A stretch of 60,613 nucleotides of DNA from positions 1 through 60,613 of the forward strand of contig JBPOHE010000007.1 of the NCBI GenBank assembly GCA_052035915.1. Reading direction: 5' to 3'. This DNA comes from Pseudomonadota bacterium. Lineage in GTDB: Bacteria > Pseudomonadota > Gammaproteobacteria > Chromatiales > Chromatiaceae. Shown in pieces: positions 1 through 60,613 of this stretch. How positions within the stretch are numbered: position 1 is the stretch's first letter; each line of letters begins with the position of its first letter. Position numbers and translations under genes: made by a program. The notes below the pieces were generated by a model. That model had not been told where the DNA came from. It saw only the letters and a program-made list of their open reading frames with translations, and searched no databases.

Positions 1-1
1 C

Positions 2-319
2 GACATCGTCTCAGCCGCCGAGTTTTTGAAGGTCCACCCACAGACTCTCGGACGCCTCGCCCGTTCTGGCGAGGTCCCAGCCTCTCGCATTGGTCGCGCC
101 TGGGTGTTCCTGGAGGATGATCTTGTCACCTTTCTGCGATCGCGCTACTTTCAGCCTGGGCAGGCGCCAGCAACGGCGACTGGAGAAAAACGATGCTCTA
201 CAAACGGAATGGATCGGAGACTTGGTGGACAAGATTCACCCCGCCAGGTGGAACAGAAATACGGCGCTCTACTCGCACTACCGATAAACGGCAGGCGCAG
301 GAGTACGAAGACAAGCTGA
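2..319 (+). CDS. excisionase/AlpA-type helix-turn-helix DNA-binding protein (5' end off-window)
   Basis: ORF is open from the window edge. AAEFLKVHPQTLGRLARSGEVPASRIGRAWVFLEDDLVTFLRSRY fits the excisionase-family HTH pattern (..IPA.KIGR.W.F...L..WL). It lies directly upstream of the integrase. The 127-nt overlap with int is unusually long, so the true 3' end is uncertain. Confidence 0.55.
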   Translation, partial: DIVSAAEFLKVHPQTLGRLARSGEVPASRIGRAWVFLEDDLVTFLRSRYFQPGQAPATATGEKRCSTNGMDRRLGGQDSPRQVEQKYGALLALPINGRRRSTKTS

Positions 320-1242
320 GGTCGGAATACTGGCGGATACGGCAACTCGGCGAGCGTCCAAGGCACACCTGGCCGGAAGCCGTGGTCCGGTGGCTTGAGG
401 AGCAGCCGCCAGGAAAGCCGAGCCTGACTGACGACAAGGCCCGGCTGCGATGGATGGACCCGTGGTTGGGACAAAAACGGCTCGATGAGATCGGGCGGGA
501 CCTGATCGACCGCATGACCAGGACGCGCAAGGCCGAGGGGGTAGCCAATGCCACATGCAACCGAATGCTGGAAGTGTTGCGTGCCATCCTACGGCGAGCG
601 CATAGGGAGTGGGGGTGGATTGATACCATTCCAGCGGTGCGCTTACTGCCGGAGCCAACCAGGAGGATACGGTGGATTACCAGAGAAGAAGCGGACAAGC
701 TCTTGGCCGAACTGCCCGAGCATCTGGCGGAGATGGTGCGGTTCAGCCTCGCCACCGGCCTGCGGGAGGCCAATGTCACCGGCCTGGAGTGGTCACAGGT
801 CGACCTCTCGCGCCGGGTAGCCTGGATACATGCTGATCAGGCCAAAGCGCGTCAACCAATCGGAGTGCCGCTGAACGCGGAGGCGGTGGTGGTGCTGCGG
901 CGCCAGGCAGGGAAGCACCAGACGCGGGTATTCACCTACTGCGGGTCTCCGGTTCTGAAAGCCGGGACCCGGGCGTGGAGACTGGCTATGCAGCGGGCCG
1001 GAATCACAGGATTCCGCTGGCATGACCTTCGGCACACATGGGCGAGCTGGCATGTGCAGGCCGGGACACCGTTGCATGCGCTCCAGGAACTTGGTGGCTG
1101 GCACAGCTATGAGATGGTGTTGAGGTACGCGCACTTGGCCCCAGAGCACCTGGCGGCGCATGCTGAAAAACTGTCTCGACCGCGCGTTTTGGACGCGACC
1201 CGGACAAATTCCGGTACATCATCGGTGGTCATCCAAAAATGA
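193..1242 (+). CDS. tyrosine-type site-specific recombinase (phage integrase family)
   Basis: 349-aa ORF. N-terminus MLYKRNGSETWWTRF is typical of phage integrases. The C-terminal catalytic region is FRWHDLRHTWASWHVQAGTPLHALQELGGWHSYEMVLRYAHL (H-x-x-R ... Y). It ends 42 nt from the 3' end of tRNA-Arg. Confidence 0.9.
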   Translation: MLYKRNGSETWWTRFTPPGGTEIRRSTRTTDKRQAQEYEDKLRSEYWRIRQLGERPRHTWPEAVVRWLEEQPPGKPSLTDDKARLRWMDPWLGQKRLDEIGRDLIDRMTRTRKAEGVANATCNRMLEVLRAILRRAHREWGWIDTIPAVRLLPEPTRRIRWITREEADKLLAELPEHLAEMVRFSLATGLREANVTGLEWSQVDLSRRVAWIHADQAKARQPIGVPLNAEAVVVLRRQAGKHQTRVFTYCGSPVLKAGTRAWRLAMQRAGITGFRWHDLRHTWASWHVQAGTPLHALQELGGWHSYEMVLRYAHLAPEHLAAHAEKLSRPRVLDATRTNSGTSSVVIQK

Positions 1243-1284
1243 CCCTTAAAACTGTCCGTAACGCATTGAAGTACAAATGGATTT

Positions 1285-1361
1285 TGGCGCGCCCGGAGGG
1301 ACTCGAACCCCCGACTCCCAGGTTCGAAGCCTGGTGCTCTATCCAACTGAGCTACGGGCGC
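1285..1361 (-). tRNA. tRNA-Arg (anticodon UCG)
   Basis: Hand-folded 77-nt cloverleaf on the minus strand: GCGCCCG-UA-GCUC-AGUUGGAUA-GAGC-A-CCAGG-CUUCGAA-CCUGG-GAGUC-GGGGG-UUCGAGU-CCCUC-CGGGCGC-G-CCA. The anticodon loop CUUCGAA gives UCG, and CCA is encoded. Confidence 0.85.
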
Positions 1362-1565
1362 TGAAAGGACGTTGTACCAGAGATCACCAGTTGCTGGTTG
1401 CTGGGTACCTCGGGCTTGGCATTGTAAGCCAGGCGCGGCGCGAATGGGTTCAGCAAAACTTATGTAATGTGCTTCTTAAAATTATTTTCTTATGCTGTTC
1501 GGCTTGTATCGCCCAAGCCCGGCGGCCTTGGGCGATCAACCCAGGGTTCCAGGCCGATCCCCGCT

Positions 1566-2747
1566 TCACAACCGACGCTCCAGTACCTCGGCCAGTTCGG
1601 CGTCCGTCAGTTCGATGGGATTGGTCTGCATGCTGCCACCGCGACTCTGAGCCACCACCCGGGGAATGTCGGTGCTGGTCAGGCCGAGAGCGGACAGGCG
1701 GGACAATCCCAGCCGCTTGGTCCAGCGATCCAACTCCTCCACCAAGGCTGTAAGCGCGGCCTCTTGGTTGAGTCCGGCCTGACCGCAAAGCAGGCGTCCC
1801 ACCCGGGCATATTTTTCCACCGCCGGGCTGTATGGCGCCCGCTGCCCCAAAGCGCGGATGTTGATGGCCGTCGCCTCGGCGAGCAGGGTGCCGCATACCA
1901 GGCCATGAGGGATGGGAAAAAAGGCGCCCAGGGGAGAAGCCAAGCCGTGCACCGCACCCAGACCGGTCTGGGCAAGGCAGATGCCGGATTGCAGGGAGCC
2001 ATAGGCGATCCGGGCCCGGCCATCGGGATCGCCTTCCATGGCGGCGTCCAGCCCGGCGCGAAACTGGGTCATCCCCGACCAGGCCAGGGCCTCGGTCATG
2101 GGGTTGGCCCGGATGGAGACGAAGGATTCCAGCAACTGGGTGAAGGCGTCCATGCCCTGGGCGGCCATCAACTCCGGCGGGCAACCGGCGAGCAACTCCG
2201 GATCGACGATAGCGACCTGGGCCACCAGGGCCTCATGGCGGAAGGATTTTTTGAAGCCATCGGCACCACGTAGACTAAGCACCGCGTTCTTGGTGGCCTC
2301 GCTGCCGGTGCCCGCGGTGGTGGGCACGGCGACGAAAGGCGTCGATGGCCCCTGGTAAGGGACCCCGCGACCAACCCCTTCCAGATGATCCATCACCGAA
2401 GTTGTATGGGGCAACAGCCCGGCGATCGCCTTGGCGGCATCGAGCACACTGCCACCGCCGACGCCCAGGACCACCCGGGGTGACCAGGGACGAAAGGTCT
2501 CCAGCGCCTGATCCACCAATTCCGGCGAGGGCTCGTCGCTGACCTGGGTCAGGCGCCAGGAGATACCCCGCGCCTCCAGACCGGCCATCATAGGGGCCCA
2601 AGCCAGGGAAGCCGGAAAGGAACGTGCCCCGGTGACGATCAACAGCCGCTCGCCGAAGGCCGCCACCTGCGCGGGGATCTCCCGCACCCGTCCGGCACCG
2701 AAGAGAAGGCGCGGCAGACGGGCGAAATCGAAGCCGGGCAGGATCAC
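1566..2747 (-). CDS. iron-containing (group III) alcohol dehydrogenase family protein
   Basis: 393-aa ORF with Fe-ADH family features: GGGSVLDAAKAIA nucleotide loop, AVPTTAGTGSEAT, and a His-rich metal site near GAVHGLASPLG. Confidence 0.85.
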   Translation of the reverse strand: MILPGFDFARLPRLLFGAGRVREIPAQVAAFGERLLIVTGARSFPASLAWAPMMAGLEARGISWRLTQVSDEPSPELVDQALETFRPWSPRVVLGVGGGSVLDAAKAIAGLLPHTTSVMDHLEGVGRGVPYQGPSTPFVAVPTTAGTGSEATKNAVLSLRGADGFKKSFRHEALVAQVAIVDPELLAGCPPELMAAQGMDAFTQLLESFVSIRANPMTEALAWSGMTQFRAGLDAAMEGDPDGRARIAYGSLQSGICLAQTGLGAVHGLASPLGAFFPIPHGLVCGTLLAEATAINIRALGQRAPYSPAVEKYARVGRLLCGQAGLNQEAALTALVEELDRWTKRLGLSRLSALGLTSTDIPRVVAQSRGGSMQTNPIELTDAELAEVLERRL

Positions 2748-3046
2748 GTCGATTCCCGGGGAAACAGGGCCTGGTAAGGAACCCCCTGTCGCGGTTCGGC
2801 CATCATCCCGGCCACCGCATCGCGCCAGGCGAGGTAATGGGCCGTTTCTTTGTGCGCCTTGGCGGAAGCGGCATCCACATAGGCCTCGTAGAGGATGAAG
2901 CGGGTCGGATCCTGGGGATCCTGCAACACATCGAAGCGCCGGTTGCCCGGTTCGCGCACCGAGGACTCGTGATTGAGCCGGGTCGCCTCGATGAAGGCCG
3001 CCACCTGCTCGGGTTTGACATGGACATGGACCAAGGTGACCTGCAT
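2744..3046 (-). CDS. antibiotic-biosynthesis-monooxygenase (ABM/LsrG-like) domain protein
   Basis: Start trimmed to the ATG at 3046 (MQVTLVHVHVKPEQVAAFIEAT...), giving 100 aa. This is the ferredoxin-like ABM pattern. A 4-nt overlap with the downstream ADH gene suggests an operon. Confidence 0.7.
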   Translation of the reverse strand: MQVTLVHVHVKPEQVAAFIEATRLNHESSVREPGNRRFDVLQDPQDPTRFILYEAYVDAASAKAHKETAHYLAWRDAVAGMMAEPRQGVPYQALFPREST

Positions 3047-3101
3047 GCTCTGTCTCCGGAATGGGGTTGAAACACTCATGGAACCGGGGCGACGGCCTGG
3101 C

Positions 3102-4283
3102 TCAGCCGTTACAGCCGACAACCTTGAACTCCACCCGCCTGTCGATGGCGTCGCGCTCATCGTTAGTACCTGTGCCGATGATGTTCTCCGTATAGCCCAG
3201 GCCCTCGGTGCGGATCTTTCTGGAACTCTCACTGGCCTCGGCCCGCAGGAGTTCCATCAATCGCTCGGCCCGCTTGAGCGAGAGCTTTTTATTATGCTCC
3301 TCGCTTCCCGAACGGCTGGCATGGCCCACGATGGTGATGCAGGAACCCGATTCCGCGATCCTTTTGGCGATCTGACGCATCCAGATCGAATATTCCGGCA
3401 GTTTGTTGTTCTTGAAAAAGTCGGTCTTGTTGACCTCGAAGAGGAATTTCACGCTGATATTCCCGGCCTGCAACCCCAACTTGGTCAGGCTGGCGAAGGC
3501 CTCTTCCGCCTCCGGCATCATTCCCAGCCGATAGAAGCATTGATAGAGTCCCGAATAGGTCTTCATCACCTGTCCATCGTCCCGTTCCGCCGCCTTGGCG
3601 AACAACCCCAGTGCCCGCCGATAATCATTCTTGTCATAGGCCGCGCTGGCCTCGTCCAGCAAGGCATTGGTGGCCAGGGTATCGAAATATTCCCTGTTCG
3701 CCATGCTGCCAGCCGCCGCCCGGGCGGTGGCGATCAGGGCATCCACCCGTTTGTCTTTGATATACATGGGGCTGTCCCGATACATGGGGGTGGGCTCGAA
3801 CTCCAACTTGGCATTGGAGATCCAGGCATCCGAATGGGCCACCACCTGGCCCGATTTGGTATTCACGATGGAGACCGTCAAGTGGGGCAACTTGGCGGCC
3901 TCGCCCCGATAGTGTTCCAGTTGCATGATGCCGCTGACGACATAGGCGGCCCTGGCAAGGTTCTCCGAGGTCATCTCCTGCAATAGGAAGCGGGGCATCT
4001 TCATCCGTGCCTGGGCCGAGATCAGTTTCTCGATGTTGCGGCTGGTGCTGGTAACCTCGCCGGTATCGGCATCGATCACCGGATCAATGACAAAAACCGC
4101 CTCCTGTTCCTTCAACTTTTCCATCAGGCTGTGCTGCTCGCTGACCTGACGGAACAGATCATCCGCCATGATGCGCACCGCCGCCTCGAACGGCAGCGGC
4201 GTGGGGCGGTACCCCCGGGGGGAGACACAGGCCGACAGGATCAGAAACAGCATCAACAAGAGAGGCAATTTATAGGTTTTCAT
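3102..4283 (-). CDS. OmpA-family lipoprotein with TPR-like middle region
   Basis: Start chosen at MKTYKLPLLLMLFLILSAC (lipobox L-S-A-C). The C-terminal OmpA-like domain is TIVGHASRSGSEEHNKKLSLKRAERL...RRVEFKVV. The middle region is helical-repeat (YDKNDYRRALGLFAKAAE...). Alternative ATGs lie at 4289 and 4298. Confidence 0.8.
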   Translation of the reverse strand: MKTYKLPLLLMLFLILSACVSPRGYRPTPLPFEAAVRIMADDLFRQVSEQHSLMEKLKEQEAVFVIDPVIDADTGEVTSTSRNIEKLISAQARMKMPRFLLQEMTSENLARAAYVVSGIMQLEHYRGEAAKLPHLTVSIVNTKSGQVVAHSDAWISNAKLEFEPTPMYRDSPMYIKDKRVDALIATARAAAGSMANREYFDTLATNALLDEASAAYDKNDYRRALGLFAKAAERDDGQVMKTYSGLYQCFYRLGMMPEAEEAFASLTKLGLQAGNISVKFLFEVNKTDFFKNNKLPEYSIWMRQIAKRIAESGSCITIVGHASRSGSEEHNKKLSLKRAERLMELLRAEASESSRKIRTEGLGYTENIIGTGTNDERDAIDRRVEFKVVGCNG

Positions 4284-4408
4284 TTCCATGGTCCGCATGA
4301 CTTCAGAGTGTTGTTCAGGCATCAAGGTAGAGAGGGAACTCAGAGTTTGGGAAAATTTCTGCTGCGCTTGCCAATACTTGGTCGCTCGCGAGGATTTTTC
4401 ACCAACTC

Positions 4409-5611
4409 TCAGTTTCCACATTCGCGACGGTATTCTCCGGCGCCAATCATTCCATCCTGGAAGCGCTCCAATAAGCCCCGACAGCGTGCCGACATTCCAC
4501 CCGCAGACGCTTTCGGCTGAGCAGCGGTGACGAGGGGAGCGGGTTTGAATCTCGGCTGAGCCTGGGAGACGGCCTTCACCGCCGGCTTGGATTGCGCCAC
4601 CATCGTTTCCGGCGCCTTGGATTTTGCTTTTTCCCCAGCCCCGGCGATGGGCTGGGGGGCAAGCGGCTTCGCGGCTACCGAGGGGGGCAAGGGGGCCGTA
4701 GGGGGTGTCGGAGATACAGTCGGAGTCACGGGCTGTGTCTCGATTTTCGCCAGAGCACTACAGCCGGCGAAGCAGAATTCCCCTTTCAACGAGGTGTTCT
4801 CCCAGGGCACCTGGCCGCCCTGGCTCTCCTCGACCACGGCCTCCCGCACCGACTTGAACATGGCCTCCACCGTCAGGCCGGGTTGGGCCAGGAAACGCAA
4901 CAGGTGCTTGGTATAGAGCCCGTTCGCACCGCCACCATCGGCGGCCACACCGCCCGGGGCCGTGGCATAGGCGATGAGAGACCCCACAGGTCCGCTCAGG
5001 GCGGTCAGACCCCTGTTGGTACCGCTGCGAAAGCCTTTGAAGGGATTATCCCGACAGGCATCCAGGATGAGGATGGTAACCCGGGTTCCCGCCTGTTCCG
5101 CCGCTTCGAAGACCACCCCCACATCGAGGGCGCGGTTGCGGAGTTCGGTCTTGCTGGCAATACGGGCCTGCACCGGGATCAGATAATTGTTGCCATCCGC
5201 CTGCACGCCATGGCCGGAATAGTAGAACAACCCGACGCTGTCCTTCCCGAGTCGCCGCCCGAACTCGCGCACGGCCTCTTCCATGCCGGACTGATCCGCA
5301 TTCTCGCGATAGATGACCTGGAAGCCCAGTGTTTCCAGCACCACCTTCAGGGCACGGGCATCATTGACGGGATTTCGCAACGGCGATTCTTCGTAGGTCT
5401 GATTGCCGATCACCAGGGCCAGTCGTTGCTCTTCCTGCACCCGCTTGAAGCCCCGGGTTTCACTGGGGATCGGCGCCGTCGGGGCCTGGTTTCCTTCGGC
5501 GCCAAAGATCGGTTTTGACAGGATCGCACCCAGAACGGTCAGCAACAATCCTGCCCACATCCACTTGTTCGGTCTATCCAGGGGACCGGCCATCCAACCC
5601 GCGAGATTCAA
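4409..5611 (-). CDS. caspase-family (peptidase C14) protein with N-terminal signal/anchor and Pro/Ala-rich C-terminal tail
   Basis: The His-Cys dyad context is conserved: LFYYSGHGVQADGNNYLIP and ILILDACRDNPF. The hydrophobic N-terminus is WMWAGLLLTVLGAILSKPIFGA. The C-terminal 120 aa are low-complexity P/A/K-rich. Confidence 0.8.
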   Translation of the reverse strand: MNLAGWMAGPLDRPNKWMWAGLLLTVLGAILSKPIFGAEGNQAPTAPIPSETRGFKRVQEEQRLALVIGNQTYEESPLRNPVNDARALKVVLETLGFQVIYRENADQSGMEEAVREFGRRLGKDSVGLFYYSGHGVQADGNNYLIPVQARIASKTELRNRALDVGVVFEAAEQAGTRVTILILDACRDNPFKGFRSGTNRGLTALSGPVGSLIAYATAPGGVAADGGGANGLYTKHLLRFLAQPGLTVEAMFKSVREAVVEESQGGQVPWENTSLKGEFCFAGCSALAKIETQPVTPTVSPTPPTAPLPPSVAAKPLAPQPIAGAGEKAKSKAPETMVAQSKPAVKAVSQAQPRFKPAPLVTAAQPKASAGGMSARCRGLLERFQDGMIGAGEYRRECGN

Positions 5612-5798
5612 ACAGCAGGCCCTCCATCAGCCTGGTTAATCAAGGGTTAAGCGCCTTCGATACCTTGGTCCAAGTATCGGCTCATAATCATAAATTCCCC
5701 AAGGTATCTTATCTATTCTATTTTCAGTGCTTCAACGGGTCGGCCCCTTACCTATCGGCTGCTTCCAATTCGTCCGCGGCTTCCATGGTCGGCTGGTT

Positions 5799-6287
5799 TC
5801 ACGAACCGGTCTCGGCCACGGCCTCGAGAAACGCATACACCAATCGATAGGTCCCTGGACGCCGACTCTCCCGGGGACCGGCGATGTTGAGTTGCGCGAT
5901 CCGATGGGTCTCGAGCCAGTCCAGCGTCCGCCGAACCGACAGGGAATCAGGACCGGCCTCGAGTTGCAGGACCAAACAGGGCCGTCCCAAGGCTTCGGCG
6001 AGAGTCAGGGTCTCCAGCGTGCCACCATCCAGGGCGCCCAGATTGAGGATGAGGGTGCCGTCGCTGTCCAGGACGTTGCGCCTGGTGCGGTCGATATACC
6101 TGGATGTCGGCATCTCGCGCAGGTTGTAGCGCGGCGGGATGGGGCCATCCTCGGCCAGGCGTCCCCGGGGACACCAGCCGCCATGGGCTAGGCCACGGTC
6201 GATGGCCCAATCCAGGGCGGCACGGTCGGCGCCGCTCTGGCCGCCCGATACTATCCGATCGACTCGTCCGAGCCTGTCCGACCTCAT
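5799..6287 (-). CDS. SLOG-superfamily protein (YpsA / 'putative molybdenum carrier' family)
   Basis: IVSGGQSGADRAALDWAIDRGLAHGGWCPRGR is the hallmark N-terminal motif of this family. Start set at the ATG at 6287 (MRSDRLG), 5 nt after the ovoA stop. The longer 6311 start would overlap ovoA. Confidence 0.7.
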   Translation of the reverse strand: MRSDRLGRVDRIVSGGQSGADRAALDWAIDRGLAHGGWCPRGRLAEDGPIPPRYNLREMPTSRYIDRTRRNVLDSDGTLILNLGALDGGTLETLTLAEALGRPCLVLQLEAGPDSLSVRRTLDWLETHRIAQLNIAGPRESRRPGTYRLVYAFLEAVAETGS

Positions 6288-6292
6288 CTCGA

Positions 6293-8425
6293 TCAGTCCA
6301 GTCGCTCCCATACCGTGAGTTCGGCCAGGCTGTGCTGGAACTTGCGTTTGGTCTCCCGGATCACGAAGGGGACATCCCTGGGTTCACCGACGAGACGGAA
6401 CCGCCGGCCGAGGATCTCGCTCATGGCGTCCAGGGTGGTCAGATTCTCCCCGTCCTTTTTGAAGCCGCCGATCCATTCGTCGCGCTCGGTGTGCTCGATC
6501 AGCCAGGTGTAGGGGGAACTGATCACCAGCAGACCGCCCGGGCGGAGACGTTCGTGGATGCCGGCCAGGAATCGGCGCGGACTGTAGAGCCGATCGATCA
6601 GATTACCAGCGAAGATAAGGTCATAGTCGGCGTAGATCGGCTTGAGATTGCAGGCATCGGCCTGGAAGAACTCGACCCTGGATTCGCTGCCCACCAGTCC
6701 CGTCTCGCTCAGGCGGCTTTCGTGGTAGGACACCAGCTCTCCCTCCTCCGGCAACACATACTGGATGTAGCCCTTGGATTTCATCTCCTCGGCGATGCGG
6801 ATGAAACGCGCCGAAAAATCCAGACCCGTAACCCGGGCGAAGCCGGTCGCCAGCTCGAAGCTGGTGCGTCCCAGGGCACAGCCTATGTCCAACGCCCGCT
6901 CCCGAGGGCGATCCCGCATCAGCTCGAGGCAGAGGCGGGCACATTCCCGCGGATAATTGGCGACGCCGAAATACTCCCGGCCCCAGTGCAACTCGCAATA
7001 CTGGGCCACCAGCACATCGGTCTCGTAATAGTCGCTACGGACCCTGACCTGATGCTCCGACTCCAGATAACGAAATCCGGCATGCTGGAAAAAATGCCGC
7101 CGGAAGGCATAGCGCGCATCCTTGGTCGCCTCGTTGCCGGTGGAGATCCAGGAACCGCCCTTGATCAGGTTGTGCTTGGTGTCGAAGGTCGGGGTGGAAA
7201 AGTCGTCGTAGAGGGGATGCACCCGGAAACCCGGAAAGCCGTTGATGGGGGTCTCGGTCCACTGCCAGACATTACCGACGACATCGTAAAAAGGTCCCTG
7301 GGGAAACTCGTCCACCGGACAGGCCGAGGCCCAGTGTTCGAGATTGATATTCCCCGGCGCGCCCCGCCAGCCGTCCACATCCGGTAGGCCGCTGAGTTCC
7401 CGCAGGCGATACCACTCCTCCTCGGTGGGCAGCCGGATCGGCTTGTCCCGGCGCGCGCCGAACCAGTTGCAGAAGGCCTTGGCCTCCAGATAGTTGACCT
7501 CAACCGGCCAATTCCAGGGCATGGGGATTTCCTCCAGCATCAGCCGCAGACGCCAATCGCCAGTCGGCTGGGGGCGCCAGAACAGGGGATGCTCGGCTTG
7601 GCGATAGCCGCGCCAGGCCCAACCTTCCTCGGTCCACCAACGGGATTCGCGATAGCCGCCATCCTCGACAAAACCCAGGTATTCGGCATTGGAGACCAAA
7701 TAACGACCGGCTCGGAAGGCCGCTATCTCCTGTTCCAGTTGGCCGTATTCGTTGTCCCAGCCGTAGAAGGGGTGATCCTTGGCCTTGCCGAGCCGGAGGA
7801 TTCCGGCGGGCACCTCGACCAAGTCATTCGGCGGTGCCTCGCCGACCTTGGGACAGACGCGCCAGAAAGGATCCGGGCGCAGCCATTCCAAGGGCAACTG
7901 CCGGATGAGCACGGAGGAGGTTTCGAGGTGGATGCGCTCGTGCTCGATACCCATCATGATGGCCCAGAACGGCGAGTCCCAATCGATGGGCAGACTCAAG
8001 GGTAATTCCCGGATGACCCGGTCCAGGGTTTGACGCACCTCTTGCCGATAGGCCCAGACCTCGGCCACCGAGGGCCAGTCGTAATGGGCCTCGTTGAGAT
8101 CGTCCCAGGACATCTCGTCCACCCCTACCGCGAAGATGGACTCGAATCTCGGGTTGATACGCTCGGACAGCCGCTTCGCCAGCACCAGTTTGTTGATAAA
8201 AAACACCGCGGTGTGACCGAGGTAGAAAATGAGCGGGTGACGCAGGAGATCCGCCTTGCGATAGTAGGCCTCATCCCTGGCCAGGGTGGCGAAGAGCCGT
8301 TCGTAGATATCGAAGCTGGCGTGGAAATAGCGGCGGATGCTTTCCCGCTTGGCGTCGGGATCTCCCGAACGCAGGTCGGGCGTATAGGCGGGTTCGAGGT
8401 CTAATGACATGATCAATTCTCGCAA
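6293..8425 (-). CDS. ovoA: 5-histidylcysteine sulfoxide synthase / 4-mercaptohistidine N1-methyltransferase (ovothiol biosynthesis)
   Basis: 710 aa with the three-part OvoA architecture. It has a DinB-like N-terminus (HPLIFYLGHTAVFFINKL), an FGE-sulfatase-like middle (GNVWQWTETP) and a C-terminal class I SAM methyltransferase (ALDIGCALGRTSFELA). Confidence 0.85.
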   Translation of the reverse strand: MRELIMSLDLEPAYTPDLRSGDPDAKRESIRRYFHASFDIYERLFATLARDEAYYRKADLLRHPLIFYLGHTAVFFINKLVLAKRLSERINPRFESIFAVGVDEMSWDDLNEAHYDWPSVAEVWAYRQEVRQTLDRVIRELPLSLPIDWDSPFWAIMMGIEHERIHLETSSVLIRQLPLEWLRPDPFWRVCPKVGEAPPNDLVEVPAGILRLGKAKDHPFYGWDNEYGQLEQEIAAFRAGRYLVSNAEYLGFVEDGGYRESRWWTEEGWAWRGYRQAEHPLFWRPQPTGDWRLRLMLEEIPMPWNWPVEVNYLEAKAFCNWFGARRDKPIRLPTEEEWYRLRELSGLPDVDGWRGAPGNINLEHWASACPVDEFPQGPFYDVVGNVWQWTETPINGFPGFRVHPLYDDFSTPTFDTKHNLIKGGSWISTGNEATKDARYAFRRHFFQHAGFRYLESEHQVRVRSDYYETDVLVAQYCELHWGREYFGVANYPRECARLCLELMRDRPRERALDIGCALGRTSFELATGFARVTGLDFSARFIRIAEEMKSKGYIQYVLPEEGELVSYHESRLSETGLVGSESRVEFFQADACNLKPIYADYDLIFAGNLIDRLYSPRRFLAGIHERLRPGGLLVISSPYTWLIEHTERDEWIGGFKKDGENLTTLDAMSEILGRRFRLVGEPRDVPFVIRETKRKFQHSLAELTVWERLD

Positions 8426-8608
8426 AGGGCCGCTGTCGGGCGATCCGCTGGCGGCTTCAAGTGTAGCGACGATTCTAAGCCGTCCATCCTGATCGGTGAA
8501 ACACCCATCGAGGGCAACAACGCCCTTATTCCGCTGAGAAATATTTGCCTGGATCTGGCCTGGGAACTAGAGTCAGAGTAAAGAACCTCCCCCATCAGGA
8601 GCCGGCCC

Positions 8609-9604
8609 ATGCGCACCCGTCGTCTCGGTAACACGGACCTCCAGCTTTCCTGCATCGGCCTGGGAACCTGGGCCATCGGTGGTCCCTGGGACTTCGGTTG
8701 GGGGCCGCAATCGGACGAGGATTCGATCTCCACCATACGTCGGGCGCTGGACCTGGGCGTCAATTGGATCGACACCGCCCCCGTCTACGGTCTCGGGCAC
8801 GCCGAACTGGTCGTGGGCCGGGCCATCAACGGACGACGCGACAAGGTCATCATCGCCACCAAATGCGGTCTGGTGTGGGACGAATGCCCCCAGCGCAAGT
8901 TATGCGGCCGACTCAAGGCGGAAAGCATCAAGCGGGAGGCGGAAAACAGCCTGCGACGGCTGGGTATCGAGACCATCGACCTCTATCAGGTCCACTGGCC
9001 GAATCCCGAACCCGATATCGAAGAGGCTTGGTCGGCCATCGGGGAGCTGATCGCCGAGGGCAAGATCCGTTATGCCGGGGTCGCCAACTTCTCCGTGGCC
9101 CAGATGGAACGACTTCAAGCCATCCACCCCATCGCCTCCCTGCAACCGCCTTACAGCCTGCTGGATCGGGCCGTCGAGAGCGAATTGCTGCCCTATTGCG
9201 TAGCCCAGGGTATCGGCATCGTGGCCCACGGCCCCATGGCCTATGCCCTCTTGACCGGGAAGTTCAGCCACTCCTATATCGCCACCCTGCCCGCCGACGA
9301 CTGGCGCCGTCGGGGCGGTTGCTTCCAGGAACCCGAACTCAGCGCCAACCTGGCGTTCGTCGACAAGCTCAAGACCCTCGCCGAACGCCGCGGCCATCAG
9401 GTGGCCCATCTCGCCATCGCCTGGGTGCTGCGCCGACCCGAGGTGACCGCCGCCATCGTCGGCGCGCGTCGCCCCCAGCAGATCGAACAAACCCATGCCG
9501 CCGCCTCTCTGGATTGGCTGCCGGAAGATCTGGAGACCATTGAGGCCTGGCTGGCCGAGCGGGATCGGATCATCAGCACCCATATAGCCTGCTCCCCGGT
9601 GTGA
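8609..9604 (+). CDS. aldo/keto reductase
   Basis: 331 aa with typical AKR motifs: LGTWAIGG, GVNWIDTAPVYG, IDLYQVHWP. Confidence 0.9.
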   Translation: MRTRRLGNTDLQLSCIGLGTWAIGGPWDFGWGPQSDEDSISTIRRALDLGVNWIDTAPVYGLGHAELVVGRAINGRRDKVIIATKCGLVWDECPQRKLCGRLKAESIKREAENSLRRLGIETIDLYQVHWPNPEPDIEEAWSAIGELIAEGKIRYAGVANFSVAQMERLQAIHPIASLQPPYSLLDRAVESELLPYCVAQGIGIVAHGPMAYALLTGKFSHSYIATLPADDWRRRGGCFQEPELSANLAFVDKLKTLAERRGHQVAHLAIAWVLRRPEVTAAIVGARRPQQIEQTHAAASLDWLPEDLETIEAWLAERDRIISTHIACSPV

Positions 9605-9754
9605 TACCATTTCTTGATAGGTATTATCGATATTCGTAGGCTGGTGTTGAGGCGCGAAGCGCTGAAACCCAGCTTCTGAGTAGCTGGGATTCGCTTCGCT
9701 CATCGCCAGCCTACCCCATGACTTTCAGGCGGATAAACTAATAGGAAATGGTAT
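9604..9754. repeat. MITE-like repeat family A, copy 1 (151 bp)
   Basis: Perfect 10-bp terminal inverted repeats (ATACCATTTC ... GAAATGGTAT). An internal long hairpin is based on GCGAAGCGCTGAAACCCAGCT; it is partly deleted in this copy. Near-identical to 14639-14792 in the same orientation. Confidence 0.85.
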
Positions 9755-9970
9755 GAGATCCTCTTCCGATCCCTGATCAACACTGGACACCAGCACGCGA
9801 CCGGGGGTGAAGGGGAAGCTGATAACAATGTTTATGTACTAATGATATTTTGTTGAATATTTTTATGTAGCAATGCTTCTACCGCCCATGCCCGGGGCCT
9901 TTTGGGTCGATAAGCGGGTTGTCGTCGCCGGCTCGTCCTTCTCGGACTCTATCCAGCATGAGAGAACACC

Positions 9971-10372
9971 ATGAGCATCGAAGAGGAACATCAAGACGTC
10001 CTGCAGAATATCGAGTTCGTCGTCACCCAGATCTATAGACGCCATCCAACATTGACCGACTACGGCGTTCTGCGCGCCTACGAGGCCCTGGTTCAAACCT
10101 ATACCGCGGAACTCTCGGGACGTCCGCCGAAGCCGTTGATGTTACAAGGAGGGCCTGAAGGGGTGATGCTGGAGAACCTCAGAATCATCTGTGAATGGCG
10201 TCTGGGTCGGATCAACAGGCCAAACGCCGCGGGCCGGGGAGAACAGTCAGAGCCCATTGATATTCCGACCCTGATTCAATGCCTGAAAAGGCTCATCAAG
10301 TCCGTCAACAAGTGGAACAAAAGCGGCGGCCAACAAGGGTACCTGCACTTCATGACGCAATTTATCCATTGA
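9971..10372 (+). CDS. hypothetical protein (133 aa)
   Basis: Clean ORF preceded by an AT-rich stretch and followed by a perfect 18-bp palindrome (10384-10401, ACAGGCCGATCGGCCTGT). I recognise no motif. It is the only plus-strand gene in the accessory segment. Confidence 0.5.
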   Translation: MSIEEEHQDVLQNIEFVVTQIYRRHPTLTDYGVLRAYEALVQTYTAELSGRPPKPLMLQGGPEGVMLENLRIICEWRLGRINRPNAAGRGEQSEPIDIPTLIQCLKRLIKSVNKWNKSGGQQGYLHFMTQFIH

Positions 10373-10640
10373 GGGCTCGGACGACAGGCCGATCGGCCTG
10401 TGGTGGGTTGGCTTCGCTTATCAGCCTCACCAAGAGACGGCTGCCTCAGCCCTCTATACGCTGGTTCCCAAGCTCCAGCTTGGGAACCACTGCGTGGCAA
10501 GCTCTTGCTTACCGACCTTCGACATTCCCAAGGAGGACCTTGGGAACGAGCGGACCTCCTGTCATCACTGCTTGACTGTGAACAACTCCTCTTCAGGGTT
10601 CACGATGTTTGCATGTGCGATTGCCCTGTTGATGGTGGCG

Positions 10641-10692
10641 ATTAAACATGCGTGCGATTAGGCTACGCCAATCGCACCTACGGCCCTTTAAT
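10641..10692 (-). repeat. attC-like / REP-like imperfect palindrome downstream of TA cassette 1
   Basis: Minus-strand reading: TATTAAAGGGCCGTAGGTGCGATTGGCGTAGCCTAATCGCACGCATGTTTAAT. The toxin stop codon lies inside the first arm. A related copy with conserved arms and a variable centre is at about 59545-59600. Confidence 0.4.
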
Positions 10693-10972
10693 ACACCTCG
10701 TCGTGGGTGCCAATATCATGCAAAATGATGACTTCACATCCTGTTTTCTCATCGATTTCAATGGAGAAAACAATGCGGCAATCATAGCCACGGGAGCAGG
10801 CCCACAATCCCAGCAGAGCACCGCTAAGTTTATGCGTTCACGGGGCAGGCGCAAATACATCCGCCTGCATTCGCCGAAGCACCTCATCAATATAATCTTG
10901 CAACTTGGGAGTCTGTTTTCCAAATTTCCGATAGGCTCGCCGAAATCTTGGCGTGATAACCAACAGCCTCAT
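10688..10972 (-). pseudogene. RelE/YafQ-family toxin gene interrupted by an in-frame TGA (codon 45)
   Basis: Hand translation: MRLLVITPRFRRAYRKFGKQTPKLQDYIDEVLRRMQADVFAPAP*THKLSGALLGLWACSRGYDCRIVFSIEIDEKTGCEVIILHDIGTHDEVY*. The C-terminal half is the classic RelE/YafQ signature. The stop is at 10838-10840. The ATGA start/stop overlap with the antitoxin is preserved. Confidence 0.75.
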
Positions 10973-11199
10973 TCATCATCCTCAAGCGTCCGATGCAACT
11001 CGGCAATGGCCTCTTCTGCAGATTGCGCCTTGAATTGGCCATCGCGGAAAGCCGCTATTGACTTATTAGCATCGACCATGATTTCCTGCCGCCGGGTTTC
11101 AATCCGGCGCTTGCTTAGAATGTCGATCAGCATTTCTTGCTGATCTGGCGGAAGTTGCAAAACGGTATTAATGGCTTGATCCAAGGTTATGGCATTCAT
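10969..11199 (-). CDS. type II antitoxin (partner of the RelE/YafQ-like pseudogene)
   Basis: 76 aa from MNAITLDQAINTVLQLPPDQQEMLIDIL..., with an AAGGAG Shine-Dalgarno sequence 8 nt upstream. The acidic C-terminus and the 4-nt ATGA overlap with the toxin start are typical. The longer 11277 start lacks an RBS. Confidence 0.7.
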   Translation of the reverse strand: MNAITLDQAINTVLQLPPDQQEMLIDILSKRRIETRRQEIMVDANKSIAAFRDGQFKAQSAEEAIAELHRTLEDDE

Positions 11200-11303
11200 C
11201 GTTTCCACAATCTCCTTGCTTTCATTACAGCCGTAGAAGGTACGCGATGCGTACCCTACGAGGCTCTCCTGCGTCACGCATGCGTTCGGGTGGGATCATG
11301 AGT

Positions 11304-11359
11304 TCTAACGCCTGCCTCAGCCGCGAGCGTAGCGAGTCGTCTGGAGGCGCATGTTAGGA
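11304..11359 (-). repeat. attC-like recombination-site candidate
   Basis: Minus-strand reading: TCCTAAC-ATGCGCCTCCAG...CTGAGGCAGGC-GTTAGAA. This has an inverse-core-like YYTAAC and a core-like GTTAGR, with imperfectly paired inner arms. It is 56 nt long and lies between the two TA cassettes. Confidence 0.5.
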
Positions 11360-11477
11360 AATTACGTGTATTCTCTGGTTGCATTCAGCGTCGTTGGATG
11401 TTGGGTTGGCGATACGGCCGCCAACCCAACCTATGGTGCTGGGTCCGAGTGAAAGCGCAGGTTAGCTTTCAAATTCA

Positions 11478-11729
11478 TCAGTAGATTTCTCGACGATGGC
11501 CTATTGCAATAACGATCACAACTAACTGTTCGTCGTGGATTTCGTAGATGACTCTGAAATCGCCAATTCGGATTCGCCACGCATCTCTACCTGTGAGTTT
11601 CTTGCTGCCGACTGGTCTTGGATTGTGGGAAAGCGCTTTTACCTGATCAGCAATCTCTGCTCGACGGACTTTATCAATTTTTGCAAGGGACTTCTGCGCG
11701 CTTCGAGTGATTGAGATCGATTAGCTCAT
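11478..11729 (-). pseudogene. RelE/ParE-family toxin gene with TAA at codon 3
   Basis: Hand translation: MS*SISITRSAQKSLAKIDKVRRAEIADQVKALSHNPRPVGSKKLTGRDAWRIRIGDFRVIYEIHDEQLVVIVIAIGHRREIY*. This is the canonical RelE/ParE pattern (RIRIGDYRVIYEI...IGHR.EIY). The stop is at 11721-11723, and there is no downstream ATG/GTG/TTG near the N-terminus. Confidence 0.75.
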
Positions 11730-11932
11730 GAGCTGACATCAGTATCTATCTCGTTCAGTGCCTGATCAAAAGGGATTATCTCGTCGCTAGTGAGTTTAGC
11801 TTCGTCGTAAGCCTTTATGTCTTCGAGTTCCTCTATGGCGCTGAGGATTTCCCGCCATTCATTAATGGGTAAGACTACGGACTTAGGAGTCTGATTAGAG
11901 TCGACAATGTATTCTGGATGAAGAATGTTCAT
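11726..11932 (-). CDS. type II antitoxin (Phd/YefM-like by pattern)
   Basis: 68 aa: MNILHPEYIVDSNQTPKSVVLPINEWREILSAIEELEDIKAYDEAK... The ATGA overlap with the toxin start is present. Confidence 0.7.
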   Translation of the reverse strand: MNILHPEYIVDSNQTPKSVVLPINEWREILSAIEELEDIKAYDEAKLTSDEIIPFDQALNEIDTDVSS

Positions 11933-11984
11933 GGTGTGTACCTATTGTAACCACGCTTCGGATTTCGACTAGTTTAGTAGGTCG

Positions 11985-12040
11985 AAAAAACACAGTGTTG
12001 CCCGACATTTTATAGAAGATGTCGGGCACAGGTGCCCGAC
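11985..12040 (-). terminator. tandem hairpins plus T-run downstream of the two-gene operon
   Basis: On the minus strand, right after the TAG at 12041, come two hairpins. They are GTCGGGCAC-CT-GTGCCCGAC and TGCCCGACAT-cttctataaa-ATGTCGGGCA, followed by ACACTGTG-TTTTTT. Confidence 0.5.
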
Positions 12041-13159
12041 CTACCGGGCTGTCTTCACTCTATGTTTTTCGTAGGCTTCCATTTTGTATCTTTCTAAAGA
12101 CTCAATAACCAGTTTACTGACTGTGCTTCTGGTTAATCCTTCTTCATTTGCTTCTAATCTGAGCATCGAAAGATTAAGCGTCAACTCGCCCCCCGCAGAC
12201 TCATCCTTATCAGAAAACTCAAATAGTATTCTGCATGTTCCAGAGCAATTATCGCCTTCAAACTCATAATCACATTGAAGCCCGAACAATCGGATATACG
12301 GATGAATGGATTTATCACTGACGAAAAATGTCGAGTGAAGCCCCTGTCCCTTCATCTTCATGTCTTCGATCTTATCCTTCATCCACGCAATATTCTGCGG
12401 CGGGTTAGCAACGCTGTGATCTGGTGAAAAATGAATGTCCCTGGTGTCAACAAAGCGCAGCATTGAGTGACTTACGTTTTGGGTGAGATCATTCATAAAT
12501 TGTACGCGTGATTCATTCGTGAAGTCTGAATACCTGATTATTGTTACGCCGACACTTTGTTTGATGTGCCCTTCGCTTTTGAAGTGCTTTATCAAAGCAC
12601 TTGAGACTTTGTTTCCGAAGTCGATTGTTTCTGGTGCGGTATGGCTTAGCGAAATGTTTAAGGACTTACCATCGTTGCTTTTCCGTATTTCAACACGGCC
12701 CCCATGTGTGACTGTGTTTTCTCCCCAGTTCTTAACTGGATCACGTCTATCAATCTCGAAATCCATGTAGATGTGATCTGGATTATCATTTGATGCAGTA
12801 AAATTTGACATACTTGAAAGACTGAATACACCAAACTGGTCATTCAGAAGAGTCTCGTAGTCAGCCATATCTGGCAAAGACTCAAGCAAGTTGGATTCAG
12901 AATCCCAGCTAATAGTGCGAGTTTTAGATTTTGGCGATTCCTCTTTTGTCCTATAGCTCTCGCGCAAGTCCACGTACTCAAAGGGAGACAGCCCGGTCTT
13001 GATGAGAATGGGGCCTAGAACTTCCTTCTGATCTGACCCTGTAAATACCCCTCTTGCGCGCAAAACGTTTTTTAATTCGGCGTTCTTAACCTTTGTCTGG
13101 CCAATTAGCTGGCGCAAAAAATCCCTAGTAGGAAGCAAGACCTCTTCGTTGTTATTCAT
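12041..13159 (-). CDS. hypothetical protein B (372 aa), second gene of AT-rich operon
   Basis: Clean 372-aa ORF with a start ATG inside ATGAATAA, an 8-nt overlap with the upstream gene. Sampled lines are 32-50% GC, against about 63% in flanking core genes. I recognise no catalytic or nucleotide-binding motif. Confidence 0.8.
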   Translation of the reverse strand: MNNNEEVLLPTRDFLRQLIGQTKVKNAELKNVLRARGVFTGSDQKEVLGPILIKTGLSPFEYVDLRESYRTKEESPKSKTRTISWDSESNLLESLPDMADYETLLNDQFGVFSLSSMSNFTASNDNPDHIYMDFEIDRRDPVKNWGENTVTHGGRVEIRKSNDGKSLNISLSHTAPETIDFGNKVSSALIKHFKSEGHIKQSVGVTIIRYSDFTNESRVQFMNDLTQNVSHSMLRFVDTRDIHFSPDHSVANPPQNIAWMKDKIEDMKMKGQGLHSTFFVSDKSIHPYIRLFGLQCDYEFEGDNCSGTCRILFEFSDKDESAGGELTLNLSMLRLEANEEGLTRSTVSKLVIESLERYKMEAYEKHRVKTAR

Positions 13160-14102
13160 TATTCAAGCTCCTGTAGTCTGGCCGAAAGCTAGCTACTTTT
13201 ATCCGGGTAAAGATATCGCTCTCAAAACCTGTGGCAGCCCTCTTGACTGCATCACCATGACTAGACTCAACATAATTAGGAAATAGAAACAGCAACGTGC
13301 AACTCATGTCTTGAGTGTATTCTTTGGCTGCTTGGATTAGCCTGCGCAGAGAGTCTTGCGCAAAACCTTCTATGGTAGACAGACAGAAAATATCCTGATC
13401 ATGCCGGGACTGTGCCTTAATGATTAGCGGAATCAAAGGTGAGGTCAGAAATTCAAGCGGACATACCTTTCCATATCTCGATATGGTTTTGTCAACATAA
13501 CTTAGTGAAGTCTCAGGATAATAAAAGTGCAGGCGATCGGAGTCGTACTCATGTCTCAAATACTGCACGGTGTCGAATATAAAGTTTATTCTCTGATTAT
13601 CAACCACATGAAACGACTCAAAGCTCCAATCGGAATCAAGTTGTGAGTTTGCAATTTTTGATACGACATCATCATATGTTTCTTCGTTACTCGATAGCCA
13701 GAACAATACCCCGGAATCCCTACTTTTCGTTGTTCGCCCCAACAATTCCTGCTGTTGCTTTTTTAACTCTGAATGTTTGTAACACTCCAAGGTTTCGACT
13801 AAGTCCTTGGCGTGCGATTTGAAAGTCGACTTTGGATTGTTTTCGTACGGGTTTTGTGAATGCTTAACAGATATTACCGCGCTTTCGGCAGTCGAGCCTT
13901 CAAGTGGGCTTCTATAGCAGTACAAATAGTCAATTCCATGTGTTTCTCTTTTTCCAGTCTTTGACCCTTCACTGGCATGTTTGCTTGGCTTTCTACATGG
14001 CAGTTCTTGCCCAGATAAAACGCCTTCCCACCCCAATAAATGGAAGAAATTGCCAACGATATTCTCGCCAATTTCTCCAATTTTTTTAGATTTTTCACCC
14101 AT
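13152..14102 (-). CDS. hypothetical protein A (316 aa) with PD-(D/E)xK-like (Mrr/DUF4365-like) N-terminal region
   Basis: The N-terminus is KKIGEIGENIVGNFFHLLGWEGV ... THGIDYLYCYRSP ... AVISVKHS. This resembles the helix (GE..E) / beta (G-I-D) / beta (S-V-K) core of restriction-endonuclease-fold proteins (E13, D58, S78-x-K80). I recognise nothing in the C-terminal 180 aa. AT-rich. Confidence 0.8.
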   Translation of the reverse strand: MGEKSKKIGEIGENIVGNFFHLLGWEGVLSGQELPCRKPSKHASEGSKTGKRETHGIDYLYCYRSPLEGSTAESAVISVKHSQNPYENNPKSTFKSHAKDLVETLECYKHSELKKQQQELLGRTTKSRDSGVLFWLSSNEETYDDVVSKIANSQLDSDWSFESFHVVDNQRINFIFDTVQYLRHEYDSDRLHFYYPETSLSYVDKTISRYGKVCPLEFLTSPLIPLIIKAQSRHDQDIFCLSTIEGFAQDSLRRLIQAAKEYTQDMSCTLLFLFPNYVESSHGDAVKRAATGFESDIFTRIKVASFRPDYRSLNNE

Positions 14103-14180
14103 TGCAAGTTCCTTTCACCAATCTGCGGGTTGGATTTTTATGCATAACATGTAATCGACGACATCGTCTTCCTACCAAAA

Positions 14181-14198
14181 GTATCTAAATCTAGATAC
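14181..14198. promoter_or_regulatory. palindrome GTATCTA-AATC-TAGATAC about 80 nt upstream of protein A (possible operator)
   Basis: 7-bp perfect arms, seen directly in the AT-rich leader of the operon. The role is inferred only. Confidence 0.3.
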
Positions 14199-14499
14199 CA
14201 ACCCTTACCCCAATGGTCCTCCATCAGCTCCCACCCTGGATCCCAACCCCGGGGCTACGGCATTTTCGTAGCCTGACTTCCACAACCGCGGATGAGGTCG
14301 CCATATCCATCCAGCCTGATTGACCTCGTTGCGCCGATCGATCTCCCAATATTCCACCCGAGCTGTACGCCACGCAGGCCGGGCACTTTATGGGATGCCC
14401 GACATTTTCCATTGAATCCCTGGACAAGGCCAGGCTTTGGCCCAACCTTCTACATCACTCCCTAACAGCTGAGATAACCTTGAAGAGTCAGGTTTTGGC

Positions 14500-14625
14500 G
14501 TTCCCGGGCATGGGCGGTTTAGCCCGATTTTTCCTTCTCCTAGAGAGAACAATGCCCCATCATGAATGGGCATATGTTCTCTTTAGAAGAACGAAGAATG
14601 GCCGTTTGGGGCCCATGCCCGGAAC
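14500..14625. repeat. MITE-like repeat family B copy (paired TGTTCTC/GAGAACA palindromes)
   Basis: Terminal inverted repeats GTTCCCGGGCATGGGC ... GCCCATGCCCGGAAC. The core is TTCTCCTAGAGAGAACAATGCC...GCATATGTTCTCTTTAGAAGAAC. Confidence 0.7.
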
Positions 14626-14638
14626 CTGGAAGGGCCTC

Positions 14639-14792
14639 ATACCATTTCTCGATAGGTATTATCGATATTCGTAGGCTGGTGTTGAGGCGCGAAGCGCTGA
14701 AACCCAGCTTCTCAGTAGCTGGGTTTCAGCGCTTCGCTCATCGCCAGCCTACCCCATGGCTTTCAGGCGGATAAACTAATAGGAAATGGTAT
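14639..14792. repeat. MITE-like repeat family A, copy 2 (154 bp)
   Basis: Same TIRs as copy 1. It carries the full 21-bp-stem hairpin GCGAAGCGCTGAAACCCAGCT-tctcagt-AGCTGGGTTTCAGCGCTTCGC. It is in direct orientation relative to 9604-9754. Confidence 0.85.
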
Positions 14793-14861
14793 CAGCGACT
14801 AGCTCGGCCATCCTTTGCCGAGGTTCCCTGAAACACCCGAGCCCTTCCCCGCGACCAAGGC

Positions 14862-16409
14862 TCAAGGATTCACCGCCAAGGGCGCCTCGAAGTGTTGGGT
14901 GGTGAAGACCTCGAAGGCGGCGCCTTCCTTCCAGGCGTCCTCCGGCAGACCAGCCTTGCGCGCCAGATGAGAGAGGGTTTGTTCCCGATTCCAACCCTGT
15001 TCCCGGGCCACTTCGGGGAGAAAAACCGCGCTCCGACCTTCCTTGTGCAGGATGATGCCGTGCACACCGGGCTGGAAGTCCTCGACTGAGGGGATGGACT
15101 GGGGCGGGCTGAGCACGCTGACGGTTAGTTCCAGCTCTTTCAATTCCTCCGGCTGCACCGGCGGGAAGCGGTAATCCTGCTGAGCGGCGTTGAGGCCGTT
15201 GAGGATCACTGCCCGATACAGGGGCTCCTTGGGCAGGATGTAGCCGATGCAACCGCGCAGCTCGCCATGTTTCTTCAGGGTGACGAAGGCCCCCGAGGGT
15301 TGACGACCGGCCTCCGGCATCTCGGCCAGGAGTCTTTCATAGTCCGCTGCGATGCCGCTTTGGGGTAGCACGGCATCGATGACCGCGATCCGGGCCAATC
15401 GATGCAGCCAGGGCAGCAGTTCCGGAGTCGGGGCCGTCTCGGCGCGCTTGGGCGCGGCGGCCTTGGACAGAGGGGCCGGATCATAGACGCCGATGCTGAG
15501 GTAACTGACCGAATGGTCCCATTGCTGGGTCAAGGCGCCGCTGGTGTCGTATTGGATCAGCTCGACCTTGGAGCCGGGATTGAGCAGATGGACCAGGATC
15601 AGCAAAGGGGAGAGACCGCAGGCGGTAATGCCGGTACGCCTATGGTATTCCGCCAGGCCTGGGGCATCCTGTTTGGTGATAAATTCAAAGGCCCCCAGAT
15701 CGAGGTTCCGCAGGCGCTCGGGCAATTGCTGATCCGGCGGGAAAGGCAGATAGTCGTATCTGGGACCGTAGTGGGTGAAGTCGCCGGAGATCAGCAACAG
15801 GCTGGTGTCGTCCAACAAAGGGCGCAGCAACTCGGCGGCAGCGGCATAGTCCTGTTCCTCCATGACACCGACGAGTACGGGCAGGAGTTGCCAGCCCGGG
15901 GCCAGACTGCGTTGCAGGAAGGGAAGCTGGATCTCCAGGCTATGTTCGCCCAGGCGGATCGCCTCGTCTCCATGCACCAGGGGTGATGCCCGCAAGGTGG
16001 CGATCGCCGCCGTATCCAGGGGGATGCTGCCCAGAGGAGTGGCATAGTGACTGGCTTCTGGTATCGCCAGACCACGAAAGCCACCGCCATGGGCCGGTCC
16101 AACGGCGATCACCCGTTTCAGTGCCCGCCCCTGGAGCTGGATATACCCCTTGGCCGCGGTGGCGCCTGAATATTGATACCCGGCATGGGGACTCACCAAT
16201 GCCCGCAGCTCGGTGGGCGGCGGGCTGGGGGCCGGTCCGGCCTGCTTGAGCAACTGGTCGATAATCTCCTGGAGTTGGGCCGGCTCCTGCGGATACCAGT
16301 AGCCGGCGATGGCCGAGGGCCGGATGGAGTCGGCGTAGACCGTACCCAGTCCCCAGAACAACCCCAGACAGAGTCCCAGAAAACCCCAGCGCATTGGATC
16401 TCGCCTCAT
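14862..16409 (-). CDS. AmmeMemoRadiSam system fusion protein: Memo-like (protein B) + AMMECR1 (protein A) domains
   Basis: The N-terminal half is Memo-like (AGYWYP...LVSPHAGYQYSG...SLEIQLPFL...SGDFTHYG). The C-terminal half is AMMECR1 (GAFVTLKKHGELRGCIGY...LTVSVLSPP...GIILHKEGRSAVFLPEV). Start set at the ATG at 16409, preceded by GGGGAGGGGGAG. The predicted N-terminus MRRDPMRWGFLGLCLGLFWGLGTVYADS looks like a signal peptide. Confidence 0.8.
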   Translation of the reverse strand: MRRDPMRWGFLGLCLGLFWGLGTVYADSIRPSAIAGYWYPQEPAQLQEIIDQLLKQAGPAPSPPPTELRALVSPHAGYQYSGATAAKGYIQLQGRALKRVIAVGPAHGGGFRGLAIPEASHYATPLGSIPLDTAAIATLRASPLVHGDEAIRLGEHSLEIQLPFLQRSLAPGWQLLPVLVGVMEEQDYAAAAELLRPLLDDTSLLLISGDFTHYGPRYDYLPFPPDQQLPERLRNLDLGAFEFITKQDAPGLAEYHRRTGITACGLSPLLILVHLLNPGSKVELIQYDTSGALTQQWDHSVSYLSIGVYDPAPLSKAAAPKRAETAPTPELLPWLHRLARIAVIDAVLPQSGIAADYERLLAEMPEAGRQPSGAFVTLKKHGELRGCIGYILPKEPLYRAVILNGLNAAQQDYRFPPVQPEELKELELTVSVLSPPQSIPSVEDFQPGVHGIILHKEGRSAVFLPEVAREQGWNREQTLSHLARKAGLPEDAWKEGAAFEVFTTQHFEAPLAVNP

Positions 16410-16657
16410 CTCCCCCTCCCCTTTTGGTTCAAGATTCATCCTCCGGCAGCGCCCGATAATAGGCCGCCTCCGGATACCCGTAGGGTGCGCAAAGCGCACC
16501 AGAATGGTGGGCGATGCTTCGACTTCGCTCAGCACAGGTGCCCACCCTAGCGTTCCCGGGCACCACAGGCACAGCGGCGCCCAGCACCACCCCGGCACAC
16601 AGCCACAAGAAATACCGTCGATCCGCCTCCCATTCATCTGTGTTCATACTCTCCTCC

Positions 16658-17638
16658 TCAGTGCCAGACCCCGGCGATGGGCTGTTGACAACTCGGGCAG
16701 CGACCATCGGCGGTCAGATGATTGGCGATGACCCGCATGCCGCTGCGTTGGACCAACAGGGTGCCGTCCCTTGGGCAGAAGGTGGATTCCGCTTCGTGCC
16801 CGAAAAGATTGCCGATATAGACATGATGCAGTCCCGCGTCCCGCGCCTCCTCCCGCGCCCGCACCAGGCTGGTCTCCGGCGTCGGCGGCAGGCTGCGCAT
16901 GCGGTACATGGGCACGAAGCGCAGGAAATGCAGCGGCGTATCCGCCCCCAGTTCGTCCCGCATCCAGCGCGCCAGGCGCCGCACCAGGGCCATATCGTCG
17001 TTGAGACTGGGGATCATGAGATTGGAGACTTCGAGCCAGACCTTTTCCTCACGAAAGATCACCATGGCGTCCAGCACCGGCTTGAGGCTGCCGCTGCACA
17101 CCCGGCGGTAGAAGCCGTCGTCGAAGGCCTTGATGTCCAGGGTGGTGGCGTCGAGCCAGCGGCAGAGTTCGCGCAGGGGTTTGGGGTTGATGTAGCCGGC
17201 GGTGACGAAAACATTGTTCAGCCCCTTGGCCTTCGCCAGCTCGGCGCTATCCCGCACATATTCGTAGAAGACGATGGGATCGTTGTAGGTATAGGCCAGC
17301 CCCTGGCAATGACGATCCAGCGCCTCTTGCACCAGACCGGCGGGCGGCAGGGAGTAGATCTGTTCCATCTCCTCGCCGCCGCGCTGGGAGAGTTGCCAGT
17401 TCTGGCAATTGAGGCAATGCAGGTTGCAGCCGGCGGTGCCGATGGAAAACACCGAGGTGGTCGGGCGGAAATGATAGAAGGGTTTCTTTTCGATGGGGTC
17501 GATGTGGACCGCCGAGGGGCGTCCATAGGTGGTCGCCCGCAGTTTCCCCTCGATATTGACCCGCACCCGGCAGTCCCCCGCCGCCCCTTCGGGGATGACG
17601 CAGAGACGGGGACAGAGTTCGCACTGGACCTTGGACAC
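16658..17638 (-). CDS. AmmeMemoRadiSam system radical SAM enzyme
   Basis: 326 aa with the radical-SAM cluster motif GCNLHCLNCQNW. An N-terminal Cys-rich region (CELCPRLCVIPEGAAGDCRVR) and a C-terminal CPRDG...CPSC are typical of this family. It sits beside the Memo/AMMECR1 genes. Confidence 0.85.
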   Translation of the reverse strand: MSKVQCELCPRLCVIPEGAAGDCRVRVNIEGKLRATTYGRPSAVHIDPIEKKPFYHFRPTTSVFSIGTAGCNLHCLNCQNWQLSQRGGEEMEQIYSLPPAGLVQEALDRHCQGLAYTYNDPIVFYEYVRDSAELAKAKGLNNVFVTAGYINPKPLRELCRWLDATTLDIKAFDDGFYRRVCSGSLKPVLDAMVIFREEKVWLEVSNLMIPSLNDDMALVRRLARWMRDELGADTPLHFLRFVPMYRMRSLPPTPETSLVRAREEARDAGLHHVYIGNLFGHEAESTFCPRDGTLLVQRSGMRVIANHLTADGRCPSCQQPIAGVWH

Positions 17639-17689
17639 GCTGTTCGAGACCTGGGAATCAGGGAGCCGTGTTTAATTTTAGACCGTTGA

Positions 17690-17932
17690 TCAGCGCGGCC
17701 GTTCGCGCCCCGCTTCCACCGGCTTGGACCAGAGCGCCTCACGCATCTGTAACTCCCCCGATTGCAGCCGCCGCGCCAGGGCCTCGGTATCGATGCGGCG
17801 CCAGCCGCCCACCGGGGCCATCTCTTCCTGACCGCTGGCGAGAAACAGCCCAATGGCGATCAGGTTGGCGAGAACGAAGCCGAGAAACCTGAATTCGCGC
17901 GGGCGGAGATGGCGCCAGAGAAGAGCTTTCAT
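17690..17932 (-). CDS. small single-pass membrane protein (80 aa)
   Basis: The ORF has a 4-nt overlap with the upstream giant gene. It has one hydrophobic helix (FLGFVLANLIAIGLFLA). No homology recognised. Confidence 0.5.
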   Translation of the reverse strand: MKALLWRHLRPREFRFLGFVLANLIAIGLFLASGQEEMAPVGGWRRIDTEALARRLQSGELQMREALWSKPVEAGRERPR

Positions 17933-20900
17933 GGCCTTCGAGTATAGGCTTCAGGCGGGATCACAGGATGTTCCTGGCCCAGTGCCGGCTCGCTCGGTTT
18001 CCGCGGCCTGAGCCTGGTGTCCCTGGCGGTGAGACAGCGGTTGCAGTGGATGCAGTCGATATCCAGCGCTTCCTGCACCCCGAGATCGCAGTGTTCGATC
18101 CGCCGTTGCGGGGCAAACCGCCGCAGCAGGGCGATCTTGTTGCCGAGGGCGACGAAGGCGCCGAAGGGACAGAAATAGCGGCACCAGAAGCGATAGTAGA
18201 ACAGCGAGCCCAAGAGACTGACGGCGATGACGCCCCCCATCCAGCCCCGCCAGTGGCCGCCGAAACAATGCTGCATCGGGTTGAAGGTGGCCCAGATCTC
18301 CTCACCGCCGATCCAGACCCCCAGCAGCACCAGCGCCAGCAACAGGAACTTGAGATAGCGCAGCCGCGACTCCAACGTCCGCTCCGGGTAGCTGCGCAGA
18401 CGCAGCCAGCGGCCCAGGCGGGAGATGAACTCCTGGAGCGCGCCGAAAGGACAGACATAGCCGCACCAGACCTGACCGAACAAGAGCGCGGTCAGGCCGA
18501 CGAAGCCGAGCAGCAGCCAGCGCAGGGGGTTGGTGGCCAGGTCGGAGAGCCGCCCCTGACTCAGGTTGACCAGGTCGATCTCAGTCACCAGGGTATTCAG
18601 CCAGAGGCCCAGCACCAGCAGAGTCGCCGCCTGGAACAGCAGCCGCGCCGGTTCCGATCCCGAGAGATAGACCGGGAAAAAGATCAGCAACAGCGCCAGG
18701 CTGGTCAAAAATCCCGGGCTAAGCCAGGCCGGGGCGGTTTCGATCTCGGCCTGGGGGGCGAAGCTGCTACCGAAGACCTCCCGACCCGCCAGGCGGGCGG
18801 CCTGGTTGATCGTTTCCAGGGCCGCGCGGCTGCTGACCGTGGCCCCGCTGAGACCATCCAGGCGTTGCAGGCTCAGCGGCGGCTCGGTCAGGCTGTGTCC
18901 CGCCAGTCGCTCCAGCCAGGTGTCGATGCCGGCGACATAGGCGGGGGTCTCGTTCGAGCCCAGATAGCGCACCCCCCGCAGCCGACCCTGTCGATCGAAC
19001 GACACCAGCAGGTCGATGGGACCGGCGTAGCCCCGGATATCTCCGGCCACCGCCCGGGTCGCCAGGCTCACCGTCTCCCCCGCCTCGCCGCCCTGACCGA
19101 GATAATGGGGGAAGGGTCGCTCCCGTAGCTCGAAGCTGGCCGAACCACTGAGTCTCGCCAGGGTGACATCGTCGAAATGGAGTTGCGGACCGGGTTGAGC
19201 GGCGCGATTGAGCAACATGAGCACAAAGCTGGTGAGCACCAGAAACCCCAGTCCCCAGCTCAGGCCCTGATAGGGAAAGGCCCGCCCGCCTCTCGCCACC
19301 AGCGCCGGGAGGCGCTCCGGGGCATATTCGGCGAAGAGCAGGGGGACGCAGACCAGTAGCGCCATCATCGCCAGCACCCAAGCCGTCCCCGCCACCCCGA
19401 GCAAAGGCACCATGAGCGCCCCGGTCAACAGGCCGCCGAGCGCCCCGCCCAGGCTGTCCGCCGCCTCGATGAGACCACTGGACTGCACCGTCTCCTCGGT
19501 ATCCAGATGGGCCAGATGCACCCCCAGGGGGAAACCGGCGCCGGTGACCAGCCCCGCCAGACCGCACAGCCCGAGATAGACCGCCTCCTGAGCCCCGGCC
19601 CCCAGGCCGTCGAGAAACTCGAAGCCCGCGGGCAAAGCGGCGCAACCGGCGGCGATGACCAACATCAGACCGATCAGCGCCAAGCCGGGACGGCGCCGCC
19701 GGGGCAGCGAGCGCCCGAACACCCCGGCGCCGATCACCAGCCCGGTCATGAAGAGCCCATTGAGCAGGGCTATCCGGCTGAAGACAAAGCCCAGATGGGC
19801 CTGGTAGGCGAACAGCAGACAGAGCTGCACCGCCATGGCGATCAATCCCTGCACCGCCAGGGCGAGGATCGCCGCCCATCTCCGGGTACGGCGTCGTGGG
19901 GCTCCGGCGAGGGCGGACTTGAGCATCAAGAGCCAGACCATCACCCCCAGGGGCACCAGGTAGGGCCAGGGGCCCAGGGCCCGCGCCGACTCCAGCCAGG
20001 TCACCAGGGCCGAGGCGGTGAACTTCCCCCAGAGCAGCATGTTGAGGTAATAGGTCAGGGGGCGGGCATCGGTATTGATCTCCGCCTCCTCTTGTTCGAG
20101 TTGGGAGCGCACATAGGCGATCCGCCCCGGGTCCAGCAGGTTGTGGAATGAAGTAGCGGGGAAACGGTGTTCGTCCAGAGGCACCACCAGATAACGCCGG
20201 GACAGCTCCCAGGCGTCTTCGGTCACCCGTTCCGCCAGGGCGGCGGCGCAATAGAGGTGCTGATCCCCGGGGGCGATGGCGATGAAGGGCCACACCGGCT
20301 TCAGGCTGTGATAGACCGAGGCGCTGTAACTCTTCACCTCCCGCCCGAGATAGTTGGAGGCGCTGCTCACCGCCGTGCAGAACACCCCTTCCGGCGTCAT
20401 GAGATGCTGAATACGCCGATAAAACTCCAGGGTGAAATAACGATTGCCGTGGGCGCTGCTGGGGTCGTCGCGCAACACCAGCACCAGGTCATAGGGAGAC
20501 GGCTCCCGCGGTTCCTTGAGAAAACGCCGCCCATCCATGAACACCAGCCGCACCCGGGGGTCCTTCAAGGCCGCCTGGGTGACCTCGGGTAAGTGTGGTC
20601 GCATGCGCTCGAAGGCGAGCTGGTCCTGCTCGATCAGATCGATCCGCTCGACCGGATAACGCAACAGGGCCTCGACCAGCCCGCCGGCGCTGCCGCCGAA
20701 CAAGAGCAGCCGTTTCGGCGCCTCGGCCTGGGAATAGACATAGGCGGCTTCCTGGTCGGCTTCCCGTTGCGCCGGAAAACTCTCGCCGATGCGTCCGTCG
20801 GCGACCAGGGAAAACTGGTCGCCGGTGCGTCCCAGAGCGAGATGACCGTATCTGGTCTCCACCGCGTCCACCCATTGCAGCGCCGGTTGCAGGGTGGCGA

Positions 20901-21621
20901 ACCTCAGCGCCTCCAGCCTCGGCTCCAACCAGGAACTCAGGGGGGTGAAGCCCAGGGCGAGTCCCATCGTCAGCACCAGAGCCAATCCCAGCCGCCGCCA
21001 GCCGCCGCTCCCCAAGGGCCAGGCCGTCAACCCCAATAAGAGCGCCACCACCCCCAGGGTGCGCCAGGTCCCCAGCCATTCGACAAAGACGAAGGTGAAC
21101 AGAAGCCCTCCCAGCAGCGCCCCGATGGCCTCGAAGATATAGAGGCCGGAAACCGCGCCCAGGGTGCCGGGGAGATCCTGATCCGCCTGCCGATCCGGAC
21201 GCAGACCCCGCGCCGCCAAGGGAAAGGCGAGACCGATCAGGATACCGGCGGGCGCCACCACCAGGGCGATGGCGACGAACACCTGTCCGAGAGGGATGAG
21301 TTCGGTCGGCGAGACATCCAGCAACAGCCGCACCCCCCGGGTCACCAGGATCTGCCCGGCGAGCACCAGCGGCAATAACAACAGCGTCCCGCTCAACACC
21401 GGCAGCGGCTGCCGCACCCAGTCCCGCTCCCGCCAATACACCACCAGCGCCGAACCGACGGCGATCCAGAACAACCAACTGCCGTAGAAGGCCCCCAGGG
21501 TGACCTCGTTGCCATAGAACACCACCAGGCACTCGCGGATGAGCATCGCCTGGCTGAGCTGGGAATAGACCCCGAGCACCAAGAGGGTCAGAAAGAGATT
21601 GTGTTGCCTGCGATGGACCAT
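17929..21621 (-). CDS. giant polytopic fusion protein: spermidine-synthase-like module + FMN-binding domain + CX3CP/ferredoxin-type (NosR/NapH-like) membrane module
   Basis: Start set at the ATG at 21621 (MVHRRQHNLF; GGGGAGGGG upstream), giving about 1230 aa. The N-terminal TM bundle plus LLLFGGSAGGLVEALLRY...DLVLVLRDDPSS matches the fused-MFS/spermidine-synthase type. Next comes LDGLSGATVSSRA, the S-G-A-T covalent-FMN motif of FMN_bind domains. Then come TM helices with CGYVCPFGALQE and WCRYFCPFGAF (CX3CP), and a terminal CIHCNRC ferredoxin-like motif. Confidence 0.75.
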   Translation of the reverse strand: MVHRRQHNLFLTLLVLGVYSQLSQAMLIRECLVVFYGNEVTLGAFYGSWLFWIAVGSALVVYWRERDWVRQPLPVLSGTLLLLPLVLAGQILVTRGVRLLLDVSPTELIPLGQVFVAIALVVAPAGILIGLAFPLAARGLRPDRQADQDLPGTLGAVSGLYIFEAIGALLGGLLFTFVFVEWLGTWRTLGVVALLLGLTAWPLGSGGWRRLGLALVLTMGLALGFTPLSSWLEPRLEALRFATLQPALQWVDAVETRYGHLALGRTGDQFSLVADGRIGESFPAQREADQEAAYVYSQAEAPKRLLLFGGSAGGLVEALLRYPVERIDLIEQDQLAFERMRPHLPEVTQAALKDPRVRLVFMDGRRFLKEPREPSPYDLVLVLRDDPSSAHGNRYFTLEFYRRIQHLMTPEGVFCTAVSSASNYLGREVKSYSASVYHSLKPVWPFIAIAPGDQHLYCAAALAERVTEDAWELSRRYLVVPLDEHRFPATSFHNLLDPGRIAYVRSQLEQEEAEINTDARPLTYYLNMLLWGKFTASALVTWLESARALGPWPYLVPLGVMVWLLMLKSALAGAPRRRTRRWAAILALAVQGLIAMAVQLCLLFAYQAHLGFVFSRIALLNGLFMTGLVIGAGVFGRSLPRRRRPGLALIGLMLVIAAGCAALPAGFEFLDGLGAGAQEAVYLGLCGLAGLVTGAGFPLGVHLAHLDTEETVQSSGLIEAADSLGGALGGLLTGALMVPLLGVAGTAWVLAMMALLVCVPLLFAEYAPERLPALVARGGRAFPYQGLSWGLGFLVLTSFVLMLLNRAAQPGPQLHFDDVTLARLSGSASFELRERPFPHYLGQGGEAGETVSLATRAVAGDIRGYAGPIDLLVSFDRQGRLRGVRYLGSNETPAYVAGIDTWLERLAGHSLTEPPLSLQRLDGLSGATVSSRAALETINQAARLAGREVFGSSFAPQAEIETAPAWLSPGFLTSLALLLIFFPVYLSGSEPARLLFQAATLLVLGLWLNTLVTEIDLVNLSQGRLSDLATNPLRWLLLGFVGLTALLFGQVWCGYVCPFGALQEFISRLGRWLRLRSYPERTLESRLRYLKFLLLALVLLGVWIGGEEIWATFNPMQHCFGGHWRGWMGGVIAVSLLGSLFYYRFWCRYFCPFGAFVALGNKIALLRRFAPQRRIEHCDLGVQEALDIDCIHCNRCLTARDTRLRPRKPSEPALGQEHPVIPPEAYTRRP

Positions 21622-21729
21622 GATCCCCTCCCCTTGCGGGAAAGTATGGCCCGTTCCGGCGGCTCTGGAAGAGACCGCGGGCCGGGAGGCTCCGTTCATG
21701 GCAAGCCTGTCGAACCACTCGTGGATCGT

Positions 21730-21846
21730 CCGGGCACAGCCGCCTGAAGGAAGATATTTGTTCTCAAAAAGAGAACAATAAGCATATTTGACAGGCTATT
21801 ATTCTCTTATTAAGAACACTTTTGAGGCCAATTCGGTCCATGCCCG
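21730..21846. repeat. MITE-like repeat family B copy
   Basis: Ends are CCGGGCA...TGCCCG. The core has TGTTCTCAAAAAGAGAACA (21759-21777) and ATTCTCTTATTAAGAACA. It lies about 110 nt upstream of the AmmeMemoRadiSam operon start. Confidence 0.65.
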
Positions 21847-22169
21847 AGCCGTTTCGAGGTTTTCTCTATTCCGCTCCGGGTTGTTGTCCGAGCGACCAGG
21901 GTCAGCCACTCGGTCGGGCCTCCGGGTCCGATATCAGTGATGGAGCTCGGACGGGGTCCGACGTTTGAAATATCGTCCTGGAGTTGTCGGGCTGTAGCTG
22001 TACCCAAGACTCCCCGCCGGTGCCATGTGGAGAAGGGGGATTTTCTGGCCTGAACCCCCGCGGCCAGGATGGCCCGGACCTTTCATGGACGCCATCGGAC
22101 CAATCTGAGAAAATGCGCACGTTTCGCTAGTCGCTGAATTTGGCGAACAGCGGTTTTTCCATGGATCGA

Positions 22170-22192
22170 GCCGGGATCACCCCGGCTTTTTT
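22170..22192 (+). terminator. intrinsic-terminator-like hairpin (GCCGGG-atcac-CCCGGC + TTTTTT) with no upstream ORF
   Basis: Seen directly. It is plus-strand oriented (the U-run only follows on plus). It ends 14 nt before the DUF2065 ATG, and there is no credible plus-strand CDS in 21850-22170. Confidence 0.45.
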
Positions 22193-22206
22193 GTGAAACT
22201 TTGTCC

Positions 22207-22395
22207 ATGTCCCACGAACTCTGGATCGCCTTTGCCCTGCTCCTGGTCATCGAAGGCATCTGGCCCTTCTTGAGCCCAGGGAGCTTCCGCAACATGTTGG
22301 CCAACATGGCCCAGCAAGAGGATACATTGATCAGAACCCTGGGTTTCATCAGCATGGTCGTCGGCGTCGTGCTCCTGTATATCGTCAACGGCTAG
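22207..22395 (+). CDS. DUF2065 (YjeT-like) small membrane protein
   Basis: MSHELWIAFALLLVIEGIWPFLSPGSFRNML... matches the YjeT family pattern. Its position upstream of hisZ-purA matches known gammaproteobacterial synteny. An alternative TTG start lies at 22201. Confidence 0.75.
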   Translation: MSHELWIAFALLLVIEGIWPFLSPGSFRNMLANMAQQEDTLIRTLGFISMVVGVVLLYIVNG

Positions 22396-22405
22396 CCGGA
22401 CCCCC

Positions 22406-24918
<2,513 letters not shown>

Positions 24919-24928
24919 TTCCCGCTCC

Positions 24929-24956
24929 GGATCTCCGGCCCGAGAGCCGGAGATCC
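24929..24956 (+). terminator. 11-bp-stem hairpin after purA
   Basis: GGATCTCCGGC-ccgaga-GCCGGAGATCC lies 10 nt after the purA stop. The trailing tract is C/T-rich rather than a clean U-run. Confidence 0.45.
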
Positions 24957-25083
24957 CCCTTCCCTATCGGATTGACACCGGCGTCGCCGGGCGCTGATTA
25001 TCCGGCGATTGCGCAGAAGCAAGGACGACCACGGCCATCGGCCCTTACACTTGGATCTCCTCCACGCGGGAAAGGGCCGCCCC

Positions 25084-25635
25084 ATGCTCTACCAGATCGA
25101 AGAACAGATTCGCCGCCAGGCGAAGACACCCCATGAACTCTTCATGCTCAATCTGGCCGTCTTTCACCTGCTGCTGGCACCGGCGGCCATCGTACTCAAG
25201 ATCGGCATCCTGGGATTTTTCGTCCCCCTGTCCGCCTCCCTGGGTCTGATCGGCTTCACCTATTGGCGCAGCCGAGAAACCAGGCCGGATCGACCCTGGT
25301 TCGTCAAGGTGCATTGGAAGCTGGCCTCCCGGCGCAGCCGGATCCTGCTCATCGCCTATGTCCTGAGCGGGAGCCTCCTGGGCCTCGGGCTCTTGGTCGC
25401 CTCCGGGGCCGACAAACACACCACCCAGGACATCATCACCACGGTCTTCGCCCGGATTGCCGTTTTTCCCGTGCTCGTCGCCGTGATGCTCGGCTTCGTC
25501 CTGGAGTCGGGGGCCATCTACCAGGCCACCAAGGGTGAGGTGCCCGACTTCATGATCAAGACGAACCCAGCCCCGGCGGATCTGCCGAGCCTGACGCCGA
25601 CGGCGGAAGAACCCTCTGTCGATCCCACCGCCTGA
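25084..25635 (+). CDS. hypothetical polytopic membrane protein (183 aa)
   Basis: Start set at ATG 25084 (MLYQIEEQIRRQ). Four hydrophobic segments. No family recognised. Confidence 0.6.
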   Translation: MLYQIEEQIRRQAKTPHELFMLNLAVFHLLLAPAAIVLKIGILGFFVPLSASLGLIGFTYWRSRETRPDRPWFVKVHWKLASRRSRILLIAYVLSGSLLGLGLLVASGADKHTTQDIITTVFARIAVFPVLVAVMLGFVLESGAIYQATKGEVPDFMIKTNPAPADLPSLTPTAEEPSVDPTA

Positions 25636-25647
25636 CCACCCTTAGAA

Positions 25648-25727
25648 GCAGAGTAGGTCGGCAATCCTTTGCCGACACCCCTTGATCGGCATCAAATGGC
25701 GGCAAGGGGTTGCCGCCCTACGAACTC
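25648..25727 (+). repeat. REP-like repeat family C, copy 1 (about 80 bp, two short hairpins)
   Basis: GCAGAGTAGGTCGGCAATCCTTTGCCGAC...GATCGGCATCAAATGGCGGCAAGGGGTTGCCGCCCTACGA. The hairpins are GTCGGCAA-tcct-TTGCCGAC and GGCGGCAA-gggg-TTGCCGCC. Confidence 0.8.
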
Positions 25728-25845
25728 CCCAGGGTGGCGGCCACAGGCCCGGCCAGGGCCTGGTCTACAATGGAGCTATGGAGGGAGCGGGTTTGTCGAC
25801 TAGCCCGACCCCCGGACGATCCATTCTTCTAGAGGAGAGACCCTC

Positions 25846-26319
25846 ATGACCGTGGCCACGAAACTTCAAACCTATCTAGATGAGATGGGTGAGGGTTATG
25901 AGCTGATCCGCCACCCTCATAGCCATTGCAGCATGGAAAGCGCGGCGTCCGCCCATATCCCGGGAGACAATCTGGCGAAAGGGATAGTGCTGCGGGATAC
26001 CCAGGGACATGTATTGCTGGTGGTGCTCCCCGCGGATTTTCATGTCAACCTCAAGCAACTCGGTACCTTGCTGCAGCGGGAAGTCCATCTGGTGGACGAA
26101 GAGGAACTCGGATCGCTGTTTCCAGACTGCGCCCTCGGGGCCATCCCGCCCATAGGTCCGGCCTATGCCCTGCCGACCATCTGGGATCGGGTGCTGGGCG
26201 ATAAGGAAACCGTCTTTTTCGAGGCGGGCGATCATGAATCCCTGGTCAAGGTGAGCGGCCGCGTCTTCCATGAACTCATGGCCCCGGCGGAGCGGGCCCA
26301 TTTCAGCCGGCATCTGTAG
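25846..26319 (+). CDS. YbaK/EbsC-type aminoacyl-tRNA deacylase domain protein
   Basis: 157 aa with ...AKGIVLRDTQGHVLLVVLPADFHVNLKQL...LGAIPPIGP...FFEAGDH, the pattern of the YbaK/ProX editing-domain family. Confidence 0.7.
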   Translation: MTVATKLQTYLDEMGEGYELIRHPHSHCSMESAASAHIPGDNLAKGIVLRDTQGHVLLVVLPADFHVNLKQLGTLLQREVHLVDEEELGSLFPDCALGAIPPIGPAYALPTIWDRVLGDKETVFFEAGDHESLVKVSGRVFHELMAPAERAHFSRHL

Positions 26320-26415
26320 CCCGCTTTTCTCGCCAGTCGTCCAGGGCGGGGACCGAGCCTGAAGCCGCCGACGGGAGAAAGCCCCGGCAGAGAGGGATAT
26401 CAGCGCTCGGAGGCT

Positions 26416-26532
26416 CCGGGCCTGGGCTGAAAAGCGCTGGTTTCTGTTCTCATTAGGAGAACAATGCGGCCTGTAGAAAGGCATTGTTCTCGATTGGAGA
26501 ACAAAAAACCGGGCCAAAGCGCCCTGGCCCGG
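26416..26532. repeat. MITE-like repeat family B copy (best-preserved)
   Basis: Ends are CCGGGCCTGGGC ... GCCCTGGCCCGG. The two palindromes are TGTTCTCATTAGGAGAACA (26445-26463) and TTGTTCTCGATTGGAGAACAA (26484-26504). It lies between convergent genes. Confidence 0.75.
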
Positions 26533-26812
26533 AAGCGTCAAAAGACGAACTGGCCGGCCATGAAGGTCGCCGCCAGGCCCGCCTGGCCGGCGGCGAACCT
26601 GATGGCTCCAACGACTCCGGCTCCGTCCCGACCTCCCAGGGCTCATCTTCCCAGGCCAGCCAGGCCTCCATCCGCTGTTGTCGCGCGTCCCTCTCCAATT
26701 GGCGCCGATCCCTGTGCGCCCCGCCCTTGCGCAGCAAGGGCGATTTGGCCGCCAGATTACGTATCTTCACCCCTTTCATACTTTCTCTCCCAAGGCCACT
26801 GAAAGCCTTCAC

Positions 26813-28009
26813 TCACCCCTTCACGCACACCAGCTGTTTCAAGGTGTGCACCACTTCCACCAGGTCGGTCTGATTGGCCATCACCTGGTCGATGTCTTTA
26901 TAGGCGCCGGGGATCTCGTCGATCACCCCGCCGTCCTTGCGGCACTCGATCCCCTGGGTCTGGGCGGCCAGGTCGTCGGTGCTGAATTTCCGCTTCGCCG
27001 CATGGCGGCTCATGCGCCGGCCCGCGCCGTGAGAGCAGGAGCAAAAGGACTCCGGGTTGCCGAGACCGCGCACCACATAGCTTCTGGCCCCCATGCTGCC
27101 GGGAATGATGCCGAGCTGGTCCGCGTAGGCGGCGATGGCCCCCTTGCGGGTCAGGTAGACCTTGGCCCCGTAGTGCTCCTCGAGGCTCACGTAGTTGTGA
27201 TGGCAGTTCACCGCCTCCTTGGTGGCCTCGAAGGGGGGCAGCACCGGGCGCAGGGCCTCGACGATCAGCCGCATCATCTCGCGGCGGTTGGTCATGGCGT
27301 AGTCCTGGGCCCAGTGCACCGCCTCCACGTAGTCGTCGAAGTGTTCGCTACCCTCGGTGAGATAGGCGAGGTCTTTGTCCGGCAGGGTCCCCAGCAGCTT
27401 ACCCATGTCCCGCTTGGCGAGGTCGATGAAATAGGTGCCCATCACGTTGCCGATGTTGCGGCTGCCGGAGTGCAGCATGATCCAGACCTGATCCGCCTCG
27501 TCGAGACAGATCTCGATGAAGTGGTTGCCGCCCCCCAGGGTGCCGAGCTGGCGTACCCAGGGGAGAAAGGCGCGGCTTTGCTTGCGGTTGATGCCGGGGT
27601 GCTTGGCGATGATCCGCTCCAACCGCTGATCCAGGGCGACGATGGTGGAGCGTTTCACCGGGTCGTGATCGTGCTGCTCGAACCCCACCGGCACGGCCGC
27701 CTCGATAGCGGAGCGCAGGCGATGGAGCTTGTCCGGCAACTGCTCGGCACGCAGGCCCAGGCGCACGGCGTTCATGCCGCAGCCGATGTCCACCCCCACG
27801 GCGGAGGGGATGATCGCCCCGACGGTGGGGATCACCGCGCCGATGGTGGCGCCGATACCCATGTGCACGTCCGGCATCGCCGCCACATGATGGTGAATGA
27901 AAGGGAGCTGGGCGATGTTGCCGAGCTGATCGATGGAGGCGGCGTCGATGTCGTCGGTGTAGACCTTCACCGGCGCCTTGCCTTTGTTGAGGGTCATCTT
28001 GATGGGCAT
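26813..28009 (-). CDS. rtcB: RNA 3'-phosphate ligase RtcB
   Basis: 398 aa with GGGNHFIEIC, HSGSRNIGN and the C-terminal CSCSHGAGRRMSR (guanylylated His context). No rtcA or rtcR is adjacent. Confidence 0.9.
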   Translation of the reverse strand: MPIKMTLNKGKAPVKVYTDDIDAASIDQLGNIAQLPFIHHHVAAMPDVHMGIGATIGAVIPTVGAIIPSAVGVDIGCGMNAVRLGLRAEQLPDKLHRLRSAIEAAVPVGFEQHDHDPVKRSTIVALDQRLERIIAKHPGINRKQSRAFLPWVRQLGTLGGGNHFIEICLDEADQVWIMLHSGSRNIGNVMGTYFIDLAKRDMGKLLGTLPDKDLAYLTEGSEHFDDYVEAVHWAQDYAMTNRREMMRLIVEALRPVLPPFEATKEAVNCHHNYVSLEEHYGAKVYLTRKGAIAAYADQLGIIPGSMGARSYVVRGLGNPESFCSCSHGAGRRMSRHAAKRKFSTDDLAAQTQGIECRKDGGVIDEIPGAYKDIDQVMANQTDLVEVVHTLKQLVCVKG

Positions 28010-28102
28010 TGGGGGTTCTCCAAAGGTAGCTGTTAGAATTCTATGAGCTTCTCAACCTGCGTTTGGCAGAAAGTTATTGTCTGTGGCAAGGGTAAAACAG
28101 CC

Positions 28103-28351
28103 ATGCGAATCACCGCTGAACTCGATCAACAGCACTTCGAACGATTGCAACAGCTCGAGCAACAGTCCGGCAAGGACACCTCGAGGCTGATTGAAGAGGC
28201 CATCGACGAGATGTTCGCCCACCGCAAGGACGTTCCGGCTCACCAAGCCCTCGAAATCATGCGTCGCAACGGCTTTATCGGCTGTATGGAGGGCGACGAC
28301 GACCTTTCGGTTCTCTACAAGGAAAAGCTCGACTGGTCCCATAAGCTATGA
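28103..28351 (+). CDS. vapB: ribbon-helix-helix antitoxin (VapB-like)
   Basis: Start trimmed to MRITAELDQQHFERLQQLEQQSGKDTSRLIEEAIDEMF (RHH pattern). It has a 4-nt overlap with the PIN gene. Confidence 0.7.
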   Translation: MRITAELDQQHFERLQQLEQQSGKDTSRLIEEAIDEMFAHRKDVPAHQALEIMRRNGFIGCMEGDDDLSVLYKEKLDWSHKL

Positions 28352-28767
28352 TCATCGCCGACACCGGTTTCTGGATCGCCTTGGGAAACCGCAAAGATCA
28401 GTTTCACCAAACGGCCATCGATGCCATGAAGCAGATCGATGAGCCCCTGATCACCACTTGGCCGGTCATGACGGAGGTCTGTCACCTTCTCCTCAAACAG
28501 CTCGGCGTGCGTGGCGAAACCTCGTTTTTGAAGAGCTGGCGCGATGGCGCATTCGTACTTTTCGATCTTCGAGACGAGCACTTACCCCGCCTGGTTCAGT
28601 TGGTCGAAAAGTACGCTGACTTACCTATGGACCTTGCTGATGCGTCGCTCGTCATCCTTGCCGAGGAGCTTCGCGAAGGCCGCATCCTGAGCACCGACCG
28701 CCGCGACTTTCGGGCTTACTGCTGGAAAAACCAGCACCCTTTTCATAATCTGCTGTTTGATCAATAA
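28348..28767 (+). CDS. vapC: PIN-domain toxin (VapC family)
   Basis: MIIADTGFWIAL... (acidic D5), ...TTWPVMTEV..., ...DLADASLVILAEEL... These are the conserved acidic positions of PIN ribonucleases. Confidence 0.8.
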   Translation: MIIADTGFWIALGNRKDQFHQTAIDAMKQIDEPLITTWPVMTEVCHLLLKQLGVRGETSFLKSWRDGAFVLFDLRDEHLPRLVQLVEKYADLPMDLADASLVILAEELREGRILSTDRRDFRAYCWKNQHPFHNLLFDQ

Positions 28768-28834
28768 CCATAAAGGGATTGTTTTTTCGCTCCTGAACGC
28801 CTATCCAGGCGGCGCCTCCGCGCCGCCCGGTGGG

Positions 28835-29983
28835 TTATCCCGGCCCGATCCTCACCAGCCCGTTCAGCACCCCTTCCAGCCCGCCGAAGACATGCAGGCT
28901 ACCGATCCGCTCGGTGACCTTCTCCAGGGTCTCCAATTCCTTGAGCCGCAGCAGCAGTGGGTTCTCCTCCATGAGCTTGGCGGTGTTGAGCAAAGAGCGG
29001 GTGGCGGCGGTCTCCTCCCGACGCTTGATGACGTTGGCCTGGGCCGCCTTTTCGGCCTCCACCACCTGGTTGAGGATCGTCTTCATCTCGCCGGGCAGGA
29101 TCACGTCCTTGACCCCCACCTCCCGCACCTCCAGCCCGAAGGGGGCCACCTTGGCCCGCACCTGCTCCAAGAGCCCGGAGTCCAGGGACTCCTTGTCTCC
29201 CAGCAGTTCTTCCAGGGTGCGAGTGCCGACCGCCTGCCGCAGGGCGAATTGCAACTCGCGGTAGAGAAAACCGCTCCAGTCCTCCAGCTCGGCGCGGGCC
29301 TTCAGCGGATCGGCGAGGCGGAAGCCGGCGCTCAGGTTGAGCCTCAGGCTCACCTTGTCCTTGGTGAGGATCTCCTGGCCTCCCACCTCCAGGGTTTGGA
29401 GCCGCAGGTCCAGGGTCTCTACCTTGACCGCCCGCAACCAGGTCCAAAACCCATGCAGACCGGGCTTGAGGCTGTCCACCAAGTCGCCGTCCACGAACAC
29501 CAAGCCGAGATGCTGGGCCTTGACCTCAACCACCAGCACCCCGGCGGACAAGGCCCTGACCAGGACCGGCTGGCTGCGGGAGCGTGCGATCAAGTCCAAT
29601 ACCGCTACGGGCACTCGCAGGTCGTCGCCGATCTCGATCAGCTCCACCCGTACCTCCACCGGGCCGCGCCAGTAAACGCGCCGGGCGGCGGGCGGCAAGA
29701 GATCGGTCAGCTTGTCGTCCTGGAACACCAGTCCCACCTGGCGCTCACCCACATCCACCCGTTGCAGGTGGGCGGCACAGACCTCCGGGGCGGTGCGCAC
29801 CAGCATCTCGGCGCCAGCGAGTTCGAGCTCCACCCGACCCAGGTCGCAGAGCTGTACCGCGACCCGATTCAAGGGGTCGAAGTAACGGTAGACACCGGGC
29901 CTGAGCACGGCCCGCAGGGTACGGTCGCGAAACAGCAGGCCACGCTCCTGCTGGGCCACCACGATGCGCCTGAATCCGAACAT
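28835..29983 (-). CDS. SPFH/band-7 (slipin-type) domain protein
   Basis: Start set at the ATG at 29983 (MFGFRRIVV; GAAAGGAGAA upstream). The C-terminal half is SPFH: TKDKVSLRLNLSAGFRL...LEVREVGVKDVILPGEMKTILNQVVEAEKAAQANVIKRREETAATRSL. Confidence 0.8.
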   Translation of the reverse strand: MFGFRRIVVAQQERGLLFRDRTLRAVLRPGVYRYFDPLNRVAVQLCDLGRVELELAGAEMLVRTAPEVCAAHLQRVDVGERQVGLVFQDDKLTDLLPPAARRVYWRGPVEVRVELIEIGDDLRVPVAVLDLIARSRSQPVLVRALSAGVLVVEVKAQHLGLVFVDGDLVDSLKPGLHGFWTWLRAVKVETLDLRLQTLEVGGQEILTKDKVSLRLNLSAGFRLADPLKARAELEDWSGFLYRELQFALRQAVGTRTLEELLGDKESLDSGLLEQVRAKVAPFGLEVREVGVKDVILPGEMKTILNQVVEAEKAAQANVIKRREETAATRSLLNTAKLMEENPLLLRLKELETLEKVTERIGSLHVFGGLEGVLNGLVRIGPG

Positions 29984-30456
29984 GATTCTTCTCCTTTCTA
30001 CACAAGGGCGGCTTGCCGCCTGGGAAGAGAGCCGCCCGCTGTTGGCGGACGCCTTCTCCATTGGCCTCGACAGGGCCGGATAGGCCAGGTCGAGGCGGTA
30101 GTGGCGGCCAAGTCCCGGAGAGGGGAAAGGCGGCCACCGCCGAATAAGCCGTTCCGGGATCGCCGGAGGCGGCTGAAAATCTGGAGACCACCCCGCACCC
30201 GCCCAGCGGGCCACGGGGGCCGGGGGATGGACCCAGGACGGGCCTCGGTAAGGGGCGCTCCGGCGCTGTTTCACTCCTGTGATCCCCTACCTTGGCTGGT
30301 TCTGGGCCGACCCTCCCCGCCGATCCGTCACACAAGCCGGGCGGGTGCCGCGACGCTTGGCGGTCGGGGAGTCGCCTCCCCGCTTCCCCCTCCGTCGCCG
30401 GGGGGTTCCATGCTGTCAAGCGGATTCGAACCGCGGACCCTTGCGGGTCTTTCCTA

Positions 30457-30531
30457 TGGCGGAAATGGAGGATTTGAACCCCCTACCCACTGGTGATCGG
30501 CCAGTTGCTCTACCCAACGAGCTCATTTCCA
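30457..30531 (-). ncRNA. tRNA-like element with non-canonical positions (possible tRNA pseudogene)
   Basis: The minus strand folds into a cloverleaf: (U)GGAAAU-GA-GCUC-GUUGGGUA-GAGC-A-ACUGG-CCGAUCA-CCAGU-GGGUA-GGGGG-UUCAAAU-CCUCC-AUUUCC(G)-CCA. It is non-canonical at several points: the anticodon loop CCGAUCA has C33 and C37, position 8 is G, and the 1-72 pair is U-G or missing. A second T-arm/acceptor fragment (GGUCCGCGGUUCGAAUCCGCUUGACAGCA) follows at 30411-30446. Confidence 0.35.
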
Positions 30532-30678
30532 CGGGCTTTCAAGGATCTCGCTGCCCCGGTACGGACCCTGCGATCGCGCCATCCATTCGAGGCGGCGGAG
30601 AGGCTTGGGCACGCCAGGCCGGAATGGGAACCGGCACCGCTGGAGCAGAGAGCCTTCCCTGAAAGAGTTTTACGGGGC

Positions 30679-30840
30679 TTAAGGCGATTTCTGTCAAAAG
30701 ATAACCAGCCTGCGGGTCTGTTCGTCCGCCTTCGGTGTTCCGCCAGCCGTTACAGAGCTCGCTCTGCGCCGTCTGACGCGCCTGGAAAGCGAACGAACCG
30801 CCGTCGCATTCAGGTATGTCTTTTTCCGGCAATCGCCTAA
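30679..30840. repeat. MITE-like repeat family D, copy 1 (about 160 bp)
   Basis: The element runs TTA(A)GGCGATTTCTGTCAAAA...CCGGCAATCGCCTAA, with terminal inverted repeats TTAGGCGAT/ATCGCCTAA. It aligns along its whole length with 37505-37664. Confidence 0.8.
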
Positions 30841-31107
30841 AACGACAGAGCCCCGGACGGCGTCATGCCGACCGGGGCTCTGAGTCCGGAAGGCATCGCC
30901 GAGCGGGCCTTCCGCAATGGAATTCCGGAAGCCCTAGATCAGGTTGAATTTCCCACCGCGCCCGTGCGCGGCCACTTGGTTGAATGTATTCGGGTCATGG
31001 ATCATTGGACTTGGATACCAAACATGCGCTGGAAAGAAGGCGGCGGATTCTAAGCCGAAACCGCGGATTGTCAATAAGCATTTTATCCATGACGACCGGG
31101 CAATCGC

Positions 31108-33645
31108 CTAATCTCCGCACTCGGCCGGCGTCATGGGCAGATCCCGGGTTTCGGCGATCGAGAAGGGGGCGAATACCGCCTTGTAGGGGAAGAAGCCCTC
31201 CGCCCAGGCGAAGAGGGTCACCTGGCCGTTGCCGTCCGTCGGGATATCGTCCAAGGCGTACAGACCGTCGCCACCACAACTGAACTGGCTCTGGCCGTTG
31301 GCCAGCAGCATGGCGCAGACGGGGATGGTCGTCCCCGCCAGAAACACCTTGCCCGAAAGACTTGCCTTGGGCAGGCTGCTGTGTTGAGTGGTCGTACCAC
31401 CGTCCGGCCCCTGGCAGGGTGACACCCTCATGGCCACATCGACCTGCCCGAAGGTCGTGTCTGGGGTGAACACCAGCTTATAGGGATCGAAACCATCGGC
31501 CCAAGAATACAGGGTGACCTGGTCCTGACTATCGAGGGGAATGGATTGCAAGGCGAAGCGGCCTTCCCCATCACAACTGAACTGGCTCCGGCCGTTGGCC
31601 AACACCAGGGCGCAGACAGGGATGTCGGTGCCGAACAGGGAGACGACGCCGGAGAGGTCGATCTGGGAAAAGAGACTCAGTTTGGCGACGAAGGCGTCAT
31701 CATAAGAATTGCCGTTATGCGCCCGAAGCGGAGCACCCCAGGTGGCCAGACTCCAACCGGTCACGTAGACATGACTGGTTCCCTTCAGCGCAATACCTTT
31801 GCCCGAATCGGTTTCGCTGCCGAGAAAGGTGTTCCAGAGGAGGAAGCCATTGAGGTTGAGCTGGGCGACAAAGGCATTGGGACATGGGAAGGTGTACCCA
31901 TCGCCGCAGGTTCCACCGCTATAAGGCTGGAGCGGACTGGCCCAGGTGGCGGAACTGTACCCAGTCACAGAAAGATTGCCGTTGGCGTTTATCGCGAGGC
32001 CATAGCCGAAATCGTTATGGCTGCCGCCGAGGAAGCTGTTCCAGAGCAGGGCGCCATCAGCGTCGATCTGGGCGACAAAGGCGTCGATACAAGGGTATAT
32101 TCCAGGGGCAGAGCCGCAAGCTCCGCCGCTATGCGTCCGCAACGGGCTGCCCCAGGTGGCGTCGCTACCTCCCGTCACATAGACATGGTCACTGTCGTCC
32201 AGGGCGATACCCCGACCTGAATCGTAGCCGCTGTTACCAAGAAAGGTGTTCCAGAGCAGCTCGCCATGGGCGTCGAGCTTGGCGACAAAGGCATCGTAAC
32301 CGCCGCTATGCGCCCGTAGTGGACTACCCCAGGTAGCGAAACTGTACCCGGTCACATAGATATGGCCACTGCCGTCTAGGGCGATGCCATAACCGAGGGC
32401 CCCGTCGCTGCCGCCGAGGAAGCTGTGCCAGAGCAGGGCGCCATTGGGGTCGAGCTTGGCAACAAAGGCACCGGCACCACTATGCGTCCGCACCGGGTTG
32501 CCCCAGGTGGTGCCGCTGCCTCCCGTCACATAGACATGGCCACTGCCGTCCACGGCGATACCATAGCCGAAATCGTTTTGGCTGCCGCCGAGAAAGACAT
32601 TCCAGAGCAGGGCGCCATCGGCATCGAGCCGGGCGGCAAAGGCATCGGTACAAGGGATTGGCACACGGTAACCACAATATCCGCCACCATACTCTCGCAA
32701 CGGACTACCCCAGGAAGCGTTGCTGCGACCGGTCACAAAAATATGGCCGCTGCCATCCAAGGCGACACCCTCACCTAAATCGTCGCCGCTGCCACCCAGG
32801 AAGGTGTTCCAGAGCAAGGCGCCATCGGGATCGAGCTTGGCGACAAAGGCATCGTAACCGCCGCCATGCGCCCGTAGTGGACGGCCCCAGGTGGCGTCGC
32901 TGGAACCAGCGACATAGATGTTGCCGTCGCCATCCACCGCGAGGCCATTACCAGCATCACTACCACTACCGCCCAAAAAGGTATTCCAACTCAAGGTGGG
33001 ATCGATCCACAGCGGGCGGGTCGGATCGTGCTCACCCAACGCAAAGCCCAGTTCCCGTTCGCCATGCTGGACAAAGGAGACGCTGACGGATAGACGCTGG
33101 CCGTCCACTTCCTGCCAGGCGATGGGCGCGGATTCGCTGAGGACGCCGGTATCAAAACGGATGCTCAGGCGGCCATCGGCGGTGAGGTTCAAGGACCGGT
33201 TGTAGCGCAGCCGTACCTGATTGATGTCGGCGCCTGGTTGCAGTCGGTAGAGACTTTCGGCGATACCGCCCGGCGCGGCGTGGTAGCTGAGGTCGATGCC
33301 GTCCCAGAGATTGGGGTAGCGTACTTGCGTCAGGGGCGGGGCCGGCGACTCCTGGCCGGTCGCCGCCGGGGTGTCGCTCTGGGGGATGACAGGCTGGGCG
33401 TTGAGGAATTCCACCTTGAGCCCATGATGACCGCTGGCCGTGAGTAGGTACCGAGGAGCAAAACCCAGCACATGACCACCGGCGGTAAAGGTCTGTAGTT
33501 CAGGTGTCGGCGGCGAGGTGAGCGTTGTCCTGCCCTCCGGCAAGGGGGACGTCATGGGTTCCATCCCCCCGAGACTGGCTGATCCCACCCCCACCAGGCC
33601 GAGCAGCCCGGCCAATCCAAGTCCATACCACAGCTTCAGATTCAT
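31108..33645 (-). CDS. secreted SBBP beta-propeller-repeat protein with two C-terminal Cys-containing tandem domains
   Basis: Start set at the ATG at 33645 (MNLKLWYGLGLAGLLGLVGVGSA signal; AAGGAGGAA upstream). It has about 8 repeats of WNTFLGGSGxDxGxGIAxDGSGxxYVTGxSxATWGSPLRAHxGGxDAFVAKLDxxGxLLW. The tail has two about 95-aa repeats (IPVCALVLANGRSQFSCDGEGRFAL / IPVCAMLLANGQSQFSCGGDGLYAL). Confidence 0.85.
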   Translation of the reverse strand: MNLKLWYGLGLAGLLGLVGVGSASLGGMEPMTSPLPEGRTTLTSPPTPELQTFTAGGHVLGFAPRYLLTASGHHGLKVEFLNAQPVIPQSDTPAATGQESPAPPLTQVRYPNLWDGIDLSYHAAPGGIAESLYRLQPGADINQVRLRYNRSLNLTADGRLSIRFDTGVLSESAPIAWQEVDGQRLSVSVSFVQHGERELGFALGEHDPTRPLWIDPTLSWNTFLGGSGSDAGNGLAVDGDGNIYVAGSSDATWGRPLRAHGGGYDAFVAKLDPDGALLWNTFLGGSGDDLGEGVALDGSGHIFVTGRSNASWGSPLREYGGGYCGYRVPIPCTDAFAARLDADGALLWNVFLGGSQNDFGYGIAVDGSGHVYVTGGSGTTWGNPVRTHSGAGAFVAKLDPNGALLWHSFLGGSDGALGYGIALDGSGHIYVTGYSFATWGSPLRAHSGGYDAFVAKLDAHGELLWNTFLGNSGYDSGRGIALDDSDHVYVTGGSDATWGSPLRTHSGGACGSAPGIYPCIDAFVAQIDADGALLWNSFLGGSHNDFGYGLAINANGNLSVTGYSSATWASPLQPYSGGTCGDGYTFPCPNAFVAQLNLNGFLLWNTFLGSETDSGKGIALKGTSHVYVTGWSLATWGAPLRAHNGNSYDDAFVAKLSLFSQIDLSGVVSLFGTDIPVCALVLANGRSQFSCDGEGRFALQSIPLDSQDQVTLYSWADGFDPYKLVFTPDTTFGQVDVAMRVSPCQGPDGGTTTQHSSLPKASLSGKVFLAGTTIPVCAMLLANGQSQFSCGGDGLYALDDIPTDGNGQVTLFAWAEGFFPYKAVFAPFSIAETRDLPMTPAECGD

Positions 33646-33845
33646 AGATCGTTCCTCCTTCTGTCCTTTCTGATCGTTGTCTTCCGGGAATTCCACTGGG
33701 CGACAGAGTGTATCCCAGTCCGATCGCCAGCCATCAGTGACCTCGATCAAAGAATCAACACCTTCTCGGTCGATGACTGCCGTGACCGGCAGATCGGCGG
33801 CGATTTGTTGCTGATTGCGGTTTGCCCGGACCAGCACGAGCTGGG

Positions 33846-33962
33846 CCGGGCATGGGGGCACGAGTCGGCCTATTGTTCTTTTTATGAGAACAATATATTC
33901 AAAAAATAAATTATTGTTGTTTTTAAAAGAACGGAAATGAACCTATTCGGCCCGATGCCCGG
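33846..33962. repeat. MITE-like repeat family B copy
   Basis: Ends are CCGGGCATGGGG...GATGCCCGG. The core has TTGTTCTTTTTATGAGAACAA plus an AT-rich second half-site. It lies about 200 nt upstream of the SBBP gene start. Confidence 0.65.
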
Positions 33963-34164
33963 ATATTTCTGGTCGGGGACATCAGGGACGCCGGATTCAC
34001 TGCCCGGCGGCCCGCGAGCTCAAGGTCTCCGTCTCAGCGGACGCGCCAGACGACCACCCTTCACATGCCAAGATTGCACCCACCTCGGACAATGCCTAGA
34101 GTGATGAGCAGCCGCTCATGTTCATTGGCGGAGCGGACATCCCCAAAAGCGAGGTTTGAGGTTG

Positions 34165-34244
34165 GCAGAGTAGGTCGGCAATCCTTTGCCGACACTCCCT
34201 GATCGGCATCAAATGGCGGCAAGGGGTTGCCGCCCTACGAACTC
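34165..34244 (+). repeat. REP-like repeat family C, copy 2
   Basis: Near-identical to 25648-25727 and 52486-52567, in the same orientation. Confidence 0.8.
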
Positions 34245-34301
34245 GGAAGTGGCCACGAGAATTTCCAAGCAGCTTTTAGATATCTTTAGAGGTTGGGTTC
34301 T

Positions 34302-34847
34302 ATGGCGGGCATCACCCCGGAACAGGCGAATGCGGTATGGACGGCTTCCCCCTGCTTATTGCCGGGGACAGCGATACAAGCGGCCCTGGATCGTATGGCC
34401 GCCGAGATCACCCGGGTCCTGGCCACGGCGGATCCGCTGGTCTTGGTGGTGATGCAGGGAGGGGTGATTCCGGCTGGACAACTCTTACCCCGATTGGATT
34501 TCCCGCTACGCCTGGACTATGTGCATGCCACCCGCTATCGGGAACAGACCCGGGGCGGCGAACTGCATTGGCTGAAACCCCCGCCGCCATTGGCCGGGGA
34601 ATGCGTATTGATCCTGGACGATGTGTTGGACGAAGGCATCACCCTGGCCGAGATCGTCTCCGCCTGTTATCGGCAGGGCGCCAAACAGGTCTACACAGCC
34701 GTCGTGGTGGAAAAACACCGCCCCCGCCAGGTGCCCCTGGTGGCCGATTTCATCGGCGTGCGGGTGGAGGATAGGTATCTGTTCGGCTACGGCATGGACT
34801 ACAAAGGCTATCTACGCAACGCCAACGGCATTTATGCCGTGGACTGA
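34302..34847 (+). CDS. hpt: hypoxanthine-guanine phosphoribosyltransferase family protein
   Basis: PRPP-binding motif CVLILDDVLDEGITL. About 180 aa. An alternative TTG start lies at 34293. Confidence 0.8.
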   Translation: MAGITPEQANAVWTASPCLLPGTAIQAALDRMAAEITRVLATADPLVLVVMQGGVIPAGQLLPRLDFPLRLDYVHATRYREQTRGGELHWLKPPPPLAGECVLILDDVLDEGITLAEIVSACYRQGAKQVYTAVVVEKHRPRQVPLVADFIGVRVEDRYLFGYGMDYKGYLRNANGIYAVD

Positions 34848-35060
34848 ATATCACCCTGGCCAGACCGGGTTCAATCTCTTAGCGCTCAGAACCTTTTCCC
34901 TTTATGATTGTAGTTATTGATAAATAGAATGAACGCATAACCTGACCCCGGGAGGGGTACAGGGAAACCGAACAAATCCAGACCCGGTTGTTTTCCGCCG
35001 CTCTTTGGCGTGAAGGGTTTGGCCACCAGAGCGACCACCTATAATAGGAGGAGCCTTTTC

Positions 35061-35504
35061 ATGATTGCCCTTGACTCAGTCCGTGATCAGCATCTCCAAC
35101 TACAGGAGATGATTACCGATATCAAGGCCATGCTGAAGCCCGAGGTGCTCAGCATCAAGCCGAATGCCAAGCTGGCCTACGAGATGATCTGTTCCCTCGG
35201 GGTCAAGATGAAGGAACATCTGGCCGCCCAGGACGAGGGGTTGTATCCGAGTCTGTTGACCCACCAGGATCCCCAGTTGAAATCCGTCGCCTGGGGTTTC
35301 ATCAACGGCGAAAAACCTCTGCGGCGGGTATTCGACGATTACTACAAAAAGTGGCTGAAAGATTGCGACTTCAGCTTCAACACCGAGTTCATGACGGATA
35401 CCCGCGATTTGCTCACGATGCTGGAAAACCGTATCAACCGGGAGAAAACCCTGCTCCTGCCCAAACTGGAACAGACCGGCCTGTTCGGTCGCCTTCAAGC
35501 CTGA
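35061..35504 (+). CDS. hemerythrin-HHE-like cation-binding domain protein
   Basis: Start at the ATG at 35061 (AGGAGGAG upstream). A four-helix pattern with H...E pairs (DQHLQLQEMI, MKEHLAAQDEGLYPSLL). The assignment is tentative. Confidence 0.55.
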   Translation: MIALDSVRDQHLQLQEMITDIKAMLKPEVLSIKPNAKLAYEMICSLGVKMKEHLAAQDEGLYPSLLTHQDPQLKSVAWGFINGEKPLRRVFDDYYKKWLKDCDFSFNTEFMTDTRDLLTMLENRINREKTLLLPKLEQTGLFGRLQA

Positions 35505-35671
35505 GCCAGCCTTACCAAGGGACCGGCCGACCTGGACAGGCGGTCGGTCGGTTCGCTCGTTGCGTTTTGTATCCTTCAGATTCCCTTCCTTCGGTGGCCG
35601 CTATTCACATCCCCTCCGCCCGCCTCTCCCCCAGGGGATTGAACGATCAACGGCTGAGGTGACTCGGGGCC

Positions 35672-36406
35672 ATGCTGGCGATCATCGGCGGTTCCGGCCT
35701 GAACAGTCTCCAGGGGTTCGAGGTGCATCGCACCCTGGAGGTGGCGACCCCATTCGGTTCTCCTTCCGCCCCGCTCGGTTTCGGTCGCATCGGCGACCAC
35801 GAATTCATCTTTCTCCCCCGACATGGGGTGGGACACCGTCTCCCACCTCACCTGATCAATTACCGCGCCAATATCTGGGCGCTCTGGAAAGCCGGGGCGA
35901 AAACGATCATGGGGGTGGCCGCCGTCGGCGGGATCAGCCCCCGGATGCGCCCCACCAGCCTGGTGATACCGGATCAGATCATCGATTACACCTGGGGCCG
36001 GGAGTCGAGCTTCGGCACCGATTCGGACGGCCGGGTGCTTCACATCGACTTCACCCATCCCTATTGTGAAGCCCTGCGGCAGAACATCCTCGCCGCGGCG
36101 GAAGGGCTGGGGATCGCGGCGATCGACGGCGGCACCTATGGCGCCATGCAAGGCCCCCGCCTGGAAACCGCCAGGGAGATCCAGCGCCTGGAACGGGACG
36201 GTTGCGATCTGGTCGGCATGACCGGCATGCCGGAGGCCGCCCTGGCGAGGGAATTGGGCCTCTGTTATGCCTGTTGTGCCCTGGTGGCGAATTGGGCGGC
36301 CGGTAAAGAGGCTGCTATCCTCAGCATGACTGAAATCGAGCAGACCCTCCGGTTGGGTATGACCCAGGTGCTCAGACTCATTCCAGCCCTCCTCGATCAG
36401 TTTTGA
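35672..36406 (+). CDS. purine-nucleoside phosphorylase of the MTAP family (S-methyl-5'-thioadenosine/-thioinosine phosphorylase)
   Basis: 244 aa with MLAIIGGSGL...FLPRHGVGHRLPPHLINYRANIWAL...MTGMPEAALAREL. Confidence 0.85.
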   Translation: MLAIIGGSGLNSLQGFEVHRTLEVATPFGSPSAPLGFGRIGDHEFIFLPRHGVGHRLPPHLINYRANIWALWKAGAKTIMGVAAVGGISPRMRPTSLVIPDQIIDYTWGRESSFGTDSDGRVLHIDFTHPYCEALRQNILAAAEGLGIAAIDGGTYGAMQGPRLETAREIQRLERDGCDLVGMTGMPEAALARELGLCYACCALVANWAAGKEAAILSMTEIEQTLRLGMTQVLRLIPALLDQF

Positions 36407-36499
36407 CCGGTTATCGGCCCAGCCCAAAGGGTTGCAAGTGGGAATCTTCCGCTCGGGGCCATAATCGCCTCCCTACTTCTTTGTTTCCGGACAGCCAGT

Positions 36500-37480
36500 A
36501 TGAACGACAACATCGCCCATCCCCTTGATCATGACATCCTCTGTATCGACACCGGGGATTTTCGCCATCGTATGGTGGCGAGTTACCTGGTGGAACAGGA
36601 TGGTCATGCGGCCTTCGTCGATACCGGCACCGCCCGCGCCCTCGGGCGGCTGATGTCGGTTTTGCAGTCAAGAGGATTGAGTCCGGAACAGGTCGATTAC
36701 GTTATCCCCACCCATGTCCACCTCGACCATGCCGGGGGGTCCGGCAGCCTGATGCAGCTTTGCCCCAATGCCAAGTTGGTGATCCATCCCCGAGGGGCAC
36801 CCCACATGGTCGATCCCAGCAAGCTGATTGCCGGCTCGCTGATCGTCTATGGCGAAGAGGTGTTCGCCAGGGATTTCGATACCCTCCACCCGGTGCCCCA
36901 GGAACGTGTGATCGTGGCGGAAGATGGTTATGAGTTGGAACTCGGCGGGCGACGCCTGAGCTTCCTGGACACCCCGGGGCACGCCAATCACCACTTCTGC
37001 GTCTTCGACCATCGCAGTCGGGGCTTTTTCACCGGCGACACCTTCGGTATTTCCTACCGGGAATTCGACAGCGACCTGGGCCCCTTTCTCTTTGCCCCGA
37101 CCACGCCGGTGGCCTTTGACCCGGAGGCCTGGATAAGCAGCGTCGATCGCATGCTGTCCTATCAACCGGAATGGATGTACCTCACCCATTTCGGGGCCAT
37201 CCTTCCCACGCCGGAACAGATCGATCAACTCAAGGCCAGTATCCGCCGCATGGCGGAGATCGCCTTGGCCGAAGAGGTAGGAAATCCAACCGGACGCCAG
37301 GAACGCATTCGCCTCGGGGTAGAGGCGGAACTGGTCGCCGGCGCCATGGCCAATGGTAGCGGTCTGGATGCGGATGGCTGCCGGGAATTGCTGGCCTTCG
37401 ACGCGGATCTCAATGCCCAGGGTCTGGAGGTCTGGCTGGTACGGCGGGAAAAGGCCCGGCGGGCGGGGATGTCTACTTAG
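36500..37480 (+). CDS. MBL-fold metallo-hydrolase
   Basis: HxHxDH motif in VIPTHVHLDHAGGSG, then a later TPGHANHH. Confidence 0.8.
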   Translation: MNDNIAHPLDHDILCIDTGDFRHRMVASYLVEQDGHAAFVDTGTARALGRLMSVLQSRGLSPEQVDYVIPTHVHLDHAGGSGSLMQLCPNAKLVIHPRGAPHMVDPSKLIAGSLIVYGEEVFARDFDTLHPVPQERVIVAEDGYELELGGRRLSFLDTPGHANHHFCVFDHRSRGFFTGDTFGISYREFDSDLGPFLFAPTTPVAFDPEAWISSVDRMLSYQPEWMYLTHFGAILPTPEQIDQLKASIRRMAEIALAEEVGNPTGRQERIRLGVEAELVAGAMANGSGLDADGCRELLAFDADLNAQGLEVWLVRREKARRAGMST

Positions 37481-37504
37481 GGGCCAATCGAACAGGAATT
37501 GGCA

Positions 37505-37664
37505 TTAGGCGATTTCTGTCAAAAAATATACCAGCCTGCTGGTCTGTTCGTCCGCCCTCGGCGTTACGCCAGCCGTTACAGAGCGCGCTCCGCGCCGGCT
37601 GGCGCGCCTGGAAGACAAACGAACAGAGGGCGCATCAGATATATCTTTTCCGGCCATCGCCTAA
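37505..37664. repeat. MITE-like repeat family D, copy 2
   Basis: Same orientation and ends as 30679-30840. Confidence 0.8.
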
Positions 37665-38065
37665 CGTCCTTTCCATGGAATCTCTGGCGATAAAAGTCAA
37701 AGAAGGCGTGGTCAAGAGGCTTATAGTGGTCGATCTCCGATATGACCAAGGATCGCCATTCATTATGCAGGGTGATGGAAAGTATCGACATGATCGCCCG
37801 CAGGCCAATCATTTCACTCGCCAAATCGAGGGTCTATGTTTTGCGGTTGAGCTGGGAATCCGGGATGTTCGGACTCTTTAAGGACGAGATATGGCGCTAT
37901 CCACCCCCCCCGTTATCCCGATGCGCGACTCCCACCACATCGACTATCGACAACCCACAGCGACCCCATGCTGCGGGTTGTCGACATTCATGATCTCTCC
38001 GAAGAAGAATGGTATCAGCACGCTGTCACTCCTTGCCTCCATGTGCCCAAATACAGAACGCCTCT

Positions 38066-38518
38066 TTATTTGATGGCCGAGTACATACCGCGCCCGGACG
38101 AGGTGAGCCGTCCCTTCTTCTTTAAGTAAGCCAACAATTGACTCAGGTTGGCGACTTCGACACCGATTTCGGCGAGGTGGTCCTTTATTTCTTTGGTCGA
38201 CGCTTGGGATTGCGCGTTGACAAAGTCGACTACTTTCTGCGTCGCCTGAATTTTTCCGGCAGGCGGCGTTGTAGCGGTTGTGGACGCACTGGCCGTGACC
38301 GTTTTACGCCTTCTACCGATCAGATTCTGTAATTCCGACTCGATTTCACGGATCTGGCGGTTGTATTCGTTGGTAACCTCCTTCCGTTTGGCCCGCAACT
38401 CTTCAATGCGTTGCTTACGAGCCTCTTTCTGTTGCTCTTTCTCCAACTCGGCACGCTGCCGAGCGAGTTCATACAGCTCTTGCGACGTCATTTCTTCGAA
38501 GGCTTTGTTATTGATCAA
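38066..38518 (-). CDS. hypothetical coiled-coil protein with winged-helix-like C-terminus (150 aa)
   Basis: Lower-GC ORF. The N-terminus is a charged coiled coil (ELARQRAELEKEQQKEARKQRIEELRAKRKE). The C-terminus is STKEIKDHLAEIGVEVANLSQLLAYLKKKGRLTSSGRGMYS, which looks HTH/wHTH-like. DNA binding is an inference. Confidence 0.6.
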   Translation of the reverse strand: MINNKAFEEMTSQELYELARQRAELEKEQQKEARKQRIEELRAKRKEVTNEYNRQIREIESELQNLIGRRRKTVTASASTTATTPPAGKIQATQKVVDFVNAQSQASTKEIKDHLAEIGVEVANLSQLLAYLKKKGRLTSSGRGMYSAIK

Positions 38519-38554
38519 GGCCGATCTCCTCTATGAATGATGGATCTACAATAT

Positions 38555-38570
38555 TTATTGTATACAATAA
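38555..38570. promoter_or_regulatory. perfect 16-bp palindrome TTATTGTATACAATAA upstream of 38066-38518
   Basis: Seen directly, 37 nt upstream of the ATG at 38518. It may be an autoregulatory operator (inference). Confidence 0.35.
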
Positions 38571-39337
38571 TATCGGCGAATGAAAATAGAGATTCGGTCC
38601 TTTATGGGCATTGATTTCTAGCTTGAGGTAAAAAATCCGCAGATCGGGCCATGACCGGTCTTACTTTTCATGATGGCTGTCTGTCGCCTGGATCAAACCG
38701 GTATCAAGGCGGAACCTATCGGCGGTGTTGCTCGCATGAGGGCCGCCAGGATCCCGCACTCTAGGATCCAAGCCTAAAGAGTCGGGGTGCCAAATGATCC
38801 TGGAGATACCAGAGTCTTGACAGAGAGGACAAACCGCCATACTCCAACTTCATTTTTCGCTCGCAACCAAAAGCCATCCATAGTGAACACCCGGGTCATT
38901 ATCTGCACCGACCCTGGGTTATCTGTGTCTATGACAGCGTTTCTCAGCCGGAACCGACACCTTGGAGGGCACGACACAATAGGTTCAGGCCTCCCCCGCC
39001 TGTCGAGGCGGCGCGGCCATGACTCGATATGGAGCAAATGATGGTGAAGAATGGAATCTCAATCGGCGCTGTTTCTGGGGTTATCGCATGACAGGCGGCC
39101 TGTCTCGAAGTCCTTCTGGTGAGATATCCCCGAGACCTCGTCCAGCGGATCCGGCCGGAGACAGACAGAAAACCTTCCGGACCGCCTCGAGCTGGATCAT
39201 GGCAACCACCCTCTCGCTTCTGTTACAGTGTTTATCGGAAGCGAGATACGCCAGCCAAGGGCACCTCACCGCTGTTACGGGCTTCCAGCCTCAGTCTTTC
39301 CGCACAGATATCCCTTCGCCGAGTGGAGACGTTTAGC

Positions 39338-39790
39338 ATGTTTGGTTTCAAGGCCGCCGAATCCTATCAAAGCGAGCATTGCCTGTTGAAGAATGTGGGT
39401 GTCGCCTCATTCAACAAACAGCACCTCCGTCTCGCCAGTTATGCCGTGGAGTTCAACCAGATCGCCGAACAGCTCAAAGGCCGATCGCCGCGGCCCGAGG
39501 AATGGAAACAGATCGACGCCCTGTTCAGTCGCATCTCCATCTTCGTGGCGACGCACTTTCGCGAAGAAGAAGACATGATGGAAACCCATGCCTACCCAGG
39601 GTTTCCCGAACATAAACGCCAGCATGACCGATTCGTCGAAGAATTGGCGCGGATACAATCCCAAATCAACAACAGGAACGCGGATTTCAGGGGCCGCCTG
39701 GGCTCCCTGTTATGGGATTGGCTATACAAACATATCAACGAGACGGACTATCAGTATCGGGAATTCTTTCGCGAGAAAGGCGTTTCCTGA
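39338..39790 (+). CDS. bacteriohemerythrin-like protein
   Basis: Start trimmed to MFGFKAAESYQ. It has HFREEEDMME, FPEHKRQHDRFVEEL and WLYKHINETDYQY, the hemerythrin H/E/D iron-ligand motifs. Confidence 0.8.
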   Translation: MFGFKAAESYQSEHCLLKNVGVASFNKQHLRLASYAVEFNQIAEQLKGRSPRPEEWKQIDALFSRISIFVATHFREEEDMMETHAYPGFPEHKRQHDRFVEELARIQSQINNRNADFRGRLGSLLWDWLYKHINETDYQYREFFREKGVS

Positions 39791-39796
39791 TCCCGG

Positions 39797-40144
39797 GTGG
39801 ATGGAGTTCGACGGACGATGAAGATCGGCAACCGGCTCGGCATCGGCGTTATGGTCTGTCTTTTGGCGACCGCCCAGATGGAAGCAGGAGCCCCGGCAAG
39901 CGCGGCCTCCACCCAGGAGGTATTGAGCCCCTCCCCTGGCGAGATCTCGCTTCAGTCAGGCTCCCTGCCCTCATCGCCACCCACGACCGGTCTGCCGAGT
40001 GAACGGGGACCAGGTGTCAATCCTCCCAAGACCCTGACCAGCTTTTTTCTCATCGGCATCGTGCTCAACCTGTTGCTGGTGATCCTGGTGGGATCCTGGG
40101 CCTACAAACGTCTTCGCAAACCTCGAAGGCCGAACAATCCGTGA
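39797..40144 (+). CDS. small exported/anchored Pro/Ser-rich protein
   Basis: It has a signal-like segment (MKIGNRLGIGVMVCLLATAQMEA, alternative start 39818) and a C-terminal TM helix (FFLIGIVLNLLLVILVGSWAY). It has a 4-nt overlap with the SCO gene. Confidence 0.5.
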   Translation: MDGVRRTMKIGNRLGIGVMVCLLATAQMEAGAPASAASTQEVLSPSPGEISLQSGSLPSSPPTTGLPSERGPGVNPPKTLTSFFLIGIVLNLLLVILVGSWAYKRLRKPRRPNNP

Positions 40145-40776
40145 AACCAACGACGCTTCCGATCGGTACCCTGGCCGGGTTTCTACTCTGGGTTGGATTG
40201 CTGGGAGCCGCCCTGTTCTGGTGGAGTTCGGTAAGCCGACCCATCTCTCCTGAATTGAAACAGGTGCTGCGTAGCCAACCCCGGCTCTTGCAAGGCTTCT
40301 CCCTGGTTGATCAATACCAAAGACCCTTTACCGATGCCAATCTGCGGGGGAAATGGACCTTCCTGTTTTTCGGCTACACCTATTGTCCGGATATCTGCCC
40401 CACCACCCTCGGGACGCTCAAACAGAGCCTCGATCTGTTGCGTAAGACGCCCCAGGACGCGGACGATCTCCAGGTAGCCTTCGTATCCGTGGATCCGGAG
40501 CGCGACCGCACCGATGTATTGCGGAACTACATGGCCTATTTCGATAAAACCTTTATCGGTCTCACCGGACAACGCCAACAGATAGACAATCTGGTGGCCC
40601 AGACGGGGGCGGGATATATCAAGGAAGCGGAACAGACGCCAGGGAATTATTTGATCAGTCACAGCTCTTCGCTGTTTCTCATCAACCCGACCGGACAGCT
40701 GGTGGCGGTTTTCCCGCCACCACTCTATCCGGACTCGATCGCTTCACTCTACCGGGAGCTACGGGCCCATTATTGA
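40141..40776 (+). CDS. SCO1/SenC-family copper chaperone
   Basis: Thioredoxin-like fold with FGYTYCPDICPTTL (CxxxCP) and a downstream H in ISHSSSLFLI. Confidence 0.85.
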   Translation: MKPTTLPIGTLAGFLLWVGLLGAALFWWSSVSRPISPELKQVLRSQPRLLQGFSLVDQYQRPFTDANLRGKWTFLFFGYTYCPDICPTTLGTLKQSLDLLRKTPQDADDLQVAFVSVDPERDRTDVLRNYMAYFDKTFIGLTGQRQQIDNLVAQTGAGYIKEAEQTPGNYLISHSSSLFLINPTGQLVAVFPPPLYPDSIASLYRELRAHY

Positions 40777-40797
40777 TTCGCGCCCGGACTGATACTC

Positions 40798-41262
40798 TCA
40801 GTGGTGCCTGTGCTCGTGAGAATCTTCAGCACCTTTGCGGACTTCCACCATGAGGGGGATCGGGCGGCCCTCCTTGAACTCCAACTCCAGCGGGACAGTA
40901 TCACCCGCGACCAGGGCCTTTTGGGGCCGCATCAACATAAAATGATTACCACCCGGCTCGAACACCACCGTTTCGCCTGGGGGGATACGGATCTCATCCA
41001 GATGGAACATCTGTGCCATGTCATTCTGGATCCTTGTCCCATGCAACATGACATGACCAAAGAGCGGGCTGCTGGCACCGGTCAATATCCGCATGCCCTG
41101 ACCGGTATTCTGTATCTTCATATAAGCGGCCAGGGCCTCTGCTGTTGGGGGAGCTTCGCGTATCCATGGGTCCTGGATCCGAAGCGCGGCCTCTTCGGCC
41201 AGGAGCGGCGTCAGACTGGCCGCCATGACGATTCCAGCCAGAGCCCGAACCAAGGTGTTCAT
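40798..41262 (-). CDS. periplasmic copper chaperone PCu(A)C (DUF461)
   Basis: Signal peptide present. Met/His copper motifs in GHVMLHG...MAQMFH...GGNHFMLM, with a His-rich tail. Confidence 0.8.
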   Translation of the reverse strand: MNTLVRALAGIVMAASLTPLLAEEAALRIQDPWIREAPPTAEALAAYMKIQNTGQGMRILTGASSPLFGHVMLHGTRIQNDMAQMFHLDEIRIPPGETVVFEPGGNHFMLMRPQKALVAGDTVPLELEFKEGRPIPLMVEVRKGAEDSHEHRHH

Positions 41263-41408
41263 CTATTCATCTCCTGTTTTCATTGCCGCGGCAAAGCGGT
41301 TTCGCTATCACACAAACACAGCCAGAGGTTCGCCCAAACCTTCAACAAGGGTTTTTCTTTCTGGCCACCAGAAGCCTCTTGGATGGCGGCTACGACGAGA
41401 GAAGGGTT

Positions 41409-41825
41409 ATGGACAAGATAAGTCTGCTTCCACCACTCCAGGCGACGCTGAATATCCTGGCCACCGCACTCATGATCGCCGCCTATTATGCCATTCGCCG
41501 CAACCACCCATCCGCTCATCGGCTAGGCATGATCGGCGCCTTGATTACCTCGATCCTCTTCCTCGGCTCCTATCTCATCTATCATCATGAAGTCGGCTAT
41601 GTGCCCTTCACCGGTCAAGGGATCATGCGTCCTCTCTATTTCACTATTCTGTTCACCCATATCGCCACCGCCGCGGCCATCGTCCCCTTGGTGCTCATCA
41701 CCCTGTTTCACGCCCTGCGGGGACATACCCAGCAACATCGACGGATCGCCGCCTGGACCTTGCCGCTGTGGTTGTATACCTCCATCACCGGCGTCATGGT
41801 CTATATCCTGGTGTTTCGGCTTTAG
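41409..41825 (+). CDS. DUF420 membrane protein
   Basis: Start trimmed to MDKISLLPPLQATLNILATALMIAAYYAIRR. Four TM helices and HRRIAAWTLPLWLYTSITGVMVY match the DUF420 pattern, often found near haem-copper oxidase genes. Confidence 0.7.
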   Translation: MDKISLLPPLQATLNILATALMIAAYYAIRRNHPSAHRLGMIGALITSILFLGSYLIYHHEVGYVPFTGQGIMRPLYFTILFTHIATAAAIVPLVLITLFHALRGHTQQHRRIAAWTLPLWLYTSITGVMVYILVFRL

Positions 41826-42062
41826 CCCGCATTTCTCACCGGGCGCCGTAGCGAGGACGCGAGGGGCCACTGTGGTGGGGCTCACAGAGGAATCGGCGGC
41901 GAAGGCGTAGCTGAGACTACGTCGAGCCGAGGATTCCGCGTACGTCCCGCCACAGCAAGCCAATCGGCGTCCGCAGTAGACGACTGGTGAGAAATGCGGG
42001 CCAGATCCCGAGCCGGCCAGATCTCATACCCCTTGCTGTTGGTTTTTTCCTCATGAGCCATA

Positions 42063-42179
42063 CGGGCCAGGCACTGAGGCGCGGATTTTCTGTTCTCTTA
42101 GTGAGAACAATTATAAAGAATAAGGCGATATTGTTCTTCAAATAAGAACTAAAATTACCCATTTTCCGTCGATGCCCGG
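42063..42179. repeat. MITE-like repeat family B copy
   Basis: The core is TGTTCTCTTAGTGAGAACA ... TTGTTCTTCAAATAAGAAC and the right end is GATGCCCGG. It lies between convergent operons. Confidence 0.65.
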
Positions 42180-42295
42180 AACAACCGAGCCTGAATATGG
42201 CTTCCTGTCGAATCTTTCCCTCAGCGGTGAACGATGGGCTGGCGCGCGCCTCCGCCTGATCCACTCGAAGACCCAGCAGGCATTCGGAAAGGGGG

Positions 42296-42481
42296 TCAGT
42301 TCCGCAGCAGAAAGTGCAAGGCCTGGAAACTGGTCAGGGCCAAGACGAGGATGATCAGGAAAAACACCAGGCTGCGGTTTGGCAGCAAGGCGCCGCGTCG
42401 ACGCTCGATCAGATTGAGGATCCAGTCCGACAGGGCGTAGAGCAGCACCGCCACGACTGTGTAGGCGAGCATCTCCAGCAT
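42296..42481 (-). CDS. small two-helix membrane protein (61 aa)
   Basis: Start trimmed to MLEMLAYTVVAVLLYALSDW. It is the last gene of the minus-strand respiratory operon. No family recognised. Confidence 0.45.
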   Translation of the reverse strand: MLEMLAYTVVAVLLYALSDWILNLIERRRGALLPNRSLVFFLIILVLALTSFQALHFLLRN

Positions 42482-42503
42482 GGGGTCGATCTCTGTGGGT
42501 TGG

Positions 42504-43886
42504 TCAGTTTCCGGATTTTCCAGGCCACATCGCCTTGAAGCAGATGATGAGAAACAGCAGACCGCCGATGATGGCAATGAGGCCGCCAAGCCCCATCAAT
42601 CCCATGCCGAGGGTCTCCTGCAAGGTATGCAGCACCTGGGCGCTACCGGCGGTTTTGCGCTGTACCCCATAGCCGCCCGACCAGGCCAGACCGAGCACAT
42701 GGAGCAACTGCCCACTGCCGTAAATGATAGGCTGCCAGCGCACCATCCAGCCCTCCGGGCGGCGAAACCCAAGCCGCGGGAGCAGATGATAGGTCACCCC
42801 CATATAGGCCAGGGTGACGCTGACGATGGACCCATGGTAGTGGGCAGGCACCGTGACATTGGCGCCACTGATCAAGAAACCGATGATCCCGCCGGCGCCG
42901 AAGAGGATGATGGAAAACCAGAGCGCGTTGCGTTCCGGTGCCTGTTCCACTGGCGAACGCCCCGCCCGCGCCAGGGCCCAAAGAATGGCCAGTCCTATCG
43001 GCAGACTGGAGAGACCACCGCCGTACTGCATGAGCCAGGTGAGCCCAAGCATGTGGTAGGCCGAACCGATCTCGTACCTCAGGTACAGGGGCAGGATCAG
43101 GAGCACGGGCGCCGCGCCCAGGCCCAGTATCAGGATGGCGACCCGCGGGCTCAGCGGTGGTCGGGCCTGGGAGACCCAGGCCAGCCACAACCAGGCGACC
43201 AACATCAACTGGGTATGGGTGAACTGAATGGCATGGCCGCCACCCCAGAAAAGGACCTCGTAATATTGGGCACCGATCAAGGAGGACGGAGTCCCCTTAT
43301 AGGAGCCCGCCAAGGCCAGCAGGGCGATCAAAGCGGCGACTTGTCCGGTGATCAGGCCAAACCCCAGCGTCTTCTCTCCCGGACCAGCCATTGCCATGGA
43401 AGAGCGGCTGAACAGGGAATGCAGCACCAGGATCAGGAAACCAAGACCGAACAACCCGAGTCCGACGAAAAAGACCGGTGCCTGCAACACCGGCACATAG
43501 TTGTTCATCAAGGGACCACCGGCCCCGACGAATGGCGAGATCGAAATCACCCCGGCCCCGGCCACGGCCAGATAGAGGGCCCCACGACCGCAGGCCCGGC
43601 AGCGGTCGTTCAGGTTCAGACTCCACAACACCCCCGCAAAGGCCAGGAACCACACCAGTACGGTCAGATCCACATGCACCACCAAGGCGGTATGGAAAAA
43701 ATCCACCCAGGGGATGAGATCCTGAATCTTGGGTGTCCGTGACAAGACGATGAGAATAGTGAACACACCGCCGACCACCAGGGAGCCCAGGGCCAGCCAC
43801 AGCCAACCTATGGCCAGGGAACGAGGCTCCCCGGTGGGAACGCGGAGCACGAAGGCCCCATCAATGGCATCTGTTTGTTGGTTCAT
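42504..43886 (-). CDS. divergent haem-copper-oxidase subunit-I-like membrane protein (460 aa), no cognate subunit II
   Basis: About 12 TM helices. Candidate ligand histidines lie in FHTALVVHVDLTVLVWF, GGGHAIQFTHTQL and VPAHYHGSIV (an H-x-H as in HCO helix X). ATGA overlap with the upstream gene. Confidence 0.65.
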   Translation of the reverse strand: MNQQTDAIDGAFVLRVPTGEPRSLAIGWLWLALGSLVVGGVFTILIVLSRTPKIQDLIPWVDFFHTALVVHVDLTVLVWFLAFAGVLWSLNLNDRCRACGRGALYLAVAGAGVISISPFVGAGGPLMNNYVPVLQAPVFFVGLGLFGLGFLILVLHSLFSRSSMAMAGPGEKTLGFGLITGQVAALIALLALAGSYKGTPSSLIGAQYYEVLFWGGGHAIQFTHTQLMLVAWLWLAWVSQARPPLSPRVAILILGLGAAPVLLILPLYLRYEIGSAYHMLGLTWLMQYGGGLSSLPIGLAILWALARAGRSPVEQAPERNALWFSIILFGAGGIIGFLISGANVTVPAHYHGSIVSVTLAYMGVTYHLLPRLGFRRPEGWMVRWQPIIYGSGQLLHVLGLAWSGGYGVQRKTAGSAQVLHTLQETLGMGLMGLGGLIAIIGGLLFLIICFKAMWPGKSGN

Positions 43887-44383
43887 CGGAACAAGAATCC
43901 GTTTTCTGGGTTGAAGTCAATGACCAGGAGTTTTCCCACGAGCAGATCGGCCTGGTGTTCGGCGCTGTGGGTGAAGCCCTCGACCCGGCTGTTGTCGTTC
44001 ATCCGCACTTGAAAGGAATGCCGGCCCGCCGCTACCCGCAGGCTGCGAAAGATATCCACCGAGCCATCCTCGAACAATCCGGGTGACTTGGCAACCACCC
44101 GCAACAGGGGTTTCCCATCCATGAATAGCTCGACCTGAATGGGGGAGCGGGCGCGAGGACAATCGGTCGGTTTGCGCATGTTCGGCGGTAGTTTCGCCAA
44201 CTCCTCCGCCGTCAGGGTGCGACAGGGTTCCCGGGGCTGACCCGCATGGCCGAAGGCAAGGGTCACCTGCGCCTGGTCTCCTTCGAGATGGCGATAGGGC
44301 GGTGCGACGGAGAAATACCCCACCACGGCCATAAAGATGAAGTAATTCAGCGCCTGCAAGGGATAACGCCACCAACTAGACAT
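43883..44383 (-). CDS. hypothetical membrane-anchored protein (166 aa)
   Basis: Start trimmed to MSSWWRYPLQALNYFIFMAVVGYF (one TM helix). The rest is predicted beta-rich. It overlaps both neighbours (8 nt and 4 nt). Confidence 0.55.
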   Translation of the reverse strand: MSSWWRYPLQALNYFIFMAVVGYFSVAPPYRHLEGDQAQVTLAFGHAGQPREPCRTLTAEELAKLPPNMRKPTDCPRARSPIQVELFMDGKPLLRVVAKSPGLFEDGSVDIFRSLRVAAGRHSFQVRMNDNSRVEGFTHSAEHQADLLVGKLLVIDFNPENGFLFR

Positions 44384-45995
44384 GAGACTCTCCCTGGCGC
44401 TCCGGCGATGGCTCCTGGGCCTTGAGTTCGCGCAATGAGTCGCGGAAGGCATCGAGTTCGCGTTTGAGCCAAGCCCCATCGGACTCGGACGCCCCCTCCA
44501 TCCGCCAACGCCGCGGATCGACACGGTTGCGGAGCACAGGTTTGCGCATACCGGCGAGGCGCTTGCCCAACCATCTGTTGCCGAACCGGAAATAGCAATC
44601 CGCCGCGCGGCAACCGGAGACCAGAACGCCATCGGCCCCTTTCTTCAGCCCGTATTCGATCAGGGATGGGGGGACCATGCCGCTGCAAAAGAGGCTGAGG
44701 CCAACCGTGTCCGGGCCGTTGAAGCGGGTAACATCGAAGCCGTGTTCGCAGCCCAGGATCAGGATCCGAATCTCGCCCTGCAATCCGGCCAGGGCGGCGT
44801 CGGTTTGCCGGCGGATGTCGTGCAGCGGGAACTGAGGCATGTCAATGCCGGTTTTCAAGACCTGATCGGCGCGGCGTAGCGGATTGGATGACGGACAGGA
44901 CCCCATGCAGATACCGCAGGCGGCACATAACTGAGGGGATACCACCACCTCGTACTCCCAATGGGAGTTGTCGGTACGTTTTTGCAGCGTGATGGCGTCG
45001 AAGGGGCAGTCATCGAAGCACTGACCGCAGCCATTGCAGTGGTTGAGATCGACCACCGCCGCCGGCCCGGTGCGCTTGCGCGGCAGCCAGGGCATGAGCA
45101 TGAGCAACAGGGTGACGCTCGTGGTCAGGAGCCAGGTCTCCCCGGCCGTCCAATAATCCAGCAAGGGATAGACATTGAGATAGAACCAGTCCAGATGCAG
45201 GGTGGCGGGAACCCGGCTGAGGTCCGCCGGTTCGTGACTCACCGCCGGCATGACCAATGACAAGGCCAGCAAGCCGATGAAGCTGCCGATCGCCAGCCCC
45301 CGGGGCGGGTTGATGCTGACATGGGAGAGCCGCCGTACATGAAACCAGAGCATGAACACCAGGAACATGGGTTGTCCCAGGAGATGGAGAAAACCCATGA
45401 GGATGAAAAAGCGATCGTTCAGGTGGCCTTCGAGAAAATTGCGTGTCATGGCCTCGGGAAAGATGGGCACCGCGTCCATGAGCCGGGAGGAACCGATGGC
45501 GACATACTGGGCCAGCAGATCCCACACCAGCCAGTAGCCGGTGATCCCCAGCAGGATGATCATCCACAGGGTCGGGATGCCGGTAAACCAGGAGTACCAG
45601 CGGAAACCGCGATAACGGTCGAGGGCGAACTCGCGGAACAGATGCAGCAGGATGGTGACCACGGCGGCGTCCGAGGCATAGCGATGCAGGCTGCGCATCA
45701 CCCCCCCGGCGTACCACTGTCCATGGGTGATCTGCTGCACCGAGGCGTAGGCGCCATGGATGCTGCTATTGAAAAAGACGAAAAGATAGAGGCCACTGAT
45801 CAGCACCACCCACAAAAAGAAAAAGGTCAGGGTTCCCAGGTGATAGAGGGGGTTCCAGGCGGGGGTGAAGGAAAGATTGAACCAGTCTTCGAGGGCCAGA
45901 TAGCCCCGCTTGATGAGATTGAAGGGTTTCAAGGCGGTATCCTCGCGGGGTACGGCTGGGGGGATCGCGGTCGTCTTGTTATCGCACAACCTCAT
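44376..45995 (-). CDS. fusion protein: cytochrome b (bc-type N-terminal) + 2x[4Fe-4S] ferredoxin + MvhD/FlpD-like hydrogenase iron-sulfur domain
   Basis: The N-terminus is WNPLYHLGTLTFFFLW...MRSLHRYASDAAVVTILLHLFREF (bis-His haem-b helices). The middle is NHCNGCGQCFDDCPF and CAACGICMGSCPS. The C-terminus is ILILGCEHG...LFCSGMV...GADGVLVSGCRAADCYFRFGN (MvhD family pattern). Confidence 0.75.
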   Translation of the reverse strand: MRLCDNKTTAIPPAVPREDTALKPFNLIKRGYLALEDWFNLSFTPAWNPLYHLGTLTFFFLWVVLISGLYLFVFFNSSIHGAYASVQQITHGQWYAGGVMRSLHRYASDAAVVTILLHLFREFALDRYRGFRWYSWFTGIPTLWMIILLGITGYWLVWDLLAQYVAIGSSRLMDAVPIFPEAMTRNFLEGHLNDRFFILMGFLHLLGQPMFLVFMLWFHVRRLSHVSINPPRGLAIGSFIGLLALSLVMPAVSHEPADLSRVPATLHLDWFYLNVYPLLDYWTAGETWLLTTSVTLLLMLMPWLPRKRTGPAAVVDLNHCNGCGQCFDDCPFDAITLQKRTDNSHWEYEVVVSPQLCAACGICMGSCPSSNPLRRADQVLKTGIDMPQFPLHDIRRQTDAALAGLQGEIRILILGCEHGFDVTRFNGPDTVGLSLFCSGMVPPSLIEYGLKKGADGVLVSGCRAADCYFRFGNRWLGKRLAGMRKPVLRNRVDPRRWRMEGASESDGAWLKRELDAFRDSLRELKAQEPSPERQGESHV

Positions 45996-46016
45996 CCCGA
46001 GGCGACTTGATGGGTA

Positions 46017-46850
46017 TCAATGCCCGGGCAGTCCTGGGCCGCGACGCCATTCCCGGACGACAAACCAAGCCGCCAAAATAAGGATGAAGCCGCCAATGAT
46101 CAGGCCAATGAACAGCGACAGATCCACATAATAGGCATCGCGGCTGGGATCGTAGGTGGTGCAGAAGAAACGGATGCGATTGAGAAGACTAGCCAGGAAG
46201 GGCTGGCCCGGCTTGGGCTGCCCAAGCACTAATTCCTTGAGCGGTTCCACCAACAGCGGGGTCTCGAACACCTCGCCATAGACCTGACGATAGATGCGCC
46301 CATCGGCGTCGATGACCGTGGCCTGGATGATATGGTCGAAGCCGCGCGGGGAATCCACATAGGTGAATCCCAGCTCCCGCATCAGAGCCTCCGCCGTGGC
46401 GCGATCAGCGCTCAAAAGCAGCCAATCCGCCCCGGCGATGCCCTGGTTCCTGGCGAACTGGCGCATGGATTCCGGGCTGTCGTGCAGGCTGTCGAAGCCC
46501 AGGGTGGCGACACGAAAACTCTCTTGGCCCAGGGCCTCCCTGGCTTTGGCGACTACTTTGGCCAGATGCTGGGTGGTCAGGGGACAGACATGGTAGCAAC
46601 TGGTATAGACCAAGCTGAGCACCAGGGGCTTGCCCTTCAGGCTTGACAAGGAAAGTCGGTCTTCCGCACCTGTAGTGAAGACGTAGTCCCCCAAGGATCG
46701 GCCGATCGCCTGCTGGCTAGCTTCCAGGGCTCGCTTGCTATCGAATTTGGTGGTGGTTTCCTGATGTCCGGTCCTCGACCAAGCCGGGAAAAGTATCGCG
46801 AGCCAGGCGAAGATCAGCGCGCAGGCGAGGAGAGGGAGCCGATACCTCAT
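46017..46850 (-). CDS. SCO1/SenC-family protein with C-terminal TM anchor
   Basis: Start trimmed to MRYRLPLLACALIFAWLAILF. CxxxCP is present in VYTSCYHVCPLTT. A C-terminal helix is LFIGLIIGGFILILAAWFVV. Confidence 0.8.
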   Translation of the reverse strand: MRYRLPLLACALIFAWLAILFPAWSRTGHQETTTKFDSKRALEASQQAIGRSLGDYVFTTGAEDRLSLSSLKGKPLVLSLVYTSCYHVCPLTTQHLAKVVAKAREALGQESFRVATLGFDSLHDSPESMRQFARNQGIAGADWLLLSADRATAEALMRELGFTYVDSPRGFDHIIQATVIDADGRIYRQVYGEVFETPLLVEPLKELVLGQPKPGQPFLASLLNRIRFFCTTYDPSRDAYYVDLSLFIGLIIGGFILILAAWFVVREWRRGPGLPGH

Positions 46851-46879
46851 CGGGGGATCCGCAGGAGAGGCGATCGAGG

Positions 46880-47737
46880 TCAAGACACCAGCCAGGCGTC
46901 CAGGACAGCGCTTGTCAATAGACAGGTCAGTTGCACCAGGGAAGCAAAAAAACAACTCATCGCGGTCTTGGCGGTGGGATCCCTGACCAGTTGGAGATTT
47001 TTCTGTAGAAAATAGCCCCCACCGATCAGGGCGCCGGCCAGATAGATCCAACCGAGACCAAAGAAAAAGGGAAGAATGGAAAATGTCACCAGGACCAGGG
47101 TGTTGAGCAATACGGCCCGCGCTGCCCGCGCATTGCCCACCACCACCGGCAACATCGGAACCCCCGCAGCGACATAATCGTCGCGCTGGGCAATGGCCAG
47201 ACTCCAGAAATGGGAGGGGGTCCAGAAAAACAACACGATGGCGAGAAGGATAGGTACCGGACTGAGACTCGGGTCAACCGCCGCAGCCCCGGCGAGTACC
47301 GCAAAACTGCCGGATGCCCCACCGATGACGATGTTGAGCCAAGTCCGGCGTTTCAGCCAGACTGTATAGACGATCGCATAGAAAAACGCCCCGAGAAAGA
47401 TATAGAGGGCGGCCACGCCGTTCAGCAGCAGTGCGGCACCCAAAACTCCCATCGCCAGCAGCGCCATGATCAACATCAACCAGAAGGGCGTATGGGAGAA
47501 ACTCCCGGTCACGAAGGGGCGGTTGTGGGTCCGCCGCATCCGACTATCGATATCCAACTCATAATATTGGTTGAAGGCACCGGCACTGGCGGCCGCCATG
47601 AGTACCGTCAGGGCCAGGACAAGGGTGTGCCAGCCGCCAAGAGGTTCTCCCGGAGTCACCACCATGGCCGCAATCGCGGTAAAGGCCATGATGATACCGA
47701 TACGGAGTTTGAACAGATTGGTGAGCTGCTTGAGCAT
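46880..47737 (-). CDS. ctaB: protohaem IX farnesyltransferase (haem O synthase)
   Basis: Start trimmed to MLKQLTNLFKLRIGIIMAF. UbiA-family motifs are present: NQYYELDIDSRMRRTHNRPFVTG and a later Asp-rich loop. Confidence 0.85.
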   Translation of the reverse strand: MLKQLTNLFKLRIGIIMAFTAIAAMVVTPGEPLGGWHTLVLALTVLMAAASAGAFNQYYELDIDSRMRRTHNRPFVTGSFSHTPFWLMLIMALLAMGVLGAALLLNGVAALYIFLGAFFYAIVYTVWLKRRTWLNIVIGGASGSFAVLAGAAAVDPSLSPVPILLAIVLFFWTPSHFWSLAIAQRDDYVAAGVPMLPVVVGNARAARAVLLNTLVLVTFSILPFFFGLGWIYLAGALIGGGYFLQKNLQLVRDPTAKTAMSCFFASLVQLTCLLTSAVLDAWLVS

Positions 47738-47858
47738 ATCGAACTCGCTGTCGGGGTTGACCGATCCCTGGTGCTTCTCCACCAAGCGGAGAAGCACCAG
47801 GGGTACGCTGTTGGACGGGACAAGAGATCTTGCCCCGCCCCGTATTTTCAAACCTGGG

Positions 47859-49592
47859 CTATTTGAGTGGCCAGACGGCCGCCAGATAGTTCCAGTTGAT
47901 GAAATAATACAGCACAAAGGACACCAGCAAGACCATGGCGAGGGCAAAAGTACCAGGCGCTTCGAAACCCGCCGAGCCGTGCTGTTCCACCACCGGCCGG
48001 CTGGCCATGGGCAGTTGCTCCGGCTGCTCGAAGGTATAGACAGAAGCCGCAAGCGGCTTGCCGAAGCTCTGCAGCAACCCCGCGGAAGGCTCCAGCTTCT
48101 TGCCGAACACCAGCGAACCCACGGTGACGATGAGGTACATGGCGCCGCCGACCATCGCCAGGAGGGCACCGATTCCGGCGATACCCATCAGCACATAGGC
48201 GGTCCCCGGATACTTGAAGCCCAAAGGATTGCCCGCAAAGCCCATGTCCCAGTGGCGACGGGCCACTCCCAGGGTACCCGCGCCCATGAGGAACAAGGAC
48301 ACGATAGTCATGCCTAGACCGAAGACATAGGGCTGCCATTTCGCCACCGTGGGCAGGATCATCTGGCGACGGAACAAAACCGGGATCAGCAGGTAAGTCA
48401 GGGCCATGAAGGCCAGGGTGGTGCCTATAACGACCGTGGCATGGAAGTGGCCCGGTACATAGATGGTGTTGTGGATGATGATGTTGATCTGCTCGGTACC
48501 CATCACCACACCTGAGATGCCACCCAGGAAACCAAAACCTACCAGCGAGATGAACATGCCCGAGAACACCGGATTATCCCAGGGGGCCTTGCGCAACCAC
48601 TCGAACATACCCTTGGTGAATCCCTTGTGTCGCTGGGCCACCTCGATGGCGCCAGGGACGGTCAGGCCGTGGATCATGCTGGCCAGCACCGCCAGATACA
48701 TGGCATAGCTGGTGTTGAATACCTTCCACTCGGAGCTGATACCCGGATCCACCAGGATGTGGTGGGCGCAGGCCAGTTGCAGGAAGAGGATGTAGAGCAG
48801 ATAGGCCGAACGGCTGACCTTCTCCGACATGGGCCGGGCGCCGAAGACCACACCCGCGATCAGATACCACACGGCCACATGGGCGGCGACGTTGATCTGT
48901 TGGGAGGAGTGCCCGAGGCCCCACCAGATGACCCGGTACATCAGGGCGTCGATGTGGCCGATGTAGCCGATGGACCAGAGGAAGGTCGGGATCAGAATGA
49001 TCGCCCCCGAGGCGATGGTGAAGACGGCGATGATAGCCGCGGTGATGGCGCCGAAGGTCACAAGGGGCACCGAGCCCTGATAGGTGTTCTCATCCTTGGC
49101 GATGACCAGGGTGCCGAAGAACACAAACACAGCGATTAGCGCACCCACGGCGAACAAAATCAACCCGAGATAGAAGGTTGGCTGGGCGGGCATGGGCACA
49201 TAGGAAGTCATCATCACGCTGGAACCGCCCTGGAAGATGGTGACGAGGGTGGTGATGGAGCCTATTACCATGAGCGCGAAGCCGAGCCAAGCCCAGCGTG
49301 GTGTAGCCAGGCGGCAGCGCAACAGGGTCGAGGAGGCGAAATAGAGGATGGCTATTTCGAAAAAGATGATCCAGAAGATGAGCGCGCCGATGCCATGGGC
49401 GGTCAGCACCATATAGAAGGAGTCCGCCGGCAAAAGATGCACCGCCGGCCATCTGGTCAGGGCGACCAGCACCCCGAGCACACCAGAGATCAAGAGGCTC
49501 ACCGCGGCGGCGACCGCGTTGACCTTCATCAGGCTCTCGGCGGACTTATGGAAATACAGCCCTGAGGATGGGCAAACCCGAAACTCTGCCAT
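47859..49592 (-). CDS. haem-copper oxidase subunit I (B/ba3-like or NOR-like family)
   Basis: 577 aa, about 13 TM helices, with HFHATVVIGT (H-x-H helix X) and a CuB region IWWGLGHSSQQINVAAH. The Tyr found 4 residues after the CuB His in A/B-type oxidases (GHPxVY) is replaced by Q. Confidence 0.8.
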   Translation of the reverse strand: MAEFRVCPSSGLYFHKSAESLMKVNAVAAAVSLLISGVLGVLVALTRWPAVHLLPADSFYMVLTAHGIGALIFWIIFFEIAILYFASSTLLRCRLATPRWAWLGFALMVIGSITTLVTIFQGGSSVMMTSYVPMPAQPTFYLGLILFAVGALIAVFVFFGTLVIAKDENTYQGSVPLVTFGAITAAIIAVFTIASGAIILIPTFLWSIGYIGHIDALMYRVIWWGLGHSSQQINVAAHVAVWYLIAGVVFGARPMSEKVSRSAYLLYILFLQLACAHHILVDPGISSEWKVFNTSYAMYLAVLASMIHGLTVPGAIEVAQRHKGFTKGMFEWLRKAPWDNPVFSGMFISLVGFGFLGGISGVVMGTEQINIIIHNTIYVPGHFHATVVIGTTLAFMALTYLLIPVLFRRQMILPTVAKWQPYVFGLGMTIVSLFLMGAGTLGVARRHWDMGFAGNPLGFKYPGTAYVLMGIAGIGALLAMVGGAMYLIVTVGSLVFGKKLEPSAGLLQSFGKPLAASVYTFEQPEQLPMASRPVVEQHGSAGFEAPGTFALAMVLLVSFVLYYFINWNYLAAVWPLK

Positions 49593-49598
49593 AGATGC

Positions 49599-50135
49599 TT
49601 ACTCCTTGACGTAGATCTTGCCCAGCATGGTGTGGTGCAAGATGCCGCAATATTCGTTACAGACGATGGTGTACTCGCCCGCCTGGTCCGGGGTCACCGT
49701 CATGACCATCTCGTAGCCCGGCAGGACCTGCACATTGATGTTGACGGGTTGCAGGGAGAAGCCGTGCTGCCAATCCATCGACGAAAGATGAAGCCGGTAG
49801 CTCTTGTTCTTTTTCAGTTCAAGCATCGGATACCATTGCCAGAGCCGGCCCAACATATAGACATCGCTGTCCGCGGGTGGAGCGACCACGGGTAACCCCG
49901 CCTCATCTCTCACCTTATGGTCCTTGACCATGGCCTCCACCTTGGCCAGGTGTTTGGCCGGTGTGGTCTGATAGGCCTCGTTGGACAGATTCTGCTTACC
50001 GTAAAGGTGCCAGTAGGGCATCATGAGGAACATGATCAGGCACCAGACTACCGCCAACAGGATCCAGACGATTTCGGTCTTGCCGACCGGTTCTTTCCAC
50101 CAGATGCGTTCGGCCGGTGGTGTAAAGCTGCTCAT
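49599..50135 (-). CDS. haem-copper oxidase subunit II with CuA site
   Basis: 178 aa with one N-terminal TM helix and a cupredoxin domain carrying CNEYCGILHHTM (C-x-E-x-C-G-x-x-H-x-x-M). Confidence 0.85.
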   Translation of the reverse strand: MSSFTPPAERIWWKEPVGKTEIVWILLAVVWCLIMFLMMPYWHLYGKQNLSNEAYQTTPAKHLAKVEAMVKDHKVRDEAGLPVVAPPADSDVYMLGRLWQWYPMLELKKNKSYRLHLSSMDWQHGFSLQPVNINVQVLPGYEMVMTVTPDQAGEYTIVCNEYCGILHHTMLGKIYVKE

Positions 50136-50156
50136 CGGTATTTCCCCCTCTCAGAC

Positions 50157-50345
50157 TTATGGCGTAACGGGCAGGGTGACGATCTCCATGATCCCCCACA
50201 GGATGTAGAACACCGTCGGCATCACCACACCGATAAAAAGGAGCAAAAAAGGGTTATCTATCAACTTCTGCATAGCAGGAATCTTTTCCCGCTTTTCTGG
50301 GTTTGTTCTGGATGCAACATTTGGAGTCGGTTCTCCCATAGACAT
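50157..50345 (-). CDS. small single-helix oxidase-associated protein (subunit IIa-like)
   Basis: The hydrophobic core is FLLLFIGVVMPTVFYILWGIMEIV. The likely true start is the internal ATG at 50273 (MQKLIDNPF). Assigned by position upstream of subunit II. Confidence 0.5.
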   Translation of the reverse strand: MSMGEPTPNVASRTNPEKREKIPAMQKLIDNPFLLLFIGVVMPTVFYILWGIMEIVTLPVTP

Positions 50346-50649
50346 ATCTCCTCAAAGATGGCGAAACACACAACACGGATTGGCGAAGCCCGAAGGCAGG
50401 CGAAGCTGCTTGGTTCGTTCAGACGAGGGCCGCGATGCCTTCGGATGTTGCCTTCCGATACAACCAGACAGATCGTTGTACCCCCTCAACATCCGGATGG
50501 AACAACCCTCAGATACGCGAATGAGTGTTGATTTACCCGCCACCCCGAACCTTGATCTCGATCAAGAGTTGAAAAATATTCCCTTGCGGTAAGCGGATGA
50601 GGCATTATGGGGAGTTTGATCCCTTCTCCAGTTCACGAGATTTCAGGCT

Positions 50650-51702
50650 ATGTCCGTGACCGAAACTGCTGCAAATAGAACGGTTGCCCTCTGGTTGTTG
50701 ATCTGCTGTGCCGCCATCTTCGCCATGGTGGTGCTGGGAGGGGTGACGCGGTTGACGGGCTCCGGGCTCTCCATCGTACGCTGGGAACCCATCACCGGGG
50801 TGCTGCCGCCCCTGAACGAAACCGCCTGGGAACAGGTATTCCAGCTCTATCAGCAATCGCCGGAATATCGGCTGAAGAACCGGGGGATGTCGCTCGAGGG
50901 CTTCAAAACCATCTTCTGGTTCGAATACGCCCACCGCCTGCTCGGCCGGCTGATTGGGGTCATCTTTCTCGTCCCCCTGATCTTTTTCGTGATCCGCAAG
51001 CAGCTGAACCGCTCGCTCATCCCCAAGCTGGTCCTGATGTTCGTGCTCGGTGGGCTGCAGGGCCTGCTCGGCTGGTATATGGTGATGAGCGGACTGGTCA
51101 ATGATCCCCACGTGAGCCAATACCGCCTGACCGCCCACCTCGGGCTCGCCCTTCTCATTTATTCTTATATGTTCTGGGTGGCGTTGGATCTGTTGTTTCC
51201 CGACACCGGTCACATCCAAAAAAGGGGGGCAACGGCAGGCCTGATCGTCTTGCTGGTGTTTCTGACCGCCCTTTCCGGTGGTTTCGTCGCCGGCACCCGG
51301 GCGGGTCTGGCCTACAACACCTTCCCCTTGATGGACGGCCAATGGGTTCCTGGGGGAATGTTCACCCTGACTCCCCTGTGGAGCAACTTGTTCGAGAATG
51401 TCACCACGGTGCAGTTCGACCACCGCCTGCTGGCCACCCTGCTGTTCTTGGTCATCCCGGCGTTCTGGTGGCGCGCCCGCCGACAGCCGCTCGCACCCCG
51501 GGTCCAGATCGGGCTCCATGTCCTGCTCATGACCCTATTCCTACAGCTCGGGCTGGGCATCTCCACGCTGCTGCTCCGGGTGCCGGTGGCCCTGGGAACG
51601 GCGCATCAGGGCGGTGCCGTGTTGTTGCTGACCGCGGCCCTGTTCGTCTGGCATCGAATGCGTCGGGAGCCTCTCCAGCAGCCGATCTCAGGATTTGTCT
51701 AG
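50650..51702 (+). CDS. ctaA: haem A synthase (COX15/CtaA)
   Basis: 350 aa and 8 TM helices, with LGGVTRLTGSGLSIVRWEP, EYAHRLLGR and VQFDHRLLA (conserved His pairs). Confidence 0.85.
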   Translation: MSVTETAANRTVALWLLICCAAIFAMVVLGGVTRLTGSGLSIVRWEPITGVLPPLNETAWEQVFQLYQQSPEYRLKNRGMSLEGFKTIFWFEYAHRLLGRLIGVIFLVPLIFFVIRKQLNRSLIPKLVLMFVLGGLQGLLGWYMVMSGLVNDPHVSQYRLTAHLGLALLIYSYMFWVALDLLFPDTGHIQKRGATAGLIVLLVFLTALSGGFVAGTRAGLAYNTFPLMDGQWVPGGMFTLTPLWSNLFENVTTVQFDHRLLATLLFLVIPAFWWRARRQPLAPRVQIGLHVLLMTLFLQLGLGISTLLLRVPVALGTAHQGGAVLLLTAALFVWHRMRREPLQQPISGFV

Positions 51703-51771
51703 CCGCTCGCCCTGCCTTGCCGGCGTTTTTCATCAACCGAGCCTATTACGCCACCCAGACCATCCGACTCC

Positions 51772-52446
51772 ATGATCAAGTCCAAACTCGACTTCTCCTA
51801 TAAATATGATCAGGACTTTGCCGAGCGCTATCACCAGAGTCGGGAGGAAAGCCTGGAGCGTCGCGTTGCCAGTCAACTGGAAATCCGCATGGCCCGCCGC
51901 GGTCTTCAGTTGGCGGGGCACCCCAAGTCGGTGCTCGATCTCCCCTGCGGCACGGGAAGATTCTGGTCGATGCTGGCCGAGGACCCGGAGCGCCTGCTCC
52001 TGGCTGGCGACAGCAGCCAGGCGATGATACATACCGCCATCCAGCATCACCCGGATCTTGCCCCCAGATTCCAGCTGTATCACCTGGACGCCCTCGCCAT
52101 CGATCTGCCGGATCGCTCGGTCGAAAGCGTATTCTGCATGCGTCTGCTGCATCACGTCTTCGATGTCGAGACGCGGCTACAGATCTACCGCGAATTCGCC
52201 CGGGTAAGCCGTCACACGGCCTGCATATCATTGCGGGTCACGGGGAATTTCCATGCCTGGCGGCGGCAGTACCGTCTGCGACACAGGAACCAACCCGGGA
52301 GAAACCGCACTGTGCTGGACCCGCGCCAAGCGGAGACAGAGTTCAGCATGGCGGGGTGGAAGGTGATCGGGAAGGTCGACCTGCTGCCCTATCACTCGAT
52401 GTGGCGCACCTACGTGCTGGCCCTGAAGGAGGCTCCCCAAAGCTGA
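51772..52446 (+). CDS. class I SAM-dependent methyltransferase
   Basis: Motif I is VLDLPCGTGRFW, with the post-I acidic residue in LLAGDSS. 224 aa. Confidence 0.75.
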   Translation: MIKSKLDFSYKYDQDFAERYHQSREESLERRVASQLEIRMARRGLQLAGHPKSVLDLPCGTGRFWSMLAEDPERLLLAGDSSQAMIHTAIQHHPDLAPRFQLYHLDALAIDLPDRSVESVFCMRLLHHVFDVETRLQIYREFARVSRHTACISLRVTGNFHAWRRQYRLRHRNQPGRNRTVLDPRQAETEFSMAGWKVIGKVDLLPYHSMWRTYVLALKEAPQS

Positions 52447-52485
52447 GTCGCCCGATCCTGGCGGCTCCGGGAAGGGGACCGCGTA

Positions 52486-52567
52486 GCAGAGTAGGTCGGC
52501 AATCCTTTGCCGACCCCCCCCCTGATCGGCATCAAATGGCGGCAAGGGGTTGCCGCCCTACGAGCTC
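52486..52567 (+). repeat. REP-like repeat family C, copy 3
   Basis: Same unit as 25648 and 34165. It is flanked by a near-direct repeat: GCTCCGGGAAGGGGACCGCGTA to the left and GCTCCGGGAAGGAAACCGCGTA to the right. Confidence 0.8.
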
Positions 52568-52666
52568 CGGGAAGGAAACCGCGTAATCGGATGGAGGCGG
52601 ACGGGGGCCACGAAGGTGTGGCTGAGAAAAAGACTCAGCAGGAATCGGTATTCGAGTTCGGGTGTT

Positions 52667-52784
52667 CCGGGCATCGACGGCCAATGGCCGATTTCCGTTC
52701 TAATACAGAGAACAATATATCAATATCTCGCGGTATTGTTCTCTAATGGAGAACAAAAACCGGCCCAACACAGCCAGGCCCGGG
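52667..52784. repeat. MITE-like repeat family B copy
   Basis: Ends are CCGGGCATCGACGG...CCAGGCCCGGG. The core is CAGAGAACAATATAT...TTGTTCTCTAATGGAGAACAA. Confidence 0.7.
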
Positions 52785-52906
52785 AGGCTCTCCCAACCAC
52801 CAGGGGCCAAATCCAAATCTGATTGGCCAGTTATTTCAGCGAGAGAGGGATGTGCCGTCACTCCCCTCGCCCGTTTGCGGGAGAGGGGAGCTGGACGGTT
52901 ACAAGA

Positions 52907-54688
52907 TCACAACAACCCGGCGTAGTCGGCTATCCCCGGATTGCCTTTTACCCCCACGAGTTTCGGGCTGTTGACTTTGGCCAGCTTCACCTGGCCTTTG
53001 AGGCGGAGATAATCGGCGACCACATCCCACACCGGACGCCCGGGCGCTTGGGAGCCCACGGTGGCCCAGCCGGAGACGATATAGTTTTTCCCCGCCTCGA
53101 CCGGGGTACCGTCGTCCAGGGTCATCTGACTGATGCGCTGGCCCATCTCCCGGCTGGGATCACAGACATAATCCAGCCCCCCGACGCGCACCATATCCCC
53201 ACCCTGCTGGTAATAGGGGTCCGGATTGAACAGGTTGTCGCAGACATCTTCGAGAATGGTCTTGATGTCGGCGCCGGTCATCTCGCGTCGATAGGTTTCC
53301 GGGTAGGTGATACAGGTCTGGTCCAATACCTGTTCCATGGTGATCGCCTGTCCCGGCAGGATGCTGGTACCCCAGCGGAAGCCGGGCGAGAGGGCGATCT
53401 GAGCGTCATTGACCTCCCGCAGGGCATCGCAGATGACCTGGTCGAAAGTGCCGTTGAAGTTCCCCCGTCGATAGAGGGTGGCCTCGGTAACCGCCAGTTT
53501 CTCCTCCAGCCGATCCTTGTAAGGCGCACGCACCTTATCGATATAGGCCTGCATCTCCGGGTCGGCGGGCAGGAGGTTGGAGAACACCGGCAACAGCCGG
53601 TAGCGGAAATCCCGTACCTGTCCGCCCTTCACCTCCAAGTCCATGACGCCGAGAAACTTGCCGTTGGAACCGGCATTGGTCACCAGGGTACGCCCGTTGC
53701 GGTTCTTGATGAGGCTCGGCGCCGGCACACCGTCATGGGTATGGCCGCCGAAGATGACGTCGATACCGCTCACCCGCTCCGCCATCTTGAGGTCGACATC
53801 CATGCCGTTGTGGGAAAGCACCACTATGACTTCGGGTTTTTCCTTCGCCTTGAGCTTGTCGACGACTTCCTGCATGTGCTTGTCTTCGATGCCGAAGGTC
53901 CAATCCGGGATAAAGCGCTGCGGGTTGGCGATGGGGGTATAGGGAAAGGCCTGGCCAATGACGGCCACGCGAACCCCGCCTACCTCCTTGATGGTATAGG
54001 GGCGGAAGGCCTGGCCGCTGTCGCCGTCGAAACCCGCGTATTTGGCGAATTTGTAATCGAAGAGGGCGTCCTCCTTGACCTTGATGTTCTGCGCCACGAA
54101 CTCGGCCTTGAGCTCGGCCAGGTTCTCCATGACCTCCTGGTCCAGATAGGTGAACTCCCAATGGCCGGTCATGACATCCACGCCCAGGAGGTTGCAGGCC
54201 CCTACCATGTCCTTACCCCGGGTCCAATAGGCGGTTCCCGATCCCTGCCAGGTATCGCCGCCGTCCAATAAGAGGGTATTGCCTGGGCCCCTGGCTTCCC
54301 GCAGGCGCTTCACCAGGGTCCGCAGATGGGCGAAGCCACCAACCCGACCATAGCGCTTGGCCGCCTCATCGAAATGGAGATAGGTGAAGGCATGGGCGTC
54401 GAGGCCACCGCCGGTCAGACCATAGTGTTTCAACAGGGCCTCGCCGACCAGATGCGGCGGTTTGCCCAGGGCGGTGCCAACGCCCAGGTTGACATTGGGT
54501 TCCCGGTAATAGACTGGATTCAGCTGGGCATGGGTATCAGTGATATGCAACAGGCTCAGATTACCGAATTTGGGGACATCATAGATGTCGGCCGCCTGGG
54601 TCTTGGCGGCAGCCAAGGACCTGGGCAGGATCCCCGCCGCCCCGGCCATGGCCATCAAGTGGAGAAACTCACGTCTGGAGATACTCAT
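52907..54688 (-). CDS. soxB: thiosulfohydrolase SoxB
   Basis: Start trimmed to MSISRREFLHLMAMAGAAG (twin-arginine signal). Dinuclear metallophosphoesterase motifs are present: LLHITDTHAQL, LDGGDTWQGSG, GHWEF, FGGHTHDG. It also has a 5'-nucleotidase-type C-terminal domain, and its length of about 593 aa is typical of SoxB. Confidence 0.85.
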   Translation of the reverse strand: MSISRREFLHLMAMAGAAGILPRSLAAAKTQAADIYDVPKFGNLSLLHITDTHAQLNPVYYREPNVNLGVGTALGKPPHLVGEALLKHYGLTGGGLDAHAFTYLHFDEAAKRYGRVGGFAHLRTLVKRLREARGPGNTLLLDGGDTWQGSGTAYWTRGKDMVGACNLLGVDVMTGHWEFTYLDQEVMENLAELKAEFVAQNIKVKEDALFDYKFAKYAGFDGDSGQAFRPYTIKEVGGVRVAVIGQAFPYTPIANPQRFIPDWTFGIEDKHMQEVVDKLKAKEKPEVIVVLSHNGMDVDLKMAERVSGIDVIFGGHTHDGVPAPSLIKNRNGRTLVTNAGSNGKFLGVMDLEVKGGQVRDFRYRLLPVFSNLLPADPEMQAYIDKVRAPYKDRLEEKLAVTEATLYRRGNFNGTFDQVICDALREVNDAQIALSPGFRWGTSILPGQAITMEQVLDQTCITYPETYRREMTGADIKTILEDVCDNLFNPDPYYQQGGDMVRVGGLDYVCDPSREMGQRISQMTLDDGTPVEAGKNYIVSGWATVGSQAPGRPVWDVVADYLRLKGQVKLAKVNSPKLVGVKGNPGIADYAGLL

Positions 54689-55064
54689 CTTCTTATCGCT
54701 CCTCATAACCATACCGGGGCTTGGTGACGGGTTATCGGGCTGTCGCCGCTTGGAAGCCTGGCTCCTCCTGCCTTCCTGGTGACAACAAGCCGAACCCGGA
54801 TATCGCCAAGTATAAGATGGCACCAGCGGGACAACATCCCAGGTCACCAAGGGTTTTCCCGGATATTCCCTCCTCTCCCCTTTCGCCACGCCGTCCTGCC
54901 CCTGTCCCCGGCCACTGGCTAAGCCGGGGAATGTGTGGAAGGATCCGGGGCGCGCCTGCTGTGAAAGTCCCTGGCCCAACCGGCGGCGGAAGCGGTTCTC
55001 TCGAACCCGGCCACCACAACAGCCAGGCGGCAACGAAACCCAAGGTCAATGAGGAGAGAAGGTC

Positions 55065-56051
55065 ATGAAATCGAAGCTTTTGCTTGGCTTGTTGTTGGCG
55101 TCGGTCCTGAGCCTGTCGGCCCATGGGGACGAAAACCAGATCCGTATCGCCGGCGGGCCGGCCACCGGCGAATATATCAATATCGCCAGATCCCTGTGCG
55201 CCTCCCTGGGAAAGCTGTTCCAGTGTCAACCGACGGAAACCGCCGGTACCCTGGACAACCGCAAGCGATTGGAGGCCGGGCAGGCGGAATTCGGCCTCGC
55301 CAAGAGTAATGCCGCGGATGACTGGATGAAGGATCCGACCTTTGCCGCCAAGCATACGATCGTGCGCCGGATCGGCGACGAATCCCTGTTCGTGTTCGCC
55401 AAACCGGAGATCCTGCAGGCCGCGGGCAGTTGGCTGGGGGTGCGCGAGAACGCCTTTCTGTTGAGCCTCGGCCTGCCGGGCGAACTCTCTGGCGATGCGA
55501 CAGTATTCAACGCCCTGAAGTCGGTGCCTGGTTCACCCCTCGCCAATATAGAGGTCAAGATGTTCCCGGATCGCCCGGCGCTGGTCGAGGCGGTAAAAAC
55601 CGGTAAGGTCAAGCTGGGTTTCATCACCCAGGTGCCCAACCCCACCAACCCCCTCTTCGCCTCCATCAATGAATCCGGGCTCATGATCATGGGCGTGGTG
55701 GATCCGGACATGATCACCTTCGGCGAGACCTTCCGCATCAAGCCGGTCACGGTGAAGAATGCCAAATGGTTCGGCCTCGGCGGCGGTGCCCATCAGATCG
55801 AGACCGCCAATGTCCCCGCCGCCATAGTCGCGGTGAAACCCGAGACCCTGCAGGGACGCGCGGCCATGGTGCAACAGGCCGCCATCAAGCGGATCCAGGA
55901 GGCCAAGGAGGCCGAGCTGCTGCCGCAGCAAAGCTGGATGCAGGAACTCGCCAATACCACTTCCTTGAAGGCCGGGGCCGGTCTGGAGAATGCCATGAAG
56001 TCCATGGAAAAGGCCGCCGCCGGGGCCAAGGAGCGGCTCGGCAAACTCTGA
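55065..56051 (+). CDS. periplasmic solute-binding protein (TAXI/PhnD-like fold, tentative)
   Basis: Signal peptide MKSKLLLGLLLASVLSLSAHG, then IRIAGGPATGEYINIARSL..., a pattern similar to TAXI-type receptors. The C-terminal 70 aa are helical and A/K/E-rich. Confidence 0.5.
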   Translation: MKSKLLLGLLLASVLSLSAHGDENQIRIAGGPATGEYINIARSLCASLGKLFQCQPTETAGTLDNRKRLEAGQAEFGLAKSNAADDWMKDPTFAAKHTIVRRIGDESLFVFAKPEILQAAGSWLGVRENAFLLSLGLPGELSGDATVFNALKSVPGSPLANIEVKMFPDRPALVEAVKTGKVKLGFITQVPNPTNPLFASINESGLMIMGVVDPDMITFGETFRIKPVTVKNAKWFGLGGGAHQIETANVPAAIVAVKPETLQGRAAMVQQAAIKRIQEAKEAELLPQQSWMQELANTTSLKAGAGLENAMKSMEKAAAGAKERLGKL

Positions 56052-56555
56052 GCCGCAAGATTGTGGCTCGCCGGAACGACCGCCTCGACCTGGCGCGTCG
56101 TCCCGGCGCAAGCCAACGCGCCCTGACCTCGGGATGAGCCAGGGGGGCAGGGTTCTGAACCACCGACGGCTCATCGACTCCCGGGCCTCCTGCTCCTCCC
56201 TCTCCCGGGGAGACGGGGTGATGATGTATGTCATTGGGAGAAGAGCCTTTCCGTGGCACCCTTGCGCTTTTCCCGAGGGACGAAGTGACCGCGCCCAACA
56301 GCCTCCGCCAAGAGAAGGGCCGTTGAGGCGATAGTTTGACAGCGGTCCTCCCGGCTTCGAGCCGGTATTCCGCGTCTGGACGAAGGTCCGCAACCAAGCG
56401 ACGAGTCACTGACGCCGAGGATCCCGGACCCGCTTGTTTGCACACCCCGGCCACAGACACAGCATCGATAATGTCGTTTTCCCTAAATACACCACCTATG
56501 CAATGGTCAGTTTAGCCCCCAGGCCCGCTCGCCCCGGCCCACAGGAACATCTCCC

Positions 56556-59009
56556 ATGATCCGTCGAGAGTGGCTGGTTCACTTGGTCAGCGGCGTCCTC
56601 ATTTGCGGGATGGCGGTGGCCGCCTGGTTCGGCGAGCGGCTCAACAACGAGCGGCATACCGCCCAGGTCCGCGCCGCCACCCAGGAACGCTTGAACGAGC
56701 TACGCAGCCGGTTGGAAAACAATCTCCTCAGCAACATCCAACTGAGCCAGGGGCTGGTCAGCGTGATCGCCGCCAACCCGCGCCTGACCCAGGAAGAATT
56801 CATCCGCTCCGCCAGGCCTTTATTCGATGGCGGATCCCAATTGCGCAACATCGGCGCCGCCCCGAACATGGTGATTCGTCTGATGTATCCGCTGGTGGGC
56901 AATGAAAAGGCGATCGGGCTCGATTTCCGTCGTACCCCGAATCAGTTCGAGACCGCGGACCTGGCCCGTCGAACCGGGCGCCTGGTGTTGGCCGGACCGC
57001 TGGAGCTGGCGCAGGGCGGGTCCGGCCTCGTGGCCCGCATCCCGGTCTTCCTCGATGGAGACAGCGGGGAGAAAGCGTTTTGGGGACTGATCTCCAGCGT
57101 GATCGACACCCAGAGGCTGTTCGCGGACAGCGGGCTCCTCAGCGACCGATTGCCGATCGAATTGGCGATCCGGGGCAAGGATGCCGGTGGCCCCCGGGGC
57201 GAGGTCTTTTTCGGGCGCGCCAGCCTGTTCGACGAGGAACCTATCGCGGCCATCATCCCTCTCCCCCTCGGTTCCTGGGTGTTGGCGGCGGTGCCGGTCG
57301 GCGGTTGGCCCCAGCAGGCGGACAATGCCTGGTGGTTGCGTGGGGTCTTCCTGCTGGTGGCCGTCCTCGTCTTCGGTCCCATCTTCGCGTTGGGAAGAGC
57401 CCTGCGGGCTACCGAACACGCCCGGCGCCGGGCGGACACCGGCGCCTCCCGCCTGGTGGCCACCCTGGAAAACACCCCCAATGTCGCCGTGCAGTGGTAC
57501 GACCAGAATGGTCGCGGGAACTACTGGAATCAGGCATCTGAACGCTTGTTCGGCTGGTCGTCACAGGAGGCGGTCGGCCAGACGCTCGATCGACTCATTC
57601 TCAAGGCCGAAGAGATGGAAGCTTTCTTGTCCACCATGACGCAGATCGCCGGGAGCGGTCAGACCATAGGTCCGGTCGAGTTCGGCATCCACCATCGTGA
57701 CGGCTCGCCCCGCCAGGCCCTCTCCACCATCTTTCCCATTCCCGGGGATGACCGACCGCTCTTCGCGCGCATGGACGTCGACATCACCTGGCAAAAACAG
57801 GTCGAACAGGACCTCATCGCCGCCCGCGACGAAGCGCAGAAGGCCTATCGGGTCAAATCCGACTTTCTCGCCAATATGAGCCATGAGATCCGCACCCCGA
57901 TGAATGCCATCATCGGCTTCAGCCACCTGGGTCTTGCCGCGACCTCGGCGGAAAAAATGCGGGAGTATCTGGACAAGGTGTATGTCTCCTCGACCAATCT
58001 TCTTGGCATCATCAACGACATCCTCGACTTTTCCAAGATCGAGGCCGGCAAACTGGAACTCGAAATCGCCCCCTTTCAGCTCCGACGACTGGTGTGGGAG
58101 ATCCGCGACACCATGGAGCTGGAAGCCGAGGCCAAGGGACTGCGGCTCGAGTTCCAGATCGCCGAGGAGGTGCCGGATCCGCTGCTGGGGGATAGCCTGC
58201 GGCTACGCCAGGTGATCACCAATCTGATCTCCAATGCGGTCAAGTTCACCGCCCAGGGCCACATCCGGGTGAGCGCCGAGTTGGTCTCCCGGGTGGAGGA
58301 TCAGCTCCGGCTCAGGTTCTCCGTCGCCGATACGGGGATAGGTATGACCGCCGAGGAACAGGGTCGGTTATTCCGCGCCTTCAGCCAGGCGGACAGCTCC
58401 ACCACCCGGAGATACGGGGGTACGGGGCTGGGTCTGGCCATCAGTCGACAACTGGTGGAGATGATGGGTGGAAAGATCAGCCTCCTCAGTGAACCTGGCC
58501 AAGGCAGCACCTTCAGTTTCACCATCAACCTCGAAGTGAATCCCGAGCCCCATGAGCCCGCCCATATCCTCAACTCCGGCTCTTCACCGGCGGCGATACT
58601 GGAACAGGCTGCCGCCCTGTTGCGGGGCCTGCGGGTGCTGTTGGTGGAGGACAATGTCGTCAACCAGTTGCTGGCCCAGGCGATGCTGGACAAGGTCGGC
58701 ATCCTGGTCGAGCTCGCCGTCAACGGGCGCGAGGCGGTGGAGAAGCTGAGACGATCCCCCGACTACGACCTGGTGTTGATGGATATCCAGATGCCGGAAA
58801 TGAACGGCTATGAGGCGACCGGCCTCATCCGTCGCCAACTCGGCTTGACCGCCTTGCCCATCATCGCCATGACCGCCCACGCCATGAGCGAGGAACGCAC
58901 CCGCTGCCTGGATACAGGCATGGACGACATCATTACCAAACCGATCGACGTCAAATTGCTCTATGCCAAATTGGCGGAGTACCGCCAAGCGCGACCTTCC
59001 AACCGCTAG
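56556..59009 (+). CDS. hybrid sensor histidine kinase/response regulator with periplasmic CHASE-like domain and PAS domain
   Basis: A TM helix is followed by a CHASE-like region (NIGAAPNMVIRLMYPLVGNEKAIGLDF...VLAGPLELAQGGSGLVARIPVF) and a second TM helix. Then come a PAS domain, the H-box SHEIRTPMNAIIGF, N/G boxes (NLISNAVKFT, DTGIGM, GGTGLGLAI) and REC (LVLMDIQMPEMNG...KP). Confidence 0.9.
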   Translation: MIRREWLVHLVSGVLICGMAVAAWFGERLNNERHTAQVRAATQERLNELRSRLENNLLSNIQLSQGLVSVIAANPRLTQEEFIRSARPLFDGGSQLRNIGAAPNMVIRLMYPLVGNEKAIGLDFRRTPNQFETADLARRTGRLVLAGPLELAQGGSGLVARIPVFLDGDSGEKAFWGLISSVIDTQRLFADSGLLSDRLPIELAIRGKDAGGPRGEVFFGRASLFDEEPIAAIIPLPLGSWVLAAVPVGGWPQQADNAWWLRGVFLLVAVLVFGPIFALGRALRATEHARRRADTGASRLVATLENTPNVAVQWYDQNGRGNYWNQASERLFGWSSQEAVGQTLDRLILKAEEMEAFLSTMTQIAGSGQTIGPVEFGIHHRDGSPRQALSTIFPIPGDDRPLFARMDVDITWQKQVEQDLIAARDEAQKAYRVKSDFLANMSHEIRTPMNAIIGFSHLGLAATSAEKMREYLDKVYVSSTNLLGIINDILDFSKIEAGKLELEIAPFQLRRLVWEIRDTMELEAEAKGLRLEFQIAEEVPDPLLGDSLRLRQVITNLISNAVKFTAQGHIRVSAELVSRVEDQLRLRFSVADTGIGMTAEEQGRLFRAFSQADSSTTRRYGGTGLGLAISRQLVEMMGGKISLLSEPGQGSTFSFTINLEVNPEPHEPAHILNSGSSPAAILEQAAALLRGLRVLLVEDNVVNQLLAQAMLDKVGILVELAVNGREAVEKLRRSPDYDLVLMDIQMPEMNGYEATGLIRRQLGLTALPIIAMTAHAMSEERTRCLDTGMDDIITKPIDVKLLYAKLAEYRQARPSNR

Positions 59010-59129
59010 CCGCCAGGGTTGGCGCCCTTGGCTGGATTGGGCAGGCACACCTGGTTACCCGGCATGTGGTGATACCTAGACGTCGGGCAACGGAGCCCGA
59101 CTGGCCTGGCATTACAGGAATGGGTATCG

Positions 59130-59260
59130 CGCCCGGTCGTTCTGGGCCTCGACTGAAAAAGGCTTGTTTTCGTTCTTTTATGAAGAACAATACCTCAATA
59201 TAACCGTTATTATTCTCTATTTGAGAACAATAACGCTTCCAAAACCGCCACCCCCGGCCC
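59130..59260. repeat. MITE-like repeat family B copy (degenerate ends)
   Basis: The core is GTTCTTTTATGAAGAACAATACC...ATTATTCTCTATTTGAGAACAATAA. The ends are less clear than in the other copies. Confidence 0.55.
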
Positions 59261-59616
59261 TCCCCGAAAAGGGAAAAAGGAAACAGATCAAAGGGAAGAA
59301 GCCAATATCCTGGCCAGACGAAAACCCCAGGGGGAAGTCCCAGCGGCGTAGGTTGGGTTGACACCGTCAACCCAACATTCCAAGCAGCGCCGGGGAGAAA
59401 TGTTGGGTTGCGCAATACGCAACCCAACCTACGATACTTGTTAGGCCATTTTCAGGTTTCATAATTTAGCTTGGTCCCTTTTCAACTTTTCCCAAACGGA
59501 TCAGCTCGCGTAGCTCCGATTAGCGACAGCGTAATCGGAGGAATGTAGCTTTCATGCGTGCGATTACACTAGGGTAATCGCACCTACGGTCCTTTGGTGG
59601 TTGCACGTGCAAGCCT

Positions 59617-59685
59617 CCTAACACGTTCAAATTAACCGGCCTGCGCGGCTTTTCGCGCAGGTCCGATTGAATGCTGGGTTAGGGC
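59617..59685 (-). repeat. attC-like site at the 3' end of the Mrr-like cassette
   Basis: Minus-strand reading: GCCCTAAC-CCAGCATTCAATCGGACCTGCGCG-aaaag-CCGCGCAGGCCGGTTAATTTGAACGT-GTTAGGA. The TAA stop of the ORF lies inside the CCCTAAC inverse-core-like box. GCCCTAA is complementary to the TTAGGGC that begins the cassette at 60236-60242. Confidence 0.6.
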
Positions 59686-60230
59686 ACAGCGGGTTCATCG
59701 ATAAGAGCATGGCGCAAATACTCCGGATGTTGGCGAGAGGCTACAGAATGCCTGTTACCGTCGATGAGCCAACCGATGACTGGCTCAATGTTGGCCCACG
59801 GCGGTGGTTCGCTCGGGCCGCCAAGGGACTTTGTGAAATAGCTTGTGCGCCCTTCGGCCAATTGGACGGTTGCGATGCCGTGAGCCTTCGCAAACTCCAG
59901 AGCACCTGATTGAAAGCCAGAGCTAGAAAAGACCATGCCCTTCTGGGCACCAACCGACAATAGCTTGCTGTGAAGGCTCTGAATGACTTCGCGCTTCACC
60001 GGATTTTTGTAGTGCTTACACTCGACAAGCACCAGAAACTCAGCATCAAGAGCGCCGAAGCGAACGGTGACATCGATTTCGTAGTCTCCGTCGTGCCCTT
60101 CGACAACCTCGCGGTGTTGAGAGTCGTATCCGTGTAGGTTGAGGCCAAGAACATCAAGCATTGCCTTTACCTCAAGCTCAAATTGCTCAGGTGTAAGTTG
60201 GATCGGTGGATATTGGCCAAGGCGCGGCAT
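59679..60230 (-). CDS. Mrr-type (PD-(D/E)xK) restriction endonuclease domain protein
   Basis: 183 aa. FELEVKAMLDVLG...GDYEIDVTVRF...FLVLVECKHYKNPVKREVIQ...GMVFSSSGFQSGA fits the Mrr_cat core (D ... E-x-K). There is no adjacent methyltransferase. Confidence 0.75.
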   Translation of the reverse strand: MPRLGQYPPIQLTPEQFELEVKAMLDVLGLNLHGYDSQHREVVEGHDGDYEIDVTVRFGALDAEFLVLVECKHYKNPVKREVIQSLHSKLLSVGAQKGMVFSSSGFQSGALEFAKAHGIATVQLAEGRTSYFTKSLGGPSEPPPWANIEPVIGWLIDGNRHSVASRQHPEYLRHALIDEPAVP

Positions 60231-60235
60231 GCTGT

Positions 60236-60314
60236 GCCCTAACGTAGAGTTAACCGGTGGCCAAGACGACGCGAAGCGGCGTTTTGGGCGTTCGGATTGA
60301 ACGCCATGTTATAT
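60236..60314 (-). repeat. attC-like site upstream of the Mrr-like cassette
   Basis: Minus-strand reading: ATATAAC-ATGGCGTTCAATCCGAAC...CCACCGGTTAACTCTAC-GTTAGGGC, then 5 nt, then the ORF ATG. It shares conserved arms (TTCAATCSGA / CCGGTTAA) and a variable centre with 59617-59685. Confidence 0.55.
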
Positions 60315-60613
60315 CAATTGTCGTTATGACTTACCACTTTCAAAGCCAGATAGGGTCCGCTGTGCGGACCAAACATTCCAACGAAAACGAGGCGGGGAGA
60401 AGGGCCGTAGGGCCGTAGGGCGCAATAGGCGGTAGCCGTATTGCGCCGCATGGCTTTGGGTTTGATATCCGGCGCAATACGCTTCGCTATTGCGCCCTAG
60501 TGTGCCCGGCATGGGCCAAGACTTGTAGCCTGAAAGGAGGCTACCGGAGAGAGTGACGACAACCGTAGAGAAGCGCAAGGGGGAAGCCGCGAGGCCAGCC
60601 TGAAAGAAGCGTG

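What the first reader, a model, noticed from the sequence alone, without database searches (positions are those of the whole stretch)
42296..45995. Four-gene module: cytochrome b/2x[4Fe-4S]/MvhD fusion, anchored beta-rich protein, orphan HCO-subunit-I-like protein, and a 61-aa membrane peptide
The genes are tightly coupled, with 8-nt and 4-nt overlaps. The first protein fuses a bc-type cytochrome b N-terminal domain to two ferredoxin-type clusters and an MvhD/FlpD-like domain. That domain is normally associated with heterodisulfide reductase and hydrogenase electron transfer. The third protein has about 12 TM helices and a histidine pattern reminiscent of haem-copper oxidases (…VVHVD…, GGGHAIQFTH, AHYHG). 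It has no CuA subunit or cytochrome c partner. The arrangement suggests an undescribed quinol- or Fe-S-fed reductase of the HCO superfamily acting on O2, NO or another small oxidant. It sits directly downstream of a conventional oxidase and its maturation genes.
Basis: partly seen in the sequence, partly recalled or inferred. Interest (0 to 1): 0.6.

Follow-up and report, generated by a model that had tools for sequence, protein, structure and literature searches.

The report
Accessory genes of an NO-reductase island
The four genes are real and conserved, but they are not a stand-alone oxidase: they are the undescribed accessory half of a nitric-oxide-reductase-type gene island of sulfur-oxidising bacteria, and include an oxidase-like protein that keeps its haem sites but has lost part of its copper site.

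Summary
In detail: four same-strand genes with 8-nt and 4-nt overlaps and the stated domains.

**G3 (the HCO-like protein).** It has the HCO subunit-I fold and is a 29%-identical paralogue of the neighbouring subunit I. It keeps 5 of the 6 canonical histidines. The first helix-VII CuB histidine is Tyr277, the catalytic Tyr is Phe222, and no cupredoxin subunit is encoded. Across the wider family only the helix-VI CuB histidine and the three haem histidines are invariant.

**The upstream "conventional oxidase".** It is a B-family enzyme without the catalytic Tyr, so it is sNOR-type.

**The module is not autonomous.**
- In 80 loci selected by G1, G2 follows G1 in 66/67. A long SenC precedes G1 in 57/60, and the sNOR-type operon lies upstream in 36/37.
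- G3 is within 8-10 kb in only 13/24 of those loci.
- G4 sits downstream of G3 on the same strand in only 5/80 loci.
- nirS or nirK lies within 10 kb in about half of the long loci.
- Distant G3 relatives pair with haem A or haem O synthase genes.

**Best reading (about 0.4).** G1-G4 form an accessory electron-transfer and cofactor-maintenance module of the sNOR-type enzyme.

**Main rival (about 0.3).** G1 feeds G3, which acts as a haem-only NO/O2 reductase.

I found no description of these genes in the literature I could search.

The parts
44376..45995 (-). G1: six-TM bc-type di-haem cytochrome b, fused to a cytoplasmic 2x[4Fe-4S] ferredoxin domain and an MvhD/FlpD-like [2Fe-2S] domain. The start is probably TTG at 45932.
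   Evidence: Pfam and NCBIfam. Alignment A4: invariant H104/H118 and H204/H219; D269-W270-x-Y272 in place of PEWY; two CxxCxxCxxxCP motifs; C416, C437, C462 and C467. Six TM helices place the Fe-S part in the cytoplasm (inference from cytochrome b topology).
43883..44383 (-). G2: TM-anchored beta-sandwich protein, probably periplasmic, of an unnamed family. It is the constant partner of G1.
42504..43886 (-). G3: 12-TM HCO subunit-I paralogue with intact haem sites and a degenerate CuB site.
   Evidence: BLASTP against the neighbouring subunit I gives 2e-30 at 29% identity. hhalign gives prob 99.7 and E 9.5e-26, with ligand mapping H71, H218, Y277(!), H278, H349, H351. Family-wide conservation. 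Fold.
42296..42481 (-). G4: conserved 61-aa two-TM peptide that moves around within the island.
   Evidence: Alignment A5, 43-66% identity, with invariant T8, Y15, E26, G30 and R36. Placement: same strand after G3 in 5/80 loci, next to DUF420 in 42, upstream of norS in 15.
50157..50345 (-). Small one-TM ORF upstream of subunit II. The product is probably 38 aa from Met25. It is a candidate small subunit, like CbaC or ba3 subunit IIa.
   Evidence: ORF list. A comparable 46-aa peptide is reported in Bacillus sNOR clusters (PMC3475470). Homology was not tested.
49599..50135 (-). NorS-like subunit II with an intact CuA site.
   Evidence: Pfam COX2. H124, C159, C163, H167 and M170 are invariant in 84/84 orthologues next to G1.
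47859..49592 (-). NorY-like subunit I. It is B-family derived, has all six histidines, and lacks the cross-linked Tyr (sNOR-type).
   Evidence: Pfam COX1 1e-59. The best PDB match is T. thermophilus ba3 at 1e-41, with Y237 aligned to Q232.
46880..47737 (-). CtaB, haem O synthase.
   Evidence: Pfam UbiA 1.2e-51. The start was read from the sequence.
46017..46850 (-). Long-form SCO1/SenC with a C-terminal TM helix. It lies directly upstream of G1.
   Evidence: Pfam SCO1-SenC. Directly upstream of G1 in 57/60 loci.
50650..51702 (+). CtaA, haem A synthase, divergent from the operon.
   Evidence: Pfam COX15-CtaA 1.4e-108.
41283..41825 (+). DUF420 (CtaM-like oxidase assembly protein), convergent with G4.
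   Evidence: Pfam DUF420 1.9e-36. Conserved neighbour.
40798..41262 (-). PCuAC copper chaperone.
   Evidence: Pfam PCuAC 5.4e-34.
40141..40776 (+). Second SCO1/SenC copper chaperone. In other genomes it directly precedes G3.
   Evidence: Pfam 1.4e-40. Synteny.
39338..39790 (+). Hemerythrin-domain protein, a conserved neighbour.
   Evidence: Pfam Hemerythrin 1.4e-10. Synteny.

Best explanation
**What it is (well supported).** 42296-45995 is the distal part of one conserved gene island of about 12 kb (39.3-51.7 kb). The island is built around a B-family haem-copper enzyme that lacks the catalytic tyrosine, so it is sNOR-type and a putative NO reductase. The gene order is: small peptide, norS, norY, ctaB, senC, G1, G2, G3, G4. 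ctaA lies on one side. DUF420/CtaM, PCuAC, SCO and a hemerythrin lie on the other.
- G1-G2 are core members of that operon.
- G3 is a diverged paralogue of norY. It keeps both haem sites but not a complete CuB site, the Tyr, the sNOR-type channel residues or a subunit II.
- G4 is a small membrane protein with no fixed place in the island.

**How it most likely works (inferred).** G1-G4 are accessory proteins that make or keep the sNOR-type enzyme active. They are not a second oxidase.
- G1 is a transmembrane electron conduit. On the periplasmic side it has a Qo-like quinol site and haem bL. Haem bH connects to a cytoplasmic relay of 2x[4Fe-4S] plus an MvhD [2Fe-2S].
- G1 would supply or poise electrons at the periplasmic face for G2 and the adjacent long SenC, keeping Cu and thiols reduced for CuA/CuB loading. 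It would do the same for haem-binding HCO-fold proteins in the membrane. This parallels what CcoG, NosR and NapH are thought to do for cbb3 oxidase, N2O reductase and Nap.
- G3 binds haem o/a made by CtaB/CtaA in subunit-I-like pockets. It would act as a haem-handling scaffold or redox partner, not as a Cu-dependent catalyst.
For: **Shown**
- G1-selected loci: G2 follows G1 in 66/67, SenC precedes it in 57/60, the sNOR-type operon lies upstream in 36/37, and G3 is within 8-10 kb in only 13/24.
- The CuA ligands of NorS are invariant in 84/84 orthologues, so G1 does not replace the normal electron entry.
- Every gene of known function around G1-G4, apart from norS and norY, is a biogenesis gene: ctaA, ctaB, senC, SCO, PCuAC and DUF420.
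- In G3 the first helix-VII CuB histidine is Tyr277 and the catalytic Tyr is Phe222. The sNOR-invariant residues Y243, T294, S295, Y296 and H308 have no counterpart.
- In 138 family representatives H71, H218, H349, H351, W214, Q221 and R410-K411 are invariant or nearly so (>=134/138). The H278 position is His in only 35/138, and 36/138 have no His anywhere in that region.
- Links between G3 and haem synthases: a G3::CtaB fusion; ctaA divergently adjacent to distant G3 relatives with no other HCO nearby (L055, L167-170, L172); ctaA-SCO-G3 on one strand (L033, L039, L077); ctaB-G1-G3-ctaA in L076.
- Four family representatives carry C-terminal TPR domains.

**Inferred**
- The direction of electron flow, the clients of G1 and G2, and haem handling by G3.
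Against: - No HCO subunit-I-like assembly factor is known.
- G3 keeps both haem sites, the Arg/Lys propionate anchors and many invariant polar TM residues. It is 58-77% identical across families, which looks like an enzyme.
- One contig encodes a cytochrome-b::G3 fusion next to nirS. G1-G3 overlap by 4 nt in L076. G1-G2-G3 occur with no sNOR within 9 kb in L084. These are most simply read as donor plus reductase.
- NirK-CtaB-SCO-G3 (L002) has no other HCO in the 16.5 kb held for that locus (5 kb upstream to the contig end, 10 kb downstream), so G3 looks like the client of those biogenesis genes.
- The conserved D-W-x-Y Qo-like motif suggests real quinol chemistry.
- G2 has no recognisable redox cofactor site.
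- The locus sets are the 80 best matches from MAG and metagenome contigs, so they are biased.
Confidence: 0.4

Rival explanations
1. A modified form of the first reader's idea. G1 and G3, with or without G2, form a new respiratory or detoxifying reductase without subunit II. Quinol is oxidised at the Qo-like site of G1, or electrons enter through the cytoplasmic Fe-S/MvhD relay. They pass haem-to-haem inside the membrane to the low-spin haem of G3. They then reduce NO (or O2) at a haem-only or copper-poor site lined by H218, Q221 and, in this clade, H278.
For: - A cytochrome-b::G3 fusion lies next to nirS (L164).
- Translational coupling: G1-G2-G3 in the window and G1-G3 in L076.
- G1-G2 lie directly upstream of G3 in 35/63 loci.
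- G1-G2-G3 occur without sNOR nearby in L084.
- NirK-CtaB-SCO-G3 in L002, and nir d1 genes next to ctaA|G3-SCO in L055.
- The haem ligands, the propionate-binding R410-K411 and W214 are invariant or nearly so.
- The D-W-x-Y motif and the four haem-b histidines of G1 are conserved.
- Cofactor genes often cluster with their client enzyme, as cyoE does with cyoABCD (established knowledge).
Against: - The second-metal site is not conserved in the family. The positions of both helix-VII histidines vary.
- There is no Tyr and no counterpart of the sNOR channel residues.
- G1-G2 are far more tightly tied to the sNOR-type operon than to G3.
- G3 often occurs with no G1 at all, as in the Beggiatoaceae loci and the ctaA-paired loci.
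- TPR fusions are atypical for a catalytic subunit I.
Confidence: 0.3
2. G1-G2 are a dedicated quinol-dehydrogenase input module for the sNOR-type enzyme itself, functionally like NapGH, NosGH or a Rieske-less bc complex. G3 is an alternative subunit-I isoform that can pair with NorS, as orphan CcoN isosubunits do in Pseudomonas aeruginosa.
For: - G1-G2 co-occur almost always with norS-norY.
- nir genes are adjacent in about half of the long loci.
- G1 has a Qo-like motif.
- G3 is the closest paralogue of NorY.
- Some CuA-type NORs are reported to take electrons from both quinol and cytochrome c (PMC3475470).
Against: - G2 shows no cupredoxin fold or cofactor motif that could carry electrons from a Qo site to CuA.
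- There is no Rieske or cytochrome c gene in the cluster.
- CuA is fully retained.
- G3 lacks a complete CuB site, so it cannot be an equivalent isoform.
- This model leaves the cytoplasmic Fe-S/MvhD domain without a role.
Confidence: 0.15
3. G3 is a non-catalytic haem-based sensor, a NO/O2-binding sink, or a decaying paralogue. G1-G2 act independently of it.
For: - The catalytic site is degenerate.
- G3 occurs alone among unrelated genes in Beggiatoaceae and other loci.
- Other accessory membrane haem proteins of unknown function, such as NnrS, exist in nir-nor regulons (own knowledge).
Against: - Purifying selection is strong over more than 6000 sequences.
- G3 is repeatedly linked physically to ctaA, ctaB, SCO and G1.
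- No signalling domain is attached.
Confidence: 0.1

Closest known systems
sNOR (norS-norY-senC cluster; B-family-derived putative NO reductase; Stein 2007, Murali et al. 2024, PMC11214002)
   Same: - The genes directly upstream (49599-50135 and 47859-49592) fit it. They encode a CuA subunit II and a subunit I closest to ba3, with six histidines and no catalytic Tyr. senC follows, and a small peptide precedes.
- G3 is a paralogue of this subunit I (E 2e-30).
   Different: - Descriptions of sNOR clusters that I could read mention a small peptide, senC and a six-TM membrane protein. They do not mention a cytochrome b/Fe-S/MvhD fusion, G2 or a second subunit-I-like gene.
- G3 itself lacks a CuB histidine and a subunit II.
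- Classification with the authors' sNOR HMMs was not possible.
gNOR (Murali et al. 2024): an HCO family with one active-site His replaced
   Same: It is related to the B family, has one CuB histidine replaced, has no CuA, has no Tyr, and is found mainly in sulfidic habitats.
   Different: - gNOR has a conserved Asp at that position and a cupredoxin-fold subunit II.
- In G3 the position is variable: Tyr here, Asp in 6/21 close homologues, Glu in 62/138 representatives. Family-wide the second helix-VII His is also lost.
- The adjacent G2 is not cupredoxin-like, and G3 often stands alone.
Cytochrome b of bc1/b6f-type complexes (closest NCBIfam models: ExtP/ExtQ, cytochrome b6)
   Same: The four haem histidines have the H-x13-H and H-x14-H spacing. 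Helices E and F are present, with a D-W-x-Y motif where PEWY/PDWY sits.
   Different: - No Rieske or cytochrome c1/f partner is encoded.
- The C-terminus carries Fe-S and MvhD domains.
- All scores are far below the equivalog cut-offs (85 bits against 290 for ExtP).
C-terminal ferredoxin plus MvhD module of HdrA2, and MvhD of Mvh-Hdr complexes
   Same: The domain order is the same, 2x[4Fe-4S] then MvhD. NCBIfam HdrA2 positions 571-775 match at 1.1e-25, and the four cysteines are conserved.
   Different: - The HdrA flavoprotein part is missing.
- No hdr or hydrogenase gene was seen in the parts of the window examined.
- The module is tethered to a membrane cytochrome b.
CcoG, NosR and NapH: membrane Fe-S accessory proteins of cbb3 oxidase, N2O reductase and Nap
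   Same: TM helices plus a cytoplasmic 2x[4Fe-4S] domain. They are encoded with a Cu or haem respiratory enzyme and its chaperones, and they are needed to make or keep that enzyme active (own knowledge). CcoG also carries an Ig-like domain, which recalls G2.
   Different: There is no sequence homology to the membrane part. G1 uses a bc-type di-haem cytochrome b and adds MvhD. The analogy is functional only and was not tested.
Orphan CcoN isosubunits of Pseudomonas aeruginosa cbb3 oxidases
   Same: An extra subunit-I gene without its own partner subunits, encoded near or apart from a complete oxidase operon (own knowledge).
   Different: Orphan CcoN keeps the full catalytic site. G3 does not.

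Membership tests
Haem-copper oxidoreductase superfamily, subunit I (for G3) | 12-TM subunit I core fold | tested here: met
Haem-copper oxidoreductase superfamily, subunit I (for G3) | Bis-His ligands of the low-spin haem (helices II and X) and the proximal His of the high-spin haem (helix X) | tested here: met
   H71, H351 and H349 align to H66, H384 and H382 of the neighbouring subunit I. They are present in 136-137 of 138 representatives.
Haem-copper oxidoreductase superfamily, subunit I (for G3) | Three His ligands of CuB/FeB (one on helix VI, two on helix VII) | tested here: not met
   H218 and H278 are present, but the first helix-VII His is Tyr277. That position varies in 21 close homologues. 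Family-wide, H278 is His in 35/138, and 36/138 have no His in the region.
Haem-copper oxidoreductase superfamily, O2 reductases (for G3) | Cross-linked His-Tyr cofactor | tested here: not met
   Phe222 sits at His+4 and is invariant in close homologues. Across representatives the position is F in 107/138 and Y in 11/138.
Haem-copper oxidoreductase superfamily (for G3) | Partner subunit II (cupredoxin with or without CuA) or a cytochrome c subunit | tested here: not met
sNOR (for the upstream enzyme, 47859-50135) | B-family relationship, CuA subunit II, six histidines, no catalytic Tyr, senC in the cluster | tested here: met
   ba3 is the best PDB match at 1e-41, with Y237 aligned to Q232. The CuA ligands are invariant. 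senC follows. Placement with the published sNOR-specific HMMs or tree was not possible.
sNOR (for G3) | Same features as above | tested here: not met
   No subunit II, one CuB histidine missing, and the sNOR-invariant residues Y243, T294, S295, Y296 and H308 absent.
gNOR (for G3) | Conserved Asp replacing one CuB His, and a cupredoxin-fold subunit II without CuA | tested here: not met
   Residue 277 is Tyr here. It is Asp in 6/21 close homologues and 6/138 representatives. There is no cupredoxin partner.
bc-type cytochrome b (for the G1 N-terminal domain) | Four His ligands for haems bL and bH on helices B and D | tested here: met
   H104/H118 and H204/H219 are invariant. Pfam Cytochrome_B at 53.9 bits, above the 27.2 cut-off.
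bc-type cytochrome b (for the G1 N-terminal domain) | Qo-site PEWY/PDWY motif together with a Rieske Fe-S partner | tested here: inconclusive
   D269, W270 and Y272 are invariant at the aligned position, as LDWF/YY. No Rieske gene lies in the cluster. Quinol binding cannot be tested here.
MvhD/FlpD (for the G1 C-terminal domain) | FlpD fold with the [2Fe-2S] cysteines | tested here: met
   Pfam FlpD at 56.9 bits, above the 22.3 cut-off. C416, C437, C462 and C467 are conserved.
MvhD/FlpD (for the G1 C-terminal domain) | Association with HdrA-type flavoprotein or hydrogenase genes | tested here: not met
   None was found in the island or among the larger ORFs of the window that were scanned. The window was not scanned exhaustively.

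The most novel reading that the evidence does not exclude
G1 is a Rieske-less, cytochrome-c-less quinol oxidase module that splits the two electrons of quinol. One electron goes to a high-potential haem(-copper) NO/O2 reductase of HCO fold in the membrane: G3, which would then be a copper-free catalytic HCO family, and/or NorY. The other crosses the membrane through haems bL and bH into the cytoplasmic [4Fe-4S]/[4Fe-4S]/[2Fe-2S] MvhD wire. This would be a quinone-based electron bifurcation. It would let sulfur-oxidising denitrifiers make low-potential reductant for CO2 fixation directly from NO or O2 reduction.
Probability: 0.08. Interest if true: 0.92.

Novelty: new variant of a known kind. 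Interest (0 to 1): 0.6.

Why it matters
sNOR-type enzymes are proposed to be major but biochemically unverified N2O sources. How they receive electrons and how they are assembled is unknown.

This analysis makes three points.
- In sulfur-oxidising Gamma- and Betaproteobacteria, sNOR-type enzymes almost always come with an undescribed cytochrome b/Fe-S/MvhD fusion and an unnamed periplasmic beta-sandwich protein. They are often embedded in nirS/nirK clusters.
- A large family of subunit-I-like proteins is mis-annotated. It has more than 6000 sequence clusters and occurs in at least 589 species, and is currently labelled "cytochrome c oxidase subunit I" or "cbb3-type". It keeps the haem sites but not the CuB site, and it travels with haem O and haem A synthase genes.
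- Either outcome would be new. One possibility is a new assembly and maintenance system for haem-copper enzymes. The other is a copper-poor HCO catalyst fed by a cytochrome b.

There is also a practical consequence. Counting these genes as oxidases or NORs in metagenome surveys is unsafe.

Tried and rejected
- **PDB sequence searches with G3.** Searching as a single sequence and as a 21-sequence profile gave no hit at E<=1. Ligand mapping therefore used profile-profile alignment to the neighbouring subunit I.
- **NCBIfam.** It gave nothing for G2, G3 or G4.
- **G3 as Murali's "N2O red" family.** I rejected this. That family sits on the cNOR/C-family branch, whereas the closest sequence relative of G3 is the B-derived NorY-like protein.
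- **G3 as gNOR.** I considered this seriously. The defining Asp and the cupredoxin subunit are not met.
- **G1 as a replacement for the CuA entry route.** I rejected this because CuA is invariant.
- **Literature.** Seven full-text searches found no description of the fusion protein, G2 or the G3 family. The supplement of PMC11214002 and the 2022 BBA paper on quinol oxidation in HCOs are not held.
- **Promoter and terminator scan.** It was uninformative.
- **Inverted repeats around G4.** Only a 10-nt pair was found, which is not convincing as an inversion signal.
- **The cytochrome b::G3 "fusion".** It rests on a single 3.9-kb contig. An internal Met lies where a separate G3 would start, so a lost stop codon cannot be excluded.

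Full report
**1. The observation.** The minus strand carries four tightly packed ORFs.
- G1 is 45995..44376. G2 is 44383..43883, and its ATG overlaps the G1 stop by 8 nt.
- G3 is 43886..42504, with a 4-nt ATGA overlap onto G2. G4 is 42481..42296, after a 22-nt gap.
- Homologues of G1 are 513-522 aa and begin MK(S/P)FN. A TTG at 45932 is therefore the likelier start.
- Pfam confirms Cytochrome_B, Fer4-type and FlpD/MvhD domains in G1, and COX1 (42.9 bits, cut-off 34.8) in G3. It finds nothing for G2 or G4.

**2. Anatomy of G1.** The 22-sequence alignment shows the following.
- Four invariant haem histidines: H104/H118 with x13 spacing and H204/H219 with x14 spacing.
- An invariant D269-W270-x-Y272 where bc-type cytochromes b have PEWY/PDWY.
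- Two CxxCxxCxxxCP motifs and four conserved cysteines in the MvhD part.
- The membrane part corresponds to helices A-F of cytochrome b. NCBIfam ExtP matches residues 50-223 and ExtQ matches 240-310. By the known topology the Fe-S/MvhD part is therefore cytoplasmic (inference).
- The ferredoxin-plus-MvhD order is that of the HdrA2 C-terminus (1.1e-25).
- NCBI names homologues "hydrogenase iron-sulfur subunit".

**3. Anatomy of G2 and G4.**
- G2 is an N-terminal TM helix plus a beta-sandwich (pLDDT 90.9).
- No Pfam family appears for any of 28 members, even at E<=5.
- Invariant residues are H46, C54, C75, H122, M128 and the LPPNMR and CPRxRSP loops.
- The charge distribution around the TM helix favours a periplasmic domain, so C54-C75 is probably a disulfide (inference).
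- G4 is a genuine conserved two-TM peptide.

**4. Anatomy of G3.**
- The AF2 model (pTM 0.85) has 12 TM helices.
- Sequence searches of the PDB find nothing.
- G3 is nevertheless clearly a paralogue of the subunit I encoded 4 kb upstream: BLASTP 2e-30 at 29% identity, and hhalign prob 99.7 with E 9.5e-26 over 429 columns.

The hhalign alignment maps the ligands as follows.

| G3 residue | Neighbouring subunit I | Role |
|---|---|---|
| H71 | H66 | low-spin haem |
| H218 | H228 | CuB, helix VI |
| Y277 | H277 | CuB, first helix-VII His: lost |
| H278 | H278 | CuB, second helix-VII His |
| H349 | H382 | high-spin haem |
| H351 | H384 | low-spin haem |

- G3 therefore has five of the six histidines.
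- Position 277 is Y/D/N/Q/K/E/L/G/M/R among 21 homologues of 58-76% identity.
- The Tyr position is an invariant Phe222.
- The polar residues that are invariant in the sNOR-type family (Y243, T294, S295, Y296, H308) have no counterpart in G3.

**5. The wider G3 family.**
- An exhaustive HMMER search finds 595 cluster representatives (50% identity clusters) at E<1e-30, and 1458 at E<=1e-3.
- The 90%-identity collection holds more than 6000 hits.
- At least 589 GTDB species carry the gene. They are mostly sulfur-oxidising Gammaproteobacteria: Sedimenticolaceae, Chromatiaceae, Beggiatoaceae, Arenicellales, Thiohalobacter, Thiogranum and Acidiferrobacteraceae. Some Betaproteobacteria carry it too, including the cultured Noviherbaspirillum sp. 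ST 5-3.
- In 138 representatives, W214 and H218 are invariant, and H71, H349, H351, Q221, N129, Y130, M286, R410 and K411 are conserved in at least 134.
- The H278 position is His in only 35/138 (F 36, Y 36). 36/138 have no His anywhere in that region, and only 13/138 have HH.
- The family as a whole therefore keeps two haem sites but not a canonical second-metal site.
- Fusions occur with a G1-like cytochrome b (P0123), with haem O synthase (P0259), and with C-terminal TPR domains in four representatives.

**6. The neighbours in the window.**
- Upstream on the same strand lie a small one-TM ORF, a CuA subunit II, a 577-aa subunit I, CtaB and a long SenC.
- The subunit I is closest to T. thermophilus ba3 (1e-41). 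It has all six histidines, but Gln232 sits where ba3 has Tyr237.
- By the criterion of Murali et al. (PMC11214002) it is NOR-type, and the cluster layout is that of sNOR. It is not a "conventional oxidase".
- CtaA is divergent from the operon. DUF420 (CtaM-like), PCuAC, a second SCO and a hemerythrin lie just beyond G4.

**7. Synteny.** I used two independent locus sets.

(a) 80 GTDB loci selected by G3:
- G1-G2 lie directly upstream of G3 in 35/63 evaluable loci.
- With both flanks at least 8 kb long, G1 is present in 31/33 and the sNOR-type subunit I in 30/33.
- In about ten loci G1-G2 stay at the end of the sNOR-type operon while G3 lies apart, behind ctaA and an SCO gene on the other strand.

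(b) 80 metagenome loci selected by G1:
- G2 lies directly downstream in 66/67.
- SenC lies directly upstream in 57/60.
- The sNOR-type subunit I lies upstream on the same strand in 36/37.
- G3 lies directly after G2 in only 13/45, and anywhere within 8-10 kb in 13/24.

G4 lies on the same strand after G3 in 5 of 80 loci that have it. It is next to DUF420 in 42 and upstream of norS in 15.

The conserved unit is therefore norS-norY-(ctaB)-senC-G1-G2. G3 is a frequent optional addition, and G4 has no fixed position. The CuA ligands of NorS are invariant in 84/84 copies, so G1 does not replace the normal electron entry.

**8. Other informative contexts.**
- nirS, the haem d1 genes or nirK lie within 10 kb in 15/35 (G3-selected) and 14/24 (G1-selected) loci of at least 18 kb.
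- The cytochrome-b::G3 fusion is followed by nirS.
- L002 reads NirK-CtaB-SCO-G3.
- L055 reads nirF-nirDL-nirGH-nirJ | ctaA | G3-SCO.
- L076 is an aa3-type cluster reading ctaB-G1-G3-ctaA, with a 4-nt G1/G3 overlap and no G2. L049 has two G1-G2 pairs before G3-SCO. L084 has G1-G2-G3 with no sNOR-type gene within 9 kb.
- Distant family members (35-43% identity) sit divergently next to ctaA among housekeeping genes, with no G1, G2 or other HCO.
- In Beggiatoaceae G3 stands alone.
- In a second clade a hemerythrin gene directly follows G2.

**9. Interpretation.** Firmly established:
- The four genes are the distal part of an sNOR-type island that often belongs to nir-nor clusters.
- G1-G2 are core members of that island.
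- G3 is a haem-retaining, CuB-degenerate paralogue tied to ctaA, ctaB and SCO.

The mechanism is inferred. I weigh two models.

*Accessory or maintenance model (about 0.4).* Everything of known function around G1-G4 is a biogenesis factor. G3 has lost the catalytic features but not the haem pockets. The CtaB and TPR fusions and the ctaA pairing fit haem handling. G1, together with periplasmic G2 and always next to SenC, resembles membrane Fe-S helpers such as CcoG, NosR and NapH (functional analogy, own knowledge).

*Reductase model (about 0.3).* The cytochrome b fusion, the translational coupling, the occurrences without sNOR, the NirK-CtaB-SCO-G3 cluster, the conserved Qo-like motif and the strong conservation of G3 fit a quinol- or Fe-S-fed, haem-only NO/O2 reductase.

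Two minor rivals remain. One is a quinol input module for sNOR, with G3 as an isoform (0.15). The other is a sensor or relic (0.1).

**10. Comparison with what is known.**
- The closest described concept for G3 is gNOR. It is B-related, has one CuB His replaced, has no CuA, and occurs in sulfidic habitats. Its defining Asp and cupredoxin subunit are not met here.
- The "N2O red" family is excluded because it lies on the cNOR branch.
- I found no paper describing the G1 fusion, G2 or the G3 family. Supplementary data of the key paper and the 2022 BBA paper are not held, so prior mention cannot be ruled out.

**11. Verdict.**
- Observation: confirmed.
- Interpretation: partly supported.
- Novelty: a new variant within the HCO world, together with an undescribed partner pair.
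- Interest: 0.6.
- Caveats: both locus sets are similarity-ranked samples of MAG and metagenome contigs. Model coordinates could not be inspected. No experiment exists.

Noticed in passing
window 47859-50135 (-): The "conventional oxidase" upstream is a B-family enzyme. Its CuA site is intact, but Gln232 sits where ba3 has the cross-linked Tyr237. It is therefore an sNOR-type putative NO reductase rather than an O2 reductase.
   Followed up: yes
window 50157-50345 (-): A small one-TM ORF lies 21 nt upstream of subunit II. The product is probably 38 aa from Met25 (MQKLIDNPFLLLFIGVVMPTVFYILWGIMEIVTLPVTP). It may be a small subunit like ba3 subunit IIa or Bacillus CbaC.
   Followed up: partly
window 17929-21699 (-): A 1256-aa ORF combines a spermine/spermidine-synthase-like domain with FMN_bind and Fer4_5 domains, an architecture like NosR/NapH. 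The segment is unusually G+C-rich (0.68) with strong AT skew (0.285).
   Followed up: no
window about 10000-14100: A low-G+C segment (0.43-0.51, against about 0.60 elsewhere). It carries two overlapping minus-strand ORFs (12041-13159 and 13152-14102) with no Pfam match. It may have been acquired horizontally.
   Followed up: no
window 6293-8425 (-): A 710-aa ORF with DinB_2, FGE-sulfatase and methyltransferase domains. This is the domain order of OvoA-type sulfoxide synthases of ovothiol biosynthesis (own knowledge).
   Followed up: no
window 42296-42481, compared with L006, L008, L037, L058 and others: G4 is on the same strand as G3 here. In most relatives it is on the opposite strand behind DUF420, or it lies upstream of norS. 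A perfect 10-nt inverted repeat (42320-42329 / 42517-42526) brackets most of the gene, but it is too short to argue for an inversion.
   Followed up: partly
L134, L136, L140, L142, L147, L150 (after G2); L065, L079 (between G1 and G2): In a second clade of the island a hemerythrin-domain gene directly follows G2 or sits between G1 and G2. In the window's clade it lies a few kb away (39338-39790). The link with a di-iron NO/O2-binding protein is conserved but unexplained.
   Followed up: partly
L049 338-6730; L076 2050-10044: L049 carries two tandem G1-G2 pairs before G3-SCO. L076 has ctaB-G1-G3-ctaA, with a 4-nt G1/G3 overlap and no G2, inside an aa3-type (A-family) oxidase cluster.
   Followed up: partly
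L169/L170 6702-9383; L172 6558-9121; L167/L168; L055 7710-10201: Distant members of the G3 family are divergently paired with the haem A synthase gene ctaA. The surrounding genes are housekeeping genes, with no other oxidase subunit, G1 or G2 nearby.
   Followed up: partly
window 46017-46850 (-): The SenC directly upstream of G1 is a long form (277 aa) with an extra C-terminal TM helix. It scores much lower on the SCO1 profile (1.8e-10) than the second SCO of the island (1.4e-40). This long form accompanies G1 in 57/60 loci.
   Followed up: partly

What the first reader, a model, noticed from the sequence alone, without database searches (positions are those of the whole stretch)
47859..50345. 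CuA-containing haem-copper oxidase whose subunit I lacks the helix-VI cross-link tyrosine (GHSSQQ instead of GHPxVY)
Subunit II has a complete CuA motif, CNEYCGILHHTM. Subunit I reads WWGLGHSSQQINV at the CuB histidine, with Gln where A- and B-family oxidases carry the His-cross-linked Tyr. The operon continues with ctaB and a SenC/SCO gene. An HCO I/II pair followed by senC has been discussed for the proposed sNOR class of NO reductases in nitrifiers and sulfur oxidisers. This enzyme may therefore be an NO reductase or an atypical oxidase with the Tyr supplied from another helix, as in C-family enzymes.
Basis: partly seen in the sequence, partly recalled or inferred. Interest (0 to 1): 0.5.

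Follow-up and report, generated by a model that had tools for sequence, protein, structure and literature searches.

The report
eNOR-type nitric oxide reductase operon
The tyrosine-less haem-copper enzyme is real, but it belongs to the already described eNOR family of nitric oxide reductases rather than the sNOR class, so it is an ordinary new member sitting in a well-conserved operon of a sulfur-oxidising gammaproteobacterium.

Summary
Window 47859-50345 (minus strand) encodes a small one-helix protein, a subunit II with a full CuA motif (CNEYCGILHHTM), and a 577-aa subunit I. Subunit I keeps all six metal-ligand histidines but reads GH228SSQQ232. Gln232 aligns with the cross-linked Tyr237 of Thermus ba3.

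The sNOR suggestion is not supported. Published diagnostics give Asn at this position for sNOR and bNOR, and Gln for eNOR. The protein groups with other GHxxQQ proteins from Halobacteria, Thermus plasmids, Thermomicrobium and a Rhodothermales MAG, apart from ba3-type oxidases. It keeps the ba3-like K-channel serine that sNOR is reported to lack. The gene order (II, I, haem O synthase, SCO, cytochrome b/Fe-S protein, with ctaA divergent) matches the published Ferrigenium eNOR operon.

No compensating Tyr sits at the C-family helix-VII position (Leu or Ile in 318 of 318 relatives).

Context fits NO reduction:
- nirS lies within 10 kb in 16 of 80 related loci.
- Rrf2 regulators flank the Thermus and Rhodothermales copies.
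- An FNR/DNR-type box precedes the operon here and in 47 of 69 relatives.

Most likely function is a cytochrome c-dependent NO reductase that uses haem A and may conserve energy. This is a new member of a known kind. The conserved accessory genes remain uncharacterised.

The parts
50157..50345 (-). Small single-helix membrane protein (60-62 aa), probably a subunit IIa-like third subunit
   Evidence: ORF. No Pfam hit. Found directly upstream of subunit II in 73 of 80 related loci. Its position mirrors the small subunits of ba3 and of bNOR (PMC3475470).
49599..50135 (-). Subunit II: one N-terminal helix plus a cupredoxin domain with a complete CuA site (H124, C159, C163, H167, M170)
   Evidence: Pfam COX2/Cupredoxin. 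Aligns to the Thermus ba3 CuA domain at E about 1e-15. Motif confirmed. C-x3-C-x3-H-x2-M is the commonest pattern among the 78 subunit II homologues from related loci (top 12 motif variants shown).
47859..49592 (-). Subunit I (577 aa, 13 predicted helices), eNOR type. All six His ligands are kept and Tyr is replaced by Gln232 (codon 48897-48899). K-channel-like residues are Y243, S256, S305, H308 and T311.
46880..47737 (-). ctaB/cyoE haem O synthase (start codon uncertain; 285-305 aa)
   Evidence: Pfam UbiA at E 3.9e-52. Same position in 70 of 80 related loci. Gene calls.
46017..46850 (-). SCO1/SenC copper chaperone (277 aa), presumed to assemble CuA
   Evidence: Pfam SCO1-SenC at E 9.2e-11. 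Conserved in 70 of 80 loci.
44376..45995 (-). Fusion protein: bc1/b6-type cytochrome b (six hydrophobic segments) plus two [4Fe-4S] motifs plus an MvhD/FlpD-like domain. The soluble domains are predicted to be cytoplasmic. Function unknown.
   Evidence: Pfam Cytochrome_B, Fer4 and FlpD. NCBIfam similarity to the HdrA2 C-terminus and to ExtP/ExtQ. Conserved in 60 of 80 loci. Also present in the Rhodothermales locus and the Defluviimonas plasmid. The Ferrigenium preprint describes similar cytochrome b/Fe-S genes in its eNOR operon.
43883..44383 (-). 166-aa protein of unknown function with one N-terminal helix
   Evidence: No Pfam or NCBIfam hit. Present in 59 of 80 loci. Fused to the C-terminus of the cytochrome b/Fe-S protein in a Rhodothermales MAG.
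42504..43886 (-). Second, degenerate COX1-like protein (460 aa, 12 helices). It keeps the three haem histidines (H71, H349, H351) and one CuB-type His (GGGH218). It lacks the HH pair and has Phe222 at the tyrosine position.
   Evidence: Pfam COX1 at 42.9 bits. Alignment. Homologue at 40% identity or more in 47 of 80 loci. AF2 model with pLDDT 81 and pTM 0.86. Foldseek matches to HCO subunit I with TM 0.70-0.76.
50650..51702 (+). ctaA/COX15 haem A synthase, divergently transcribed
   Evidence: Pfam COX15-CtaA at E 1.4e-108. Within 10 kb in 25 of 80 loci. A fused ctaA-ctaB gene lies next to the Thermomicrobium homologue.
50552..50565 (.). Perfect FNR/DNR-type palindrome TTGATCTCGATCAA in the divergent promoter region between ctaA and the operon
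   Evidence: Three perfect sites in the window against 0.02 expected. A box with at most one mismatch lies within 400 bp upstream of the operon in 47 of 69 related loci. The background rate is 0.12 per kb.
46007..46020 (.). Second perfect FNR/DNR-type palindrome, just upstream of the cytochrome b/Fe-S gene
   Evidence: A box at the same place in 12 of 49 related loci.
40141..41825 (.). Accessory assembly genes next to the operon: a second SCO (40141-40776, +), PCuAC (40798-41262, -) and DUF420 (41283-41825, +)
   Evidence: Pfam. Gene calls. Partly conserved beside the operon.

Best explanation
The locus encodes an eNOR-family haem-copper nitric oxide reductase. Subunit II takes electrons from a periplasmic carrier (cytochrome c or similar) through CuA. 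Subunit I passes them through a low-spin haem to a high-spin haem and a three-histidine metal site, where two NO are reduced to N2O. The redox-active His-Tyr cofactor needed for four-electron O2 reduction is absent, with Gln232 in its place.

Protons probably arrive from the cytoplasm through a ba3-like K-type channel (Y243, S256, S305, H308, T311). That would make the reaction electrogenic.

The linked ctaA and ctaB genes imply haem A-type cofactors. SCO and PCuAC would load CuA. An FNR/DNR-type site implies induction at low O2 or by NO.

Shown here: the sequence features, family grouping, synteny and regulatory motif. Inferred: the catalytic activity, which rests on the purified Rhodothermus marinus eNOR. 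Also inferred are the metal identity, the haem type, the proton uptake and the in vivo electron donor.
For: Sequence features:
- Gln at the Tyr237 position, with all six His ligands kept.
- Gln is the published eNOR diagnostic. Asn is the sNOR/bNOR diagnostic (PMC8756737 Table A4 and Fig 6 legend; PMC3475470).
- Complete CuA site.
- K-channel residues, including the S309 equivalent, are invariant. PMC11214002 says eNOR keeps this and sNOR lacks it.

Family grouping:
- An NJ tree places the protein in a GHxxQQ clade with a haloarchaeal protein, a Thermus plasmid protein and the Thermomicrobium protein (bootstrap 64).
- That clade is sister to two of the four Tyr-retaining GHxxQY sequences (the other two fall elsewhere, with weak support) and lies apart from ba3 oxidases.
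- 119 of 119 distant relatives, including a Rhodothermales MAG at 51% identity, have GHxxQQ. Seven of them show the His/Lys low-spin haem variant that PMC11214002 reports for some eNORs.

Operon and context:
- The gene order matches the Ferrigenium eNOR operon (II, I, haem O synthase, sco1, cytochrome b/Fe-S genes). It is conserved in 60-78 of 80 species.
- ctaA is linked, as reported for many eNOR operons.
- nirS lies within 10 kb in 16 of 80 loci, with NirN/F-like genes in 9 more.
- The Thermus copy sits beside nirS, cytochrome c552 and an Rrf2 regulator. The Rhodothermales copy sits beside Rrf2.
- FNR/DNR boxes are conserved upstream.

Biochemistry from the literature: purified R. marinus eNOR reduces NO and does not reduce O2 (PMC11214002).
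Against: - No sequence of the biochemically characterised R. marinus enzyme could be retrieved. The nearest proxy is a Rhodothermales MAG protein at 51% identity.
- Clade support in my quick NJ tree is only moderate (64), and the curated family HMMs of Murali et al. were not available.
- Only one eNOR has been assayed, with a low turnover of 0.68 NO per second.
- The window itself carries no nir, nor or nos gene.
- FNR control and dependence on O2-requiring haem A synthesis would equally suit a micro-oxic oxidase.
- A tyrosine specific to the Gln-type clade exists on helix VIII (Y296). I could not measure its distance to the active site.
Confidence: 0.8

Rival explanations
1. It is an sNOR (NorSY-SenC type), the class proposed for ammonia oxidisers.
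For: A CuA subunit II and a Tyr-less subunit I with a senC/SCO gene in the same operon. sNOR is also a B-family-derived putative NO reductase.
Against: - sNOR and bNOR carry Asn at the tyrosine position. This protein and all 318 relatives checked carry Gln.
- sNOR is reported to lack the S309-equivalent serine. Here S305 is invariant.
- ctaB sits between subunit I and senC, unlike the norS-norY-senC arrangement.
- The relatives found are in Halobacteria, Thermus, Chloroflexota and Rhodothermales. These are lineages reported for eNOR.
Confidence: 0.03
2. It is an atypical, possibly high-affinity O2 reductase. The redox-active tyrosine would be supplied from elsewhere, for example Tyr296 on helix VIII, which is specific to the clade. 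Alternatively the enzyme works without one.
For: - It derives from B-family oxidases and keeps a K-type channel.
- ctaA needs O2, and the operon carries an FNR-type site typical of micro-oxic oxidases.
- Y296 and N293 are invariant in the Gln-type clade and absent from Tyr-retaining relatives.
- An oxidase role has been argued for the analogous sNOR of Nitrosomonas europaea (PMC6967387).
Against: - R. marinus eNOR showed no O2 reduction with several donors.
- No Tyr sits at the C-family position, which is Leu or Ile in 318 of 318.
- The invariant Tyr267 on helix VII is also present in Tyr-retaining relatives, so it is not compensatory.
- Murali et al. report no migrated tyrosine in models of these families.
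- Linkage to nirS and Rrf2 points to NO.
Confidence: 0.08
3. The enzyme acts on NO but mainly for detoxification or signalling rather than respiration. Alternatively it turns over another small oxidant together with the linked cytochrome b/Fe-S and COX1-like proteins.
For: - The window has no nir or nos genes.
- Hemerythrin-domain genes (a domain also found in NO-stress proteins such as DnrN/NorA, own knowledge) lie nearby.
- Conserved accessory redox proteins of unknown role are present.
Against: Many relatives do have nirS adjacent. eNOR is expressed under denitrifying conditions in Ferrigenium and Accumulibacter according to the literature.
Confidence: 0.07

Closest known systems
eNOR family of haem-copper NO reductases (Rhodothermus marinus eNOR; Magnetospirillum magnetotacticum 'cytochrome a1-like' haemoprotein; Ferrigenium straubiae eNOR operon)
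   Same: - Gln in place of the cross-link Tyr, a CuA subunit II and a ba3-like K-channel.
- Linkage to ctaA/ctaB, consistent with haem A.
- Gene order II, I, haem O synthase, SCO, cytochrome b/Fe-S.
- Occurrence in Proteobacteria, Halobacteria, Chloroflexota and Thermus.
   Different: Only about 51% identical to the nearest Rhodothermales homologue found. No biochemical data exist for this gammaproteobacterial sulfur-oxidiser clade. The operon here also carries a degenerate second COX1-like gene that is absent from the Thermus and Thermomicrobium loci.
sNOR (NorSY-SenC of ammonia oxidisers)
   Same: A B-family-derived, Tyr-less subunit I, a CuA subunit II and a senC in the operon. It is also a proposed NO reductase.
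   Different: sNOR has Asn rather than Gln at the tyrosine position. It lacks the S309-equivalent serine and has a distinct channel. It has no ctaB between subunit I and senC, and it is a separate clade in the literature.
bNOR / qCuANOR of Bacillus azotoformans
   Same: A CuA-containing, electrogenic NO reductase derived from the B-family. It has a small third subunit and SCO in the cluster, and a K-channel like that of ba3.
   Different: It has Asn at the tyrosine position and is restricted to Bacillales. It also accepts menaquinol.
Thermus thermophilus ba3 cytochrome c oxidase (B-family)
   Same: Closest solved structure (E about 1e-41). It shares 13 helices, the same six His ligands, the CuA subunit II, a small subunit IIa and a single K-type channel.
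   Different: ba3 has the His233-Tyr237 cross-link (GHPIVY) and reduces O2. The window protein has GHSSQQ and groups in a separate clade.

Membership tests
eNOR | Haem-copper oxidoreductase subunit I with the six canonical histidine ligands | tested here: met
   Pfam COX1 at E 9.7e-60. H66, H228, H277, H278, H382 and H384 align to ba3 H72, H233, H282, H283, H384 and H386.
eNOR | Cross-linked active-site Tyr replaced by Gln (diagnostic substitution; PMC8756737 Table A4 and Fig 6) | tested here: met
   Gln232 aligns to Tyr237. It is invariant in the 80 species loci, in 120 close clusters and in 119 distant relatives.
eNOR | CuA-binding cupredoxin subunit II encoded next to subunit I | tested here: met
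   CNEYCGILHHTM plus H124. Aligns to the ba3 CuA domain.
eNOR | Phylogenetic placement with recognised eNOR lineages, separate from B-family oxidases | tested here: met
   The NJ tree groups it with Natrarchaeobius, the Thermus plasmid and Thermomicrobium GHxxQQ proteins (bootstrap 64). That group is sister to two of the four Tyr-retaining GHxxQY sequences, and ba3 types are separate. Caveats: support is moderate, the R. marinus sequence is missing, and the curated HMMs were not available.
eNOR | Conserved K-channel-like polar residues resembling ba3, including the S309 equivalent | tested here: met
   Y243, S256, S305, H308 and T311 are invariant in the 82 proteobacterial-clade sequences. S305 and H308 are also kept in distant members.
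eNOR | Haem A-type (As) cofactors; operons often carry ctaA | tested here: inconclusive
   ctaB lies inside the operon and ctaA is divergent. They are conserved in 70 and 25 of 80 loci respectively. The haems themselves cannot be determined from sequence.
eNOR | Catalyses NO reduction to N2O and does not reduce O2 | not testable with these tools
   Known only for the R. marinus enzyme (PMC11214002).
sNOR | Asn at the cross-link Tyr position (same active site as bNOR) | tested here: not met
   Gln232, never Asn, in any of 318 relatives. Diagnostics.
sNOR | S309-equivalent serine missing, with a conserved Glu elsewhere forming a different channel | tested here: not met
   S305 is present and invariant. 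The alternative Glu was not examined.
sNOR | Clusters with NorY of Nitrosomonas or Nitrosococcus | not tested
   No sNOR reference sequence could be obtained. The plasmid hits inspected were all Tyr-containing B-type oxidases.
B-family (ba3) O2 reductase | His-Tyr cross-link motif GHPxVY on helix VI | tested here: not met
   GHSSQQ. All 17 B-family sequences in the comparison have Tyr.
C-family-style oxidase (migrated Tyr) | Tyr on helix VII six residues before the HH pair (own knowledge of the cbb3 structure: Tyr251, His257/258) | tested here: not met
   Position -6 is Leu (199) or Ile (119) in 318 of 318 sequences.
cNOR/qNOR | Glu at the His+4 position with further conserved glutamates, and no CuA subunit | tested here: not met
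   Gln at His+4 and a CuA subunit present. PDB NOR chains are not among the sequence hits.

The most novel reading that the evidence does not exclude
In this proteobacterial clade the eNOR core may be only part of a larger, undescribed respiratory module. That module would include three conserved co-operonic proteins:
- the cytochrome b / 2x[4Fe-4S] / MvhD-like fusion;
- its 166-aa partner, which is fused to it in a Rhodothermales MAG;
- a second HCO-like protein that keeps the haem ligands but has lost the CuB/FeB histidine pair.

Together they could wire quinol or cytoplasmic electrons, for example from sulfur oxidation, to NO reduction, or serve as an assembly scaffold.
Probability: 0.2. 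Interest if true: 0.55.

Novelty: new member of a known kind. Interest (0 to 1): 0.22.

Why it matters
Annotation pipelines label these genes 'cbb3-type' or 'ba3-type cytochrome c oxidase subunit I'. Recognising the enzyme as eNOR therefore changes the predicted physiology. It would give a SoxB-carrying sulfur oxidiser, and relatives in at least 590 species genomes, a way to make N2O from NO, possibly while conserving energy. The enzyme family itself has already been described and assayed, so the gain is correct classification and ecological bookkeeping rather than a new mechanism. The open questions lie in the conserved accessory genes.

Tried and rejected
- **sNOR/bNOR reference sequences.** I looked for them by tblastn against plasmids. 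The Geobacillus, Deinococcus, Brevibacillus, Caballeronia, Methylobacterium, Variovorax, Ralstonia and Janthinobacterium hits all carry Tyr (GHPxVY or LHAIVY). They are B-type oxidases, so no sNOR sequence entered the tree.
- **The R. marinus eNOR sequence.** The profile search returned only a Rhodothermales MAG.
- **Supplementary data of PMC11214002.** They are not held, so the published active-site alignment could not be read.
- **AF2 model of subunit I.** Confidence was low (pLDDT 64) and no coordinates are returned. I could not measure whether Tyr296 or Tyr267 can reach His228, and the model was used only to count helices.
- **First tree attempt.** The Biopython bootstraps timed out. I replaced them with a numpy NJ tree using Kimura distances.
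- **nirS in the window.** None was found. Pfam scans of 30 further ORFs found no nir, nor or nos genes.
- **NCBIfam.** It has no model that reaches cut-off for subunit I.
Full report
**What is there.**
On the minus strand the window carries a tight gene row:
- a 62-aa one-helix protein (50157-50345);
- subunit II (49599-50135);
- subunit I (47859-49592);
- haem O synthase ctaB (46880-47737);
- SCO/SenC (46017-46850);
- a cytochrome b / 2x[4Fe-4S] / FlpD(MvhD)-like fusion (44376-45995);
- a 166-aa unknown protein (43883-44383);
- a second, degenerate COX1-like protein (42504-43886).

Haem A synthase ctaA (50650-51702) is transcribed divergently. A PCuAC, a second SCO and a DUF420 gene lie just beyond at 40141-41825. 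SoxB lies at 52907-55033 (TIGR04486, 887 bits), so the host is a sulfur oxidiser. The closest named relatives of subunit I are Sedimenticola, Thiogranum, Thiohalobacter, Chromatiaceae and Parabeggiatoa MAGs at 76-81% identity.

- Window 49626-49661(-) translates to CNEYCGILHHTM. The domain aligns with the Thermus ba3 CuA domain.
- Window 48897-48911(-) translates to HSSQQ.
- An ungapped phmmer alignment with Thermus ba3 subunit I (E about 1e-41) superimposes GHSSQQ on GHPIVY. His228 is therefore the CuB ligand His233, and Gln232 takes the place of the cross-linked Tyr237.
- The other ligands are intact: His66, His277/278 and His382/384. So are Trp224 and the propionate-binding Arg445/446.
- The substitution is fixed. 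It is GH[SP]SQQ in all 80 species-level relatives and in the 120 nearest clusters, apart from one GHSSKQ. It is GHxxQQ in 119 of 119 remote relatives.

**Which family.**
The literature gives simple diagnostics for the residue at the tyrosine position. It is Asn in sNOR and in bNOR/CuANOR. It is Gln in eNOR. In gNOR an Asp replaces a histidine ligand (PMC8756737 Table A4 and Fig 6 legend; PMC3475470). PMC11214002 states that sNOR shares the bNOR active site. Gln232 therefore points to eNOR, not sNOR. Independent lines agree.

(a) Motif classes and tree.
- A search of 1.8 billion cluster representatives returned full-length relatives in three main motif classes:
  - GHxxQQ: the window protein, a metagenomic protein at 52%, and a Natrarchaeobius protein at 40%.
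  - GHxxQY: archaeal proteins from Hodarchaeales and Thermoproteota that keep the Tyr.
  - GHPxVY: ba3-type oxidases.
- In an NJ tree the GHxxQQ proteins form one clade (bootstrap 64). It is sister to two of the four GHxxQY sequences and lies apart from the B-family. The other two GHxxQY sequences fall elsewhere with weak support.
- This matches the published remark that eNOR clusters with a Tyr-containing 'K' oxidase family.

(b) Annotated plasmid copies.
- Plasmids carry GHxxQQ homologues in Thermus thermophilus (44%), Thermomicrobium roseum (45%) and Defluviimonas (61%).
- The Thermus protein reads HFK at the low-spin haem site. This is the His/Lys ligation that PMC11214002 describes for some eNORs. 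Seven of the 119 remote relatives share it.
- PMC8756737 lists a Thermus, a Rhodothermus profundi and a Rhodocyclaceae sequence in its eNOR alignment.

(c) A profile search found a Rhodothermales MAG protein that is 51% identical over the full length.

(d) K-channel positions of ba3 map to invariant polar residues: Y248 to Y243, S261 to S256, S309 to S305, T312 to H308 and T315 to T311. PMC11214002 says eNOR keeps a ba3-like channel, whereas sNOR lacks the S309 serine.

(e) The gene order matches the Ferrigenium straubiae eNOR operon. [quoted passage not shown] The link to ctaA matches the statement that many eNOR operons carry a CtaA homologue.

**Is a tyrosine supplied from elsewhere?**
- In cbb3 oxidases the cross-linking Tyr lies six residues before the HH pair on helix VII (own knowledge of the P. 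stutzeri structure). That position is Leu or Ile in 318 of 318 family members.
- An invariant Tyr at -10 (Tyr267) is also present in the Tyr-retaining sister group. It is therefore not compensatory.
- Tyr296 and Asn293, at the start of helix VIII, are the only polar residues besides Gln232 that are invariant in the Gln-type clade yet absent from both sister groups.
- I could not measure how far Tyr296 lies from His228, because no coordinates are returned and the subunit I model was weak (pLDDT 64). This leaves a small residual chance of an unconventional oxidase.
- Against that, the R. marinus enzyme does not reduce O2. Murali et al. also report that they found no migrated tyrosine.

**Context supporting NO reduction.**
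- At least 590 species genomes encode a relative, and the 80 best were fetched.
- The row small-II-I-ctaB-SCO is present in 70-78 of them. The cytochrome b fusion is in 60, the 166-aa gene in 59, and the COX1-like gene in 47.
- A nirS orthologue (47-51% identity to Thermus NirS) lies within 10 kb in 16 loci. NirN/F-like genes lie there in 9 more.
- On the Thermus plasmid the genes sit beside nirS, cytochrome c552 and an Rrf2-family regulator. A Rhodothermales locus also has a divergent Rrf2 gene.
- In the window, a perfect FNR/DNR-type palindrome lies in the ctaA-operon intergenic region (50552-50565). Another lies before the cytochrome b gene (46007-46020). That makes three perfect sites in 60 kb against 0.02 expected.
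- A box with at most one mismatch lies within 400 bp upstream of the operon in 47 of 69 relatives, against a background of 0.12 per kb.
- The window itself has no nir, nor or nos genes. The source of NO for this organism is not visible here.

**Mechanism proposed.**
Electrons enter through CuA, pass to the low-spin haem, and reach the high-spin haem and three-His metal site, where 2 NO + 2 e- + 2 H+ give N2O + H2O. Without the His-Tyr cofactor the enzyme cannot deliver the fourth electron needed for O2 reduction. Protons probably come from the cytoplasm through the K-type channel, which would make the step electrogenic. The sequence features, family grouping, synteny and regulatory motif are shown. 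The activity, metal identity (Fe or Cu), haem type (As) and proton uptake are inferred from the family.

**Accessory genes (side finding).**
- *Cytochrome b fusion.* It has six hydrophobic segments by inspection, so the Fe-S and MvhD-like domains should be cytoplasmic. Its C-terminal part resembles the HdrA2 C-terminus. In a Rhodothermales MAG it is fused to the 166-aa protein. The pairing with eNOR therefore holds even at 51% subunit I identity.
- *Second COX1-like protein.*
  - It has an HCO subunit I fold (pLDDT 81; TM 0.70-0.76 to A-family and ba3 chains).
  - It keeps the three haem histidines and one CuB-type His.
  - It has lost the HH pair and has Phe at the tyrosine position.
  - It is absent from the Thermus, Thermomicrobium and Defluviimonas loci.
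  - It occurs alone, with no HCO genes on a short contig, in an Acidimicrobiia MAG.
- The roles of both proteins are unknown. The Ferrigenium preprint speculates about a supercomplex.

**Verdict.**
The finding is real and the NO-reductase reading is reasonable. The class is eNOR, which was predicted in 2008 and confirmed biochemically in 2024, and which has already been reported in Gammaproteobacteria. It is a new member of a known kind, and interest is low to modest.

Noticed in passing
window 42504-43886 (-): A second, degenerate haem-copper-oxidase-like protein (460 aa). The haem ligands and one CuB His are kept, the HH pair is lost, and Phe sits at the Tyr position. It is co-operonic in 47 of 80 relatives. 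The database search returned more than 6000 matches at E <= 1e-5 (these may include ordinary COX1 proteins), and the named top hits are annotated as cytochrome oxidase subunit I. It occurs alone on a short contig, with no HCO genes, in an Acidimicrobiia MAG. Function unknown.
   Followed up: partly
window 44376-45995 (-) and 43883-44383 (-); L101 6893-9022: A cytochrome b + 2x[4Fe-4S] + MvhD/FlpD-like fusion and a 166-aa unknown protein accompany eNOR in 59-60 of 80 loci. The two are fused into one 709-aa protein in a Rhodothermales MAG. This suggests a functional unit linked to eNOR.
   Followed up: partly
window 50552-50565, 46007-46020, 25682-25695: Three perfect TTGAT-N4-ATCAA (FNR/DNR-type) palindromes against 0.02 expected. 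Two lie in this operon's regulatory regions. The third lies at 25682-25695, between small unannotated ORFs, and was not examined.
   Followed up: partly
window 39119-39790 (+) and 35010-35504 (+): Two hemerythrin HHE-domain proteins near the operon. This domain occurs in NO-stress and iron-centre repair proteins such as DnrN/NorA (own knowledge). A hemerythrin gene also follows the operon on the Defluviimonas plasmid and in 8 of 80 loci.
   Followed up: no
window 40141-41825: A cluster of SCO, PCuAC and DUF420 genes beside the operon. They are probably copper and haem A assembly factors for the same enzyme.
   Followed up: no
window 52907-55033 (-): Thiosulfohydrolase SoxB (TIGR04486, 887 bits), separated from ctaA only by a methyltransferase gene. 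It marks the host as a thiosulfate or sulfur oxidiser. Flavocytochrome c sulfide dehydrogenase genes lie near the operon in a relative (L098).
   Followed up: no
proteins P0195, P0202, P0222: A distinct group of HCO subunit I homologues in which several metal ligands are replaced. The helix VI motif reads FHxxHY, the HH pair is YH, and the HxH motif is YxH. I could not assign them to a described family.
   Followed up: no
proteins P0129, P0132, P0135, P0149: Relatives of eNOR that retain the tyrosine (GHxxQY). The two that carry names are archaeal (Hodarchaeales and Thermoproteota). Two of the four are sister to the Gln-type clade in the tree. They are probably the O2-reducing lineage from which eNOR arose, perhaps the 'K family' named in a preprint.
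   Followed up: partly
window about 10000-14000 and 193-1242: A low-GC stretch (0.43-0.51 against about 0.61 elsewhere) containing two ORFs with no Pfam hit (12041-14102). A phage-type integrase lies at the window start. This may be a mobile island unrelated to the finding.
   Followed up: no
L087 (Thermus thermophilus plasmid pTF24b) 3796-11140: The Thermus eNOR-type genes are annotated as ba3-type oxidase. They sit between nirS/cytochrome c552 and an Rrf2 regulator. Their subunit I has Lys in place of the second low-spin haem histidine (HFK).
   Followed up: partly

What the first reader, a model, noticed from the sequence alone, without database searches (positions are those of the whole stretch)
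59617..60314. Textbook-looking gene cassette: Mrr-type endonuclease bounded by two related attC-like sites with complementary core boxes
In the ORF orientation the unit begins with GTTAGGGC, then 5 nt, then ATG. It ends with GCCCTAAC, which contains the TAA stop, followed by an imperfect palindrome closing in GTTAGGA. TTAGGGC at the 5' end is the exact complement of GCCCTAA in the 3' site. This is expected if the cassette was circular and recombined at G/TT. The two sites share conserved arms (TTCAATCSGA and CCGGTTAA) but have different centres, as attC families do. A solitary Mrr-like nuclease with no methylase is a plausible methylation-dependent defence cargo.
Basis: partly seen in the sequence, partly recalled or inferred. 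Interest (0 to 1): 0.6.

Follow-up and report, generated by a model that had tools for sequence, protein, structure and literature searches.

The report
Integron gene cassette carrying Mrr-like nuclease
This is a genuine but ordinary integron gene cassette: a 621-base mobile unit with one small Mrr-type nuclease gene between two attC recombination sites, in a short, decaying cassette cluster with no integrase in view.

Summary
The complementary boxes extend to a perfect 13-nt inverted repeat (60231-60243 / 59678-59690).

I built a covariance model only from attC sites of integrase-linked arrays in other genomes. In the whole 60.6-kb window it finds the downstream site (42 bits, E 3e-8), the upstream site (23.7 bits, E 1e-3) and one further site at 11303-11359.

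Homologous cassettes occur in at least five unrelated contexts. Homology starts at (G)TTAG and ends at G|TT in each. There are compensatory changes between the cassette's 5' end and its own R'' box, and in the L boxes.

A 53%-identical homologue is a cassette in a complete Luteimonas integron with a confirmed IntI.

The ORF is a 183-aa stand-alone Mrr_cat nuclease with intact D...ExK residues and no Mrr N-terminal DNA-binding domain. A defence role is inferred.

No integrase is visible. The window is the whole contig, and it ends inside a multi-copy group II intron inserted into a REP element. The locus is best called a two-attC CALIN-like cluster, or the distal end of an array.

It is a new member of a known kind and of low to moderate interest.

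The parts
59622..60242 (-). The gene cassette proper, 621 nt. It runs from the TT of the upstream R' (TTAGGGCACAGC-ATG...) to the G of the downstream R' (...TTGAACGTG).
   Evidence: Homology with the cassettes in L001, L005, L006, L008 and L083 begins at (G)TTAG and ends at G|TT, while the flanks are unrelated.
59679..60230 (-). 183-aa ORF: a stand-alone Mrr_cat (PD-(D/E)xK) nuclease with a conserved C-terminal extension of about 55 aa. D53, E70 and K72 are invariant among the aligned homologues.
   Evidence: Pfam PF04471, E 6.4e-16. PADLOC matches only the nuclease part of the mREase_IV models. In alignment A3 the N-terminus is conserved, which supports the ATG at 60230 rather than the 160-aa start annotated in the source record. 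The best fold match is AF1548, an Mrr-like protein, from a model with pLDDT 67.
59616..59684 (-). The cassette's own attC site. Top strand: R'' CCCTAAC, CCAGC, L'' ATT[C]AATCGG, stem CCTGCGCG / CGCGCAGG, L' CCGGTTAAT, spacer TTGAACGT, R' GTTAGGA.
   Evidence: Model R1: 42 bits, E 2.6e-8, full length, on the bottom (+) strand, with bulged G and T. The site folds as a hairpin with z -4.5. The reconstituted circular form folds at -30 kcal/mol, z -7.3. The site is conserved together with the gene in five contexts.
60237..60314 (-). Upstream attC site, belonging to a preceding ORF-less cassette remnant. Top strand: R'' ATATAAC, ATGGC, L'' GTT[C]AATCCG ... L' CCGGTTAAC, TCTAC, R' GTTAGGG.
   Evidence: Model R1: 23.7 bits, E 9.9e-4, on the same strand. 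A related site precedes the cassette in L001. On its own its minimum-energy fold is not a single hairpin, so this is the weaker of the two sites.
60231..60243 (.). Left arm of the perfect 13-nt inverted repeat (the cassette 5' end plus the G of R'). Its partner is 59678-59690.
   Evidence: I12. Covariation across eight cassettes.
59678..59690 (.). Right arm of the 13-nt inverted repeat: R'' plus its 5' extension, which encodes the last residues AVP and the stop codon.
59434..59621 (-). ORF-less stretch after the cassette, beginning TTAGGAGG and ending at an R''-like GGCCTAAC (59447->59440). It may be a decayed terminal cassette and it contains a REP pair at 59510-59590.
   Evidence: Sequence. 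No significant R1 match here; the best hits nearby have E 0.33 to 3.5.
59347..59433 (.). REPIN-like doublet of GTAG-headed hairpins with stem GTTGGGTTG, bounding the attC cluster on the chromosomal side.
   Evidence: (I4, I17, I18). The same REP recurs at 11396-11434 and in metagenome contigs.
60416..60499 (.). REPIN-like doublet with stem GGCGCAATA, bounding the cluster on the other side.
   Evidence: (I10).
60500..60613 (+). The first 114 nt (GTGTGCCCGG...) of a multi-copy group II intron inserted into the REP head (CCTA|). This is the reason the contig ends here.

Best explanation
The region is an integron gene cassette. It is a 621-nt promoterless unit (60242->59622, minus strand) with one ORF, a 183-aa stand-alone Mrr_cat nuclease, and its own attC recombination site at the 3' end. 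It sits immediately after the attC of a preceding, now ORF-less, cassette.

Mechanism, taken from established integron biology and inferred here: an integron integrase (IntI) binds the folded bottom strand of attC. It recognises the R and L boxes and the extrahelical G and T, and cuts between G and TT of R'. The cassette is excised as a circle in which its 5' end (TTAGGGCACAGC) pairs with its own R'' region. The circle can reinsert at an attI site, where the Pc promoter expresses it.

In this genome the two attC sites form a short cluster without a visible integrase: either a CALIN or the distal end of an array. The cluster lies 0.6 kb from a chromosomal histidine-kinase gene. It has been invaded by host REPINs and a REP-targeting group II intron, so it is probably old and possibly inactive.

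The protein most likely acts as a small nuclease effector in defence against foreign DNA, possibly modified DNA. That role is inferred from the domain and from the known enrichment of small restriction-type genes in cassettes. It has not been shown.
For: **attC identity**
- Model R1 was built only from attC sites in the arrays of Luteimonas (full IntI: TIGR02249, 489 bits against a cutoff of 265), Limnobacter (truncated intI), L022 and L006.
- Searching the whole window on both strands without filters gives 59616-59684 at 42 bits (E 2.6e-8) and 60240-60311 at 23.7 bits (E 1e-3). Both are on the + (bottom) strand and sit at the cassette ends. Apart from one further site, the next best match has E 0.19.

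**Boundaries**
- Orthologous cassettes (73-87% protein identity) occur on a conjugative plasmid (L001), in a Ramlibacter chromosome (L005), on a Nitrospiraceae contig inside a cassette array (L006), in Gallionellaceae (L008) and in L083.
- They share DNA only from (G)TTAG to G|TT.

**Structure**
- Across eight cassettes the 5' end and R'' pair in 92% of cells, with 7 of 13 pairs compensatory.
- The L boxes covary (AACCGG/CCGGTT versus GAGCGG/CCGCTC), and the extra C in L'' (a G on the bottom strand) is conserved.
- The reconstituted circular attC folds at -30 kcal/mol, z -7.3.

**Family context**
- A 53%-identical homologue is a cassette, about the ninth, of the complete Luteimonas integron and shows the same 12/12 end complementarity.
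- A near-identical type of attC follows a different cargo gene in the Limnobacter array (L024:16412-16478).

**Foreign DNA**
- GC content falls from 0.62 to 0.52 beyond 59010.

**Cargo**
- Pfam Mrr_cat; invariant D53/E70/K72; PADLOC type IV REase nuclease domain.

**Literature**
- Small type II and IV restriction genes and Mrr_cat proteins are prevalent defence cargo of cassettes (10.1101/2024.07.02.601686; 10.1101/2024.07.02.601719).
Against: - No IntI, attI or Pc was found. tblastn with an IntI1 probe gives nothing in the window, and the contig ends 300 nt upstream of the first attC.
- The upstream attC scores only 23.7 bits. It has two L-box mismatches, and its minimum-energy fold is not one hairpin.
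- The downstream attC has an 8-nt spacer before R', against 6 nt in orthologues (a GT insertion). This may reduce activity.
- R1 E-values are rough because calibration was shortened. The IntegronFinder model itself was not run.
- No sigma-70-like promoter was found upstream on the minus strand, so expression here is uncertain.
- A near-identical population carries a frameshifted copy of the gene, which suggests weak selection.
- Nuclease activity, methylation dependence and defence are all untested.
Confidence: 0.9

Rival explanations
1. The two sites belong to a complete, active chromosomal integron whose intI, attI and further cassettes lie just beyond the contig end. On this reading the window shows only the distal end of the array.
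For: The cassette points away from the contig end, so an intI would lie beyond 60613, and a chromosomal gene follows the last attC as at the distal end of an array. Assemblies often break in repeats, and here the break is in a group II intron. Homologues do sit in complete integrons.
Against: The 300 nt upstream of the first attC hold no further attC, only a REPIN and the intron. In the related population (L081) the segment is likewise bounded by intron copies about 100 nt from the attC. Several orthologous cassettes sit in clusters of 1-3 attC sites without an integrase (L005, L008, L045). A lone attC elsewhere in the window (11303-11359) shows that this genome holds scattered attC sites.
Confidence: 0.25
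2. The hairpins are ordinary host repeats (REP/BIME) or terminators flanking a resident chromosomal nuclease gene, and the complementary boxes are coincidental or part of the repeat consensus.
For: The neighbourhood is full of real REP hairpins and REPIN doublets. The single short motifs are not individually beyond chance.
Against: The attC arm motifs occur only at the two sites in 60 kb. The host REPs have a different architecture (GTAG head plus a perfect 9-10 bp stem) and different sequences. The downstream site travels with the gene across phyla. An attC model from other genomes hits it at E 3e-8. The 13-nt complementarity covaries.
Confidence: 0.02
3. The gene is the passenger of a small transposon-like element defined by the 13-bp terminal inverted repeats (GTTAGGGCACAGC ... 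GCTGTGCCCTAAC) and moved by a transposase in trans.
For: A perfect 13-bp inverted repeat brackets the ORF exactly and is conserved in inverted form in relatives. Conservation of that kind would also be expected of transposon terminal repeats.
Against: The conserved mobile unit extends 56-60 nt beyond the 3' repeat, through the hairpin to G|TT, in every context. No direct repeats (target-site duplications) flank the inverted repeat: the flanks are CTCTAC and CCAGCA. The repeat begins with the integron core GTTRRRY. The same gene family sits in canonical arrays beside IntI.
Confidence: 0.03

Closest known systems
Integron gene cassettes and attC sites of sedentary chromosomal integrons of Xanthomonadales and Betaproteobacteria. 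Examples seen here: the Luteimonas deserti array (L016) and the Limnobacter humi array (L024).
   Same: R''/R' cores of the RYYYAAC/GTTRRRY type. L boxes ATTCAA(G/T)C(C)G / CGG(C/T)TTAAT with extrahelical G and T on the bottom strand. A single promoterless ORF whose stop codon lies in R''. Crossover at G|TT. The cassette 5' end is complementary to its own R''. The central stem CCTGCGCG-AAAAGC-CGCGCAGG is nearly the same as in L024:16412-16478.
   Different: No IntI, attI or Pc is visible. Only two attC sites are present. The spacer before R' is 8 nt. The end complementarity is 13 bp rather than about 7. The cluster is invaded by REPINs and a group II intron.
[quoted passage not shown]
   Same: Two or more attC sites lie closer than 4 kb on the same strand, with no integrase in the available 60.6 kb.
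   Different: The status cannot be settled because the contig ends 300 nt upstream. IntegronFinder itself was not run.
E. coli Mrr and type IV methyl-directed restriction enzymes (PADLOC mREase_IV). Small restriction-type defence cassettes are a related comparison: Brc142 in mobile integrons and Epona (Mrr_cat fused to a holin domain) in the Vibrio cholerae superintegron.
   Same: A Mrr_cat PD-(D/E)xK catalytic domain with D...ExK residues. No partner methyltransferase. Carried in an integron cassette, as are the published small defence genes.
   Different: Only 183 aa. It lacks the N-terminal winged-helix DNA-binding domain of Mrr: the PADLOC and Pfam matches cover only the nuclease part. Instead it has a conserved C-terminal extension of about 55 aa with no family match. 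No activity or phenotype is known.

Membership tests
Integron gene cassette / attC site | R'' (RYYYAAC) and R' (GTTRRRY) core boxes at the two ends of the site | tested here: met
   Downstream site: CCCTAAC / GTTAGGA. Upstream site: ATATAAC / GTTAGGG. Each box matches 6 of 7 consensus positions, and AAC and GTT are exact.
Integron gene cassette / attC site | Imperfect L''/L' inverted repeats giving a bottom-strand hairpin with extrahelical bases (G and T) | tested here: met
   Bottom strand of the downstream site: ATTAACCGG ... [T]CCGATT[G]AAT. The same two bulges occur in the 23 training attCs (87% of cells paired; covariation 0.384 against 0.129 in shuffles) and in the R1 alignments of both window sites. 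The upstream site has two L-box mismatches.
Integron gene cassette / attC site | Detection by an attC covariance model | tested here: met
   Custom model R1, built from IntI-linked arrays with no window sequence, scores 42 bits (E 2.6e-8) and 23.7 bits (E 1e-3), ranking first and third in the window. The IntegronFinder attC model is not available in these tools. Rfam gave no match at either site.
Integron gene cassette / attC site | The cassette is a discrete mobile unit bounded at G|TT and found in different contexts | tested here: met
   Five independent contexts share DNA only between (G)TTAG and G|TT.
Integron gene cassette / attC site | The cassette 5' end is complementary to its own R'', as expected from a circular intermediate | tested here: met
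   13/13 in the window. Across eight cassettes 92% of cells pair, 7 of 13 pairs are compensatory, and 0 of 500 shuffles reach this.
Integron gene cassette / attC site | Recombination by an integron integrase | not testable with these tools
   This needs an in vivo or in vitro recombination assay.
Complete integron | An intI gene (TIGR02249) with adjacent attI and Pc next to the array | tested here: inconclusive
   No IntI-like ORF in the 60.6-kb window (tblastn). The window is the whole contig, and it ends in a group II intron 300 nt from the first attC. The source genome is not among the genome contigs species representatives.
CALIN | Two or more attC sites within 4 kb and no integrase nearby | tested here: inconclusive
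   Two attC sites lie about 550 nt apart and no integrase is found on the chromosomal side. The other side is not sequenced.
Mrr / type IV methyl-directed restriction endonuclease | Mrr_cat PD-(D/E)xK catalytic domain with catalytic D, E and K | tested here: met
   PF04471, 58.9 bits against a cutoff of 21. D53, E70 and K72 are invariant in 25 homologues.
Mrr / type IV methyl-directed restriction endonuclease | An N-terminal DNA-recognition (winged-helix, Mrr_N-type) domain that reads modified DNA | tested here: not met
   The 183-aa protein matches only positions 171-275 of 317 of the PADLOC mREase_IV model. Pfam finds no second domain. NCBIfam gives no match.
Mrr / type IV methyl-directed restriction endonuclease | Cleavage dependent on DNA methylation; protection against phage | not testable with these tools
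   Needs biochemistry and phage assays.

The most novel reading that the evidence does not exclude
The 183-aa protein (Mrr_cat plus a conserved, unassigned C-terminal module of about 55 aa) could be an autonomous single-gene, methylase-free anti-phage or anti-plasmid system. It would have spread as one cassette, together with its attC, across at least four differently named lineages (this gammaproteobacterial sulfur oxidiser, Ramlibacter, Gallionellaceae, Nitrospiraceae) and a conjugative plasmid. The unusually long 12-13-bp pairing between the cassette's 5' end and R'' would be selected for a function. Candidate functions are stabilising the excised single-stranded circle, or occluding the start codon and the AGGG ribosome-binding site in transcripts.
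Probability: 0.25. Interest if true: 0.45.

Novelty: new member of a known kind. Interest (0 to 1): 0.28.

Why it matters
It adds one well-delimited cassette family to the catalogue of integron cargo: a minimal Mrr_cat nuclease with its co-travelling attC. Small restriction-type and other defence genes have recently been shown to be common in that cargo.

The set of orthologous cassettes in unrelated hosts gives clean natural covariation data for attC structure. It also offers a compact candidate for a defence screen.

It does not change how integrons are understood. The locus also illustrates how attC clusters decay in a chromosome through REPIN invasion, group II intron insertion and a frameshifted allele.

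Tried and rejected
- Looking up the exact 183-aa product found nothing. The source record annotates a 160-aa version, P0002, on a contig of exactly 60613 nt, so the window cannot be extended from its own record.
- An Rfam search of 55000-60613 found no relevant family.
- My rule-based R/L-box scanner was too permissive, with 9 hits against 3.1 in shuffles. I used it only to locate candidates and replaced it with model R1.
- I tried to extend the contig with a 30-mer from 60549-60578. This showed the contig end is a multi-copy group II intron rather than unique sequence. Contigs L098 and L103, which looked like extensions, are other genomic copies of the same REPIN plus intron.
- At first I read the inverted flanks of L081 as possible transposon ends. 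Rfam shows they are the 3' ends of group II introns.
- The contexts of P0005 (a plasmid carrying a TrwC relaxase) and P0012 (a region with conjugative-transfer genes) contain no integrase.
- The structure prediction was only moderate (pLDDT 67). It supports no more than a PD-(D/E)xK, Mrr-like fold.
- The R''-like GGCCTAAC at 59440-59447 could not be confirmed as a third attC.

Full report
**Observation**

On the minus strand the region reads GTTAGGGC-ACAGC-ATG, then a 183-codon ORF ending ...GCT GTG CCC TAA-C, then a hairpin region closing in GTTAGGA. A second, similar site lies upstream, ending in the GTTAGGGC that opens the unit.

The exact GCCCTAAC box occurs only at the two ends of the ORF. 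The end complementarity is longer than reported: a perfect 13-nt inverted repeat, 60231-60243 against 59678-59690 (I12).

**The ORF**

The ORF 59679-60230(-) is a Mrr_cat domain protein (PF04471, E 6e-16). The database holds more than 300 relatives, and the closest (73-87% identity) are all about 183 aa. Among 25 aligned homologues D53, E70 and K72 are invariant. The first 23 residues are conserved, which supports the ATG at 60230 rather than the shorter start annotated in the source record.

PADLOC matches only the nuclease portion of type IV methyl-directed enzymes. NCBIfam has no family for the protein. An AlphaFold model of moderate confidence (pLDDT 67) is closest to the Mrr-like protein AF1548 and to the nuclease domains of Can2 and MspJI.

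The protein is therefore a stand-alone PD-(D/E)xK nuclease domain with an unassigned, conserved C-terminal extension. It is not a full Mrr.

**Evidence that the unit is a mobile cassette**

The closest homologues sit in unrelated places:

- a conjugative plasmid with a TrwC relaxase (L001-L004);
- a Ramlibacter chromosome next to a hut operon (L005);
- a Nitrospiraceae contig, between other small cassettes (L006);
- a Gallionellaceae contig (L008);
- other short contigs (L083).

In all of them DNA similarity to the window starts at (G)TTAG, 12 nt before the ATG. It ends 56-60 nt after the stop codon, at ...CG|TT. Beyond these points the flanks are unrelated. This is the integron crossover point.

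The first 12-13 nt of each cassette are complementary to the R'' region of the same cassette, and they change together:

- TTAGGGCACAGC / GCTGTGCCCTAA in the window;
- TTAGAGCACTGC / GCAGTGCTCTAA in L005;
- TTAAGG / CCTTAA in L001;
- TTAGGTTTCAT / ATGAAACCTAA in L045.

Across eight cassettes, 92% of cells pair and 7 of 13 pairs show compensatory changes. None of 500 shuffles and no slid register come close.

The L boxes covary as well (AACCGG/CCGGTT, GAGCGG/CCGCTC, and ATT/AAT versus AGT/ACT). The extra C in L'' is conserved; on the recombinogenic bottom strand it is an extrahelical G.

**An attC model trained elsewhere**

A genome-collection scan with the protein alignment returned 67 loci. 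A tblastn probe found an integron integrase gene in two of them.

- Luteimonas deserti (L016) has a full IntI (TIGR02249, 489 bits against a cutoff of 265). It is followed by an attI-like junction and at least 26 cassettes with 60-nt attC sites. The Mrr homologue (53% identity) is about the ninth cassette and again shows 12/12 end complementarity.
- Limnobacter humi (L024) has a truncated intI and a heterogeneous array. One of its attC sites (16412-16478) is of almost the same type as the window's downstream site but follows a different gene.

I aligned 23 attC sites from these arrays and two others (A4). None came from the window, and none from the closely related (73-87% identical) Mrr cassettes. 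I imposed the canonical structure with its two bulges: 87% of cells paired, and covariation 0.384 against 0.129 in shuffles. From this I built model R1.

Searched without filters over both strands of the window, R1 gives:

- 59616-59684, 42 bits, E 2.6e-8;
- 11303-11359, 24 bits, E 8.6e-4;
- 60240-60311, 23.7 bits, E 9.9e-4;
- nothing else below E 0.19.

Both sites of the finding lie on the same strand and exactly at the cassette ends. R1 also recovers the attC sites of the orthologous cassettes in the other loci.

Rejoining the cassette's ends in silico gives a bottom-strand hairpin of -30 kcal/mol (z -7.3) with a 13-bp R stem.

**Context and state of the locus**

GC content falls from about 0.62 to about 0.52 at 59010, just after a convergent hybrid histidine-kinase gene.

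The window is the entire source contig. No IntI-like sequence is in it.

The 300 nt upstream of the first attC contain a short ORF-less stretch, a REPIN-like doublet (60416-60499), and from 60500 the start (GTGTGCCCGG...) of a multi-copy group II intron. The evidence for the intron is as follows:

- A 30-mer from this end matches 39 metagenome contigs, most of which break just after it.
- In each of the 38 contigs that show the junction, the element begins right after a REP-type hairpin that differs among contigs, mostly followed by CCTA.
- Rfam group II intron domains follow in the longer contigs.

Near-identical metagenome contigs (L081, L082, L102; 99.8% identity) show the same 984-nt two-attC segment. 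There, additional intron copies are inserted into both flanking REPINs, and the nuclease gene carries a 1-nt deletion.

The cluster is therefore embedded in host repeats and retroelements and shows signs of decay. No promoter-like site precedes the gene on its strand. I could not decide between a CALIN and the distal end of a complete integron, and I lean towards the CALIN.

**Caveats on the sites**

- The upstream attC is the weaker one, with two L-box mismatches, and competing local hairpins dominate its minimum-energy fold.
- The downstream attC has an 8-nt spacer before R' where its orthologues have 6.
- R1 E-values are approximate.

**Comparison with what is known**

This is a standard integron cassette in every feature I could test. 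The cargo fits the recently described pattern that cassettes are enriched in small, streamlined defence genes. That pattern includes type II and IV restriction enzymes and Mrr_cat-domain proteins (10.1101/2024.07.02.601686; 10.1101/2024.07.02.601719).

The host is an uncultured sulfur-oxidising gammaproteobacterium. Its SoxB is 75-78% identical to the closest named homologues, which are from Chromatiaceae, Sedimenticola and Thiodiazotropha.

**Verdict**

The finding is a new member of a known kind and of modest interest. The defence function remains an inference.

Noticed in passing
window 60500-60613 (+); loci L085-L123, L081: The contig ends in the 5' end (GTGTGCCCGG...) of a multi-copy group II intron. 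In 38 of the 39 metagenome contigs that carry it, the intron starts immediately after a REP-type hairpin; the hairpin differs among contigs and is mostly followed by CCTA, so the intron inserts into the GTAG head of REP elements. Rfam confirms D1-D4 in L113 and domains V-VI in L081. This behaviour fits IIC introns, which insert after terminators or other inverted repeats (PMC1702495).
   Followed up: partly
window 59347-59433, 59510-59594, 60416-60499, 10650-10690, 11396-11434, 11985-12040: Several REP families share a GTAG(G) head and the same architecture but have different 9-10 bp stems (GTTGGGTTG, GGCGCAATA, GTGCGATT, CTCCGATTA, GTCGGGCA). They often occur as inverted doublets (REPIN-like) of about 85 nt. 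They are concentrated in the two low-GC islands. No RAYT transposase gene was looked for.
   Followed up: partly
window 11303-11359 (bottom strand on +), within the low-GC island at about 9700-14800: A third attC-like site (R1 24 bits, E 8.6e-4): TCCTAAC-ATGC-GCCTC[C]AGAC...GGCTGAGGC-AGGC-GTTAGAA. It lies between a RelB-like (PF18506) antitoxin gene followed by an uncharacterised reading frame and a second possible toxin-antitoxin pair whose downstream reading frame carries an in-frame stop. A partial R''-L''-like arm (AGCTAAC CTGCGC TTTCACTCGGA) is interrupted by a REP hairpin. This looks like a lone attC or a decayed cassette cluster about 48 kb from the finding.
   Followed up: partly
L081 / L082 / L102 compared with window 59432-60415: A related population (99.8% identity) carries the same two-attC segment. 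It has group II intron copies in inverted orientation inserted into both flanking REPINs, and a 1-nt deletion that frameshifts the Mrr ORF (162-aa product).
   Followed up: yes
L024 9306-10651 and L022 around 9900-10612: In Limnobacter humi and Ramlibacter sp. 2FC the Mrr_cat homologue (56-57% identity) appears to share one cassette with an upstream ORF (about 230 aa in Limnobacter) of unknown function. No attC separates them in Limnobacter; the Ramlibacter case rests on similar sequence just upstream of the gene. This suggests a two-gene version of the system.
   Followed up: no
window 59166-59238 and 52686-52765; L103 13850-13915: Related palindromic motifs of the type TATTGTTCTC...GAGAACAATA recur in intergenic regions, one of them just downstream of the histidine-kinase gene. 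They may be binding sites for a regulator.
   Followed up: no
L005 9900-10000 and L045 9900-10000; L006 780-870 and L008 4520-4608: The sequences just upstream of the cassette are shared pairwise between unrelated hosts: CCAAGATAG(G/A)CGCT(T/C)GGCTACATCAC|GTTAG in L005 and L045, and TTATGCGGA...TAAT(C/G)A(T/C)T|GTTAG in L006 and L008. Model R1 does not recognise them as attC. They may be attI-like or secondary insertion sites.
   Followed up: no
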